A DNA stretch of 64,000 nt from Acidimicrobiia bacterium (GCA_050248955.1 JBFWRK010000015.1:43585-107584); one strand, 5' to 3'. Numbered from the stretch's first letter, positions 1-64,000 are shown. Program-made: numbers and translations. The notes: generated by a model not told the origin, from the letters alone.

Positions 1-669
1 CACCGCGACGTCGCCCGGATCTGGGAGCGGGTCTTCCGCAAGGCGGCGCTTCCTGTGGCATACAGCGAGGGCTTCTCACCGCGCCCGAAGCTCGCGTTCG
101 GGCTGGCGCTGCCGACGGGGGCGGAGTCGCTCGCCGAGTACGTCGACATCGAGCTCGTCGAGGAGCGCCCGCTCGCCGGACTCGCACCACTGTTGACCGA
201 TGCGATGCCGACCGGCTTCACCGTGCACGTCGTCGCTCCGGTCGATCGCTCGGCGACCTCGCTGCAAGAAGATGTCGAGGCGTGCACCTGGGAGATCACG
301 GTGCGCGACCTCGCGGCAGAGACCGTGGTCGCAGCGGTCGAGCGGGCGCTCGCAGCCGACACGCTGCCACTCGCCCGCGAACGCAAGGGTGAGCTCCGGG
401 TCGACGACCTTCGTCCCGGGATCGAGTCGTTGTCGGTCGACACGTCGGGCGTTGCGCCGACGATGCGGGCCGTCCTCGCGACCCGGCCGAGGGGGATGCG
501 GCCCGGCGAGCTCCTCGCCGTCTGCTTCCCCGACGTAGCACGTCCCGGCGATCTCGCCGGGAGACTGTTGCGAACCCATCAATGGATCGAGCGCGACGGT
601 GCGCGGCGGGAGTTGCTCCCGCTCGCCGGCGCCGGCGCGCCGCACACCCGGACCGTGGTGTGCGCATGA
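1..669 (+). CDS. C-terminal part of a DUF2344/TIGR03936-like (radical-SAM-linked) protein; the 5' end lies outside the window
   Basis: Frame 1 is open from base 1 to TGA 667-669. The motif VAYSEGFSPRPKLAFGLALPTG and the position directly upstream of RNase E/G match my recollection of this family (name from memory, not searched). Confidence 0.55.
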   Translation, partial: HRDVARIWERVFRKAALPVAYSEGFSPRPKLAFGLALPTGAESLAEYVDIELVEERPLAGLAPLLTDAMPTGFTVHVVAPVDRSATSLQEDVEACTWEITVRDLAAETVVAAVERALAADTLPLARERKGELRVDDLRPGIESLSVDTSGVAPTMRAVLATRPRGMRPGELLAVCFPDVARPGDLAGRLLRTHQWIERDGARRELLPLAGAGAPHTRTVVCA

Positions 670-684
670 GAAAGGACCTCGTCC

Positions 685-2856
685 ATGGACGAATCGACCA
701 CGAGCCCCGATGCCGCAGATCCGGGCGACGGCCAGTCGGCGCTGCCTGCCGACGTTGCTGCGTCCATCGCTGAGCCGCGCGCTGCCGAGCGCAGTGCCCT
801 CCGCGACGACGTCGCGGACAGTGAGGGAGCGGACGGCGGCGAGGACGGCGTCGACGTGGCCGAGGATGCGACCGACGACGCGACGGAGGAGTCGGCCGCG
901 GCGCGCGCCGCGAAGAAGCGCCGCCGGGGCTCCCGCGGTGGCCGGCGGCGCAAGCCGTCCAGCGTTGCCCCCGGAGGCGGCGAGGACGTCGATGATTCAG
1001 CCGGCGAGGACGATCGTGACGAGAGCGACGAGGATGACGGCGACGTCGCCGCATCGGGAGCGGATGCCGACGCGCCGGCGCCTGCGAAGCGACCGCCGGT
1101 GAAGCGGGCCCCGCGCAGTGACGGGGCGATCCGGGCCGGGGACGAGCAGAGCGCGGCGGTGCTCGACTCCCAGCCGGAGCTCCCCGAACGGGCGACGGAA
1201 GGCCGCGTCCACGACGCCGAGATCGCGGAGCGAGCACTCGTGCCACGAGCGCCGCGCATCGGCGACACCAGGCCTGCCCCACCCGCGCCACACGCGCCAC
1301 CCGGGCCGCCGCCGGCTGCTGCGGCTCCGGCCAAGGCCGGTGCGGCCCGCGCGAAGGGTCCCGCGCAGCGCCCGCCGCGCGGCAAGCAGGCGTCCGCCGC
1401 GGCGAGCGCTGCCGAGACGGAAGCACGCGAGGTGGGCGATGCCGACGCCGGCGGCGACAAGAAGAAGCGCCGCCGCCCCGAGCGCCAGAAGCGGGGCCCG
1501 GCGAAGACGTCGACGCTGGCCGAGATCGATCCCGACGTGCTCGAGCGCCGCCGTGGCAAGGAGCGCAACGGCCGTCCTGTCGGCCGCTACCTGATGTGCG
1601 TGCAGGCCCGCGAGTCGCTCACGCAGGTGGCGGTGCTCGAAGGCCGCAGCCTGATCGAGCACTACGTCAGCCGCCCGGCGGACGACATCAGCCAGATCCA
1701 CGGCAACATCTACCTCGGCCGGGTGCAGAACGTGCTGCCGGGCATGGAGGCTGCCTTCGTCGACATCTCGACACCGAAGAACGCGGTGCTCTACCGGGGT
1801 GACGTGCAGTACGACTCCGAGGACATCGTCGAGCGCGGCGACAAGCTGCGGATCGAGCAGATGCTGAAGTCGCGGCAGATGATCGTCTCGCAGGTGACGA
1901 AGAACCCGATCGGTGCGAAGGGTGCCCGCCTGACCCAGGAGGTGTCGTTGCCCGGCCGGTTCGTGGTGCTGATCCCGAACTCGAAGACCTATGGCATCTC
2001 GAAGCGGTTGCCCGACGACGAGCGCAAGCGGTTGCGGTCGATCCTCGACCGCGTGAAGCCGGCCGAGCACGGGCTGATCGTGCGCACCGCCGCCGAGGGC
2101 GCGACCGAGGAGGAGCTGCGCGCGGACGTGCTGCGCCTCGCTGCGACCTGGGCCGACATCGAGAAGCGCGCGGAGCAGGCCCGCCGCGCCAACCAAGCCC
2201 GACTGCTGTACCGAGAACCCGAGCTCGCGGTTCGCGTCATCCGCGAGGAGTTCAACGCCCAGTACCGCGGCGTCGTCATCGACGACCGCCGGCTGTACGA
2301 GGACGTGAAGTCCTACATCGAGGCGATGAACCCGGAACTGGCCGACCGTGTCGAGTTCTACGACTCGGAGGCCGAGGGTCTCTCGATGTTCGAGCGGTTC
2401 CACGTCCACGAGCAGCTCCACAAGGCGCTCGACCGCAAGGTCTGGCTCCCGTCGGGCGGCTCGTTGATCATCGAGCACACCGAGGCGCTCACCGTGATCG
2501 ACGTCAACACCGGCAAGAACGTCGGCACGTCGAACCTCGAAGAGACGGTGTTCCACAACAACTTGGAGGCCGCCGACGAGATCGCGCGGCAACTGCGGTT
2601 GCGGGACATCGGCGGCATCATCGTCATCGACTTCATCGACATGGAGATCCGCGAGAACCGCAGGAAGGTCGTCGACGCCTTCCGCGCCGCGCTCTCGCGT
2701 GACAAGACCAGGACCCAGGTGTTCGACATCTCCGAGCTCGGGATCGTCGAGATGACGCGCAAGCGGATCGGCGAGGGTCTGCTCACGAACTTCGCAGATC
2801 AGTGCCCGACCTGCGAGGGTCGGGGTGTCCTGATCGACCACACGTTGCTCGAATGA
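685..2856 (+). CDS. rne: Ribonuclease E/G family endoribonuclease with a ~300-aa low-complexity acidic/Arg/Pro-rich N-terminal extension
   Basis: S1-domain and catalytic-core motifs (GNIYLGRVQNVLPGMEAAFVDI, LIIEHTEALTVIDVNTG, C-terminal CPTCEGRG). AAAGGA RBS 8 nt upstream of ATG 685. Sits upstream of rplU-rpmA as in other actinobacteria. Confidence 0.9.
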   Translation: MDESTTSPDAADPGDGQSALPADVAASIAEPRAAERSALRDDVADSEGADGGEDGVDVAEDATDDATEESAAARAAKKRRRGSRGGRRRKPSSVAPGGGEDVDDSAGEDDRDESDEDDGDVAASGADADAPAPAKRPPVKRAPRSDGAIRAGDEQSAAVLDSQPELPERATEGRVHDAEIAERALVPRAPRIGDTRPAPPAPHAPPGPPPAAAAPAKAGAARAKGPAQRPPRGKQASAAASAAETEAREVGDADAGGDKKKRRRPERQKRGPAKTSTLAEIDPDVLERRRGKERNGRPVGRYLMCVQARESLTQVAVLEGRSLIEHYVSRPADDISQIHGNIYLGRVQNVLPGMEAAFVDISTPKNAVLYRGDVQYDSEDIVERGDKLRIEQMLKSRQMIVSQVTKNPIGAKGARLTQEVSLPGRFVVLIPNSKTYGISKRLPDDERKRLRSILDRVKPAEHGLIVRTAAEGATEEELRADVLRLAATWADIEKRAEQARRANQARLLYREPELAVRVIREEFNAQYRGVVIDDRRLYEDVKSYIEAMNPELADRVEFYDSEAEGLSMFERFHVHEQLHKALDRKVWLPSGGSLIIEHTEALTVIDVNTGKNVGTSNLEETVFHNNLEAADEIARQLRLRDIGGIIVIDFIDMEIRENRRKVVDAFRAALSRDKTRTQVFDISELGIVEMTRKRIGEGLLTNFADQCPTCEGRGVLIDHTLLE

Positions 2857-2896
2857 TTGTGGACGCCCACGCAGACCGATAGGATCGCCAACCGCT

Positions 2897-3208
2897 ATGT
2901 ATGCAGTGATCGCCACCGGCGGTAAGCAGGAACGTGTTGCCGAAGGCCAGCAGGTCGCGGTGGAGTTGCTCGGCGTCGAAGACGGTGCCGAGGTCAGCTT
3001 CCCAGCGGTGCTGCTCGTCGACGGAGCCACCGTCCTCGCCACGCCGGACCAGCTCAAGGGTGTGACCGTCACCGGTCGCGTCGTGGGCGAGACCAAGGGC
3101 CCGAAGATCGACGGGTTCACCTACAAGCGCCGCACGAACCAGCGCCGTCGCTACGGCCATCGTCAGCGCTACACGACTGTCGAGATCACGAAGATCGCGA
3201 AAGGCTGA
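2897..3208 (+). CDS. rplU: 50S ribosomal protein L21
   Basis: MYAVIATGGKQERVAEGQ N-terminus, 103 aa, immediately followed by L27. Confidence 0.97.
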   Translation: MYAVIATGGKQERVAEGQQVAVELLGVEDGAEVSFPAVLLVDGATVLATPDQLKGVTVTGRVVGETKGPKIDGFTYKRRTNQRRRYGHRQRYTTVEITKIAKG

Positions 3209-3211
3209 ACG

Positions 3212-3466
3212 ATGTCGAAGACCAAGGGTGGCGGCTCCACCCGAAACGGGCGTGACTCCAACGCACAGCGCCTCGGCGTGAAGGTGTTCGACGGCACGGA
3301 GATCCACGCCGGCACGATCATCCTCCGCCAGCGGGGTACGAAGTTCCATCCGGGCGAGAACGTCGGCCGCGGTGGCGACGACACCTTGTTCGCCCTGATC
3401 AACGGCAGCGTGAAGTTCGGCGCTCGTCGCGGCCGCAAGGTCGTCGACGTCCTCCCGCTCGACTGA
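3212..3466 (+). CDS. rpmA: 50S ribosomal protein L27
   Basis: [20 protein letters not shown] signature, 84 aa, starts 3 nt after the rplU stop. Confidence 0.97.
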
Positions 3467-3489
3467 CCACGCACCGACCAGACGCACTC

Positions 3490-3519
3490 CTCGGCCCCGG
3501 CGACCACGCCGGGGCCGAG
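3490..3519 (+). terminator. GC-rich stem-loop downstream of rpmA; possible intrinsic terminator without a U-tract
   Basis: Perfect 12-bp inverted repeat ctcggccccggc / gccggggccgag with a 6-nt loop, 24 nt after the rpmA stop. No T-run follows, so function is uncertain. Confidence 0.45.
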
Positions 3520-3531
3520 TCGCGTCGCCGT

Positions 3532-4728
3532 GTGGATCGCCGGCACCGCCTCGCCACCGATCCTGCGTACACCTACCTGCTCAGCTTCGTCGCGATCGGG
3601 CTGCTGCTCAGCGTGATCGGGCCGGCACTGACCCAACTGCGCCGCCAGGTCGGCGTCTCGCTCGCGTCGATCTCCGTGCTCTTCGCCGTGCAGTCGCTCG
3701 GCTACCTCCTCGGGTCGATCCTCGGAGGGCGGCTCTACGACCGCGGGCTGGGGCACCGGGTCATGGCGGGCGCGCTGGTCGCGTGCGGGATCAGCATCGC
3801 GCTCGTCCCGGCGGTCGGCACCCTCGTCGGGCTGAGCTGCCTGTTCTCGGTGATCGGCTTCGGCGCCGCGGCGATCGACGTGGGTGGCAACACCCTCCTG
3901 GTGTGGAGCCGAGGCGACGCCGTCGGGCCGATGATGAACGCGCTCCACTTCAGCTTCGGTGTCGGCGCCCTCCTGAGCCCGGTGCTCATCGACCGTTCGA
4001 TCGCCTGGGGTGGTGACCTGCGGATCGCGTGCTGGCTGGCAACCGCGCTCAGCGTGGCGATCGCCGCAGTCCTGCTCACCCGCCCTGCACCGTCCAGGTC
4101 ACGGATCGAGGTCGTGCGCCCACCGGGTTCGCGCCGGCCCCGGCCGCCGGCGCTGCTCGTCGCATTCGCCGTCTTCTTCCTGCTCTACGTCGGTGTCGAG
4201 CTTGGGTTCGCCGGATGGATCCACACCTACGGTGAAGAGCTCGAGCTGGGCGGACCCCGGGGGCCGGCGCTGCTGACGGCGCTGTTCTGGATCGGCTTCA
4301 CGGGCGGGCGGCTGCTCGGCGTGGTCTTCGCCCGGCGGGTGGAACCCGCGACGATGCTGCTCGGTTCCTGCCTCGTCGCCGTGGTCGCTGTCGGCGGTCT
4401 CGTGCTCGGCGACGGCACGCCTGCAGTGGTCTGGATCGGCACGTTCGTGTTCGGGCTCGGCGTCGCCCCGCAGTTCCCGACGATGATCTCGTTCGCCGAA
4501 GCGCACCTGCGCCTGACTGGATCGGACACCTCGTGGTTCGTCGGCGCTGCCGGACTCGGCGGGCTGGTCCTGCCGTGGGCGATCGGCCAGGTGATCAGCG
4601 AGACCGACGTCCATGCGATGCCGTTGATCGTGTTCGCCGTCGCCGCGGCGACCCTGCTCTGGTTCCTCGTCGTGCGCGGCATCGCTGCTCGCCACCTCGA
4701 ACGTCGCGACGCCAGCGGCGGTCCGTAG
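3532..4728 (+). CDS. MFS-type transporter
   Basis: 398 aa, about 12 hydrophobic segments, Gly-rich MFS-like loops (GGRLYDRGLGHR). GTG start; high GC3. Confidence 0.7.
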   Translation: MDRRHRLATDPAYTYLLSFVAIGLLLSVIGPALTQLRRQVGVSLASISVLFAVQSLGYLLGSILGGRLYDRGLGHRVMAGALVACGISIALVPAVGTLVGLSCLFSVIGFGAAAIDVGGNTLLVWSRGDAVGPMMNALHFSFGVGALLSPVLIDRSIAWGGDLRIACWLATALSVAIAAVLLTRPAPSRSRIEVVRPPGSRRPRPPALLVAFAVFFLLYVGVELGFAGWIHTYGEELELGGPRGPALLTALFWIGFTGGRLLGVVFARRVEPATMLLGSCLVAVVAVGGLVLGDGTPAVVWIGTFVFGLGVAPQFPTMISFAEAHLRLTGSDTSWFVGAAGLGGLVLPWAIGQVISETDVHAMPLIVFAVAAATLLWFLVVRGIAARHLERRDASGGP

Positions 4729-4814
4729 GGCGCCGGGAACGCCGCGCCGCAGCGCCGTGGCAGGCTGCCGGTCGGGTCGCTCTGGGCAACGAGGATCGCA
4801 ACAGGAGGTGCTCC

Positions 4815-6089
4815 ATGTGGTGGTTGATCGGAGTCGTGCTCGTTGTCGTCGTGATCGCGTCAGCCGGCCTGATTCTCGGCCAGCGCCGCCGCGGTCGCGA
4901 CGGTCGGTGGCGGTCGACTCGGCAGCGGTCCACTGCGCCCGCCGGCACACCACCGCCGAGGAGCGCCACCCCGCCAGCGTCAGAGGAGCCATCGGTCATC
5001 AACGACCCCGAGACCGCGATCACGGCCGTGTACCCGGAGTGGGTGCAGCCGGTCGTCGGGAACACGCTGCTCGTCTTCGCGCACCAGATCACCTCGTTTC
5101 GCGACGAGTTCGGTACCGAACGCTTCCCCGACGAGGTGATCGCCGAGCTCGCTCGTCGCGAGTTCGACTCCACCGACGAGCTCGCCTCGACGCGCGTCGC
5201 GGCGCTGCCCGAGCTGAAGCGGGGCGTCGAGCTGACCCTGAGCGTCGAGATCGACGGCGCCGAGGTGTGGCCCCGCAGCCAGACCCAGCCGCTCGAGGAA
5301 CCGGTGCAGCGGGCGATGTTCAGGTTCCGGTTCCCGCAGCTGCCGCCCGATGGACGGGCCACGGGGGAGGTCACGGCGATGGTCGGCCCGCTCACCGTCG
5401 CCGTAGTCCCGATCGAGTTGCAGGTCGCACTCATCAACGCGTTCGTGTCGGCACGTCCCAAGCGGTCGACCGCGCACGTCTACCAGTCGATCTTCGCGTC
5501 GTACTCGCATCGCGACACCGAGATCGTCGAGGAGATCGAGCGGGCGATCGCGGCGCTCGGCAACCCATACCTGCGCGACGTGGCCGCGCTCCGCAGCGGT
5601 GAGGAGTGGGACGAGCAGCTGCTCGAGATGATCGACGGTGCCGACCTGTTCCAGCTCTTCTGGTCGTCGAACTCGATGAGATCGCCGCACGTCCGCCGGG
5701 AGTGGGAGCACGCGCTCGCCCTGAACCGGCAGGGGTTCATCCGCCCGATCCGCTGGGAGGACCCGATGCCGACGGACCTCGTGGCCGGTCTTCCCCCGCC
5801 AGCGTTGAGCAAGCTCCACTTCCACCTGTACGAGCGGGCACACGACTCCCGCCCGGTGCCGCCGGCTGCTCCGCTGCTCCCGCCACCCACATCCAGGGAT
5901 GTCAGCGTCCCGCCACCGCCACCGCCACCGCCACCGCCGGCGGCGCGCCTACCTCCTGCTCCCGTTCAGTCGGCGCACCCGCCGCCGTCCTTGCCGCACG
6001 CCGGGCCTCGCCGGTCGCGGCGGCTCGTCGGCGTCGCGGCGATCGCCTTGGCCGTCGCGCTCGCGGTGCTGCTGGTCGTGATCCTGTAG
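4815..6089 (+). CDS. TIR-like domain protein with an N-terminal TM helix, a Pro-rich linker and a C-terminal TM tail anchor
   Basis: ATG 4815 is preceded by AGGAGG (4804-4809); the upstream part of the listed ORF (4533-) is Arg-rich junk. TIR-like block IFASYSHRD...LFQLFWSSNSMRSPHVRREWEHAL spans about 5481-5775. Hydrophobic helices at both termini. Confidence 0.7.
   Translation: MWWLIGVVLVVVVIASAGLILGQRRRGRDGRWRSTRQRSTAPAGTPPPRSATPPASEEPSVINDPETAITAVYPEWVQPVVGNTLLVFAHQITSFRDEFGTERFPDEVIAELARREFDSTDELASTRVAALPELKRGVELTLSVEIDGAEVWPRSQTQPLEEPVQRAMFRFRFPQLPPDGRATGEVTAMVGPLTVAVVPIELQVALINAFVSARPKRSTAHVYQSIFASYSHRDTEIVEEIERAIAALGNPYLRDVAALRSGEEWDEQLLEMIDGADLFQLFWSSNSMRSPHVRREWEHALALNRQGFIRPIRWEDPMPTDLVAGLPPPALSKLHFHLYERAHDSRPVPPAAPLLPPPTSRDVSVPPPPPPPPPPAARLPPAPVQSAHPPPSLPHAGPRRSRRLVGVAAIALAVALAVLLVVIL
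5910..5939 (+). repeat. (CCGCCA)4-CCGCCG hexanucleotide repeat encoding ten consecutive prolines
   Basis: Read directly from the sequence; lies inside the TIR-like CDS. Confidence 0.9.
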
Positions 6090-6106
6090 CACCGGGCGGC
6101 GTTCGC

Positions 6107-6148
6107 TTGACGCTCATCGGGATCGCTCTCATACTTTCTCGGAGCGAT
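6107..6148 (+). promoter_or_regulatory. Candidate sigma-70-type promoter overlapped by a 7-bp inverted repeat, upstream of the protease/giant-ORF operon
   Basis: TTGACG (6107-6112), 17-nt spacer, CATACT (6130-6135), in a locally AT-richer patch. The inverted repeat atcgctc (6122-6128) / gagcgat (6142-6148) brackets the -10 region. Confidence 0.3.
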
Positions 6149-6237
6149 GCACAGGTTGCCCAGATGGGGTGGAGGCGCCTAGGCGGGTTATGGCTCGTCA
6201 CCGAGTGCCCCTCGACGTTCGTCGCGCCGGAGGACCG

Positions 6238-7632
6238 ATGCCGAGGTCACGCGAGGAGTGGGAGGCGGAGCAGAACCGGCTGCTGGCCGGCTACGAATCC
6301 GTGCGCGCTCGCCTCATGCAGATCCCCGGCGTCGTCGAGGTGGGTGTCGGCCTCCGCTGCCGTGACGGCGCGATCGAGGAAGAGGCGGTCTACGTCGTCT
6401 CCGTGGTCGAGAAGCTCCCACCAGATCAGGTGCCGGACGGCGAGCTGGTTCCGCCGACGATCGACGGCGTTCCCACCGATGTCGAGGTCTTCCACGAGCC
6501 GCGACTGCTGCTCGGGTTCGGCGACGAGGACGACACCAAGAACTACGCGACGAAGGTCGGCGGCATCAGCATCAGCGCCGACGGAGCGGGAGGCAGGGGC
6601 ACGCTCGGCTGCTTCTGCAGGGACAACACGAACAACACGGTCGTGATGCTGAGCAACCACCACGTGCTCATGGCCCGCTCGGCCGAAGCGGGGTCGGGCG
6701 TCGGCCAGCCCGAGCACGAGTCGTCGTGCTGTTGCACCTGCAACGAGATCGGCAAGGTGGTGCGGGGCGACAAGAACATCGACGGCGCAATCGCCACGAT
6801 CAACGCCGATGTGCCTTTCTTCCCGAAGGTGCGGCGGATCAAGCGGAGTGACGGCACGGTCGAGGAGGAGGGGCTGATCAACGGTGTCGCCGACCCGGTC
6901 ATGAACCAGATCGTCTGGAAGGTCGGCAAGAAGACCGGGTTGACGAGGGGCAGGATCAGCAAGGTCACGCCGCGATTCGAGGTGAGCGTCGAGGCCGCCT
7001 TCACCAGGTTCGCCGACAAGGGTGATTCGGGATCGGTGGTGGTGGAGAAGGCGAGCGGCAACGTCGTGGGGCTCCTCAACGGGATCACCACCGAGGCAGG
7101 GACCGTCGGCGTGATGCGGAGCATCACGGCGGTCCAGAACGTGCTCAACATCACCGTCCTCGTCAGCGACCCGAGCGCTGTCTACACGGAGGCCGCCGAC
7201 GACGAGGACGACGAGGAGCTCTTCCCACTCCCGGCTGCTTCCCCCTTCGAGTCGCTCGTGGAGCGTCTGCGGACGAGTGAGCCGACGCGCGAGATCCTCG
7301 TGGCCCTCCAGCGCCACGTCCCCGAGGCGCTCACCCTCGTGAACCGCCGCCGGGCGTTCACGGTGGCCTGGCACCGGAACCGTGGCCCGGCGTGGCTCGC
7401 GGCGTTCGGGCGCAGCGCCCGCGACCCGATCTACCGGGTGCCGGAGGAGATCGACGGCGTGCAACGCGCCGAAGCACTCGCTGCGATCGCAACCGCACTT
7501 CGGGCGGAGGCGAGCGATCTGCTGGCCGCCGATCTCGACCACTTCGGACCGACGCTGCTGACGGCGTTCCAGTCCTCCGGCACCGTCGACGAGCTCCTCG
7601 GCCGGTTCGAACCAGGGCTGGTCGGCTCATGA
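6238..7632 (+). CDS. Trypsin/chymotrypsin-fold serine protease, paralog A (N-terminal alpha/beta domain, S1-like core, C-terminal helical domain); no signal peptide
   Basis: His/Asp/Ser contexts LSNHHVL, IDGAIA, KGDSGS. Start chosen at ATG 6238 (GGAGGA 6229-6234) by alignment with the N-terminus of paralog B. CCCTC motif at 6727-6741. Confidence 0.85.
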   Translation: MPRSREEWEAEQNRLLAGYESVRARLMQIPGVVEVGVGLRCRDGAIEEEAVYVVSVVEKLPPDQVPDGELVPPTIDGVPTDVEVFHEPRLLLGFGDEDDTKNYATKVGGISISADGAGGRGTLGCFCRDNTNNTVVMLSNHHVLMARSAEAGSGVGQPEHESSCCCTCNEIGKVVRGDKNIDGAIATINADVPFFPKVRRIKRSDGTVEEEGLINGVADPVMNQIVWKVGKKTGLTRGRISKVTPRFEVSVEAAFTRFADKGDSGSVVVEKASGNVVGLLNGITTEAGTVGVMRSITAVQNVLNITVLVSDPSAVYTEAADDEDDEELFPLPAASPFESLVERLRTSEPTREILVALQRHVPEALTLVNRRRAFTVAWHRNRGPAWLAAFGRSARDPIYRVPEEIDGVQRAEALAAIATALRAEASDLLAADLDHFGPTLLTAFQSSGTVDELLGRFEPGLVGS

Positions 7633-9008
7633 TCAGCTACGCCGAGAAGAAGGCGGAGACCGAGCGCCTGCTCGCGCTGCTGCCCGAGGTGAGATCGCAG
7701 CTCATGCGGATCCCAGGCGTGACTCGCGTCGCGGTCGGGATCCGCGAACGGGCGGGTCAGCTCACCGAGGAGTTCGTCTTCCGGGTGCACGTCGAGGACA
7801 AGCGCCCCGAGTCGGAGCTGACGCCCGAGGAGGTCGTGCCCAGGATGATCGCGGGCGTGCCCACCGATGTCGTGCTCAAGCGGCGGGCCGTGCCCGAGGT
7901 CGGGTTCAACGACGAGAACGACCGCACGTCGTACTCACCGAAGGTCGGTGGCAGCCGGATCGGCGCCGAGGTCGCTGGCGGCACGGGCACGCTCGGGTGC
8001 TTCTGCAAGCGCACCGACAGCGATGCAACGGTGCTGCTCAGCAACTGGCACGTGCTGATCGATCCAGGTGGCGACATCGGCGACGGCGTGGGTCATCCCA
8101 AGTGGCGCACGTCGTGCTGCTGTGCGTGCGGGAAGATCGGCGAGGTGCTCGACTTCGACGAGGACCTCGACTGCGCGATCGCCGAGCTCGATTCGGGAGT
8201 CGTGTTCGCGCCGAAGATCCGCCGGATCCTGCGGCCCGACGGAACGGTCGAGCAGGAAGGCATCATCGCAGGGAGCGCGGCTCCGGCGGTCCTCGACGAG
8301 GTGTGGAAGGTGGGCGCCCGCACCGGCCTGACGCGGGGGATGATCACCGACGTCGACGAGTCGGAGATCGAGGTGCACCCGCTCGATCCCTTCACCCGCA
8401 TGAGCAACAAGGGTGATTCCGGGTCGGTCTACGTCAGCCTCGCCACCGGGATGGTGTGCGCACTGCACAACCAGGGCGACGGCACGCTCGGCTTCGGCAT
8501 CCCGATCGACAAGGTCATGCTCGCGCTCAAGATCGAGGTGATCCCGACGGACACCGACACCGAATTCGAGGTGATCGACTGGGTCGAGTCCAATGGGCGA
8601 CCGCCCGTCACCTCGCCGTTCGACGACGTGGTCGACGGACTCCGCACCACTCCTGCAGGCCGAGACCTCCTGCACCTGTTCGACCGGCATCGTTCGGAAT
8701 GCCTCGACCTCGTGAACCACGTGCGCCGGTTCACGGTCGCATGGCATCGCAGCCAGGGGCCCGCATACGTCGCCGCACTCGCCCGAAGCGCTCGGGATCC
8801 GTCGTTCCGCATCCCGCGGACGTTCGCCGGGGTAGAGCGTTCGGTTGCGACGCGGCAGCTCTCCGACGCGCTGCGAAGGCTCGGGAGCCACGAGCTGGTC
8901 GCCGACCTCGACTCGTGGGGCCCACCACTCCAGCGGGCGCTGTCCGAGGGTGACAGCGTGGCCGAGCTGATCGAGATCTGGGAGGACAGCCGGCAACCCG
9001 CCGGCTGA
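7629..9008 (+). CDS. Trypsin/chymotrypsin-fold serine protease, paralog B
   Basis: ATGA start/stop overlap with paralog A (7629-7632). LSNWHVL, LDCAIA, KGDSGS. CCCAC motif at 8115-8129. Alignable with paralog A over its full length, including the C-terminal FTVAWHR...SARDP domain. Confidence 0.85.
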   Translation: MISYAEKKAETERLLALLPEVRSQLMRIPGVTRVAVGIRERAGQLTEEFVFRVHVEDKRPESELTPEEVVPRMIAGVPTDVVLKRRAVPEVGFNDENDRTSYSPKVGGSRIGAEVAGGTGTLGCFCKRTDSDATVLLSNWHVLIDPGGDIGDGVGHPKWRTSCCCACGKIGEVLDFDEDLDCAIAELDSGVVFAPKIRRILRPDGTVEQEGIIAGSAAPAVLDEVWKVGARTGLTRGMITDVDESEIEVHPLDPFTRMSNKGDSGSVYVSLATGMVCALHNQGDGTLGFGIPIDKVMLALKIEVIPTDTDTEFEVIDWVESNGRPPVTSPFDDVVDGLRTTPAGRDLLHLFDRHRSECLDLVNHVRRFTVAWHRSQGPAYVAALARSARDPSFRIPRTFAGVERSVATRQLSDALRRLGSHELVADLDSWGPPLQRALSEGDSVAELIEIWEDSRQPAG

Positions 9009-9013
9009 GCATC

Positions 9014-12000
9014 ATGGCGACGAACGGCACGCTGGCGACGATCGCCCGCTCGCTCGCGACGCTCATCCAACCGTTGGAGGACCGTCTCCAGGCCGGCGAT
9101 CTCCGACTGCTGCTCGCCGAGCTCGGTCTGAACTTCCCCACGTCGGTCGACGCCAACGGGGCGCTGGCCGCAGCAGGCCAGGCGGCAGAGCAGCGCATCA
9201 CCGGACTCGCGCCGACGATCCAGGCGCTCGCCGATGCGATCAGCGACGAGAACGTGGGCGCGGTGGTGTCGAAGGCGCTCGACCTGGCGAACGCGATCGT
9301 CGGCATCATCGGTGACGTCGAGGAGCTGGCTGACGCCATCTCGGCGCTCCCCGGCACCGGGATCCCCCCGGCGGAGCTCGACGCGTTCGCCGCCCAACTG
9401 CCGGGTCGTTTGATCGACTACCTGCTGGTCTGCAGCCTCGAGGAGGTGCCAGGAGCAGCCGAGGCGCTCGACTTCCTGGGCGCGATCGAGCGCACCGACG
9501 TCCCCGCCGCCGATGCCGCGCACCCCGCGTTCCTGCGTCGCGCGCTGCACCTCGATCAGCTGACGAACTTCCTCTCCGATCCGGCCACCCACCTGCGGAA
9601 CAAGTACCAGTGGGGCGATCCCGCGTTCACCGGGCTCGCGCTCCTGCAGAAGATCGCCGCGCTGCTCGGCCGCGCCGGTGTGCCCGCCGTTCTCGACACC
9701 GGTGGGCCGGTGCCGGTTCTCGATGTGATCGTGCTGGAGGTCAGCCCGAAGCTCGACGCTCCGTTGGGCCTGCGCGTCAAGATCGTCCACCCGCTGCTGA
9801 TCGACCAGTCGCAGCCCTTCACGCAGGACGACTGGAGCTTCAACGTCACGCTCGACGCGCAGCTGGGCATCGGGGTCGAGATCGTGATCATGCCGACCGA
9901 CGGCGTCACGATGAAGCCGGCAGGGTCGGAACAGGTGCAGGGCGACGTCCTCGTCGAGTGGGTCGGCGGCACGCCGGGCGGCGAGCGATACCTCGTGCTC
10001 GGCGAGCCGGGCGGGAGTCGAGTCGAGGTGCAGCAGTTCATCGCCCGCGCTGGTGCTGGGTTCGCGTGGGATGCCGCGACCGGGCAGGGGCAGGGCACGT
10101 TGAACGTCTCCGGGGAGGTCAAGGGAGGCCGGATCGTCGTGTCGATGGCCGCCGCCGACGGCTTCCTGAGCACCGTCCTCGCCGGCTTCGCGATGGAGTC
10201 CGACTTCGATCTCGGCATCGGTTACTCCACCAAGGAGGGCGTGTACTTCGCCGGCTCCGCCACGCTCGACATCCAGCTCCCGCTGCACGTACAGCTCGGT
10301 CCGGTCGAGCTGAGCGCGCTCACCATCACCATCGGGTTCGAGGATGCGACGTTCCCGATCGGCCTGCGGGCGAACCTCAAGGCCGCGCTCGGGCCCCTTC
10401 AGGGCGTCATCGAGCAGATGGGGATTGGCGCCGAGATCAGCCTCCCCGACGACCGGAAGGGCAACGCCGGTCCCGTCGACTTCCAACTCGTGTTCCTGCC
10501 GCCGAGGGGCGTGGGGTTGGCGCTCGATGTCGGCGTTGTGCGGGGTGGCGGCTTCCTCTTCATCGATCCCGACCGCGGTGAGTACGCGGGTGCGCTCGAG
10601 CTGGCCCTGTTCGAGGTCGTCACGATCAGCGCGATCGGCATCATCACGACGAAGATGCCCGACGGCTCGAAAGGCTTCTCGCTCCTGATCATCATGTCGG
10701 TCGAGTTCGGTAGCGGCGTCCAGCTCGGGTTCGGGTTCACGCTGTCGGCCGTCGGCGGGCTCGTCGGTGTGAACCGGACGATGAACCTCCAGGCACTGGC
10801 CGAGGGCATCCGCAGCGGGGCGATCGAATCGGTGATGTTCCCGCACGACATCATCGCCAACGCACCGAAGATCATCAGCGACCTGCGCACGTTCTTCCCG
10901 CCGCGCGAGGGCACGTTCCTCATCGGGCCGATGGTGAAGATCGGCTGGGGAACGCCCACCCTGGCCAGCATCTCGTTGGGGATCATCATCGAGATTCCCG
11001 GCAACATCGCGATCGTCGGCATCATCAAGGTGGCGATCCCGGCTGACGACGTGGCGTTGATCGTCCTCCAGGTCAACTTCATCGGCGCGATCGAGCTGGA
11101 CAAGCAGCGCGTCTGGTTCTTCGCCGCGCTCTTCGAGTCGCGCATCGTGTTCATCACGATCGAGGGCGAGATGGGGCTGCTCGTCGCGTACGGCGACGAT
11201 GCCAACTTCGTCCTCAGCGTCGGTGGGTTCCATCCGCGTTTCTCGCCACCGCCGTTGCCCTTCCCCAGCCCGAAGCGGATCTCGGTCGGGCTGTTGAACT
11301 CACCCGTCTCGCGGGTGCAGATCGAGGGCTACTTCGCCGTCACCTCGAACACCGTGCAGTTCGGCGCCCGCGTGGAGGTCTTCTTCGGCCTCGACATCCT
11401 GAACGTGCAGGGCCACCTCGCGTTCGACGCCCTGTTCCAGTTCTCGCCGTTCTACTTCATCATCGAGATCTCGGCGTCGCTCTCGGTGAAGGTCTTCGGC
11501 GTGGGGCTGTTCTCCGTGGGCGTGCGCGGCTCGTTGGAGGGTCCAGCGCCGTGGCATGTGAAGGGCCACGGATCGATCTCGCTGCTGTTCTGGGACATCG
11601 ACGTCGACTTCGAGACGACATGGGGCGATTCGGCCAACACCGAGATGCCGCCGCTCCCGATCATGCCGATCATCACGGCGGAGCTCGAGAAGGTCGAGAA
11701 CTGGCGGGCGCTGCTGCCCACGGGGGCCAACCTGCTGGTGTCGCTGCGCAGCATGCCCGAGACGGAAGCGGCGCTCGTGCTCCATCCGGTCGGCGTGCTG
11801 CACATCTCGCAACGTGCGCTCCCGTTGGAGCTGACCCTCGACAAGGTCGGCTCGCAGAAGCCGAGTGACGTGAACCGGCTGTCGATCGCCGTCACCGGCG
11901 GTGGCATGGCCAAGAAGGGCGACGCCTTCGAGCAGTTCGCGCCGGCCCAGTTCCAGGACTTCTCCGATGCGGACAAGCTCTCCAAGCCGGCGTTCGAATC

Positions 12001-12418
12001 GGAGCGTTCCGGCCTCGATCTGTCTGCTGCCGGCGACGACTTCCGTTCGTACGTGATGGTTCGCCGAGTCGTCCGCTACGAGGAGATCATCCTCGACTCG
12101 AACTACAAGCGCTTCGCACGGCGCTTCCAGGGCTTCTTCGGGGTGCTGTTCGACTTCTTCCTCAACGGCTCGGCGGTGACCAAGTGCCAGCTGTCGAATG
12201 CGGTCGCGTCGAAGCTGCAACCGTTCGACGAGAAGATCCAGGTGCACGGCGAGACGTACACCGTCGCCAACGTCGCCGACAACACCGCGTTCGCCACCGA
12301 CTCGGTCGCGTTCCACAGCCAGGCGAGTGCGAGTGAGTACCTGAACAGCCAGATCGCCGGCAACGCGGCACTGGCCGATGCCATCCACGTGATCCCGACC
12401 TTCGAGATGGCTTCATGA
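9014..12418 (+). CDS. Giant ORF 1 (1134 aa), uncharacterised: helical N-terminus, then a long Gly/hydrophobic beta-rich region with a GGFHPRF motif
   Basis: Starts 5 nt after the protease B stop. Uniform high GC3. No signal peptide, TM helix or P-loop seen. The central region reminds me of a DUF6603-type domain (unverified recollection). Confidence 0.85.
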   Translation: MATNGTLATIARSLATLIQPLEDRLQAGDLRLLLAELGLNFPTSVDANGALAAAGQAAEQRITGLAPTIQALADAISDENVGAVVSKALDLANAIVGIIGDVEELADAISALPGTGIPPAELDAFAAQLPGRLIDYLLVCSLEEVPGAAEALDFLGAIERTDVPAADAAHPAFLRRALHLDQLTNFLSDPATHLRNKYQWGDPAFTGLALLQKIAALLGRAGVPAVLDTGGPVPVLDVIVLEVSPKLDAPLGLRVKIVHPLLIDQSQPFTQDDWSFNVTLDAQLGIGVEIVIMPTDGVTMKPAGSEQVQGDVLVEWVGGTPGGERYLVLGEPGGSRVEVQQFIARAGAGFAWDAATGQGQGTLNVSGEVKGGRIVVSMAAADGFLSTVLAGFAMESDFDLGIGYSTKEGVYFAGSATLDIQLPLHVQLGPVELSALTITIGFEDATFPIGLRANLKAALGPLQGVIEQMGIGAEISLPDDRKGNAGPVDFQLVFLPPRGVGLALDVGVVRGGGFLFIDPDRGEYAGALELALFEVVTISAIGIITTKMPDGSKGFSLLIIMSVEFGSGVQLGFGFTLSAVGGLVGVNRTMNLQALAEGIRSGAIESVMFPHDIIANAPKIISDLRTFFPPREGTFLIGPMVKIGWGTPTLASISLGIIIEIPGNIAIVGIIKVAIPADDVALIVLQVNFIGAIELDKQRVWFFAALFESRIVFITIEGEMGLLVAYGDDANFVLSVGGFHPRFSPPPLPFPSPKRISVGLLNSPVSRVQIEGYFAVTSNTVQFGARVEVFFGLDILNVQGHLAFDALFQFSPFYFIIEISASLSVKVFGVGLFSVGVRGSLEGPAPWHVKGHGSISLLFWDIDVDFETTWGDSANTEMPPLPIMPIITAELEKVENWRALLPTGANLLVSLRSMPETEAALVLHPVGVLHISQRALPLELTLDKVGSQKPSDVNRLSIAVTGGGMAKKGDAFEQFAPAQFQDFSDADKLSKPAFESERSGLDLSAAGDDFRSYVMVRRVVRYEEIILDSNYKRFARRFQGFFGVLFDFFLNGSAVTKCQLSNAVASKLQPFDEKIQVHGETYTVANVADNTAFATDSVAFHSQASASEYLNSQIAGNAALADAIHVIPTFEMAS

Positions 12419-15400
12419 CCTCGCCCCTCGGCACCTACTCGTTCCTGCCGTGGCTCCGGCAAGGGTTGGCGAACCAGATCGAGACCGGCGACTTCGACGA
12501 CGACGTGTTGGTGCGCGCCCAGATCGACGTGCAGCTCGAGCTGCGCGGCGACAAGGTCGCCGGGGGCACGCAGACCGCTCCGCTGACCAAGTCCGTCGCA
12601 CTGTTCGGCCCCGGTGACATCGTGGGCGTCGACCGCCGGGCGATCTTCCGTGTGGAACCGCGCGACTGGGCGACGAACTTCGAGCCCAACTACCTCCCCG
12701 CGATCGAGTTCTACGACGAGGACCTGCCGTGGCGCTACACCCCGGCAGCCCCCGACGGCAGCACCGGCCGGCTGCGGCCGTGGCTCGCGCTGATCGTGCT
12801 CGAGGAGACCGAGTTCGTCGAGGGTGCGAACGTCAAGGACCGCCCACTTCCGTACGTCGACGTCGCCGACCTCGACCCGTTCCCACGGGCCGACGAGCTC
12901 TGGGCCTGGGCCCACGTGCACGTCAACCGCAGCCTGGCCGCGAGCGACGCCGAGTTCGTGTCGAAGGACATGGTGGCCGTCATCCCGAAGCTGGTCGGTG
13001 TGCTGCAGGAGAACCCGGACCTCGCCTATTCGCGCATCGTCTGCCCTCGCAAGCTCGAGCCGAACAAGGCGTACCACGCGTTCTTGATGCCGACCTTCGA
13101 GTCCGGCCGACGCGCCGGTCTCGGGCTCGATCTCGCCGACGTTGCGGCGACGACGTCGTCCTGGGATCCAGCCGGCCGGCCGGAGGCGCAGTCGTTCCCG
13201 TACTACTACCGCTGGTTCTTCCGCACGGGCGACAACGGTGATTTCGAGACGCTGGTGCGGCTCCTCGTGCCGAAGCCGGTCGATCCGCGGGTCGGGTTCC
13301 GCGAGATGGACGTGCAGGAACCGGGCTCGGGTGTCCAGGGACTCGACAAGCCCGAGCTCGGCGGCATCCTGAAGCTCGGTGGCGCGTTGCAGCCTCCCGA
13401 CCCGGTGCCGCTGCCACCGCCCGACAAGTACGAGACGTGGGACGAGCCGTTCCCCCGACCGCTGCAGATCGACCTCGCCCGCCTCGTCAACCTCCCGGAC
13501 GTCTACCGGTCCGAGGGCGACCCCGACCCGATCATCACCCCACCGCTCTACGGCACCTGGCACGCGATGACGAAGCGGGTGCTCGACAACCGCGACGGCA
13601 CTCCTGTGCTTCCTGCGAACAACTGGGTGAACCGGCTCAACCTCGATCCGCGGTTCCGGGCCGCGGCGGGCATCGGCACCAGGGTGATCCAGGACCGGCA
13701 GGAGATGTTCATGGACGCCGCCTGGGGGCAGATCGGCAAGGTGCTCGAGGCACAGCGGCGCATCTGGCTCGGGCAGTTCGGCCTGCTCGTCTCCGACATC
13801 TGGTACGACCGGCACCTCGTACCGGCAGTCGGCGTCAGCCGGCAGCAGGGTCTGCTGCTGATGGCGCCGCTCAACAAGCGGATCGTCGGCAACGGCAGCA
13901 CCGTGCACCATGCGTACGGGCAGAGCCTCGTCCAGCCGACGATGACGTCTGCGGCGCTCCGTCGGGTCGTGCGACCCCGTGCACGACTCGTCCGCGAGCT
14001 GCCGTTCGACCAGACCACGACACCCGGGCAGCTGATCGAGCGGGTCAACGCCGGCGAGGTGAGTGCCGCCCCACCGAAGTCCGCGCCGCCGGGTGTCGTC
14101 ACGGCGGGCGAGCTCGCCGAGGAGACCCGCCCGAAGGGTCTTCCCGCGTGGCTGCTCGACTGGTTGAGGCGGTTCCGTCACCTGGCCCTCCTGGTACTGA
14201 TCGTCGCCATCCTCGTCGCGGTGCTCCTGGTCGTGCTGCTGTCGCCGGCCGTCGGGATCGTCGTCGCCGTCGTGCTCGTCGGGGTGGCCGTGTACATCGC
14301 TCGATTGCTCAGCCGATGGCGCCGGGGCCTGCTCGCATCGGATCTGCTCGGCGAGGATCAGACGCCGGAGTCGATCGATGCGCTCCCGGGTGTCTCCGAC
14401 TTCGTGGTCTCCGAGCCGGGCTCCGGTTTCGTCCCGAGGGACCGGGGCGCCGACAGCGTGGAGGCCAGGCGGTTCAAGGAGGCGCTGCGGGACACCTTCG
14501 AGCTGCGTCAGGCGAGCGACGCGGTGGGCCGAACGCCCGTCCGCGGCGCCATCGACCTCGGCGCGGTCGCGACCACCGTGATCGAAGCCGTCCAGCCGTC
14601 GCGCACCATCCCGAGGCGCGTGCTCGCCGGCATCTTCGTGCCGCCCCGCATCACCGGCGATCTCGTCACGACGCCGAAGCGGTTCGTGGAGCCCATGGCG
14701 TACCCGATCATCGACGTCCCGATGTACGAGCCGCTCAAAGACCTGTCGTCGGAGCTCTTCCTGCCGAACATCAACCTGATCGAGCCGAACAGCGTCACGT
14801 TGCTGCAGACGAACCAGCGGTTCATCGAGTCGTACATGGTCGGGATCAACCACGAGTTCGCCCGAGAGCTGCTGTGGCGCGAGTACCCGACCGACCAGCG
14901 CGGATCGACGTTCCGGCAGTTCTGGGACGTGCGCAGCTTCTTCAACGCCGAGAACCTCGACGACGAGGCGCTCAAGGAGAAGCTCCGCGACATCCCGCCG
15001 CTGCACCGCTGGGCACCCGACGAGGAGCTCGGTGACCACGACAACCGGGAGCTCGGTGGTGAGAAGGAGGACGAGCTCGTGCTCGTCATCCGTGGCGAGC
15101 TGCTCAAGCGTTATCCGAACGCCGTGATCTACGCCCATCGGGCGTGCTGGCAGCGCACGAGCGTGACTCCCGCCGACGACGACGTCGAACCGTGCGCGAG
15201 GTCGGGCGCGATCGACAACACCGTCGAGCGCCGGCTCGTGTCGCTCACGACGGCCGAGGAGCTGAACCCACCGACGAGCAAGGTGCTCACGCCCCTGTAC
15301 GAGGCCAAGGTCGACCCCGACATCTACTTCTTTGGCTTCGATCTGACGGTCACCGAAGCCAAGGGACGCGACGGGTCGGACCCGAACGACGATCCCGGCT

Positions 15401-15717
15401 GGTTCTTCGTGATCAAGGAGCGGCCGGGCGAGCCGCGCTTCGGGCTCGACAACGAGGAGCCCGACGCGCTGCAGGTCTGGAACGACCTGTCGTGGCCGGT
15501 CGCGAAGCCGGGCCCGGGCCCCTTCCTCGAGATCGCGGCATCGCCCGCCACGCTCGACGTCACCGACCCCGGCTCGGCCGACGAGAAGTTCCCGCAGTTC
15601 GAGGACGACCGGAACGTGCACTGGAACCGGAGCACCATCAGCTCGGCCGAGCTCGCGTACGTGCTCTTCCAGGCGCCCGTGCTCGTGGCCTTCCACGCGG
15701 CGGAGATGCTGCCGTGA
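12415..15717 (+). CDS. Giant ORF 2 (1100 aa), uncharacterised, with a central two-helix transmembrane hairpin
   Basis: ATGA overlap with ORF 1 (12415-12418). The hydrophobic stretch LALLVLIVAILVAVLLVVLLSPAVGIVVAVVLVGVAVYIARLL (about 14182-14310) is flanked by Arg-rich segments on both sides. Confidence 0.85.
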   Translation: MTSPLGTYSFLPWLRQGLANQIETGDFDDDVLVRAQIDVQLELRGDKVAGGTQTAPLTKSVALFGPGDIVGVDRRAIFRVEPRDWATNFEPNYLPAIEFYDEDLPWRYTPAAPDGSTGRLRPWLALIVLEETEFVEGANVKDRPLPYVDVADLDPFPRADELWAWAHVHVNRSLAASDAEFVSKDMVAVIPKLVGVLQENPDLAYSRIVCPRKLEPNKAYHAFLMPTFESGRRAGLGLDLADVAATTSSWDPAGRPEAQSFPYYYRWFFRTGDNGDFETLVRLLVPKPVDPRVGFREMDVQEPGSGVQGLDKPELGGILKLGGALQPPDPVPLPPPDKYETWDEPFPRPLQIDLARLVNLPDVYRSEGDPDPIITPPLYGTWHAMTKRVLDNRDGTPVLPANNWVNRLNLDPRFRAAAGIGTRVIQDRQEMFMDAAWGQIGKVLEAQRRIWLGQFGLLVSDIWYDRHLVPAVGVSRQQGLLLMAPLNKRIVGNGSTVHHAYGQSLVQPTMTSAALRRVVRPRARLVRELPFDQTTTPGQLIERVNAGEVSAAPPKSAPPGVVTAGELAEETRPKGLPAWLLDWLRRFRHLALLVLIVAILVAVLLVVLLSPAVGIVVAVVLVGVAVYIARLLSRWRRGLLASDLLGEDQTPESIDALPGVSDFVVSEPGSGFVPRDRGADSVEARRFKEALRDTFELRQASDAVGRTPVRGAIDLGAVATTVIEAVQPSRTIPRRVLAGIFVPPRITGDLVTTPKRFVEPMAYPIIDVPMYEPLKDLSSELFLPNINLIEPNSVTLLQTNQRFIESYMVGINHEFARELLWREYPTDQRGSTFRQFWDVRSFFNAENLDDEALKEKLRDIPPLHRWAPDEELGDHDNRELGGEKEDELVLVIRGELLKRYPNAVIYAHRACWQRTSVTPADDDVEPCARSGAIDNTVERRLVSLTTAEELNPPTSKVLTPLYEAKVDPDIYFFGFDLTVTEAKGRDGSDPNDDPGWFFVIKERPGEPRFGLDNEEPDALQVWNDLSWPVAKPGPGPFLEIAASPATLDVTDPGSADEKFPQFEDDRNVHWNRSTISSAELAYVLFQAPVLVAFHAAEMLP

Positions 15718-18700
15718 GCAACTTCGGCGAGGTTCGCGACCAGCTGCGGGCGGCCCGCCGTCTACGCGACGAAGCGGAGGCGGCGGTCTTCGCCGCCGGT
15801 CAGCAGCTGAAGCAGATCGCGGCGCGAGAGATCCAGCTCGCGCGCATCTTCGACCCCAGCAACCCGCAGCACGTCGCGATGCAGGAAGCGCTCGATCAGC
15901 AGCGTGCCGATTCGGACGCGGCACTCGCACGTGCACGCGAAGCACGGCGGAGGGCGTCGCTCGAGGGCGATCGGTTGGTCGAGGACTTCTCCGTCTTCAC
16001 CGATCCGAGAAGGGGGATCGGCCGGCTGTCCGATGCGATCCCGATCCTGCTGATGCCGGTCCGCCTCGAGACCCGCTTCAAGAAGTCGCCGCGAGAGCCG
16101 GGTACGCCGGCCGTCGACCAGCTGTGGGTGCGTGTGTACCCCGACGACTGCTGGATCGACTCGTTCGACCCGGCCCTGACCACGTCGGAGCTCAGCAACG
16201 CTCACGTGTACTGGACGTCGATCTGGCAGGCAGGGGGAGTCGAGGACCAGGAGCGCGGGGCCTGGCGCGCGCTCGCCTCCGCCCATGGCTCCGGTCGCGC
16301 TGCGTGGATCGTGCAGCAGTACCAGCCGGCGAACCCGGGCGACCATCCGACGAAGTCGCAGCCTGAGGACGTCGTGCTGACGATCGTGGCCGAGGCGGCG
16401 CTCCCTGCAGCGGAGCTGGCGGCGGTGACACCGTTCTGGCAGGAGACGTGGCGCGCCGACGGCGACGCGGCCAGGATCGCCGCGGCGCGAGCCGCCCTCG
16501 ATGCCGCGGTCGGGTCGCAGCGCGCCGAGGAGCTCGCGGCCACGACCGTGCCCGCCAACGTCTCGTCGCCGCTCGCGACGGGGTTCACCAAGGACGACGT
16601 CGAGGTGTCGGTGGCGGTGGTGGTGCTGCCCCCGACAGGCACCAAGCAGAACGAGTGGGCACAGGCGCCGCGCGCCAACGTGCTTCCCGATCGTTTCGTG
16701 TTCATCGGCTACGAGACGGCGGACGATCCCAGTCCGGTGGTGGTCCTGGGCCGACCGGTCCCGTCACCGTTGCAGCTCGGCCCGGACCCGACCGCCGAGG
16801 AGGCCGAGCAGCTGCGCCACGACGAGAACGGCGACCTCATCGTGCCCGACGAGCTGCTCTGGATGTCCGACTTCGACCGGGCCGTCGAGGTCGGGATGGG
16901 GATCGTCGTCGATCTCACGCGGGCGCAGGCGCAGCGGGGCTTCCATCGCGTGTTGGTGGTCGGCCTGCGGCTCAACGCCGACGAGCACGCGGCCCAGAGC
17001 GAGCTCGAGACCCTGCTGCAGCACCACTCGTACCGACGCACGGGCCTCGCGATCGTGCCGCAGGGGACACCGACGAACAACACCGAGCAGGTCGGGTCCG
17101 GGCGGCTGCTCGACGACCCGGACGCCAGCTTCGACGACCTCCGCGCGGATCAGTTCACCCCCGACAGCCGCTGGCTCGACAAGCGCGACGGCCAGTGGCT
17201 GGCCGAGTACCTCGGCGTCGATCCGGAGCTGTTCCTGCACACCCACGCCGCGGGCGGGCACGATCAGGCGAGCGCCCGGGCGATGACCACGGCGTTGTGG
17301 CCGGCGACGCTCGGCTACTGGATGGAGACGATGATGACGCCGGTGTTCACCACCGGTGCGATCGAAGCCACCCGCGACTTCGTCACCCGGTTCGTCGTCG
17401 CCGGGGGAGCGTGTCCAGCGATCCGGATCGGCGAGCAGCCGTACGGCATCCTGCCCGCCACCGCGATCTCCCGCATGCAGTGGTTCGATCGGCGCGGTGA
17501 GGACATCGGTGTTGCGGGACACCTCTCCGGTGTCGGCGACGTCACGCTCGGATACCTGCAGGCCCTGCACCAGATCCTGCTCGGCATCGACCAGGACTTC
17601 CGGTCGAAGCTGCCCGGTGTCGCCTTCGTGGGTGCGCAGGGCGACGCGCACGCGCTGCTGCTCGACATCCTCGGGTTGCACTCGGGATCTATCGAGTGGG
17701 CGCAGCGTTACGCCGAGAGCTTGCAGACGTTGTTCAACCGCCTGAACCTGCTCGGTCTCGGCGGGTTCGCGATGATCCTGCGGACGATCATCGAGCGGGT
17801 CGCCGCTCGGCAGAAGCTGAGCCAGCTCGGCTACACCCGCGACTTCGACCCGTCGATCCTCGACCTGTCCTTCTCCGGACGGCACAACCTGCTGAAGGGC
17901 GGCGTCGTCGACGATCAGCCGCTGTCGGAGACCGCGCCGATTCGCGAGTACACGACGACGGGGCAGAACTACCTCGAGTGGCTCATCGACGCGTCGAACA
18001 CCTCGCTCGATGCGCTCTACGCGCAGGAGGGCTTCATCGACGACGAGCGACCGACTGCGATCCTCTACCTGCTGCTGCGGCACGCGTTGCAGCTCGGCTA
18101 CTCCGACATCAGCATCCGGCTCCACGAGCTCGCCGGTCTCTACACACCGGAGCAGGCGCTGGCGGCCCGGAGCGACGACCCGTTCCTCCACGTCCGCGAC
18201 AACACGTCGGCGAGCGAGAGCAGATACTTCCCGCTCTACACCACTGCAACCGCGATCACCGGCAATCCGACCCAGCCGGTGCACGAGTGCATCAGCGCGA
18301 ACCTCGGGACGCTCACGGTCACCCGGTACCTCTCCGAGCAGCTCGCCGCACTGGAACGGCTGAAGGATCGGTCCACAGCCCAGCTCGAGCGCGTGTTCGC
18401 AGACCACGTCGACTGCTGCGCCTATCGCCTCGACGCGTGGATGCTCGGCATCGTCAACGCGCAGCTCGCCGTCATGCGCCACATCAGGGAGACCTCCGAG
18501 GCGCCGCCCCGGCAGGGCGTGTACCTCGGTGGCTACGCGTGGCTCGAACCGCTGCGGCCCGAGGGCAAGGTCGTGGAACCAGTCGACCTCTCCGACGACC
18601 CTGACCTCGCCGAGGTGTTCGCCGAAGGACCGCCACTCGGCTTCGATGCGACGAACCAGGGCTATGTGCACGCCCCGTCGCTGAACCACGCCGTCGCTGC

Positions 18701-26027: not shown

Positions 26028-27125
26028 GTGCGCGTCGTTGCGAAGATCGGCACGTCATCGCTCACGAACGAGCGCGGCGTCGTCGATCATGCTGCGATCG
26101 TCCGGTTCTGCGAGGAGATCGCGGCGCTCCGAGCCGCCGGTCACGAGGTCGTCGTCGTCTCTTCGGGTGCGGTCTCTGCCGGCGTCGGAGCTGTCGGGTT
26201 GGCATCGCGACCGAGCGACATCGCGACGCTGCAGGCGCTGGCGGCAGTGGGGCAGCCGCGGCTGATGCAGATCTACGACGCCGAGCTCGCTCGCCGCGGC
26301 TACGTCGCTGCGCAGGTGCTCGTCGTCCCGCCCGACTTCGTCAACCGGCGGCAGTACCTCCACGCCCGCCAAACGGTCGCACGGCTGCTCGAGCTCGGCT
26401 GCGTGCCGATCATCAACGAGAACGACGCGATCGCGAGCGACGAGATCCGTTGGGGTGACAACGATCGCATCGCCGCACTCGTCGCCCACCTCGTGAGCGC
26501 CGACCTCCTCGTGCTGCTGACGGACACACCGGGTCTCTACACGGCGGATCCCCGCGTGGACCCGGAGGCGACGCTCGTCGAGCGCGTCGCCGCCAACGAT
26601 CCGATGCTCGGTGTGGACGCCGGGCGGTCGAGCTCGAACCGGGGGAGTGGCGGGATGGCATCGAAGCTCGCCGCGGCGCGCATCGCGAGCTGGTCCGGTG
26701 TGCGGGCCGTGATCGCCCAGGCGGACCGGGAGAACGTGCTCGTCGATGCGGTGGAAGGAACCAGCACAGTGGGCACCACGTTCGAGGGCCACTCCCGCCG
26801 GCTGTCGGCGCGCAAGCTGTGGATCGCCTTCGCGTCCGGTGTGTCCGGGACGGTCGTCATCGATGACGGCGCGCGCCGCGCACTGGTCGACCGCCACACG
26901 TCGTTGCTGCCCGCCGGTGTGACCGACGTGCACGGCACGTTCTACGAGGGAGCCACGGTCGAGGTGTCGACGCAGTCCGGCGAGATCGTCGCCCGCGGCA
27001 TGGTGCTCGTCGACTCGGCAACGGCGCGGACCGTCGCCGGCCGGCGCACGGTCGATCTACCGTCCGACGTTGCCCACGAGATCGTCCATCGGGACGACCT
27101 CGTGATGCTCACGACCTTGCGCTGA
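26028..27125 (+). CDS. proB: Glutamate 5-kinase with a C-terminal PUA domain
   Basis: VVAKIGTSSLT N-terminus and amino-acid-kinase motifs. GTG 26028 chosen because ATG 25956 would overlap obg by 53 nt. Conserved obg-proB adjacency. Confidence 0.92.
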   Translation: MRVVAKIGTSSLTNERGVVDHAAIVRFCEEIAALRAAGHEVVVVSSGAVSAGVGAVGLASRPSDIATLQALAAVGQPRLMQIYDAELARRGYVAAQVLVVPPDFVNRRQYLHARQTVARLLELGCVPIINENDAIASDEIRWGDNDRIAALVAHLVSADLLVLLTDTPGLYTADPRVDPEATLVERVAANDPMLGVDAGRSSSNRGSGGMASKLAAARIASWSGVRAVIAQADRENVLVDAVEGTSTVGTTFEGHSRRLSARKLWIAFASGVSGTVVIDDGARRALVDRHTSLLPAGVTDVHGTFYEGATVEVSTQSGEIVARGMVLVDSATARTVAGRRTVDLPSDVAHEIVHRDDLVMLTTLR

Positions 27126-27128
27126 CGC

Positions 27129-27902
27129 TCAGCCGGCGCTGCCTTCCTGCGACTGCTCGACAGCCGGAGTCGCACCCGGCGCGTCGAGCCCGAGCTCGCT
27201 GCGCAACTGCGACAGTCGGCTCTGCGCTTCGACGTTCGCGGTGGCCTGCTCGATCTCGATCATCCGGCTCTCGACGGACGTCTCGGCGATCTCCGCGCCG
27301 GCCTTGGCCTTTGCGTAGCGGCTCTCGATCTTGTCCCGGATCTCGTTGAACGTCGGGACGTCCTGGCCGACGGTCTCGTTGAGCTGAGCCATCGCCTTGT
27401 TCATCTGGTCCTGCATGTTCGCCTGGTCGAGCTGCGACAGGAGCTTCGACTTCTCGCCGAGCTTCTGCTGCAGCACGCGGGCGTTCTGGCTGAGCGCGGC
27501 CTTCGCCTGGTCGGATGCCTCGGTCGCCTGCAGCAGGAACGACTTCTGGTCCTCGACGTCCGCTTCGAGCTGGATGAGCTTGCCGGCGAGGCTCTCGGCT
27601 GCGTGCGTGTACTGCGTCGCTCCGGCCTCGTCGCCCTTCTTCCTCGCGTCCTCCGCCATCAGCAGCGCCTGGCGGGCGTTCGCGTTCACCTTGCCGAGCT
27701 CGTCGATCGACCGGTTCAGCTTCAGCTCGGCCTGCTTCTGGTTGGCGACGACGTTGATGACCTGTTCCTTCAGCCGCTGGTGCTGCGCCTGGGACTCCTG
27801 GATCGCCTGCTCCAGTTGCACCTTGGGATCGGCGTTCGCCTCGAAGCTCCCCGTCAACTTCGCCGTCAGGTACTTCCACCACTTGCGTACGAGCTTGAAC
27901 AT
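27129..27902 (-). CDS. PspA/IM30 family protein
   Basis: Long coiled-coil sequence with a PspA-like N-terminus (FKLVRKWWKYLTAKLTGSFEANADPKVQLEQAIQE). ATG 27902 (alternative GTG 27911). Confidence 0.85.
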   Translation of the reverse strand: MFKLVRKWWKYLTAKLTGSFEANADPKVQLEQAIQESQAQHQRLKEQVINVVANQKQAELKLNRSIDELGKVNANARQALLMAEDARKKGDEAGATQYTHAAESLAGKLIQLEADVEDQKSFLLQATEASDQAKAALSQNARVLQQKLGEKSKLLSQLDQANMQDQMNKAMAQLNETVGQDVPTFNEIRDKIESRYAKAKAGAEIAETSVESRMIEIEQATANVEAQSRLSQLRSELGLDAPGATPAVEQSQEGSAG

Positions 27903-27912
27903 GGCAGGCACT

Positions 27913-29493
27913 CTACGCGTGACGGCGGATCAATCGCTCCCGCAGGGCCGTCACTTCCGGGGCGCCGAGCAGGACGAGCAGCCCGCCGTAGACGGCTGCG
28001 CCGATCACGGTGCCGGCGGCGACCTTCACGATCGCGGCCTTGCCGTCGTCGCCTTCGATGAGCCGCGCCACGAACCACACGATCTCCGCCATCACGACCG
28101 ACGCGAGGAGCATTCGCGCCAAGCTCAGGGCGATCGGGCGCAACGAGAAGCCGGGGACCTTGTACGACATGATCTGCAGCGACCAGGCCGCCGTGAGGAG
28201 GTAGGCGACGGCGAACGCCAGGCCGAGACCGAGCACGCCATAGCGATCGACGAGCACGATCGCGAGGACGATGTTCAGCGCGTTCTCGACGAGGTTGATG
28301 ACGAACGGCGTGCGCGCGTCCTGGTGGGCGTAGAAGCCGCGGAGGACGAACAGGTACACGGAGAAGCCGACGAGCCCGAGCGAGAAGCCGCCGAGCGCCC
28401 GACTCGTGAGCGCCGCGTCCTGCGCGTCGAAGTTGCCCCATTGCAGGATCGCCGTCACGATCGGTCGTCGCAGCACGAGGAAGCCGAACGCGGCGGGGAG
28501 CGTGAGCATCGCGATCAGGCGCACGCCGAGTCCGGTGCGCTCGACGAAACCGACACGGTCCTTCCGCGCGACGAAACGAGCGAGATCGGGGACGAACGTC
28601 GTCGTGATCGACATCGCGAGAAGGCCGTGCGGCAGCTGGAAGAACGTGAACGCCTTCGAGTATGCGTCCTGCCCGCCGCTGCCCGGCTTCGCGAGGTTCT
28701 TGATCACGTAGACCGACACGATGTTGGCGGCGGCATAGCCGAAGGTCCAGCCGGACAGCTTGAACACCTGCGCGACCGCGGGATGGTGGATGTCGGGGCG
28801 GAAGCGGAGGCGGATCCCTGCGGCGCGCACCGCTGGGAACAGCGCGACGGCCATCAACGCGATGCCGACGGTCGCGCCGAACGACAGGACGAGCCGGATG
28901 GTGCCGTCCTCACGGATCAACGACAGATCCGCCTCCCGGCCGTCGAGCATGGGCCACAGCCCGAGCAGCGCGGCGATGATGGCGATGTTGGACAGCACGG
29001 GCGCCCACGCCGGGGCGAAGAACCGGCGTCGCGCGTTGAGCAGCGCGCCGCCGATCGCGGCGAGTCCGTAGAAGAAGATCTGGAGGAGGAAGACGCGCGC
29101 GAGCGACGTGCCCACTGAGCGGTACAGCGTCGGATCGATGTCCTCGGCGACGATCCACGACGACATCCGGAAGATCAACGGCGCGGCGAGGATCGCGACG
29201 GCCGTGAGCGCGGCGAGCCCGATCACGGCGACGCTGACGACAGCGTTCGTCGCGTCCTCGTCCTCGTCTTCCACGTGCCGGACGAAGACCGGGATCAAGG
29301 TCGCCGCGAGCACGCCGCCGAGCACCAGCTCGTAGATCGAGTTCGGCGAGTTGTTCGCGCCGTCGTAGGCGTCGGCGAGTGCGTTCTGACCGATCACCCA
29401 GCCGAACACCGCGACCCGTGCGAGGCCCGTCAGCCGGGAGAGCGCCGTTCCCGTCGCGACGGTGATGTTCGACCGGACGAGCCCGTCGCTCAT
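27913..29493 (-). CDS. murJ: Lipid II flippase MurJ/MviN
   Basis: N-terminus SNITVATGTALSRLTGLARVAVFGWVIGQNALADAY, 526 aa, polytopic. Confidence 0.9.
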   Translation of the reverse strand: MSDGLVRSNITVATGTALSRLTGLARVAVFGWVIGQNALADAYDGANNSPNSIYELVLGGVLAATLIPVFVRHVEDEDEDATNAVVSVAVIGLAALTAVAILAAPLIFRMSSWIVAEDIDPTLYRSVGTSLARVFLLQIFFYGLAAIGGALLNARRRFFAPAWAPVLSNIAIIAALLGLWPMLDGREADLSLIREDGTIRLVLSFGATVGIALMAVALFPAVRAAGIRLRFRPDIHHPAVAQVFKLSGWTFGYAAANIVSVYVIKNLAKPGSGGQDAYSKAFTFFQLPHGLLAMSITTTFVPDLARFVARKDRVGFVERTGLGVRLIAMLTLPAAFGFLVLRRPIVTAILQWGNFDAQDAALTSRALGGFSLGLVGFSVYLFVLRGFYAHQDARTPFVINLVENALNIVLAIVLVDRYGVLGLGLAFAVAYLLTAAWSLQIMSYKVPGFSLRPIALSLARMLLASVVMAEIVWFVARLIEGDDGKAAIVKVAAGTVIGAAVYGGLLVLLGAPEVTALRERLIRRHA

Positions 29494-30239
29494 CCGGTGG
29501 CCGGCCTCGACCCGCCTGTCTCCTCGAGCGCGAGCCGCAGCGCCTCGAGCTCGGTGACCACGCCGTCGACCTCGTCGGACAGACCCCCGGTGTCGCCGGC
29601 ACCGACGGAGACCTCGGCGGCACGGGCGACGAGCTCGTCGAGGCGCGCGTCGAGCAGACGCAAGCGGTCACGCGTGTCCTGTGAGACGGCCTGCATCCGT
29701 TGTGCCGAAGCGAGCTGCGCCTCGAGTGATGCAACGGTCGACTCGAGCGCGGGCGTCGCGCCTCGCGCCGTGATCTGCCGGCGCGCCTCGGCGAGCTCGA
29801 GCTGCGCCTCCGCCGGGTTGAGATGACCGAGCGCGGCATCGATGTCGTCGCCACGGCTCGCGATCCGCCAGCAGTCGGCGATGCCTTCGTCGAGGCGATC
29901 GGAGAGGCCGGCGAGCCGATCCCGCATCGGGCCCGGCCGCGTGCCCTGAACGGTCCGATCGAAGCGGAGCTTGGCGGTCTGTGCGCTCTGGACGTGGCCA
30001 CGCCACGGCTCGGAGAGCACGAACGGATCGATCCGTTCGGACTTCTGCCCCTTCGGCACCGCGAGCACGACCTTGCCTGCCCACAGCGCGGCACCGACGC
30101 CCACCGCGGCGACGACCGGCGCGCCGGCAACGATGCCGGCAGCGGTGGCGGCACCGAACAGCACGATGCCGAACGGCGACATCATCGCCCTGGCGACGGG
30201 CGCGGTGAAGAATCGGTCGCGGAAGCTCAGCCGGGCCAC
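29490..30239 (-). CDS. Membrane-anchored coiled-coil protein of unknown function
   Basis: Two N-terminal hydrophobic segments followed by a helical, Ala/Arg/Leu/Asp-rich region. ATGA overlap with murJ; GTG start. Confidence 0.6.
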   Translation of the reverse strand: MARLSFRDRFFTAPVARAMMSPFGIVLFGAATAAGIVAGAPVVAAVGVGAALWAGKVVLAVPKGQKSERIDPFVLSEPWRGHVQSAQTAKLRFDRTVQGTRPGPMRDRLAGLSDRLDEGIADCWRIASRGDDIDAALGHLNPAEAQLELAEARRQITARGATPALESTVASLEAQLASAQRMQAVSQDTRDRLRLLDARLDELVARAAEVSVGAGDTGGLSDEVDGVVTELEALRLALEETGGSRPATG

Positions 30240-30255
30240 GTCACCTCCCGCTTCA

Positions 30256-32076
30256 TCAGAAGTTCGACACCACGGCGGTGAAGACCTGTTCGATGGTCCG
30301 CGGGTTCGAAGCGTCGTAGAGCGCGGCGTTCGTCGCCTCCGCGATCCGTTTGAGCGTCGCCTTGTCGGCGCCCTCGCCGTAGCTGATCGTGAAGATCCGG
30401 ACCGGCTGTGCGCTGCCGCCCTCGGAACCCGAACGGAGCGACGCGATCAGCTGATCGAGTTGATCGGCGTCGTCGTTCAACGTGCCGTCGTCGTTCACCC
30501 CGTCCGTGAGGAGCACCACGGCGTTGATCTTGTCCGGCTCGTAGGCGCTCTTCATCGCCTCGTACGCGGCCGAGCTGACGTCGTACAGCGGTGTGCCGTT
30601 CGTCGGGAAGAGGTCGTTGATCCGAGAGCGCATCTGCTCGCGCTGGTCACCGAAGCGGGAGACGGGCAGCAGCTCGAGGTAGTTCTCGTCCGCCTGCGGT
30701 CCGAGCGCGGTCGAGAAGATCCAGAGTCCGACGAGGTCGTCGTCCTTGAACTCGTCGAGCGACGCCATCGCCGCTTGCTGCGCGAGCTCGAGCTTCGTGG
30801 TGCCGCCGTCCTCGGTGGCGGCATCGCCCATCGAGCCCGACACGTCGATGACGAGGAGGACTCGGGCGGTCTTGCGCTGCTCGGCCCACGTGTCGAGGAT
30901 CGCGGTGAGCACGGCCGGTTCCGGCACCTCGAGCTCGGCCTGCGGCTGCGCCGGATCGACGCCGTTCGCGGCGACGATCGGCGCGCCGACCGGCACCTGC
31001 GGGTTGCCCGGCCGGAAGCCGAACTCGAGCACCTTCGCCTGGTTCTCGGGCAGCTGCACGTAGGCCTCGAACAGCGCCGCGCCCTCCTGCTGCTCTGGCG
31101 TCACCCAGTCGGCGTCGAGCACGAAGAACGGGTTGTCGGAGAAGAGCGTCCCCTCGCTCGGGTAGACCGCGACCAGCGGCACCTTCGGCACCCGCGGCTC
31201 CTCGCCCGGTGACAGCTCGCCATCCGGGTTGCCGGCGTTGTAGTCGATGATCGACTTCTCCTCGACCGCCACGGCACTCGCGTACGTCAGCGCGGTGCCG
31301 CGCGCGTCGGCGCGGAACCAGTTGTTGAGGAACGTCATCGTGATGTCGCCGTAGTGGACGACTGCGGACTCGACGCTCGCCGCGAACGCCGCGACGTCCT
31401 CCCGATTGAGGTCCTCGGTCGTGAGCCCACGGGTCTTGCCGGTTGCTGCGTAGTACTGCGCCACGGTGAAGTTGAGCCCGCTCGTGGAGAAGTTCGGGTT
31501 CGTCTTGCCGAGCCGGAACGGGCCCCACTCGGGATGGCCGTACGCGGCCCACCCCTCGGGGTCGTTGGCGAGCTCGACGATGTCCTTGAAACCGACCGGG
31601 GTCTCCGGGTAGCCGAGCGCGTCGGCCATCGGCTTCGGCATCGCGATCACGAGCGGGGTGAGCATGAACGGGGTGCCACCGGTCGCGATCTCACGGCCGG
31701 CGCGCTGGTTCACGATCGCGCCCCAGCCGCTCGCCGCCGGCGACCAGACGACGGGACGGGCGCCGTTCGTCTCCGGATCGGGCCAGCCTTCGACGAGCAA
31801 CGTCGCAGCGGCGCCCGACGCCTTGTTGTACGGCCGGACGAACGCGCAGCCGTCGGCGAGCTTCGCCGCGTCGGATCCGTTGAAGTCGTTGGCGAGCTCG
31901 GTGAGCAGCGCGATCTTCTCGGAGCTCACGGCCATGTCGACGGTCGCGCAGTCGCCGGGGTCGGCGTCGCCGAGATCGGACGTGTCGTCGTCGCCGGAGC
32001 TGGTGGAGCAGGCGGCGAAGGCGAGGCAGGCGGCGACGAACGCACCCGTCACGAGGCGGGTGCGGCGAGCGGTCAT
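30256..32076 (-). CDS. Lipoprotein with a solute-binding-like N-terminal domain and a C-terminal von Willebrand factor A domain
   Basis: Start ATG 32076 gives MTARRTRLVTGAFVAACLAFAAC (lipobox-like). MIDAS motif VIDVSGSMG. ATGA overlap with the upstream gene. Confidence 0.8.
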   Translation of the reverse strand: MTARRTRLVTGAFVAACLAFAACSTSSGDDDTSDLGDADPGDCATVDMAVSSEKIALLTELANDFNGSDAAKLADGCAFVRPYNKASGAAATLLVEGWPDPETNGARPVVWSPAASGWGAIVNQRAGREIATGGTPFMLTPLVIAMPKPMADALGYPETPVGFKDIVELANDPEGWAAYGHPEWGPFRLGKTNPNFSTSGLNFTVAQYYAATGKTRGLTTEDLNREDVAAFAASVESAVVHYGDITMTFLNNWFRADARGTALTYASAVAVEEKSIIDYNAGNPDGELSPGEEPRVPKVPLVAVYPSEGTLFSDNPFFVLDADWVTPEQQEGAALFEAYVQLPENQAKVLEFGFRPGNPQVPVGAPIVAANGVDPAQPQAELEVPEPAVLTAILDTWAEQRKTARVLLVIDVSGSMGDAATEDGGTTKLELAQQAAMASLDEFKDDDLVGLWIFSTALGPQADENYLELLPVSRFGDQREQMRSRINDLFPTNGTPLYDVSSAAYEAMKSAYEPDKINAVVLLTDGVNDDGTLNDDADQLDQLIASLRSGSEGGSAQPVRIFTISYGEGADKATLKRIAEATNAALYDASNPRTIEQVFTAVVSNF

Positions 32077-33038
32077 CGGAGTGACTCCCAGAGGTCGAGC
32101 AGGGTGCGCAGGACACCGGCGGAGGGGATGCCGTTCGGCTCGCCGGGTGTGGCGACCCAACCCGGCGTGGCGAGCAGCGCGTCGCGGAGCTCGCCTGCGA
32201 GGCCGGCAGGGACGTCGCCCTGGGTGCTGATCACCAGTACCGCATCGGCCCGTCCCACGGGTTCAGGGTAGGCCACGGTGAAGCGTTCGGACTGCGCGGT
32301 GCCGAGGCGCGCGACCTCGGCATCGGACGCTCCGACGAGGTCGACAGCCCGACCGGTGGCGAGGGTGTCGAGCGCCGAGTCGGCGCTGAACACGAACGAC
32401 GGGACGGAGCGCTCCAGCCGGCTGAACCAGCCGAGGAAGCCTGGGTCGGCGTCGATGTCGACGGCGTTGAACGTGGTCGAACCGAAGTACGCAGCCGCGG
32501 CGCTGCCCATCGTGAGCAGGCCTGTGGCTCGTTGCGTCGGGTCGTCGTGACCGGGCGCGAGGTCGCCCCAGGTGGCGTCGCCGCCGAGCGAGCTCCAGGG
32601 CTGTCCGGCGCTCTCGCCGATGCACGTCCACGTGACCGCGCCGCCGCAGGTGCCGGCGAGCGCAGTCACCCGTTCGGGACGCGAGGCGAGCGCGAGACGA
32701 GTGCTCCCGAGCACTTCCGGATCGCCGAACGCGAGCGCCCCGAGCTCGTCGACGGCCAGACGCTCGAGCGGTGCGAAGGTGATCCAGGCATCCGGGCCGG
32801 TGCCGCCGGCGACATCGGCGAGCGTCTCGCTGAACGATTCGACCACGACGTCGACGTCGCCGAGGTCGATGTCCCGGCAGGCGTCGGCGAGATCCTGGAT
32901 GCAGGCGACGGTCGCGCCGCCACCAGACGGTCGGTCCGGCCCGTCCTCGTCTGGGTCGTCGATCGCCCGCCGCAGGAAGACAGCCCCGACGATGAGCAGG
33001 ACTGCAGCGAGGACCGCGATCACGCGCTTTGCGGCCAT
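32073..33038 (-). CDS. Membrane-anchored, substrate-binding-like protein of unknown function
   Basis: N-terminal TM helix (VIAVLAAVLLIVGAVFL). Good GC3. Translationally coupled to the VWA lipoprotein gene. Confidence 0.6.
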   Translation of the reverse strand: MAAKRVIAVLAAVLLIVGAVFLRRAIDDPDEDGPDRPSGGGATVACIQDLADACRDIDLGDVDVVVESFSETLADVAGGTGPDAWITFAPLERLAVDELGALAFGDPEVLGSTRLALASRPERVTALAGTCGGAVTWTCIGESAGQPWSSLGGDATWGDLAPGHDDPTQRATGLLTMGSAAAAYFGSTTFNAVDIDADPGFLGWFSRLERSVPSFVFSADSALDTLATGRAVDLVGASDAEVARLGTAQSERFTVAYPEPVGRADAVLVISTQGDVPAGLAGELRDALLATPGWVATPGEPNGIPSAGVLRTLLDLWESLR

Positions 33039-33069
33039 GGTGCAGGTCAGCGTAGAGGCCGGGTCGCGC

Positions 33070-34491
33070 TCAACCGATGATGTCGGCGACGGTCAGGGTG
33101 GTGAGCTGCTCCGTCGACGGGTCGCTCAAGGAGACGATGCGCATCGCTTGGCGGGCGACGGCGGCTTCAAAGATGTTGCGCACGAACCGTGCGTTGCCGA
33201 AGCCCTGATCGCGCGGCTGTGCCTCGATGAGGAGCTCGAGTGCAGCGAGTGCGTCGTCGCTCGCGTGGTACTGGTGCTTCTCGCCGAGCTTGACGAAGAT
33301 CTGCACGAGCTCGGTGGTGGTGTAGTCGGCGAAGTGGACCGTGCGGCCGAATCGGCTCTGCAACCCGGGGTTCGTGGCGATGAACATCCGCATCTCCTCG
33401 GGGTAGCCGGCGGCGACGACCGCGAGGTCGTCCCGATGGTCCTCCATGAACTTGACGACGGTGTCGATCGCCTCGCGGCCGAAGTCCTGCTCGCTGCCGC
33501 GGGCGAGCGCGTACGCCTCGTCGATCAGGAGCGTGCCGCCGAGCGCCTGTTCGAGGACCGCTCTCGTCTTGGTCGCGGTCTGGCCGATGTAGCCGGCGAC
33601 GAGTCCCGATCGGTCCGTCTCGACGAGGTGGCCCTTCGAGACGACGGCGAGCGAGCGGTAGATGCGGCTGAGGAGCCGGGCGACGGTGGTCTTGCCGGTG
33701 CCAGGGTTTCCCGTGAAGACGAGGTGGTGACTCGCCTCGATGATCGGCAGACCGCGCTCCACCCGGAGCTGCTGCACCTGGAGCAGGCTCGTGAGCCGGC
33801 GGACCTCGGTCTTCACGGCCTGGAGGCCGACGAGCGCGTCGAGCTCGGCGAGCAGCACCTCGATCGACTCTGGCGGTTCGTCGGGGGCGGGTGACTCGTC
33901 CGGCGCGGGGGACGGCTCGGTCACCGGCGTCGGACCCGAGGTGGTCAGCGTTCTGCCCGCCTGGCGGGCAGAACGCTGACGAGCAGCGCCGGGGCGGACG
34001 ATGCCGGCGGCGTCCATCCTGGCGAGCATCATCGAACGGAACCGATCGATCGCGGCGACCTCGTCCGCCGAGGGGACGAGATCGACCGCCGCGACCGCGT
34101 GCGCGAGGGCCAGCGCGAGCGCGTAGTAGTCGTGCGAACGGGTCCCCCCGTCGCGTCGGTCGGCGAGGACGACGATGTCGAACAGCGTCGACGGCTCGTC
34201 GAGCCACGCCGACCGACCCACCAGCGAGCCGCCTTCACGCAACCGTGCCGTCGTGACGATCAACGGCGGATCGAGCTGCCCGCCGACACCGTCCAGGTAC
34301 GCGTCGAGCTCGGCGTCGGTGAATCGGCCGTCTGCGTCCATGATCCCGGCGACGAGGTTCGCGGCCTCGACCGTGGCGTCGGGTCGATGGTGGTCGGCGG
34401 ACTTGCCCGAGAGCTCGGCCAGCGCGAGCGCCATCCGGTCGACGAACGCGATCACGTCCCGCCCGATCGGTCCTCGATCCATCGCCGGCAT
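33070..34491 (-). CDS. AAA+ ATPase (CbbX/SpoVK-like) with a TerB-like N-terminal region
   Basis: Walker A GNPGTGKTT, Walker B LLIDEAYAL, arginine-finger region NPGLQSRF. N-terminal repeats resemble TerB (IMDADGRFTDAELDAY). Start uncertain (34482, 34491 or 34536). Confidence 0.85.
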   Translation of the reverse strand: MPAMDRGPIGRDVIAFVDRMALALAELSGKSADHHRPDATVEAANLVAGIMDADGRFTDAELDAYLDGVGGQLDPPLIVTTARLREGGSLVGRSAWLDEPSTLFDIVVLADRRDGGTRSHDYYALALALAHAVAAVDLVPSADEVAAIDRFRSMMLARMDAAGIVRPGAARQRSARQAGRTLTTSGPTPVTEPSPAPDESPAPDEPPESIEVLLAELDALVGLQAVKTEVRRLTSLLQVQQLRVERGLPIIEASHHLVFTGNPGTGKTTVARLLSRIYRSLAVVSKGHLVETDRSGLVAGYIGQTATKTRAVLEQALGGTLLIDEAYALARGSEQDFGREAIDTVVKFMEDHRDDLAVVAAGYPEEMRMFIATNPGLQSRFGRTVHFADYTTTELVQIFVKLGEKHQYHASDDALAALELLIEAQPRDQGFGNARFVRNIFEAAVARQAMRIVSLSDPSTEQLTTLTVADIIG

Positions 34492-34560
34492 CGTAGGGGT
34501 CGGGCGAGCGCGCCATTCGGTTGACCAGCGGGTCAAGTCGGCCAGTAGGGTTTGCCCCCT

Positions 34561-35427
34561 ATGGCAGACCGCTTCGAGTCAGTGCAGGCCGTCCGCGAGG
34601 GCCTGAAGAACGTCAACTACCTCGCGGACGACGGCATCGCAGGCGTCGCCTTCCTCGCCGATCGGCTCGGCAAGCCGGTGCTCGTCGAGGGACCGGCCGG
34701 CACGGGCAAGACCCAGCTGGCGAAGTCCATCGCCGAGATGACCGGCGCTCGCCTCATCCGTCTGCAGTGCTACGAGGGTCTCGACGAGTCGAAGGCGCTC
34801 TACGAGTGGAACTACAAGAAGCAGCTGCTGCGGATCCAGGCCGACAAGGCGTCCGACTCGTGGAGCGAGGTCCACGACGACATCTTCTCCGACGAGTTCC
34901 TGCTCACCCGCCCCCTGCTCGAGGCGATCACGGCCGAGGACCCCGTCGTGCTGCTGATCGACGAGGTCGACCGCGTCGAGGTCGAGACCGAGGCGCTGCT
35001 GCTCGAGATCCTCTCCGACTACCAGGTCTCGATCCCGGAGCTCGGCACGATCACGGCGAAGCAGATCCCGCTCGTGTTCCTCACGTCGAACAACACCCGT
35101 GAGCTGTCGGAGGCGTTGAAGCGCCGCTGCCTCTACCTCCACGTCGACTACCCCGACATGGATCGCGAGAAGCAGATCGTGCTCACCAAGGTGCCCGAGG
35201 TCTCCGACAACCTCGCCGACCAGATCGCCCGCATCGTCCGCTCGATCCGCCAGCTCGACCTGAAGAAGGCGCCGTCGGTGTCGGAGACGATCGACTGGGC
35301 GCGCACGCTCGTGCTGCTCGGCATCAACCACATCGACGCCGCGCAGGCCAAGGAGACGCTGCACATCCTGCTCAAGTACCAGACCGACATCGCCAAGGCG
35401 GCGAAGGAACTGTCGGTCGACAAGTAA
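34561..35427 (+). CDS. MoxR-family AAA+ ATPase (CoxD-like)
   Basis: VLVEGPAGTGKTQLAKS Walker A, LLIDEVDR Walker B. First ATG at 34561. Followed by a CoxE-like VWA gene. Confidence 0.85.
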   Translation: MADRFESVQAVREGLKNVNYLADDGIAGVAFLADRLGKPVLVEGPAGTGKTQLAKSIAEMTGARLIRLQCYEGLDESKALYEWNYKKQLLRIQADKASDSWSEVHDDIFSDEFLLTRPLLEAITAEDPVVLLIDEVDRVEVETEALLLEILSDYQVSIPELGTITAKQIPLVFLTSNNTRELSEALKRRCLYLHVDYPDMDREKQIVLTKVPEVSDNLADQIARIVRSIRQLDLKKAPSVSETIDWARTLVLLGINHIDAAQAKETLHILLKYQTDIAKAAKELSVDK

Positions 35428-35443
35428 CCCGGACGTACCTCCG

Positions 35444-36883
35444 ATGCTCGATCTCATGGCCGGCTTCGTGGCAGAGCTCCGCAATGCGGGGCTGCCTGTC
35501 TCGTTGACCGAGAACCTCGACGCGATGGAGGCGATCCAGCACATCCCGATCGAGGACCGTGAGGCGTTCAAGTACGCGCTCGGCGCCACGATGGTCAAGA
35601 ACAACGCGCACTGGCGGGCGTTCGAGACGGTGTTCGAGGTGTACTTCTCGATGCGCGGGCCGCAGTATGCGATCAGCGAGGACGGCGAGGGCGACCTCGA
35701 CGAGATGTGGCGCGAGATGCAGGAGCAGATGCGCCAGGGCGAGGGGAAGGGGGCGGCCGGCGGCTCGATGGACTCGCTGACGCCCGAGGAGATGGCGCTG
35801 CTGCTCTACCAGGCGCTCATGAACGGCGACCAGGCGATGATGCGGGCGCTCGCCCGTCAGGCCGTGCAGCGGTTCGCCGGCATGGAGCCGGGGCGTCCAG
35901 TCGGTGGCACGTACTACCTCTATCGAACGCTGCGGAACCTCGACCTCGACGGGATGCTCGAGAAGCTCATGGAGGCGAGCCGCGAGCAGGTCGGTGGCGA
36001 GCTGACCCCGCTCGAGGAGCGCCTCGAGCACGACGAGTACGACTCGCGCATCGAGCAGTTCAAGAAGGAGATCGAGGCGGAGATCCGCCGCCGGCTCGTC
36101 GCCGATCGCGGTGCCGAGGCGATGGCGAAGACGTTGCGCAAGCCGCTCCCCGAAGACGTCGAGTTCATGCACGCGAGCCGCGACGAGATGCAGTCGTTGC
36201 GCAAGGCGCTGTATCCGCTCACCCGCAAGCTCGCCGCCCGTCTCGCCCGCAAGCGCCGCCACGGTCGCAAGGGCCCGCTTGACTTCCGCAGCACGGTTCG
36301 CCATTCGCTCAGCTACGGCGGCGTGCCGGCGGAGCCGAAGTTCAAGTACCCGCGTCCGGCCAAGCCGGAGCTGATGGTCGTCGCCGACATCTCGGGCTCG
36401 GTGGCTGCGTTCGCCCGGTTCACGCTGATGCTCGTGTACGCGATCCAGGGCCAGTTCTCGAAGGTCCGCTCGTTCGTGTTCATCGACGGCATCGACGAGG
36501 TGACCGACTACTTCCGCGGCACCGAGGACATCCAGGATGCGATCCACCGGGTGAACACCGAAGCGGACGTCGTGTGGGTCGACGGGCACTCCGACTACGG
36601 CCACGCGTTCGAGGTCTTCTGGGATCGCTACGGCAAGGACGTCGGTCCGAAGACGACGGTGCTGCTGCTCGGCGACGCGCGGAACAACTACCACGCGAGC
36701 CAGGCGTGGGTCGTGAAGGAGATCCGCCAGAAGGCGCGCCACGTCTACTGGTTGAACCCCGAGCCGCGGTCGTACTGGAACACCGGCGATTCGATCGTCG
36801 GCGAGTACGGCACGCACACCGACGGCGTCTACGAGTGTCGCAACCTGCGCCAGCTCGAAGGCTTCGTCGAGAAGCTCGCCTGA
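35444..36883 (+). CDS. VWA domain protein, CoxE-like partner of MoxR
   Basis: N-terminus MLDLMAGFVAELRNAGLPVS. MIDAS VVADISGSV. Sits 16 nt downstream of moxR. Confidence 0.8.
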   Translation: MLDLMAGFVAELRNAGLPVSLTENLDAMEAIQHIPIEDREAFKYALGATMVKNNAHWRAFETVFEVYFSMRGPQYAISEDGEGDLDEMWREMQEQMRQGEGKGAAGGSMDSLTPEEMALLLYQALMNGDQAMMRALARQAVQRFAGMEPGRPVGGTYYLYRTLRNLDLDGMLEKLMEASREQVGGELTPLEERLEHDEYDSRIEQFKKEIEAEIRRRLVADRGAEAMAKTLRKPLPEDVEFMHASRDEMQSLRKALYPLTRKLAARLARKRRHGRKGPLDFRSTVRHSLSYGGVPAEPKFKYPRPAKPELMVVADISGSVAAFARFTLMLVYAIQGQFSKVRSFVFIDGIDEVTDYFRGTEDIQDAIHRVNTEADVVWVDGHSDYGHAFEVFWDRYGKDVGPKTTVLLLGDARNNYHASQAWVVKEIRQKARHVYWLNPEPRSYWNTGDSIVGEYGTHTDGVYECRNLRQLEGFVEKLA

Positions 36884-36896
36884 CCCGGTTGCTCGG

Positions 36897-38390
36897 TCAC
36901 GAGCGCTGGTAGTTGGGTGCTTCCTTCGTGATGATCACGTCGTGCGGGTGGCTCTCGGCGCGGCCGGCCGCGGTGACCCGCATGAAGCGGCTGCCCGTGC
37001 GCAACGACTCGAGCGTGGCCGCCCCGGCGTAGCCCATGCCGGAGCGCAGGCCGCCGACGAGCTGATGGGTCACGTCGGAGAGGCGCCCGGCGTAGGGCAC
37101 GCGCCCTTCGATGCCCTCCGGCACGACCTTGCGCGTCCCCGAGCCGCTCGACGAGGACTGTCCGCTCCCGTAGCGGTCGGCACCCAGACCCTGCATCGCA
37201 CCGAGCGAGCCCATCCCACGGTAGGTCTTGTAGCGGCGACCCTCGAGCAGCTCCTGCTCTCCGGGTGCCTCGTCGGTGCCGGCGAGGATCGAGCCGAGCA
37301 TCACCGTCTCCGCCCCGGCGGCAATCGCCTTGACGACGTCGCCCGAGTAGGCGATCCCGCCGTCACCGATCACCGGGATCCCGAGCCGGCGGGCACGCCG
37401 GGCGGCGAACCAGATCGCCGACAGCTGCGGCATCCCCGCCCCGGAGACGACGCGCGTCGTGCAGATCGATCCGGCGCCGACGCCGACCTTCACCGCATCG
37501 GCGCCCGCGGAGACGAGCGCCTCGACGCCCTCCTCGGTCACGACGTTCCCCGCCACGACGGCGATGCCGGGCCAACTCGCCTTCAGCCGCTCGATCGCCT
37601 TGATGACGCCGGCGGAGTGGCCGTGCGCGGTGTCGATCACGAGCGCATCGACACCCTGGCCCACGAGCGACTCGGCACGGTCCTCGAGATCGGCACCGAC
37701 GCCGATCGCTGCCGCGACGCGCAACCGCCCGCCACTGTCCTTCGTCGCGTTCGGGAAGTCCTGGCGCTTCTGGATGTCCTTGACGGTGATCAGGCCGGCG
37801 AGACGGCCGTGGTCGTCGACCAGCGGCAGCTTCTCGATGCGGTACTGCTGCAGCAGCGCCTTCGCACCATCGAGCGTGGTGCCGATCGGTGCCGTGATCA
37901 GCCGATCTCCCGTCATGAACTCGCTGATCGGGCGGGCGAAGTCGGCAGCCGAGCAGAACCGGATGTCGCGGTTCGTCAGGATCCCGACGAGGATGCCGTC
38001 GGGATCCGTGATCGGCACGCCGGAGAAGCTGAACCGGGCCATGAGCGCTTCCGCGTCGGCGAGCGCTGCGGTCGGCGGGAGCGTCACCGGGTCGGTGATC
38101 ATACCCGACTGCGAGCGCTTGACCCGTTGGACCTCCGCAGCCTGATCGGCGATCGAGAGGTTCCGATGGATCACACCGATGCCGCCCTGACGAGCGAGCG
38201 CGATCGCCATCCGCGCTTCAGTCACCTTGTCCATCGCCGCGGACACCAGCGGGATCGCGAGCTCGATGTCGGCCGCGAACGTCGCCGAGGTGTCGACGGC
38301 GTCGGGGAGCACCTCGCTGTAACCGGGGACGACGACGACGTCGTCGAAGGTCAGTGCCTCGAACCGGTCGAAGAACTCGTGGTTGGTCAT
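36897..38390 (-). CDS. guaB: IMP dehydrogenase
   Basis: [18 protein letters not shown] pair, [11 protein letters not shown] catalytic loop. Confidence 0.95.
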
Positions 38391-38998
38391 CTGGTTGCCT
38401 CCTCGCGCGTGCAGAGATCTCGAAGGGTGTCGATCAACAGGCGATGCTCCGCGTGGTGCACGCGCGCTGCGAGTGTCTCGACGGTGTCGCCGTCGTTGAT
38501 GGGAACGGTCGCGGTGGCGAGGACGGGTCCGTCGTCGACACCCTCGTCGGGAACGAGATGGACCATGACGCCCGTCTCGGATCGCGTCCCGGCCAGGAAC
38601 TCGGCATGGGCCCGCTCGATCGCGTGCAGCCCCGGCAGCTCACCGGGCAGCGCGGGGTGCAAGTTGACGACGCGACCGGGGAAGCGACCGAGGAACGGCA
38701 TCGAGAGCAGGCGGCGCCATCCGGCCAGGACGACCCAGTCCGGGTTGGCGCGGGCGACCACGCGGGCGAGCCGCTCGTCGTAGGCGGTGCGTTCCTCGTC
38801 GGGCCCTGGCTCGCACGACACGGCGGTGACGCCGCGTGCCGACTCGGCCCGCCGCAGGGCTCGGGCAGCGGGGCGGTCGCTGACCACGTGAGTGACGCGC
38901 GCCGGCAGTTCGCCGGCGGCGCAGGCGTCGAGGATCGCCTGGAGGTTGGAACCGTCCCCGGAGGCGAGCACGACGAGCCGTGCCGGACGCGCGGTCAC
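38387..38998 (-). CDS. purN: Phosphoribosylglycinamide formyltransferase
   Basis: [19 protein letters not shown] and [10 protein letters not shown] motifs. GTG 38998 overlaps the purD-purM stop (GTGA). The stop overlaps the guaB start (ATGA). Confidence 0.9.
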
Positions 38999-41262
38999 GA
39001 CCGATCGCTTCCAGATGGCGAGGTCGGGCTGCGGAGCTCGACCTCGCGTGGTCCGGCGACGAGCTCGCCGATCAGCCAGGTCTCCTCGCCGATCGCCCGC
39101 TGCACCGTCTCGAGGTCGTCCGGCGCGACCACCGCGACCATGCCGATCCCCATGTTGAGCGTCCGGTACAGCTCGTGGACGGAGAGCCCGGTCGCCAGTT
39201 GCTGCACGAGCTGGAACAGCGGTGGCACCGGCCACGAGCCGAGATCGATCCGCGCGCCGCAGCCGGCCGGGAGGACCCGCGGCACGTTCTCCGGCAGACC
39301 GCCGCCGGTGATGTGGGCGAGCGCCTTGACCTTGCCGGTGTCGAGCGCGGCCGCGAGCGGCGCGAGGTACGAACGGTGCGGTGCGAGGAGCGCGTCGCCG
39401 AGCGGACGGTCGAGTGGCTCGGGTCGGGCATCGAGCGGGATCCAGGCGAACAGCTTGCGCAGCAGCGAGTAGCCGTTCGTGTGCGGGCCTGACGAGGCCA
39501 GGCCGACGAGCAGATCGCCGGGACCGACATCGCCGGCCGGCATCATCTTCGAGTACTCGACGACGCCGACGAGCGTGCCGGCGACGTCGAACGCGCCTTC
39601 GACGTAGACGCCCGGCATCTCTGCGGTCTCGCCGCCGAGCAACGCGCAACCGCTCGCCTCGCAGGCCTTGGCCATGCCGTCGACCACCGACGCGACATGG
39701 CTCGCGTCGAGGTGGCTCGCGGCGATGTAGTCGAGGAAGAAGAGCGGACGGGCGCCCTGCACGAGCACGTCACCGACGCAGTGGTTGACGATGTCCATGC
39801 CGGACACCTCCGGACGGCCTGCCCTCGCGGCCAGCTCGACCTTCGTGCCAACGCCGTCCGTCGATGCGATCAGGATCGGCCGCTCGAAGTCCTTCAACGC
39901 AGACACATCGAACGCGCCGCCGAACGAACCGACGCCCTTGAGCACCGCCGGCGTGTGCGTGCGCTCGACGCTCGCCTTGAGCAGGTCGACGGCGCGGGCA
40001 CCCTCGTCGATGTCGACGCCGGCTGCGGCGTACGAGAGGACCGTGGCGCCCGGTGCCCGCCAGGCGATGTCGCGGCGCACCTGCATGCCCTCGAACGAGA
40101 TCGTCGCCAATCGCTCGTAGGCAGCGGCCCGCGCGCCGGCGAGGTCGGCAGCCCGTCCGGTGACCGCGAGGACCCGGCCACCGGTCGCCGTGATGGTGCC
40201 GTCGGCGGACACACTCGCTCCGGCGAGGAAGACGTCGACCGCTGCACCGGACGCCGCGGCGTCAGCCACGGTGACGACCCCGTCGTGCACCGTCGCCGAG
40301 ATGCCGTGGATCGGCGCCGGCTCGGCCACACTCGAGGGATACCCGGAGGACGCGGCGACGACGGTGCAGGCGGCCCCCGGATGGACACGCACCTCCGCCT
40401 CGGCGAGCTCACCGCGCGTGCACGCGAGCGCGAGCCCGGCCAGGTCGCCGGCGAGGAGCGGCAGGAGCACCTGCGCCTCGGGGTCACCGAAGCGGCAGTT
40501 CCACTCGAGCAGCTTCGGGCCGTCCGTGGTGAGCATCAGGCCGGCGTAGAGCACGCCCACGTACGGCGTGCCGGCGGCTGCGAACGCGTCGACGACCGGC
40601 TGGACGAACTGGGCTGTGAGCGTTGCCGCCGACCACGGCACGGGTGCCGGTGCGAACGCGCCCATGCCGCCTGTGTTCGGTCCGGTGTCCCCCTCGCCGA
40701 TGCGCTTGTGATCCTGTGCGAGCGGCAGCGCGACCGCGGTGCGCCCGTCGCACAGCGCGATGAGCGAGCACTCGGTGCCCTCGAGGCGCTCCTCCAGGAC
40801 GATCGGCCCGAGCGCGGCGAGGCGCTCGATCGCCGCTCGCGTCTCGTGATCGTCGGCGGGCACCTCGACGCCCTTGCCCGCAGCGAGCCCGGACTGCTTC
40901 ACGACGATCGGTCGGCCGAACGCCGCCCACCACGCGACCGCACCATCGGCGTCCCCGGCGGCGAACGACGCAAACGCGGGGGACGGGATGCCGAGGCGCT
41001 CGGCGACCTCGCGGGCGTAGGCCTTGGAGCCTTCGAGCCTGGCGAGCTCCGCGGTGGGCCCGAAGCACGGCACCCCGCGCCGCGCGCACTCGTCCGTAAC
41101 GCCTCCGACGAGTGCGTCCTCCGGGCCGACGATGACGAGCTCCGGCTGGGACGCTCCGGCCGCCGGCAGGCTCCCGGTGATCGCGACCGCGTGGCCGTGC
41201 CGGGCGCACGCCGATGCGATCGCCTGCTCCCTGCCACCCGAGCCGATCACCAGCACCCGCAT
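38995..41262 (-). CDS. Bifunctional phosphoribosylamine-glycine ligase / AIR synthetase (PurD-PurM fusion, 755 aa)
   Basis: Continuous ORF. The PurD part (MRVLVIGSGGREQAI ... FEGMQVRRDIAWRA) runs straight into PurM (SYAAAGVDIDEG ... GGETAEMPG ... HITGGG). Junction near 40030-40060. Confidence 0.9.
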   Translation of the reverse strand: MRVLVIGSGGREQAIASACARHGHAVAITGSLPAAGASQPELVIVGPEDALVGGVTDECARRGVPCFGPTAELARLEGSKAYAREVAERLGIPSPAFASFAAGDADGAVAWWAAFGRPIVVKQSGLAAGKGVEVPADDHETRAAIERLAALGPIVLEERLEGTECSLIALCDGRTAVALPLAQDHKRIGEGDTGPNTGGMGAFAPAPVPWSAATLTAQFVQPVVDAFAAAGTPYVGVLYAGLMLTTDGPKLLEWNCRFGDPEAQVLLPLLAGDLAGLALACTRGELAEAEVRVHPGAACTVVAASSGYPSSVAEPAPIHGISATVHDGVVTVADAAASGAAVDVFLAGASVSADGTITATGGRVLAVTGRAADLAGARAAAYERLATISFEGMQVRRDIAWRAPGATVLSYAAAGVDIDEGARAVDLLKASVERTHTPAVLKGVGSFGGAFDVSALKDFERPILIASTDGVGTKVELAARAGRPEVSGMDIVNHCVGDVLVQGARPLFFLDYIAASHLDASHVASVVDGMAKACEASGCALLGGETAEMPGVYVEGAFDVAGTLVGVVEYSKMMPAGDVGPGDLLVGLASSGPHTNGYSLLRKLFAWIPLDARPEPLDRPLGDALLAPHRSYLAPLAAALDTGKVKALAHITGGGLPENVPRVLPAGCGARIDLGSWPVPPLFQLVQQLATGLSVHELYRTLNMGIGMVAVVAPDDLETVQRAIGEETWLIGELVAGPREVELRSPTSPSGSDRS

Positions 41263-42683
41263 CAGGCGAGCACGCCTTCGAACGAGAGCTTCGCCTGCGC
41301 CGATTGCACCGCGATCGGGTAGCGGCCGTGGAAGCAGGCGTTGCAGTACCCCTCCTCACGGCCGACCGCGCGCATCATGCCGTCGATCGACAGGAAGCCG
41401 AGCGAGTCGGCACCGACCTCGACGCGCATCTCTTCGATCGAGAGCCTGGCTGCCATCAGGTCGCCGTCGTGACCCATGTCGACACCGAAGTGGCACGGGT
41501 TCGTGATCGGTGGGCACGTGATCCGCAGGTGCACCTCCGTCGCGCCGGCCTCGCGGATGAGGCGCACGAGCGGCCCTGCCGTCGTGCCGCGAACGAGCGA
41601 GTCGTCGATCACGACGACGCGCTTGCCGGCGAGGTTCTCGGGCAGTGCGTTGAACTTCATCGCGACGCCACGATCGCGCATCTCCTGCGTCGGCTCGATG
41701 AACGTGCGGCCGATGTAGCGGTTCTTGATCAGGCCGTCGTTGAACGGCAGCCCGCTGCGGCGGGCGTAGCCGATCGCGGCGGGGATCGAGGAGTCCGGGA
41801 CGGGCACGACGACATCCGCCTCGGCCGGGCACTCGTCGGCGAGCTCCTCACCGAGGCGCTGCCGGACCTGGTGGACGCTGCGGTCGTCCCACGTCGAATC
41901 GGGACGGCTGAAGTAGACGAACTCGAACGTGCAGCGAGCCTGCTGCGCCGCCGGCGCGAGCACCTGGTGCCGGTGGAGCTCGGCACCCTGCAGCGTGATG
42001 ATCTCGCCGGGCGCGACCTCGGTGACGTCGACGCAGCCGAGGGTCTGCAGCGCGCACGTCTCGGACGCGACTGCGTGACCACCGGACGGGAGGCGGCCGA
42101 CCGACAGCGGGCGGAATCCCCACGGATCGCGGACGGCGATGACCCGGTCGGCAGCGAGCAGCACGAGCGAGTAGGCGCCCTTCCATGCCGGCAGCGTCCG
42201 CTCGACGCGCTCCTCCCACGTGCGCCCACCGGCTGCCGCGAGCATCAGCGTGAGCACCTCGGTGTCGCTCGTGGCGGTGAGCCCGAAGCCACGGGCGAGC
42301 AGTTCCTCGCGCAGCTCCGGCGCGTTGACGAGGTTGCCGTTGTGGGCGACGGCGAGTGGTCCGTGCATCGTCTCGACGAGGAACGGCTGGGCGTTGCGCT
42401 GTCCGGGAGCGCCCGTCGTCGAGTAGCGGGTGTGCCCGATCGCGTTGTACCCGGTGAGCGGCGCCAGGCTCTCCGGCGAGAAGATCCGGCTGACGAGCCC
42501 GGCGTCCTTGTGGAGCCGTGCCCGCTGCCCGTCGGAGACGGCGATGCCGGCAGCCTCCTGGCCACGGTGCTGCAACGCGTACAGCCCGAAGAACGCGAGC
42601 TGCGCGACGCCCTCGCCGTGCGGTGTCGACAGCCCGAGCACGCCGCACTCCTCGTGCGGTGCGTCGTCACTGTGGAGCGTCAT
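41262..42683 (-). CDS. purF: Amidophosphoribosyltransferase
   Basis: Propeptide plus ECGVLG N-terminal nucleophile and PRTase motif VVVIDDSLVRGTT. Start ATG 42683 overlaps the purC stop; the stop shares one base with the purD-purM start. Confidence 0.95.
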   Translation of the reverse strand: MTLHSDDAPHEECGVLGLSTPHGEGVAQLAFFGLYALQHRGQEAAGIAVSDGQRARLHKDAGLVSRIFSPESLAPLTGYNAIGHTRYSTTGAPGQRNAQPFLVETMHGPLAVAHNGNLVNAPELREELLARGFGLTATSDTEVLTLMLAAAGGRTWEERVERTLPAWKGAYSLVLLAADRVIAVRDPWGFRPLSVGRLPSGGHAVASETCALQTLGCVDVTEVAPGEIITLQGAELHRHQVLAPAAQQARCTFEFVYFSRPDSTWDDRSVHQVRQRLGEELADECPAEADVVVPVPDSSIPAAIGYARRSGLPFNDGLIKNRYIGRTFIEPTQEMRDRGVAMKFNALPENLAGKRVVVIDDSLVRGTTAGPLVRLIREAGATEVHLRITCPPITNPCHFGVDMGHDGDLMAARLSIEEMRVEVGADSLGFLSIDGMMRAVGREEGYCNACFHGRYPIAVQSAQAKLSFEGVLA

Positions 42684-43627
42684 GCGAACTTCCCTTCGTC
42701 GAGTGCGGCCTTGATGCGGTCGGCGACCGGGTAGGAGCCCGGGTCGAACGCGAGGCCGGTGATTCGTTCGTAGGCGGCGACGTAGCGGGCCGTCGTCGCC
42801 TGCCACACCTCCGCCGGCAGGACGGGTGGCGGCCCGTCGCCTGCGTATCCGGCGTCGATCAACGCTCGGCGAATGACTTCCTTGTCGAGGCTCTCCGGTT
42901 CCTCGCCGGCGGCGAGCCGCTCGTCGTACGAGGCAGCCTCCCAGAAACGGGACGAGTCGGGTGTGTGCACCTCGTCGATGAGCAGCAGGTCACCCCCGGG
43001 GCCCAATCCGAACTCGTACTTCGTGTCGGCGAGGATGAGTCCGGCGGCCGCGGCCACCTGCTGACCACGGGCGAACACGGCGAGCGCCGCCTCCTGCACC
43101 CGGGCCCACAGACGGGCCTCGAGGTAACCCTTGTCGGTCACGTCGGCACAGGTCAGCGCTTCGTCGTGGCCGCCGGCCGCCGCCTTCGTCGTGGGCGTGA
43201 CGATCGGGGTGGGGAGCGCGGTGTTCTTCCGGAGGCCATCCGGGAAGCGGTAACCGTAGATCGTGCGTTCGCCATCTGCGTAGCGCTTCCAGAGCGACGT
43301 CGACGTGACTCCCGTGATGTGGCCGCGCACGACCACCTCGACGGGCAGTGGCGTCGCCGCGGTGCCGATCAGGACGTTCGGATCGGGGACGGCGATCGCG
43401 TGGTTGGCGACGATGTCGCCGGTCTCGGCGAACCACCAGGCGGCGAGCTGGTTGAGGACCTGCCCCTTGTACGGCACGCCGGCGATGACACGATCGAACG
43501 CGGACAGCCGATCGGTCGTGACGAAGAGCCGCCGCTCGCCGGGGAGCGCGTACGACACCCGCACCTTGCCGACCCGGGGATCGGGGAGCGCGAGGTCGAT
43601 CTCCGTGAACGGCACGACGGCGGTCAT
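42680..43627 (-). CDS. purC: SAICAR synthetase
   Basis: GKVRVSYALPG...TDRLSAFD...LADTKYEFG motifs. ATG 43627 is 1 nt after the purQ stop. Confidence 0.9.
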   Translation of the reverse strand: MTAVVPFTEIDLALPDPRVGKVRVSYALPGERRLFVTTDRLSAFDRVIAGVPYKGQVLNQLAAWWFAETGDIVANHAIAVPDPNVLIGTAATPLPVEVVVRGHITGVTSTSLWKRYADGERTIYGYRFPDGLRKNTALPTPIVTPTTKAAAGGHDEALTCADVTDKGYLEARLWARVQEAALAVFARGQQVAAAAGLILADTKYEFGLGPGGDLLLIDEVHTPDSSRFWEAASYDERLAAGEEPESLDKEVIRRALIDAGYAGDGPPPVLPAEVWQATTARYVAAYERITGLAFDPGSYPVADRIKAALDEGKFA

Positions 43628-43628
43628 C

Positions 43629-44366
43629 TCAGAGCTCCTTCGCGTGACGGACACCCGCTTCGAACAGCTGCAACCCGAGGCCGCCGGCCGTGGCGCGGCC
43701 GGCGCGGGGATGCTGGCGGGGGACGACGTGGTTCTCCGGATGCGGCATGAGCCCGAGCACGACGCCGGTCGGGTCGCAGATCCCGGCGACGTCGCCGCGG
43801 GAGCCGTTCGGGTTGCGCCCGGCGTACGTGAGGGCGATCTGGTCGCCATCGGTGAGCGCCGCGAAGGTCTCGTCGTCGCACGTGAACCGGCCTTCGCCGT
43901 GGGCGATCGGACAGTCGATCCCGCCGTCGAGCGTCGAGGTCCAGATGCAGCGGGACGATCGAGGGGTGAGACTGACCCAGCGGCAGTCGAAGCGTCCGGA
44001 CTCGTTGTGGCCGAGCGCCACGTGACGGCCGGCGCCGGGGAGCAGCCCGGAGCGGACGAGGGCCTGGAAGCCGTTGCAGATCCCGAGCACCGGACGGCCC
44101 GCAGCGACGAACGCGGCGAGCTCGTCGCCGAGCGCGGCGGAGGAGAGGTCGAGCGCGAGCAGGCGCCCCGCTCCGAGCGCGTCGGCGTACGAGAAGCCGC
44201 CGGCGACGACGATGAGACGCGCCTCGCGCACGAGCTCCGGCCGTTCGACGAGCTCGCCGACGAGCGCGATGCGCGGCTCCGCTCCGGCGAGATCGAGCGC
44301 GAACGCGGCATCGTGATCGCGGTTCGTGCCGGGCCCGCGCACGACGAGAGCGCTCGGCCGGCTCAC
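43629..44366 (-). CDS. purQ: FGAM synthase, glutaminase subunit
   Basis: GTNRDHDAA, ICNGFQ, HGEGRF and MPHPE motifs. GTG 44366 overlaps the purL stop (GTGA). Confidence 0.92.
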   Translation of the reverse strand: MSRPSALVVRGPGTNRDHDAAFALDLAGAEPRIALVGELVERPELVREARLIVVAGGFSYADALGAGRLLALDLSSAALGDELAAFVAAGRPVLGICNGFQALVRSGLLPGAGRHVALGHNESGRFDCRWVSLTPRSSRCIWTSTLDGGIDCPIAHGEGRFTCDDETFAALTDGDQIALTYAGRNPNGSRGDVAGICDPTGVVLGLMPHPENHVVPRQHPRAGRATAGGLGLQLFEAGVRHAKEL

Positions 44367-47224
44367 GTCGACCCTCCCTCGGCGTCGAAGCGCTGCCATG
44401 CGCGCAGGAGCTCGTCGATGGTCAGTGTCCGGCAGCCCGGCAGCCGGAGCTCGGGCGTGGCGGTGACGGTGCCGAGCACGAGCACTGGTTCGTCGAGCGC
44501 GTCCGTCAGCTCGCCGACGTCGCCCGGCGCGACCTCGAGCACGAAGCGCCCGGTCGACTCGGCGAACAGCGACGTGATGGCGTCCGCGGTCGGGAGCTGC
44601 TCGATCGTGGCGCCGAGACGACCACCGATCGCCATCTCGGCGACCGCCACCGCGAGGCCGCCCTCGCTGAGGTCGTGGCACGAGCGGACGAGGCCGGCTC
44701 GCATCACGGCATGGAGCCGGCGGTATCGACGGTGGGCGTCGGCGTCCGGCGTGGGCACGGTGCCGAGGTCGTCCGGTGCGCCGTGCACGAGGTCGAAGTG
44801 GCTGCCCGCGAACTCGTGGAGCGTGCGCCCGACGAGGACCAGCACGTTGCCGGGCTCGGCGAGATCGGTGGTGACGCAGCGCCCAGCGTCGGGGACGTGG
44901 GCGATCGCCGTGATGACGAGCGTCGGCGGCACCGAATGGCGTTCACCGTCGGCACCGACGTACTCGTTGTTCAGCGAGTCCTTGCCGGACACGAACGGCG
45001 CACCATGCGCACCAGCGCCGTCGCAGCATCCCGTGACGGCCGCGGCGAGCGCGCCGAGCGTCGACGGTCGCCGGGGGTCGCCCCACGAGAAGTTGTCGAG
45101 CAGCGCGACCCGATCGGGGTCGGCGCCGACGGCGACGACGTTGCGCATCGCCTCGTCGACCGCGGCGCGAGCCATCAGCTCCGGATCGTGCTCGCCGAAC
45201 CACGGGTTCACGCCGATGCCGATCGCGATGCCCTGGGTGTCCGCCGGCTCGGCGAGGACGACGCCGTCCGCAGGGCCGTCGAGCTCGGCGCCGACGAGCG
45301 GACGCACGACGGTGGCGCCGCGGATCTCGTGGTCGTACCGGTGGACGATGTCCGCCTTGGACGCGATGTTCCGGTGACCGAGCAGGGCGAGCAACGTCCC
45401 CGCCGGGTCGTCGGTGCGTCGTTGCGCGCCTGCGGTTCGATCGGGTGTCGGGAGGACGGCGGTCATCGTTCGTTGCGGCCGACCGTCGTGGAGGAAGCGG
45501 GTGTCGAGCTCGAGCACCGCCGTGTCGCCGTAGTGGACCCGCAGCAGCCCGTCGCCGGTGAACGAGCCGAGATCCGTGAGCTCGACGCCGTGGCGCCGGC
45601 AGGCGTGCTCGACGGTCGCGAGCTGCATCGGCGGGACCGCCAGCACCATGCGTTCCTGCGCCTCGGACAACCAGATCTCCCACGGCGCGAGGCCCGGGTA
45701 CTTCAGCGGGACCGTGGCGAGGTCGACGTCAGCTCCGATCCCCTCGGCCATCTCGCCGACGGCGGAGGACAGTCCGCCGGCGCCGCAGTCGGTGATCGCC
45801 GTGAACAGCCCGGCGATGTCGTCGAGCAGGTCGATCAGGAGCTTCTCGATGATCGGGTCGCCGATCTGCACGCTCGCACCCGCGACCTCGCCGGTCGTGG
45901 CGTCCATCGTGCGGCTCGAGAACGTGGCGCCCCGCAGCCCGTCCCGGCCCGTGCGCCCGCCGAGTGAGACGACCCGATCGCCCGGTTGCGGACCGGGGAG
46001 CGGACCGCTGTCGTCGGCGACACCGATGCAGCCGCAGAACACGAGCGGATTCGCCGTGTACCGGTCGTCGTAGAGCACGGCGCCGGCGACCGTCGGCAGC
46101 CCGATCTTGTTGCCGTAGTCCGCGACACCCTCGACCACGCCGCGCTCGATCCGGCGCGGGTGGAGCACGCCGTCGGGCAGCTCCGCGGGGTCGAGATCGG
46201 GGAGGCCGAAGCACAGGATGTCGGTGGTGGCGATCGGCCGGTGGGCCGTGCCCATGACGTCGCGGATGACCCCGCCGACGCCCGTGTTGGCGCCGCCGAA
46301 CGGCTCGACAGCGGAGGGGTGGTTGTGCGTCTCGGCCTTGACCGCGATGGTCCGCCCGGGGACGAACGAGACGATGCCTGCGTTCCCGACGAACGCGGAT
46401 CGGACGAAGGGGGCAGCGATCGTGTCGGTCGAGTCGCGCAGCTGTGCGAGCAGCGGCCGGATCACCTGTCCCTCCGGCGTGGTGATCAGTGCCCGGAAGG
46501 TCTTGTGCGAGCAGTGCTCGCTCCAGGTCTGGGCGAGCGTCTCGAGCTCGACGTCGGTCGGGTCACGGCCGACGACGGCGAAGTGCTCCTGGATGACCCT
46601 GAGCTCTGCGAGGTCGAGCGACAACCCCCGCTCCCGATCCAGCGCGAGCAGCTCGTCGTCGCTCAGCCCGCCGAGCGGCACCCGGGTCACCGTGCTGTCG
46701 GCCTGCTCGCCGGTGGGGAACGCCGGCTCGATCGCGCCCCCCGTCGACCAGCGCTCGATCACGGGGTTGGCGAGCAGGCGGCGCACGAGTCGGTCGGTGT
46801 CGGCGTCGTCGAGGTCGCCGGTGATCGTGAACCGCTTGCCGGTCGACGCCGCGTCGATCTGAGCGTGCAGCGCTCCGGCTGCCCGGAGCAGCTCGCTCGA
46901 GGACGCGTCGGTGACGCCGGGATGGAGCGTCGTCTCGACGACGACGGTGCGCGCGGGCTGCGCCGTGGCGTCATCGGCAGATGCGCCCCAGGCGGCGCGC
47001 TGGAGCAGCGGATCGACGAGCAGGGACGTGATCGCCGCCTTCGCGTCGTCGTCCAGATCGGCCCGCAGGAACACGAGATCCTCGACGTCGACCCGCTCGA
47101 CGGCCGCGATCCCGAGGGCGTGCGCGTCGGCCGTGAGGCTGTCGGAGCGGGGGTCGCCGGACACGGTGGTGACGGCGAGGCGATGGACGGCGGTCATGAG
47201 ACCATCCACGTCGTCGTCATGCAT
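44363..47224 (-). CDS. purL: FGAM synthase subunit PurL with a ~185-aa N-terminal extension made of two PurS-like repeats
   Basis: The SEHCSHKTF motif lies at about aa 235 instead of about 50. The extension contains LHPGVTD...GKRFTITG...RLLANPVIERW (PurS-like) and a weaker first copy. No separate purS gene lies between purC and purQ. Confidence 0.92.
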   Translation of the reverse strand: MHDDDVDGLMTAVHRLAVTTVSGDPRSDSLTADAHALGIAAVERVDVEDLVFLRADLDDDAKAAITSLLVDPLLQRAAWGASADDATAQPARTVVVETTLHPGVTDASSSELLRAAGALHAQIDAASTGKRFTITGDLDDADTDRLVRRLLANPVIERWSTGGAIEPAFPTGEQADSTVTRVPLGGLSDDELLALDRERGLSLDLAELRVIQEHFAVVGRDPTDVELETLAQTWSEHCSHKTFRALITTPEGQVIRPLLAQLRDSTDTIAAPFVRSAFVGNAGIVSFVPGRTIAVKAETHNHPSAVEPFGGANTGVGGVIRDVMGTAHRPIATTDILCFGLPDLDPAELPDGVLHPRRIERGVVEGVADYGNKIGLPTVAGAVLYDDRYTANPLVFCGCIGVADDSGPLPGPQPGDRVVSLGGRTGRDGLRGATFSSRTMDATTGEVAGASVQIGDPIIEKLLIDLLDDIAGLFTAITDCGAGGLSSAVGEMAEGIGADVDLATVPLKYPGLAPWEIWLSEAQERMVLAVPPMQLATVEHACRRHGVELTDLGSFTGDGLLRVHYGDTAVLELDTRFLHDGRPQRTMTAVLPTPDRTAGAQRRTDDPAGTLLALLGHRNIASKADIVHRYDHEIRGATVVRPLVGAELDGPADGVVLAEPADTQGIAIGIGVNPWFGEHDPELMARAAVDEAMRNVVAVGADPDRVALLDNFSWGDPRRPSTLGALAAAVTGCCDGAGAHGAPFVSGKDSLNNEYVGADGERHSVPPTLVITAIAHVPDAGRCVTTDLAEPGNVLVLVGRTLHEFAGSHFDLVHGAPDDLGTVPTPDADAHRRYRRLHAVMRAGLVRSCHDLSEGGLAVAVAEMAIGGRLGATIEQLPTADAITSLFAESTGRFVLEVAPGDVGELTDALDEPVLVLGTVTATPELRLPGCRTLTIDELLRAWQRFDAEGGST

Positions 47225-47326
47225 CGAACGTATCGAGACGGCTCGTGCGGCCTCCGCTGCTTGAACGAAAAGTCAATGGACCGACGGTGCGGTCAGGTGG
47301 CACACCCTGCCCGTACAGTCGGCGAT

Positions 47327-47995
47327 GTGTCAGACCAGCGCCCCACTCGCCTCGTACTCGTGCGCCACGGTGAGTCGATCGTCACTGTGAACCGTGTGAT
47401 CGGGGGGTATCGCACCTGCACCGGGCTCTCGGATCTCGGGCGTCAGCAGGCCGAGCGGTTGCGTGACCGGCTCGCCCGCACCGGCGAGCTCGCCACCGAC
47501 CGGCTGTACAGCAGCAACTTCGCGCGGGCCCTCGAGACGGCGGAGATCATCGCGCCCGCGCTCCGTGGTCTCGAGGTGCTGGAGGAGCCCGGGTTCGGCG
47601 AGCACGACCCAGGCCCCGACTGCGACGGGCTCACCTACAGCGCCTTCGTCGAGCAGTACGGCACCGGTCGCAACTGGGAGGACCCGTTCGCCGAGAGCTT
47701 CCCGGGGGGTGAGACCATTGCCACGTTCCACCACCGTGTGGGCGCGGCCGCCTACGGCATCGTCAGCCGTCATGCGGGCGAGACGATCGTCGTGTCGTGC
47801 CACGGTGGCGTGGTCGACGCGCTGCTCCGCCAGTTCCTCCGGCTGCCGTCCACCGGCGGCTTCGAGGTCCACACGATCAACACGTCGATCACCGAGTTCA
47901 TGCTCGCGCCGTCGCGGCTGTGGCGGATGGTCCGCTACAACGACAGCGCCCACCTCGAAGGACTGCCCACCGAGACGCCCAGGTCGTCCTCGTGA
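47327..47995 (+). CDS. Histidine phosphatase family (phosphoglycerate-mutase-like) protein
   Basis: RLVLVRHGES catalytic motif near the N-terminus and a later SCHGG motif. GTG 47327 (alternative ATG 47276). The upstream part of the listed 669-aa ORF is antisense purL. Confidence 0.8.
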   Translation: MSDQRPTRLVLVRHGESIVTVNRVIGGYRTCTGLSDLGRQQAERLRDRLARTGELATDRLYSSNFARALETAEIIAPALRGLEVLEEPGFGEHDPGPDCDGLTYSAFVEQYGTGRNWEDPFAESFPGGETIATFHHRVGAAAYGIVSRHAGETIVVSCHGGVVDALLRQFLRLPSTGGFEVHTINTSITEFMLAPSRLWRMVRYNDSAHLEGLPTETPRSSS

Positions 47996-48017
47996 TCCTC
48001 CGATCGGCCGCGCGGCG

Positions 48018-49388
48018 GTGATCGAGCGGCCCGATGTCCTGATCGTCGGTGCCGGATCGGCCGGCGCGGTGCTGGCAGCGCGCCTGTCCGAGGACCCGCG
48101 GCGGACGGTGCTCCTCCTCGAAGCCGGTCCGGACACCACGAGCAGCGAGACCCCCGAGGGACTCGTCGGTGCGAGCTTCTTCGATGCGCTTGCAGTGCCC
48201 GGTCGCACGTGGCCGACGCTCGTGGCGACGCGTGCGGCCGGCCAGGAGCCGCAGGTGTACCAGCGCGGAAGGGGCGTCGGCGGATCATCGGCCGTGAACG
48301 CGATGGTCGCCATCCCCGGCATCCCCGACGACTACGACCGGTGGGCGGAGCTCGGTGCGGGCGGCTGGGCGTGGGCCGATGTCGCACCATGGTTCGCGCG
48401 CACGTCACTCGTGCTCAATGCGGCCGCTCGCAGCGAGTGGGGGCCGGTGAGCGCGGCGCTGGCCACGGCGCTGCCGAGCTCGGTCGCCGGCGTCCCACTC
48501 ACCCGCGACGCGCACGGTCGGCGCGTCTCCACGAACGACGCCTACCTGGAGCCGGCGCGCGCCCGGCCGAACCTGACGATTCGAGGTGGCGCGCTCGTCG
48601 ACCGGGTGCTCCTCGAGCGTCGCACGGCGCAGGGCGTCCGGCTCGTCGGGGGCGAGGAGATCGCCGCTGCCGAGGTCGTGGTCTGCGCGGGCGCGATCCA
48701 TTCACCGGCCGTGCTCCTGCGGTCGGGCATCGACCGCACGGGTGTCGGCCGCAACCTGAAGGACCACCCGGCGATACCGATTCCGCTCGCCTACCGCGGC
48801 GACGGACCCGATCCCCGTTCGTTGCCGATCTCGGTGATCGGACGTCGCTCGTCCGGGGATGCGCCCGCCGATCTGCAGCTGCTGCCGATCGACCACCTCG
48901 GCCCGGACGCACCCGGCCTCGGGATGCTGATGGTCGCGCTCATGCGGGTCCACTCGACCGGCAGCGTGCGCCTCGCCGCCGACGATCCGACGCTCGACCC
49001 GGTCGTCGAGTTCGGCCTGCTCGGCGACGAGCGCGACGAGCGACGACTGCGCCGTGGGGTGGCCGACGCGCTGGCCGCACTCGAGCACGTTGCCTTCCGC
49101 GACCTCGTCGAGCCGATCGTGCCCGATCTGGACGGCGATGCGATTCGAGCGAACCTCGGCGACTACGTGCATGCCAGCGGGACGTGCCGCATGGGGAGCA
49201 GCGACGACGAGCTCGCGGTCGTCGACTCGTCGTGCCGGGTGATCGGTTACGAACGGCTCCTGGTGTGCGACGCCTCGGTGATGCCGGATCTCCCACGGGC
49301 CAACACCCACCTGACGACGGTCGTGATCGCCGAGCGCGTCGCCGCCGGTCACGACGCGTCGAGGAGCGCCCCGGACCGACGGGAGTAG
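48018..49388 (+). CDS. GMC-family FAD-dependent oxidoreductase
   Basis: DVLIVGAGSAGAVLAARLSED N-terminal Rossmann motif, GRGVGGSSAVNAM, and a C-terminal CRMG...DASVMP...NTHL motif. GTG 48018. Confidence 0.8.
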   Translation: MIERPDVLIVGAGSAGAVLAARLSEDPRRTVLLLEAGPDTTSSETPEGLVGASFFDALAVPGRTWPTLVATRAAGQEPQVYQRGRGVGGSSAVNAMVAIPGIPDDYDRWAELGAGGWAWADVAPWFARTSLVLNAAARSEWGPVSAALATALPSSVAGVPLTRDAHGRRVSTNDAYLEPARARPNLTIRGGALVDRVLLERRTAQGVRLVGGEEIAAAEVVVCAGAIHSPAVLLRSGIDRTGVGRNLKDHPAIPIPLAYRGDGPDPRSLPISVIGRRSSGDAPADLQLLPIDHLGPDAPGLGMLMVALMRVHSTGSVRLAADDPTLDPVVEFGLLGDERDERRLRRGVADALAALEHVAFRDLVEPIVPDLDGDAIRANLGDYVHASGTCRMGSSDDELAVVDSSCRVIGYERLLVCDASVMPDLPRANTHLTTVVIAERVAAGHDASRSAPDRRE

Positions 49389-49405
49389 CCGGTCAGTCCG
49401 CTCTC

Positions 49406-49523
49406 CCCCCCGGGTTCTCTGCTCGCCGACGACTCCCCACGGGTTCTCCGCTCCCAGCCGGACATCCACCGACCTCGCCCGATCAGAGACCGGGGCTGGT
49501 GACGCGGATGAGCAGAGAAACGG
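49406..49523. repeat. Two ~29-bp direct repeats (CGGGTTCTC[T/C]GCTC core) plus an inverted core copy (GAGCAGAGAAACGG)
   Basis: Cores at 49411-49424 and 49440-49453; inverted copy at 49510-49523. Same TTCTCTGCTC core as the 24.4-kb array. Confidence 0.6.
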
Positions 49524-49658
49524 TGTGGCTGGGGTCTCGTCGCCCGATGACGACGTCGCGCCCGCACACTCCTCATTTCGCCACAAAGGCGCACCAGCCT
49601 CCGCAAACCGCTCGACGGGCGCCACAGAGGCGGCGGGAGGGGTGCTAGTGAGTGGGGG

Positions 49659-50603
49659 ATGGGAGACGCAGGGAACAGCTACGAGCTCGGTCTCCACGAG
49701 CTCGGTGACGGGTGCTTCGCCTATTTGCAACCCGACGGTGGATGGGGATGGAGCAACGCCGGGCTCGTCGTCGGTGACGGGTCGTCGTTGCTCGTCGACA
49801 CCCTGTTCGACCTCCGCCTGACCGCAGCGATGCTCGAGTCGATGTCCGGTGCCACCCGGGCGGCGCCGATCGCCACCGTCGTGAACACCCACGCCAACGG
49901 CGACCACTGCTACGGCAACCAGCTCGTCGCCGGCGCGGAGATCGTCGCGTCGAGCGCAGCTGCTCACGAGATGACCGAGGTGCCACCGGCGATGCTCGCC
50001 GCGCTCAACCAGGCGCCCGGCGAGATCGGCGAGCTGTTCCGCAGCTTCTTCGGCGACTTCGAGTTCGACGGCATCGAGCTCACCTTGCCGACGCGCACGT
50101 TCGACGGACGACTCGAGCTCGAGGTCGGCGGACGTGTGATCGAGCTGATCGAGGTCGGTCCGGCCCACACCGCCGGCGATTCGCTCGCCTACGTGCCGGA
50201 CGCGAGGACGATCTACACGGGCGACATCCTGTTCGTCGGCGGTACGCCGATCGTCTGGGCCGGACCGCTGTCGAACTGGATCGCCGCCTGCGACCTGATC
50301 CTCGGGATGGACGTCGAGACCGTCGTGCCTGGTCACGGACCGCTGACGGACAAGTCGGGTGTCACCGCGGTCCGGGACTACCTCGCCTACATCGAACGGG
50401 AGGCGATCCGACGCCACGACGCCGGCATGGACGCGTGGGAGGCAGCGCGCGACATCGCGCTGAACGGCTTCGGCGAGTGGAGCGAGTGGGGTCGCGTGTC
50501 GGTCAACGTCGAGACGGTCTACCGCAGCATCGATCCCGACCACCGCAGTCCCGATGTCGTCGAGCAGTTCCGGAGGATGGCACAGCTCGAGCGGGGGCGG
50601 TGA
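49659..50603 (+). CDS. MBL-fold metallo-hydrolase
   Basis: NTHANGDHCYGN (HxHxDH-type) motif, later GH and TAGDS motifs, 314 aa. Confidence 0.75.
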   Translation: MGDAGNSYELGLHELGDGCFAYLQPDGGWGWSNAGLVVGDGSSLLVDTLFDLRLTAAMLESMSGATRAAPIATVVNTHANGDHCYGNQLVAGAEIVASSAAAHEMTEVPPAMLAALNQAPGEIGELFRSFFGDFEFDGIELTLPTRTFDGRLELEVGGRVIELIEVGPAHTAGDSLAYVPDARTIYTGDILFVGGTPIVWAGPLSNWIAACDLILGMDVETVVPGHGPLTDKSGVTAVRDYLAYIEREAIRRHDAGMDAWEAARDIALNGFGEWSEWGRVSVNVETVYRSIDPDHRSPDVVEQFRRMAQLERGR

Positions 50604-51823
50604 CCGTCTCCCGGCGCGCCGACGTCGCGATCATCGGCGCCGGACCAGCCGGGTTGGCGCTCGCCGCGGCATGCCTCGAACGGAACGTGGACGTGGTCGT
50701 CTGCGCGCCGACCACGGCGGCCGGGTGGACGGCGACATACGGCTGCTGGGTCGACGAGATCGTCGCATTGGGACTGGAACGCCACCTCGGCCACCGATGG
50801 GACCGCGTCAGGGTCGTCGGCAACGCCGAGCACGAGCTCGGTCGTCCCTACGGGGTGCTCGACAACGAGTCGCTGCGCAATCATCTCGCCGGGACGATCG
50901 GCGAGGGACGGTTCGTCGACGACGCGGTGACGGCAGTGTCCGACGAAGGCGGCCACGGGCAGCTCACGTGTGCAGCGGGTGGCACGATCGTGGCCCGTCT
51001 CGTCGTCGATGCGAGCGGACACGAGCCGGTTGCGTTGCAGCGACGCGCGTTCGACGTGCAGAAGCGCCCGGTCCAGACGGCGTACGGCCTCGCCGTGACG
51101 TTCGACAACGCGCCGATCGCGGCCGGCACGTGCACCCTGATGGACTGGTCGCCGGCGTCGCCGGATCCGGAGCACAGGCGCACGCCGACGTTCCTGTACG
51201 CGCTCGATCTCGGCGACGGCCGGTTCCTCGTCGAGGAGACATCGCTCGCCGCGGCCCCGGCGATGCCCACCGACGAGCTGCGCAGCCGGCTCGTGGCCAG
51301 GCTCGAGCGGATGGGTGTTACGCCGAGTGGCGATCGCCACGAGGAGCACGTCTGGATCCCGATGCGGGCCCCCCGACCGCTGCGCCGCCAGCTCTGCGTC
51401 GGCTTCGGTGCGGCCGCCGGCTACGTGCACCCCGCGACGGGCTACTCGGTCGTCACCTCGCTGCAGCGGGCGCAGCAGGTGGGCGAGGCGATCGCCGACG
51501 GGCTCGCCCGCCCGCTGCTCGGTCGAGCCCTCAGCAGCGCGGTCTGGGATGCGATCTGGCCGCGAGCCGACCGGCGGGCCCGGGCGCTGCACGACTACGG
51601 GCTCGGGGCGCTCTGCCGGTTCGACGCCGACCAGACGCGCGCCTTCTTCGACGCGTTCTTCTCGCTCCCGGTCGAGCGTTGGCGGACGTACCTGTCGGGC
51701 AGTGCCTCGTCGCGCGACCTCACGCTCATGATGGCGGCGCTGTTCGCGAAGGTGCCGATCCGGCTCCGCGGCCGGTTGTTCGCGGGCGATCCGCGGCTGC
51801 TCGCGCGGGCGCTCACCGGCTGA
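50600..51823 (+). CDS. Lycopene-cyclase-family FAD-binding protein
   Basis: DVAIIGAGPAGLALAAA dinucleotide motif and overall resemblance to CrtY/CrtL-type cyclases (from memory). GTG 50600 overlaps the MBL stop (GTGA). Confidence 0.55.
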   Translation: MTVSRRADVAIIGAGPAGLALAAACLERNVDVVVCAPTTAAGWTATYGCWVDEIVALGLERHLGHRWDRVRVVGNAEHELGRPYGVLDNESLRNHLAGTIGEGRFVDDAVTAVSDEGGHGQLTCAAGGTIVARLVVDASGHEPVALQRRAFDVQKRPVQTAYGLAVTFDNAPIAAGTCTLMDWSPASPDPEHRRTPTFLYALDLGDGRFLVEETSLAAAPAMPTDELRSRLVARLERMGVTPSGDRHEEHVWIPMRAPRPLRRQLCVGFGAAAGYVHPATGYSVVTSLQRAQQVGEAIADGLARPLLGRALSSAVWDAIWPRADRRARALHDYGLGALCRFDADQTRAFFDAFFSLPVERWRTYLSGSASSRDLTLMMAALFAKVPIRLRGRLFAGDPRLLARALTG

Positions 51824-51838
51824 CGCGGCTTGGATCGC

Positions 51839-52531
51839 TCAGTCCCTCCAGGGCACCGCCTGGTGCTTGCCCTTCCGCACCGTGGGAGCGTCGCCATCGG
51901 CGGCCGCCCGGGATCGCGCCGAGCGGCGCACGGCGATCACCCAGCCGGCGGCGACGCAGACCGCGAAGATCAGCCATTGCAGTGCGTACGACAGGTGCGA
52001 CCCCTCGTCGTTGATGTCGGGCAGCGGCGTCGGCGTCACCGAGGGGTCGTCGGCCGGCTCCGACGAGACGACCTGGACGAGCATCGTCCGGTCCGCCGTC
52101 GATGCGAGGACACCGAACGTGCTCGGCGCGCGGCGCACCCGGCCGACGATCCGCACGGAGCCGGTCGGCGTCGGTGGCGCGACCTCGGCGGTCGACACGA
52201 CGGAGCCCCGCTCGACGAACAGCGTGCTGCCGTCCGCCAGCACGAGCCGCCCGATGACGCGGAACGAGCCCGCCGAGGGCTCGAGCTGTGCGGTGTCGTC
52301 GTACGTGCCGGTCACGACGACGTTCGTCCACTCGTCGCCGAGCGTCAGCGCGCTCGGATCGTCGAGCTCGACGGGCGGGGCGTCGACCCGGGCGGCGACG
52401 GCGGCGTTGAAGTCCCGCCGCTCGTCGAGCCGGCGCAACTGCCAGAGCGAGAGGTTGACCATCGCCACGATCGCCGCCGCCACGACCACCGTGAAGATGA
52501 TCCATCTCGGTCGGGCCAGGAACCGGTACAT
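51839..52531 (-). CDS. SURF1-family (cytochrome oxidase assembly) protein
   Basis: N-terminal TM plus LSLWQLRRLDERR motif, C-terminal TM with HLSYALQW. Confidence 0.75.
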   Translation of the reverse strand: MYRFLARPRWIIFTVVVAAAIVAMVNLSLWQLRRLDERRDFNAAVAARVDAPPVELDDPSALTLGDEWTNVVVTGTYDDTAQLEPSAGSFRVIGRLVLADGSTLFVERGSVVSTAEVAPPTPTGSVRIVGRVRRAPSTFGVLASTADRTMLVQVVSSEPADDPSVTPTPLPDINDEGSHLSYALQWLIFAVCVAAGWVIAVRRSARSRAAADGDAPTVRKGKHQAVPWRD

Positions 52532-52578
52532 CGCGCCACGACGGTACCGGGCACCGGCGCGGCGGCCACGGTCGCCAG

Positions 52579-52655
52579 CCAGATCTCGCTGCTCGGATCC
52601 TGCCGTCCAGATCTCGCTGCTCAGGTTCTGCCGCTCAGATCCTGCCGCTCAGACC
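52579..52655. repeat. Two to three tandem ~28-29-bp repeats (CCAGATCTCGCTGCTC...CTGCCG)
   Basis: Units at 52579-52606 and 52607-52635, plus a partial third copy reaching the stop codon of the downstream gene. Confidence 0.7.
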
Positions 52656-53476
52656 GCGGCGGTGCCTCGATCCCGGTCCCAGACCATGCCGCCTCCCGTC
52701 GTGCCGCCGAGCAGCGCCTCGTCCGGGGTGCGACGGTCGATGTGGCCGATCAGGCCGTGGTACGTGCCGAAGCCGCACAGCTCGCGCAAGCGCGGGCCGA
52801 ACCGGCGAACGGTGTCGAGCGGGATGCCGAGCTGCTGGTTCTCCTGCTGACGGATCCATCCCGCGCAGTAGTTCATCGCAATGCCGAACCGTCGGGCGTC
52901 ACTGCGGTTCGCGCCCCCGCCGTGCCACAGCGAGCCGTGCCAGACGAGCACGCTGCCCTTCGCCATCACGGCGGGGATCGACTCGTAGTGCGTTCCGTAC
53001 TCGGGAGAGTGATCGGCGAGGTGCGAGCCGGGGATGATCCGCGTCGCCCCGTTGAGCTCGGTGAAGTCGGTCAGCGCCCACATCGAGTTGCAGACGGTCG
53101 GGACGTGGGGCTTGGCGAGCGGGATCACCTGGTCGTCGGCGTGGATCGGCTGGGCCGATTCGTCCGGTCCGATCGCGATCGACGAGAGCGAGCTGACGAG
53201 GCAGCCCGGACCGAGGACGCGATCGACGATCGGGAGCACCTCGGGCCATGTCGGGATCTGCTCGTAGAGCGATCCGTGCGCGAGCAGGTTGTAGATCCGA
53301 TGCGTCGCGAACCCCTCGAAGCGGTTCGCGCCGGGAGCGATCGACAGCCTCGATTCGAGCCGTTCGAGGTCCGCGCGCAGCTCGTCGCAGAGTGGCTGGG
53401 GGATCGCGCCCTCGACGATCGTGTAGCCGTCCTGGCGGATCCGTTCCATGTGCACGTCGAGGTCAGCGGGCTCCAC
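52649..53476 (-). CDS. Phytanoyl-CoA dioxygenase (PhyH) family Fe(II)/2-oxoglutarate oxygenase
   Basis: IRQDGYTIVEG, IHADD (HxD) and WHGSLWHGGGAN motifs. Start uncertain (GTG 53476 or ATG 53449). The rest of the 484-aa ORF is antisense to the DUF4262 gene. Confidence 0.75.
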   Translation of the reverse strand: MEPADLDVHMERIRQDGYTIVEGAIPQPLCDELRADLERLESRLSIAPGANRFEGFATHRIYNLLAHGSLYEQIPTWPEVLPIVDRVLGPGCLVSSLSSIAIGPDESAQPIHADDQVIPLAKPHVPTVCNSMWALTDFTELNGATRIIPGSHLADHSPEYGTHYESIPAVMAKGSVLVWHGSLWHGGGANRSDARRFGIAMNYCAGWIRQQENQQLGIPLDTVRRFGPRLRELCGFGTYHGLIGHIDRRTPDEALLGGTTGGGMVWDRDRGTAAV

Positions 53477-53518
53477 GGACGCCAGGCTACGTTCCCACGC
53501 GTGTGCCAGGCTGACGGA

Positions 53519-54019
53519 GTGACCACCCCCCACGGTCAGCCGCTTCCCGACTTCTCGATCCCGCACCAGGAGAAGATCGATTGGATGGTCGAGACCAACG
53601 GCTGGGCGATCGAGCCGGTGCCCGCCAGGACCGACGTCGATCCTCCGGTCCCGGGTTACGCCTACACGATCTCGTTCCCGGAGACGTTCGGCTTCCCCGA
53701 GGTGCTCGTGTTCGGGCTCACACCGGTCGCTGCCCGGGGACTGCTCGGGCTGGTCGCCGACTGCCTGCGCGGCGGCACCGAGATCCCGATCGACGTCGAG
53801 GTCGTCGGTTTGCTCGACAACGACCTGCGCTGCGTCTTCGCGACGGTCGATCTCGAAGAGTGGGGCGGGCTCGTCACCACCGCCACCGCATGGCGCCGCG
53901 GGCAGCCATTCGAGATGGTGCAACTGCTCTGGCCGGACCGCAACGGGTTCCTCCCCTACGAAGAGGGCTTCGACGCACGCGTGAGCCACGCCCAACCGGT
54001 GATCGCAGCGACGGAGTGA
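53519..54019 (+). CDS. DUF4262-like small protein
   Basis: GWAIEPV...PGYAYTISF...GFPEVLVFGL...QLLWPDRNGFLPYEEGF pattern recalled for DUF4262. GTG 53519. The upstream part of the listed 729-aa ORF is antisense junk. Confidence 0.5.
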   Translation: MTTPHGQPLPDFSIPHQEKIDWMVETNGWAIEPVPARTDVDPPVPGYAYTISFPETFGFPEVLVFGLTPVAARGLLGLVADCLRGGTEIPIDVEVVGLLDNDLRCVFATVDLEEWGGLVTTATAWRRGQPFEMVQLLWPDRNGFLPYEEGFDARVSHAQPVIAATE

Positions 54020-54023
54020 CGAC

Positions 54024-56582
54024 ATGAAGGGCCCCTGGGAGAGCGACGTGGTGCTGGCGGACGGTACGACCGTCCACATCCGCCCGATCCTGCCGAGCGA
54101 CAAGGACGCGCTGATCGCGTTCCACGTGCGCCAGGGTCGGGAGAGCCTCTACTACCGGTACTTCTCGGCGCGATCCGGGTTGTCGGAGAAGGAGGCGGAG
54201 CGGTTCACGAACGTCGACATGGTGAATCGCGCCGGGCTCGTGGTCGAGGACGGCGAGCAGATGATCGCGTGGGGGAGCTTCGACCGCTGGCCGGGCCGCG
54301 ACGATGCCGACGTTGCGTTCTTCACCGACGACTCGCACCACGGCCGAGGCATTGCGACGCTGCTCCTCGAGCACCTCGCGGCGCTCGCCACCGCCGTCGG
54401 CATCACCCGGTTCACGGCCGAGGTCCTCGGCGACAACCGGGCGATGCTCTCGGTCTTCACGAAGGCGGGCTGGCCGGTGCGCCGCGCCTTCGAGAGCGGC
54501 GTCGTCGACCTCTCGTGGGACCTGCAGGAGACGCCGGCGTTCCTCGACACGCTCGAGCGGCGGGAGCAGATCGGCGACAGCCGTGCCGTCGCCCGGCTGC
54601 TGAACCCACGCGCGGTCGCCGTGATCGGCGCGTCGGATCGGGCCGGGTCTGTCGGCTGGGCGGTGCTCCGGAACCTGATCCGGGGCGCGTTCCCCGGTGC
54701 GGTGTACGCGGTGAACCCGAACCGCGAGGTGGTCGCCGGGCTCGTGAGCCACGAGTCGATCGACGCCATCGACGACGACGTGTCGCTCGCGGTCGTCGCC
54801 GTGCCCGTCGAGTCGCTGTGGGACGTCATCGCTGCCTGCGGCCGCAAGCGGGTGCGGGGCGCGATCGTGCTCACGTCCGTCCCCGACGACTACCCGACGG
54901 CCGAGCTCGTCTCGATGGCCCGGCGTTACGGCGTGCGGATCATCGGACCGGGGAGCATGGGCGTCTTCACGACCGCAGAAGAAGCACCGCTGCTCGCCCA
55001 CATCGCGCCGGGTGCGCTGCGCGCCGGGCCGGTGGGCGTGTCGATGCAGTCGGGATCGCTCGGCGCCTCGTTCCTCGAGCTCGCCAGGCGGCTCGGGCTG
55101 GGCGTGTCCTCCTTCGTGTCGCTCGGCGACAAGGCGGACATCTCGGGCAACGACCTGCTCCAGTTCTGGGACGAGGACGCCCGCACGCGGGTGATCGCGA
55201 TGTACACGGAGAGCTTCGGCAACCCGCGCAAGTTCGCCCGCATCGCCCGCCGGGTCGCACGGCGCAGGCCGATCGTCGCCGTGCGGGCCGGTGACGGGAC
55301 GATCGGTTCGGACACCGATGCGATCTACCAGCAGGCTGGTGTCATCAGGGTCCCGTCGGTCCGGCAGCTGCTCGACACCGTGCGGGTCCTGGCGTCGCAG
55401 CCCGTGCCGAAGGGGAACCGCGTCGCGATCGTGACGAACAGCAGGAGCCCTGCGGTGCTCGCCGCGAGCGCGCTGTCGGCCGACGGCTTGGAGCCCGTGC
55501 CGGTGCGCGACGGCGGGATGTGGATGGAGCTGCCGTGGGACGTGGCACCGGACGAGTTCGCCGCGGCCGTGGGTCAGCGCCTCTCCGACCCGGAGGTCGA
55601 CGCGGTCCTCGCGATCCATGCACCGCCGGTCGCCGACTCCGTCGACGCGCCGGCCGCGGCGCTCGACGCGGTCTCGCGCTCGATCCCGACCACGCCGCTG
55701 ATCGTCGTGCTGCTCGGCCGCGACGACGGCCCGCTCATCGAGGGGTCCGGCGTGCCCGCGTTTGCCTTCCCCGAGCAGGCGATCGCCGTGCTCGGCCGGG
55801 CAGCTCGGTACGCGGCGTGGCGGGACGGCGCGGCGACGGACGAGATCCGCCCACTCGACGGGATCGACACGGCCCGCGCGAGTGCGGTGATCGGTCACGC
55901 ACTCGCGCAGCGGCCCGCTGGTGGGCGCCTGCCGATGTCGGCGATGCACGAGCTGCTCGGCAGCTACGGCGTCGAGTTCGCACCGGCGACAGGCGTCACG
56001 ACGCCGGAGGCCGCTCGGATCGCGGCGGACGAGCTCGGGTACCCGGTCGTGCTGAAGTCCGCCGATCGGATACCGAACCGTCGTGGCGTTGCCGGCGGCG
56101 TCGCGCTGGACCTGGCGGACGGCGCGGCGGTGGTCACGAGCTGGGCGGCGATCGAGGAGGCGCGCGGGCGGCCGATCGTCGAGGCGATGGTGCAGAAGAT
56201 GGTGACGGGCGGCGTCGAGGTGCGAGTGGAGCTGCACACCGACGCCGCGCTCGGTCCTGTCGTCACGGTCGGGCTCGGCGGGATCTTCGCCGACGCGATC
56301 GGCGACCGCGTGAGCAGGCTCCCACCGCTCACCCCTGCCGCGGCGTCGGACATGATGGTGGAAGCGCGTGTCGGTGTCGCGTTGGCGAACGATCCGGCAG
56401 CCACGGCGAGAGTCGTCGAGCTGCTCGAGCGCGTCAGCCGGATGATCGACGAGCACCCGGAGATCGACGTGCTCGACCTGAACCCGGTGCTCGCCGCGTC
56501 CGAGGCGTGCTGCGTCGTCGACGCGACCGTCCACGTGGCGCCACCACCGGAGGTCGTGCTCCCACTCCGCCGCCTCGGCTGA
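54024..56582 (+). CDS. GNAT acetyltransferase fused N-terminally to an NDP-forming acyl-CoA synthetase-like module (Pat-type protein acetyltransferase, reversed domain order)
   Basis: The GNAT motif HHGRGIATLLLEHL lies in the first ~180 aa. It is followed by a CoA-binding AVIGASDRAGSVG motif, succinyl-CoA-ligase-like and ATP-grasp-like regions. Confidence 0.85.
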   Translation: MKGPWESDVVLADGTTVHIRPILPSDKDALIAFHVRQGRESLYYRYFSARSGLSEKEAERFTNVDMVNRAGLVVEDGEQMIAWGSFDRWPGRDDADVAFFTDDSHHGRGIATLLLEHLAALATAVGITRFTAEVLGDNRAMLSVFTKAGWPVRRAFESGVVDLSWDLQETPAFLDTLERREQIGDSRAVARLLNPRAVAVIGASDRAGSVGWAVLRNLIRGAFPGAVYAVNPNREVVAGLVSHESIDAIDDDVSLAVVAVPVESLWDVIAACGRKRVRGAIVLTSVPDDYPTAELVSMARRYGVRIIGPGSMGVFTTAEEAPLLAHIAPGALRAGPVGVSMQSGSLGASFLELARRLGLGVSSFVSLGDKADISGNDLLQFWDEDARTRVIAMYTESFGNPRKFARIARRVARRRPIVAVRAGDGTIGSDTDAIYQQAGVIRVPSVRQLLDTVRVLASQPVPKGNRVAIVTNSRSPAVLAASALSADGLEPVPVRDGGMWMELPWDVAPDEFAAAVGQRLSDPEVDAVLAIHAPPVADSVDAPAAALDAVSRSIPTTPLIVVLLGRDDGPLIEGSGVPAFAFPEQAIAVLGRAARYAAWRDGAATDEIRPLDGIDTARASAVIGHALAQRPAGGRLPMSAMHELLGSYGVEFAPATGVTTPEAARIAADELGYPVVLKSADRIPNRRGVAGGVALDLADGAAVVTSWAAIEEARGRPIVEAMVQKMVTGGVEVRVELHTDAALGPVVTVGLGGIFADAIGDRVSRLPPLTPAAASDMMVEARVGVALANDPAATARVVELLERVSRMIDEHPEIDVLDLNPVLAASEACCVVDATVHVAPPPEVVLPLRRLG

Positions 56583-56596
56583 CGGGCGGCGACGGT

Positions 56597-56830
56597 TCAG
56601 CGGGGGAGCGTGCGCAGCTCGTTCAGGTCGCGGGCGAGCTCGTCGAGCGCGTCCTGGTCGCTGTGGGCGAGCGCTCGCCTGCGGTCGTCCGGCAGCCCGG
56701 CCGCGTCGAGGAGCTCCTCCCAGGTCGCATCGGGCCGGTCGAGCACCTTCCGGAGCGCCGTCGTCAGCGCACCGACCGGATCGTCGTCGAACCGGCCGAG
56801 GAGCGCCTCGACGTCACGCTTGCGCAGCAC
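56597..56830 (-). CDS. Small hypothetical helical protein (77 aa)
   Basis: GC3-rich frame 21 nt downstream of the saccharopine-dehydrogenase-family gene. GTG start at 56830 (alternative 56853). No recognisable domain. Confidence 0.4.
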   Translation of the reverse strand: MLRKRDVEALLGRFDDDPVGALTTALRKVLDRPDATWEELLDAAGLPDDRRRALAHSDQDALDELARDLNELRTLPR

Positions 56831-56850
56831 GCCAGCGCCCTGCCGTGGCG

Positions 56851-58062
56851 TCACGCCGGTCGCTCCTCCATCATCCACGAGACGCCGTGCTCGCCGAGCA
56901 GGTCGAGGAACGGGGCGGCGTCGAACGCCTCGGGCCCGAGGACGCCGGTGCCCTTCCACTCGCCGGCGGCCATCAGTTCGAGCGCGACGACGGGGTTCAC
57001 CGCGGTCTGCCACACGACGGCCTGGTGCCCGAACTCGGCCATCGTCCACGCATTGTCGACGACGTGGTAGAGGTACGTCCGTCGGGGCCGTGCGTCGTTG
57101 TCGAGACCGGTGACGAGCGACCCGGCACACGTGAGCCCGGTCATCCGATCGCCCAGCTCTGCCGGGTTGGGCAGGCATGCCGCCACCACGTCGCGGGGGC
57201 TGACCTCGACGCCGCGCACGTTGACCGGGCGCGTGCTGTCGAGGCCGAGCTTGTGCAGCGTCATGAGGACGTCGATGAACTCGTCGCCGAGGCCGTACTT
57301 GAAGGTGACCCGGCCGACGTCGAGCCATCGCGGCATGAGGATCACTTCCTCGTGTTCGACGTTGACGCAGGTCAGCGGCCCGATCCCCGCCGGGAAGTCG
57401 AACACCTCCGGCTCGCTGAACGGTGCGGTGGTGAACCAGCCACGCTCGCGCTCCCAGATCACGGGTGGGTTCAGGCACTCCTCGATCGTCGTCCAGATCG
57501 AGAAGGTGGGCGTGAACTGATCCCCACGGATCTGGATGTCCGATCCGTCGCGCACACCGACCTCGTCGATGCGGGAGAAGAGATGGTCGGCGGCGTAGCG
57601 GGCGAAGACGTCGGACAGCCCGGGCTCGACGCCCATGCCACCGATCGCCAGCTGACCGCGCTCGCTCCAGTCGTCGGAGACGGCGAACTGCGCGTCGCCG
57701 AGCTTCACCCCGCAGCGCTCGTGCGGGCGCTCCGGGTCGGGGACCGACATGTGCATCGCCATGTCGATGTAGTCGCACCCTGTGGCGAACGCGGCGTCGA
57801 ACAGCGACGGGTTGAACCGCGGGTCGCAGGCGTTGACGATCACATCGGCCCCGCACAGGTTCGCGAGCTCGATGACGTCCAGTGCGTCCGTCGCATCGAC
57901 CCTGGTGCCGGTCACGCGCGGATCACCCGTGCGGGCCGCGGCGCGGGCGGCTCGGTTCGCGTCGACGTCGGCGATGGTGAGCGACTCGAAGAACGATCGG
58001 CGCGAAGCGATCGAAGCGATTGCGGCGCCGACACCCCCTGCACCGACGACCAGCACTCGCAT
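56851..58062 (-). CDS. Saccharopine dehydrogenase-family NAD(P)-binding protein
   Basis: MRVLVVGAGGVGAAIA Rossmann N-terminus. 403 aa with family-typical length and motifs (VNACDPRFN...YIDMA). Confidence 0.8.
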   Translation of the reverse strand: MRVLVVGAGGVGAAIASIASRRSFFESLTIADVDANRAARAAARTGDPRVTGTRVDATDALDVIELANLCGADVIVNACDPRFNPSLFDAAFATGCDYIDMAMHMSVPDPERPHERCGVKLGDAQFAVSDDWSERGQLAIGGMGVEPGLSDVFARYAADHLFSRIDEVGVRDGSDIQIRGDQFTPTFSIWTTIEECLNPPVIWERERGWFTTAPFSEPEVFDFPAGIGPLTCVNVEHEEVILMPRWLDVGRVTFKYGLGDEFIDVLMTLHKLGLDSTRPVNVRGVEVSPRDVVAACLPNPAELGDRMTGLTCAGSLVTGLDNDARPRRTYLYHVVDNAWTMAEFGHQAVVWQTAVNPVVALELMAAGEWKGTGVLGPEAFDAAPFLDLLGEHGVSWMMEERPA

Positions 58063-58070
58063 GGCGCGAT

Positions 58071-58094
58071 CATACTGACGAGTCAGTCAGTATG
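58071..58094. promoter_or_regulatory. Palindrome catactgac-N6-gtcagtatg, 9-32 nt upstream of the saccharopine-DH-family start codon
   Basis: Perfect 9-bp arms (58071-58079 / 58086-58094). On the minus strand it overlaps a TATGAT hexamer 7 nt upstream of the ATG, so a leaderless transcript is possible. Confidence 0.35.
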
Positions 58095-58111
58095 CGAGCA
58101 CCGTGATCGTG

Positions 58112-58639
58112 TCAGTACGCGAACGCGCGACGCCCAGCGTGGGCGGGTACGAGCGACGCGATCCGGGTGGCGAGATACGGGCTGAACCAGCTCCGGTAGC
58201 GCACCTGCAGCTCGGGCAGCATCCAGTCCTCACCGGTGACCTTGCCCCGGCAGGTCGGCGCGCCGCACCCGCACTCGAACTCGTCGTACGGCGATCCGTC
58301 GCTCATCGCGTAGTCGTACGTGACTTCTTCGCCGGGCGCGATCTCGCGCATCGCGACCAGGATGTTGGCGCCGCTCATGCCGCAGTTCGGCGAGCACGAG
58401 TGGTTGACCCCGTCGCTGGGGGAGAACTCCGGAGACACGAGGAAGTGCTGCTCGTCGATCTGGAGCGCGAGCGACCGCTGCTCCCTGGTCATCTGCTCGA
58501 CCTCGGTCCAGTCGGCGACGAGGCCGCCGAAGATCGCAACCGTCTCGCCAGGCCGGATCCACGCCGTCGCGTAGGCGCCGCGGCCCTTGCCGCCGGCCGC
58601 GCTGATCTGCGCCTTCGAGCTGAGATGGCTGATCTGCAT
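58112..58639 (-). CDS. SET-domain protein (putative protein-lysine methyltransferase)
   Basis: GRGAYA, NHSCSPNC, EVTYDY and post-SET CGCGAPTCRG motifs. ATG 58639 is preceded by AGGAGG. Confidence 0.8.
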   Translation of the reverse strand: MQISHLSSKAQISAAGGKGRGAYATAWIRPGETVAIFGGLVADWTEVEQMTREQRSLALQIDEQHFLVSPEFSPSDGVNHSCSPNCGMSGANILVAMREIAPGEEVTYDYAMSDGSPYDEFECGCGAPTCRGKVTGEDWMLPELQVRYRSWFSPYLATRIASLVPAHAGRRAFAY

Positions 58640-58708
58640 CGATCCTCCTGGACGCGCGTCGCGACGTGAACGCACAGCATGTCGGGTCCGCCACACATCG
58701 TCTACTAA

Positions 58709-58744
58709 CTGACGGACCAGTCGGGACTGACGGAGTCGTCAGTC
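58709..58744. promoter_or_regulatory. ACTGACGGA direct repeat plus palindrome gactgacg-N4-cgtcagtc upstream of the SET gene
   Basis: Palindrome arms at 58725-58732 / 58737-58744. An extra half-site lies at 58709-58717. Shares the CTGACG..GTCAG core with the 58071-58094 palindrome. Confidence 0.35.
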
Positions 58745-58748
58745 AGCG

Positions 58749-60476
58749 TCAGGCGAGGCCGAGTGCGGCCGCCGTCCGGCTGTACACGTCGCCGGTCTGG
58801 GACAACCCCTTGTCCTTCTGGAAGCGGGTCACCACGGCACGGGTCACCGGCCCGAAGTTGCCGTCGACGGCGAGCGAGTAGCCGAAGCGACGCAGTGCCC
58901 GCTGCACCGCTCGGACGTCGTCACCGCGCATGCCGAGGCGCACCGGCAGGGAGATCGCCGACGACGCGCCGGTCGCGGTGAGCGCTGCCGCCGGTGCCAC
59001 CGTTGCTGCGGCAGACGCCGGCGCCGTCGCGGCAACGACGCCGAGCGCGCCCGCCGTGCGCAGGTCGACGTCGCCCGATGCGCTCAGCGCCTTCTGCTTC
59101 TGGAACTGGTACACCGCGAAGCGCGTCTGGAGGCCGAAGTCGCCATCGACCGCGACCCGCAAGCCCTGGTTCGACAACGCGCGCTGCACCGTGCGCACGG
59201 CGTCCCCCTTGGCGCCGGCCCTGAGCGGGAGGACGAGGATGTTCGACTTCGCCGCGTCGACGAGGCCGAGCGCCGTCACGGTCGCGAGGTCGGCCTGCCC
59301 CGAGCGGGTGAGACCCTTCGACGTCTGGAAGGTGACGAGCGCGTTGCGGGTCTGGTTGCCGAACGCACCGTCGACACCGACTCGGATCCCGGTCGTGCGC
59401 AGCGCTCGCTGCACGGACGCGACGGCCTCGCCGGTCGTGCCGATCGCCATCGGCACGGGCAGCAACGGGCCGGAGGACGATGCTGCGGGCGCCGAGCCGG
59501 CGGCGCTCGCGTTCGACGCGGTGACAGCCGGCGCCGGCGCTGTCGGCGCGGCGCCGAACTCGTAGCGCGTGACCTTCGGGACGTCGACGGTGATCGCGGG
59601 CCACCGTCCGGCGTTCGCGGCGACCTGCTCGCGGATCGATGGCAGGAGGTTCGCGACCCGGCCGGGACACGACGTCTCGCCGATCTGCCGGTGACCGGCG
59701 AGGTTGGCCGTCGTCATCCGGGCGCCGAAGCGGGTGATGTACGGGTCGCTGTTGATCGCGTCGATGCGGTGCCGGGCCGCCTTCCAGCTCAGCAGCCACA
59801 CCAGGCTGGCGACGGCGGCATCGGTCGGGTTGCCCGAGGTGAAGTCGCCGATGAGCACGATGCCGCACGTCGCGCCGTTCATCGCCGCGGCGTGGCCGCC
59901 GATGACGCCCCAGCCGTTCGTGTCCTCGCCGGTGATCTGCTCGCCGTTGCCGTACGGCCGCGAGTACCGACCCTCGTAGATCACACCCTTGTGGTCGATC
60001 ACGAAGTTGTACCCGAGGTCCGAGTACCCGCGCTGGACGTGGTAGCCGTACATCTCACGGATGACCGACGCCGGGTTCGCCGGGTTGTTCGCACTCGCCG
60101 TGTGGTGCACGACGAGCTTCCGGATCGGTGTGAACGACCGCTGGTTCGAACGCAACGATTCGTCAGCGCCCCATTGCGCCCGCGAGACGATCGGTGGCGC
60201 CGCGATCGAGATCGAGTTCGTCACCTGGAACATGCCGTCCGTGGCGCTGAACGGGGAGCCGCCAGCCGCCGACCGGGTCGCGTCGGTCGACGCCGCCGCG
60301 TCGAAGCCGCCGTCCTCACCCATCGCCGCTTCCTCGAACGGCGACGGGGACGCTCCCGCACGATGCACGTCGAACAGCTCGGCGACGGATCCGGCTACGG
60401 CGACGAGCCCGCCGCCGACGAGAGCGCGGCGAATGAATCGGCGACGGCCGAAGGATGGGTCACAAGCGGTACACAT
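58749..60476 (-). CDS. Secreted N-acetylmuramoyl-L-alanine amidase (PGRP/Amidase_2 type) with three C-terminal PG-binding repeats
   Basis: Tat-like RRRFIRRAL signal. Amidase motifs VVHHTAS and GYNFVID. Three repeats of the G..G..V..VQRAL...G...VDG.FG..T pattern. Confidence 0.88.
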   Translation of the reverse strand: MCTACDPSFGRRRFIRRALVGGGLVAVAGSVAELFDVHRAGASPSPFEEAAMGEDGGFDAAASTDATRSAAGGSPFSATDGMFQVTNSISIAAPPIVSRAQWGADESLRSNQRSFTPIRKLVVHHTASANNPANPASVIREMYGYHVQRGYSDLGYNFVIDHKGVIYEGRYSRPYGNGEQITGEDTNGWGVIGGHAAAMNGATCGIVLIGDFTSGNPTDAAVASLVWLLSWKAARHRIDAINSDPYITRFGARMTTANLAGHRQIGETSCPGRVANLLPSIREQVAANAGRWPAITVDVPKVTRYEFGAAPTAPAPAVTASNASAAGSAPAASSSGPLLPVPMAIGTTGEAVASVQRALRTTGIRVGVDGAFGNQTRNALVTFQTSKGLTRSGQADLATVTALGLVDAAKSNILVLPLRAGAKGDAVRTVQRALSNQGLRVAVDGDFGLQTRFAVYQFQKQKALSASGDVDLRTAGALGVVAATAPASAAATVAPAAALTATGASSAISLPVRLGMRGDDVRAVQRALRRFGYSLAVDGNFGPVTRAVVTRFQKDKGLSQTGDVYSRTAAALGLA

Positions 60477-60601
60477 GGGCAAGGCCTCCACGGCCCCCAC
60501 TCCGCCCGCACGAACTCGTCCACCTTACGCGATGTCGGCCGGTGATGTCAGGACACCGTCACATCGGGGTCGCCGTTGCCGCCCAGCGGCACTCGCGCCC
60601 G

Positions 60602-60745
60602 CGCCCGACGCAGTCAGAGATCTGCACCGGAGCGGTGCAGATCTCCGACAGGTACCACGTTGGCGCACAGCGGCGTCTGCCCGCCCGACGCAGTCAGAGA
60701 TCTGCACCGGAGCGGTGCAGATCTCTGACAGGTACCACGTTGGCG
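60602..60745 (+). repeat. Two 64-bp direct repeats (80-bp period), each containing a 17-bp-stem / 3-nt-loop hairpin
   Basis: Hairpins gtcagagatctgcaccg-gag-cggtgcagatctc[c/t]gac at 60613-60649 (one mismatch) and 60693-60729 (perfect). Located in the amidase / acyl-CoA-synthetase divergent intergenic region. Confidence 0.85.
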
Positions 60746-60760
60746 AAGCATGGTCGTCCA

Positions 60761-60848
60761 CTCGCGGCGCGTCGATCGCTCGCTCGCGGCGCGTCGATCG
60801 CTCGCTCGCGGCGCGTCGATCGCTCGCTCGCGGCGCGTCGGTCGCTCG
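60761..60848 (+). repeat. Four tandem 22-bp repeats (CTCGCGGCGCGTCGATCGCTCG)
   Basis: Units at 60761, 60783, 60805 and 60827; the last has one substitution. The array ends 65 nt upstream of the acyl-CoA synthetase start. Confidence 0.9.
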
Positions 60849-60912
60849 TTACGGCTCGACGCGGTCGGTTCGGATACCGTCCCGAGGCGTCGGACCGACC
60901 GGGAGCCACCAC

Positions 60913-62541
60913 ATGACGAACTGGACGTACGGGGACATCTTCGAGGCGATCGCCGCCCGCGTGCCTGAGCGTCCATGCCAGATCCACGGCGATCGGGTGA
61001 TCACCTGGGGTGCGTTCGACCAGCGGTCGAACGCCTTCGGCAACGACCTCCTCGCAACCGGCCTCGGCCACCAGTCCAAGGTCGCGGCGTACCTCTACAA
61101 CGGCCCTGAGTACATGGAGACCTACATCGCCGCGTTCAAGGCCGGCATGGTCCCGGTGAACACGAACTACCGGTACGGCCCCGAGGAGATCGTGTACCTC
61201 TTCGACAACGCCGATGCCGAGGCCGTCGTCTTCCACGCCTCGTTCACCGAGCTCCTCGAAGGGGCGCGCGACCGGCTGCAGAAGGTGAAGCGTTGGTACG
61301 TCGTGGCGGACGAGACGGGCGACGGTCCCTCTTGGGCGACCCCGTACGAGAGCGTGGTCGGCGGTGGCGACAGCGGGCCGGTCGTGCCGCCATGGGGTCG
61401 CCGCGGCGACGACCTGCTGCTCCTCTACACCGGTGGCACGACGGGCATGCCGAAGGGTGTCATGTGGCGCCAGGACGACCTGTTCAACGTGCTCGGCGCA
61501 GGCGGCCAGGCCTTGCTCGGCATTCCCCCGGCCGAGAGCGTCGACGAGGTCGCGACGCGCATCGACCCCGAGCAGCCGGGGCTCGTCATGCTCGTCGCCT
61601 GCCCGCTCATGCACGGCACGGGCCAGTTCTCGGCACTGATCACGATGGCGCTCGGCGGCGCGGTCCTCAGCCTGCCGTCGCGCCGTCTCGACATCGCCGA
61701 GCTGTGGGACGAGGTCGTGAGGCACCGTGCGAACTCGATCGTCATCGTCGGCCAGGCGTTCGCCGGGCCGATGCTCGACGAGCTCGACGCCCACGAGGGC
61801 GAGCGCGACCTGTCGAGCGTCCAGATGATCTCGTCCTCGGGCGTGATGTGGAGCGAGGAGAACAAGATGGGCCTCCTGCGCCACATCCCGCAGGCGATCC
61901 TGTTCGATTCGTACGGCTCCTCCGAGGCCGTGGGGCTCGGTGGTTCGGTCTCGGCCGGCGGCGCAGCGGCGCAGACGGCGAAGTTCATGCTCGGCCCGTC
62001 GTGCGCGGTGTTCACCGAGGACGGCCGGCGAGTGGAGCCGGGCTCGGGGGAGCAGGGCATGGTCGCGATCAGCGGCTTCATCCCGCTCGGCTACTACAAG
62101 GACGAAGTGAAGTCGGCGCAGACGTTCCGCACCTTCGAGGGCCGCCGCTGGAGCGTCCCGGGCGATTGGGCCGAGGTGGGCGCGGACGGCACGCTGTACC
62201 TCCTCGGGCGGGGGTCGGTCTGCATCAACACCGGCGGCGAGAAGGTCTTCCCGGAAGAGGTCGAAGAGGCGCTGAAGACGCATGTCTCGGTACGCGATGC
62301 CGTCGCTGTCGGCGTGCCCGACGCGCGCTTCGGCGAGGCCATCTGCGCGGTTGTCGAGGCGGAGGACGGGTCGGTGCCCGAGCTGCCCGCGCTGGCCGAC
62401 CACGTGCGGACGTCGCTGGCCTCGTACAAGGCACCCCGCCACCTCGTCGTGGTCGACACGATCGGCCGCGCGCCGAACGGAAAGGTGGACTACAAGCGGT
62501 TGAAGGCGCTCGCCGCGGAACGGGTCGACGCCGCTCGATGA
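60913..62541 (+). CDS. AMP-forming acyl-CoA synthetase
   Basis: LLLYTGGTTGMPKGVMW AMP-binding motif and C-terminal GKVDYKRL. ATG 60913 is preceded by GGGAG. The 5' part of the listed 826-aa ORF is antisense amidase plus repeats. Confidence 0.88.
   Translation: MTNWTYGDIFEAIAARVPERPCQIHGDRVITWGAFDQRSNAFGNDLLATGLGHQSKVAAYLYNGPEYMETYIAAFKAGMVPVNTNYRYGPEEIVYLFDNADAEAVVFHASFTELLEGARDRLQKVKRWYVVADETGDGPSWATPYESVVGGGDSGPVVPPWGRRGDDLLLLYTGGTTGMPKGVMWRQDDLFNVLGAGGQALLGIPPAESVDEVATRIDPEQPGLVMLVACPLMHGTGQFSALITMALGGAVLSLPSRRLDIAELWDEVVRHRANSIVIVGQAFAGPMLDELDAHEGERDLSSVQMISSSGVMWSEENKMGLLRHIPQAILFDSYGSSEAVGLGGSVSAGGAAAQTAKFMLGPSCAVFTEDGRRVEPGSGEQGMVAISGFIPLGYYKDEVKSAQTFRTFEGRRWSVPGDWAEVGADGTLYLLGRGSVCINTGGEKVFPEEVEEALKTHVSVRDAVAVGVPDARFGEAICAVVEAEDGSVPELPALADHVRTSLASYKAPRHLVVVDTIGRAPNGKVDYKRLKALAAERVDAAR

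Positions 62542-64000: not shown

Follow-up and report, generated by a model that had tools for sequence, protein, structure and literature searches.

A predicted doubly membrane-anchored TIR protein with an Ig-like β-sandwich, encoded in an accessory island of an Acidimicrobiia genome

Bacteria, plants, and animals all have TIR NADases at the core of their immunity, and the TIR enzymes of SPARTA and SARM1 are activated by oligomerisation. Single-gene TIR systems and systems combining a TIR domain with TM segments have been documented among the anti-phage systems of E. coli (PMC11350192), and TIR effector domains also occur in multicomponent conflict systems of multicellular bacteria (Kaur et al. 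2020, PMC7159879). Here, we compare with these systems a 424-aa protein, P0001, encoded at positions 4815–6089 of the window (the whole 64,000-nucleotide stretch of DNA analyzed). The window comes from a MAG that was assembled from landfill metagenomic data. P0001 is a new architectural variant among well-known TIR proteins.

Like the E. coli anti-phage TIRs (PMC11350192), AbTir, PdTIR, and SpbK, P0001 combines the TIR fold with a conserved, putatively catalytic Glu, and it appears to stand alone as do the E. coli single-gene systems, some of which also carry TM segments. It differs from all these proteins in having an Ig-like sandwich, a Pro-rich spacer, and both a C-terminal and an N-terminal anchor; beyond the TIR core, there is no detectable sequence relation. 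ThsB of the Thoeris system has a TIR_2-type domain as well, but lacks the β-sandwich and the membrane anchors; since no ThsA gene (SIR2/SLOG or Macro-TM) adjoins the P0001 gene, the neighbors encoding an MFS transporter and trypsin-like proteins, and the PADLOC HMMs for ThsB match only at E-values of 0.02–0.04, the assignment to ThsB was rejected. The best structural matches, SPARTA TIR-APAZ and the SARM1 TIR, share with P0001 the fold and the position of the catalytic Glu, at 16–24% identity over the TIR core, whereas P0001 has neither APAZ/Ago nor ARM/SAM domains; neither an APAZ nor an Argonaute domain was found by Pfam in P0001 or its neighbors, which speaks against SPARTA. Similarly, P0001 was rejected as a CBASS TIR-SAVED protein, as the PADLOC SAVED_TIR match is limited to the TIR part (profile positions 8–95 of 404), and Pfam scans revealed no cyclase or SAVED domain among the neighbors. 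Taken together, Pfam scans and PADLOC identified no ThsA, SAVED, APAZ, Ago, or CD-NTase among the P0001 neighbors, and all PADLOC matches of P0001 to the TIR-SAVED, Argonaute-associated TIR, and ThsB models cover the TIR core only. The conflict systems of Kaur et al. (PMC7159879) resemble the P0001 family in their WD40, TPR, kinase, and VWA partners, in the kinds of organisms, and in neighborhoods with trypsin-like and caspase-like peptidases; P0001 itself lacks an NTPase, a VWA domain, and a repeat sensor and has just the membrane anchors.

The gene starts with the ATG at 4815 and ends with the stop codon at 6087–6089 on the plus strand, as follows from the translation, the GC content at third codon positions (GC3), and the homologues. 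The start is preceded by the Shine–Dalgarno sequence AGGAGG (4803–4808, plus strand, read directly from the sequence, 6 nt 5′ of the ATG). GC3 is 0.88 from 4815 on and 0.59 in the in-frame extension at 4533–4814; hence, we take 4815 as the start, and a longer ORF starting with GTG is ruled out by the low GC3 of this extension. Thus, the gene proposed in the initial annotation is confirmed by its ribosome-binding site, its GC3, and more than 100 homologues, and every sequence feature listed there for the protein was found at the position claimed.

Among these features are hydrophobic helices at both termini, taken in the initial annotation as anchors. The N-terminus, MWWLIGVVLVVVVIASAGLILG, forms a predicted TM helix (residues 2–22, 4818–4880, plus strand) with the Kyte–Doolittle hydropathy of 2.92 and an AlphaFold2 (AF2) helix at residues 2–25, directly followed by an Arg cluster (residues 23–38, 4881–4928, plus strand); the 23 residues behind the helix comprise eight Arg/Lys and one Asp/Glu. 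At the opposite end, RRSRR (residues 399–403, 6009–6023, plus strand) precedes a hydrophobic tail of 21 residues (404–424, 6024–6086, plus strand), which is the very end of the protein, with the hydropathy of 3.15 and an AF2 helix at residues 405–423. This tail anchor is reached through a Pro-rich linker (5826–6023, plus strand; 37% Pro) modeled at low confidence (pLDDT 43–65), which includes, as claimed, a run of ten prolines (residues 366–375, 5910–5939, plus strand). The proposed anchoring at both ends therefore holds at the level of prediction: two terminal hydrophobic helices are present, and Arg clusters flank both of them, each on the side of the domains. Given the positive-inside rule, this arrangement would place the sandwich and the TIR domain in the cytoplasm, where NAD+ is. 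Apart from chance matches of GC-rich sequence, the only repeat found around the gene was that of the CCG-CCA codons in the polyproline run.

The TIR-like block, noted in the initial annotation at about 5481–5775 together with a Glu at the position expected for NADase-type TIRs, was examined by profile search and structure prediction, and the two agree on both the fold and the Glu. Pfam TIR_2 (PF13676) matches residues 226–325 with 56.4 bits (E = 5.3e-15), twice the curated gathering cut-off of 28 bits; according to this match, AF2, and Foldseek, the domain spans residues 222–337 (5478–5825, plus strand) and contains IFASYSHRD (residues 226–234, 5490–5516), LFQLFWSSNS (residues 278–287), and REWEHAL (residues 295–301). 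The NCBIfam search of the protein returned sub-threshold noise only. The AF2 model of the complete protein, built with 73 homologues as input, has a mean pLDDT of 81.7; in Foldseek it is dominated by the β-sandwich and yields no TIR match, so a TIR-only model was made (pLDDT 82.1). The latter matches more than 40 solved TIR chains in the PDB with a probability of 1.0 and TM-scores per query of 0.55–0.70, the leaders being enzymatic TIRs, namely, SPARTA TIR-APAZ, SARM1, AbTir, RUN1, and a Bacillus cereus TIR. The sole exception among the top 50 matches, otherwise all TIR structures, is BcmB, a CMP N-glycosidase with a related fold; adaptor TIRs (MyD88 and TLRs) are also found among the matches, with similar TM-scores.

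The candidate catalytic residue is Glu296 (codon 5700–5702, plus strand), identified from the alignment of homologues and the profile-to-PDB alignment. It is invariant in all 73 aligned homologues, as are F227, S229, Y230, D234, G249, D255, R260, G262, FQLFWS at 279–284, and S290. The spacing S290-x5-E296 fits the S-x5-E pattern of enzymatic TIRs (SxWCLxEL in plants), situated in the helix after strand C. As searches of PDB sequences with the single protein or the full-length profile gave Pro-rich noise or nothing, a TIR-only profile was used; in its alignments, E296 falls on a Glu that RUN1 (SRWCLDEL), RPV1, Cat1 (SDWCWDEL), and PdTIR (KEWPQKEL) have in common and that is the residue responsible for catalysis in TIR NADases. 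The profile-to-PDB matches behind this alignment are weak (E = 0.007–0.4 for the TIR entries), and the fold matches agree with them. Since E296 is invariant, aligned with the Glu of NADases, and placed in a fold of the enzymatic TIR type, a catalytic Glu is supported at both the sequence and the fold level; the profiles and the model thus support a NADase-type TIR domain with E296 as the candidate catalytic residue.

Between the N-terminal helix region and the TIR domain, a domain of about 170 aa and of unknown type had been proposed. A domain is indeed present, but its ordered part comprises about 145 aa, and its type could be identified: residues ~63–205 (5001–5429, plus strand) form an all-beta Ig-like sandwich predicted with pLDDT of 94–97 and preceded by a disordered Arg/Pro-rich stretch. 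In Foldseek, the sandwich matches CARDB (3idu, TM-score per target 0.73), PapD-like chaperones, and ASH domains, while the Pfam scan found no family covering it. More than 100 homologue clusters (E from ~1e-45 to 1e-96, ~38–57% identity) align with P0001 over residues ~55–337, that is, over both domains, and in a sandwich-only search of 1.8 billion representatives, TIR_2 directly follows the sandwich in ten out of ten matches tested. This argues against an independent domain, and the β-sandwich appears to be the obligate N-terminal partner of the P0001-type TIR clade.

The membrane segments also recur in the family. A TM-like segment is present C-terminally to the TIR domain in 99 out of 119 homologues, ending at most 12 residues from the C-terminus in 75 of them, and 18 homologues have a TM helix N-terminally to the module as well; the doubly anchored layout is seen in some homologues, e.g., P0017 and P0035. 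P0001 itself shows all the features by which we define the family: an Ig-like domain before the TIR domain, the FQLFWS...EW core, the Pro-rich spacer, and the C-terminal TM segment. The hosts are mostly high-GC soil bacteria. N-terminal fusions across the family involve WD40, Ser/Thr kinase, FHA, VWA, TPR, CHAT, receiver, and Hsp70-like domains, and the kinase, FHA, receiver, and WD40 fusions are also compatible with a signaling or scaffold role. In the literature, we found neither a description of this β-sandwich–TIR–tail-anchor family nor reports on WD40-linked TIR NADases of Streptomyces, and the module was not found named in the available part of Kaur et al. (PMC7159879). Hence, P0001 samples a large (more than 100 clusters) and apparently undescribed family, in which the TIR domain is fused to an Ig-like one and fixed to the membrane by a tail anchor; this arrangement hints at activation on the membrane surface, unlike that of the soluble filament-forming TIRs studied hitherto.

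The genomic neighborhoods of the homologues point to a gene that functions on its own. The closest homologue, P0002 (52–57% identical), is encoded within a hydrogenase cluster, with hyp on one side and NiFe-hydrogenase genes on the other; the P0009 gene lies on an integrase/excisionase element beside a second TIR gene (DUF4062-TIR), and those of P0102 and P0110 are surrounded by ordinary metabolic genes. These four neighborhoods have nothing in common, and dedicated partner genes are absent near P0001; for these reasons, we read the TIR gene as stand-alone.

The reading that we favor, with moderate confidence, is that P0001 is a self-contained membrane-bound effector of the NADase type, which shares an accessory island with the giant operon downstream of it and has no conserved partnership with that operon. 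Such a protein would be fastened to the cytoplasmic surface of the membrane by one TM helix at each end, its Ig-like sandwich and NADase-type TIR core being cytoplasmic and the Pro-rich spacer leading to the tail anchor. In the resting state, the molecules would be dispersed over the membrane and inactive. A trigger, possibly sensed via the β-sandwich or arising from a membrane event, would cluster the protein and unite the TIR domains into composite active sites, which would consume NAD+ or produce ADPR-type signals. It would thus be an effector of the type known from abortive-infection or conflict systems, acting without a partner. Both NAD+ cleavage and clustering-dependent activation are what we infer for P0001 by analogy with the TIR enzymes.

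The island is delineated by comparison with relatives. The window starts with rne, rplU, and rpmA, and obg and proB follow from 24746; a convergent dgt-like HD gene occupies 23234–24355 on the minus strand. In most same-family relatives that retain the region, a spacing of ~30–90 bp separates rpmA from dgt on the minus strand, behind which obg follows; because these genes are contiguous there, we regard 3467–23233 as a 19.7-kb insertion. It contains an MFS transporter gene, the TIR gene, two trypsin-like genes, and the giant genes G1 (DUF6603), G2, G3, and G4, referred to below as the DUF6603 cassette. Homologues of the TIR protein (E ≤ 1e-10) were found in none of 40 relatives and those of the DUF6603 protein, in four. 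Therefore, the TIR gene and the DUF6603 cassette are both accessory.

Downstream of the TIR gene, a 148-bp spacer (6090–6237, plus strand) extends to the ATG of the first trypsin-like gene at 6238. The candidate promoter mentioned in the initial annotation is there: a sigma-70-like TTGACG-17-CATACT at 6107–6135 is the sole match in 4600–6400, with 0.0 expected from shuffled sequences. No terminator-like hairpin was found in the spacer, and its predicted structure is not significant (fold z-score 0.53). Low-depth contigs that other studies obtained from soil and sediment metagenomes, 95–99% identical to the window, span both the junction between the MFS and TIR genes and the gap between the TIR and protease genes, and the former junction is also retained in the related strain X5 (a record spanning 4692–4842). 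Since contigs of such identity keep the order, the succession of MFS, TIR, and protease genes is stable within a species-level lineage; being from the same lineage, these contigs are not independent evidence for linkage. Given the missing terminator and the order kept in related strains, the TIR gene may be co-transcribed with the operon and may have a local functional link to it.

In the initial annotation, a functional link was suggested from the adjacency of the TIR gene to a protease-headed giant operon. One version of such a link would make the TIR protein a lineage-specific accessory arm of the DUF6603 cassette, i.e., a membrane effector or sensor co-regulated with it or coupled, for example, to the membrane-hairpin protein G2. 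Besides the gene order kept in the 95–99% identical metagenomic contigs, this agrees with the location of the TIR gene immediately upstream, on the same strand, within one and the same insertion, and separated by a gap without a terminator, while the promoter-like site inside this gap argues against it. Further data come from other genomes with the cassette. A β-sandwich–TIR gene is present at the cassette locus in none of 21 other cassette genomes. Family-specific TIR HMMs detected no TIR near other cassettes, and as these HMMs are too narrow for divergent TIR_2 domains, the search was repeated on whole genomes with Pfam TIR_2; the domain is absent from seven out of these 21 genomes, including G437, the closest cassette relative (62–71% identical), where it is found nowhere in the genome. 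Conversely, no cassette is located within 7–10 kb of P0002, P0009, P0102, or P0110. In three out of 21 genomes, an unrelated TIR_2 gene does occur no farther than 10 kb from the cassette: in G028, 3.5 kb downstream, it encodes a 288-aa TIR and follows an Mrr endonuclease; in G003, it encodes a 565-aa TIR and is divergent, 2 kb upstream; and in G197, it encodes a 702-aa TIR 7.8 kb upstream, past a methylmalonyl-CoA mutase gene. In G438, a TIR_2 gene lies 11 kb downstream. The three cases exceed by ~12 times the ~0.26 expected (Poisson P ~0.002), this expectation being calculated from TIR counts and genome sizes under uniform placement and not from a background of clustered accessory genes.

Accessory genes, however, tend to cluster, and the TIRs near cassettes belong to different families and differ in architecture, side, strand, and distance. 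Thus, the data suggest that the excess is real but gives a weak and non-specific signal, best read as shared residence in variable or defence-type islands, rather than as a relation between components. An accessory arm of the cassette is therefore unlikely, even though other genes of conflict type flank cassettes as well (the Mrr gene in G028, and an alpha/beta-hydrolase and caspase pair upstream of the cassette in L006). The sequence comparisons do not support a conserved partnership: neither the functional link between the TIR gene and the operon nor regular co-occurrence of TIR-like genes with the cassette was borne out, and we advise against listing the TIR gene among the components of the cassette.

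Other explanations concern the activity of the protein and its upstream neighbor. P0001 could be a non-catalytic or regulatory TIR, that is, a membrane adaptor or a node in signaling related to development or stress, as might be suggested by the family fusions to Ser/Thr kinase, FHA, receiver, WD40, TPR, and Hsp70-like domains, by some homologues encoded among housekeeping genes, and by the MyD88 and TLR adaptors in the Foldseek list. We consider this fairly unlikely, as the Glu and the FQLFWS...S..V..EW block, invariant in all 73 homologues, are typical of an active site, the best fold matches are enzymatic, and the same fusion partners are typical of bacterial conflict systems (PMC7159879). 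A TIR-fold N-glycosidase of the MilB/BcmB or deoxyribohydrolase type, with a nucleotide different from NAD+ as its substrate, is very unlikely: although Foldseek places BcmB (4jen) among the best matches and the BcmB clade uses the same Glu, SPARTA, SARM1, and AbTir rank above it, and at the sequence level the profiles match TIR_2 and TIR proteins rather than the MilB/BcmB or deoxyribohydrolase families. The MFS gene (3532–4728) precedes the TIR gene in the same orientation, with 86 bp between them, both genes are missing at this site in relatives, and their junction is preserved in strain X5, which would fit a two-gene unit, with the transporter moving, for instance, a small molecule made or sensed by the TIR protein. 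This is very unlikely as well, since no MFS gene adjoins the homologues examined, with one lying 7 kb away in L052, and the MFS protein has no PADLOC match. Finally, two bolder proposals go beyond the self-contained effector that we favor: the DUF6603 cassettes could be conflict systems that time and again enlist nearby TIR genes for killing or signaling, with P0001 as a membrane NADase activated by the protease-headed complex, or, separately, the sandwich–TIR–tail-anchor family could be a new widespread class of single-gene membrane NADase immunity. This, too, is improbable on the present evidence.

As for the cassette itself, G1–G4 are found in the same order at about ten loci, from Actinomycetota, Alphaproteobacteria, Desulfobacteraceae, Planctomycetota, a deltaproteobacterial MAG, and a MAG labeled as Nitrospirales; the eleventh locus, L015 (Herpetosiphonaceae), contains only a part of G1. 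Further cassette genomes are G003, G017, G019, G028, G046, G064, G092, G190, G197, G344, and G354, and among 400 genomes sampled from the phylum, seven contain DUF6603. PADLOC produced no matches for the cassette proteins, and we found no literature on DUF6603. The pairing of an alpha/beta-hydrolase with a caspase, as upstream of the L006 cassette, has been described in conflict systems (PMC7159879), and the recurrence of conflict-type genes (TIR, Mrr, and the caspase pair) near cassettes provides circumstantial support for a role of the cassette in conflict. The gene preceding G1 varies among the cassette loci: it is trypsin-like in the window, L006, and L012, M64-like (~860 aa) in six loci, a subtilase in L008, and DUF7800/PhoD-like in G003 and G197.

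The TIR gene lies in a 19.7-kb insertion (window 3467-23233) that also carries an MFS gene, two trypsin-like genes and the giant genes G1–G4 of the protease-headed cassette. The insertion is bordered by rpmA on one side and by a dgt-like gene, convergent in orientation, on the other; in most relatives from the same family, rpmA, dgt and obg are uninterrupted. Its borders showed neither an integrase or transposase nor a tRNA. A hint of cassette mobility comes from another genome, Actinomadura chokoriensis, where a Tn3-family transposase gene on the minus strand (L014 3625-6666) lies just upstream of the cassette.

The gene preceding the DUF6603 gene (G1) is a variable "head". It is trypsin-like in the window (6238-9008) and in the closest cassette relative (L006 8566-9972), an M64-like metallopeptidase of about 860 aa in six loci (L007, L009, L010, L011, L013, and L014, at about 7400-10008), an S8 subtilase in L008 (7331-9982), and a DUF7800/PhoD-like protein in L055 (11203-13692) and L056 (11670-14162). 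The C-terminus of the S8 head matches residues ~333-423 of both trypsin-like proteins of the window, and this similarity suggests that the three proteins share a docking domain.

The closest relative of the window cassette, L006 on contig CAZITU010000007.1, comes from a MAG labelled Nitrospirales, and its proteins are 62-71% identical to those of the window, compared to 43-50% for actinobacterial copies. The window is high-GC, and the L006 copy is far closer to it than the actinobacterial ones are. Either the cassette was transferred horizontally in recent times, or the MAG has a problem of binning or labelling. Immediately upstream of the L006 cassette are two genes (L006 4425-6775), one alpha/beta-hydrolase-like and the other encoding a caspase (Peptidase_C14), a pairing described for conflict systems by Kaur et al. 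(2020; PMC7159879).

Neighbours of other cassettes include, in a Desulfobacteraceae MAG, an upstream gene for a TcA-like ABC toxin of 2245 aa with TcA_TcB_BD, ABC_toxin_N, and Neuraminidase domains (L011 2-6739). In genome G028, genes for an Mrr-type restriction endonuclease and a 288-aa TIR protein (L054 16719-18500) are found ~2.5-3.5 kb past the cassette, surroundings that resemble a defence island. A homologue of the TIR protein, P0009, resides on an element with integrase and excisionase (HTH_17) genes (L050 5159-12572), with a second TIR gene, encoding a DUF4062-TIR protein, 3 kb away. The genome containing the window has eight TIR_2 matches in total (contigs C50, C10, C18, C3, C8, and C15:117936-118232), one of them on the same contig, ~10 kb past the right end of the window.

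Further downstream in the window (30256-36883) is a gene set of the vWA-MoxR type, unrelated to the TIR finding; it encodes a solute-binding+VWA protein, a protein of the AAA+ group (AAA_lid_6), a MoxR-like ATPase (AAA_5), and a CoxE-like VWA protein. Within the TIR gene, the CCG/CCA repeat encoding Pro10 (window 5910-5946) has a very high summed contig depth drawn from many organisms, and Logan contigs of the source sample break at this repeat, making it an assembly-fragile spot.
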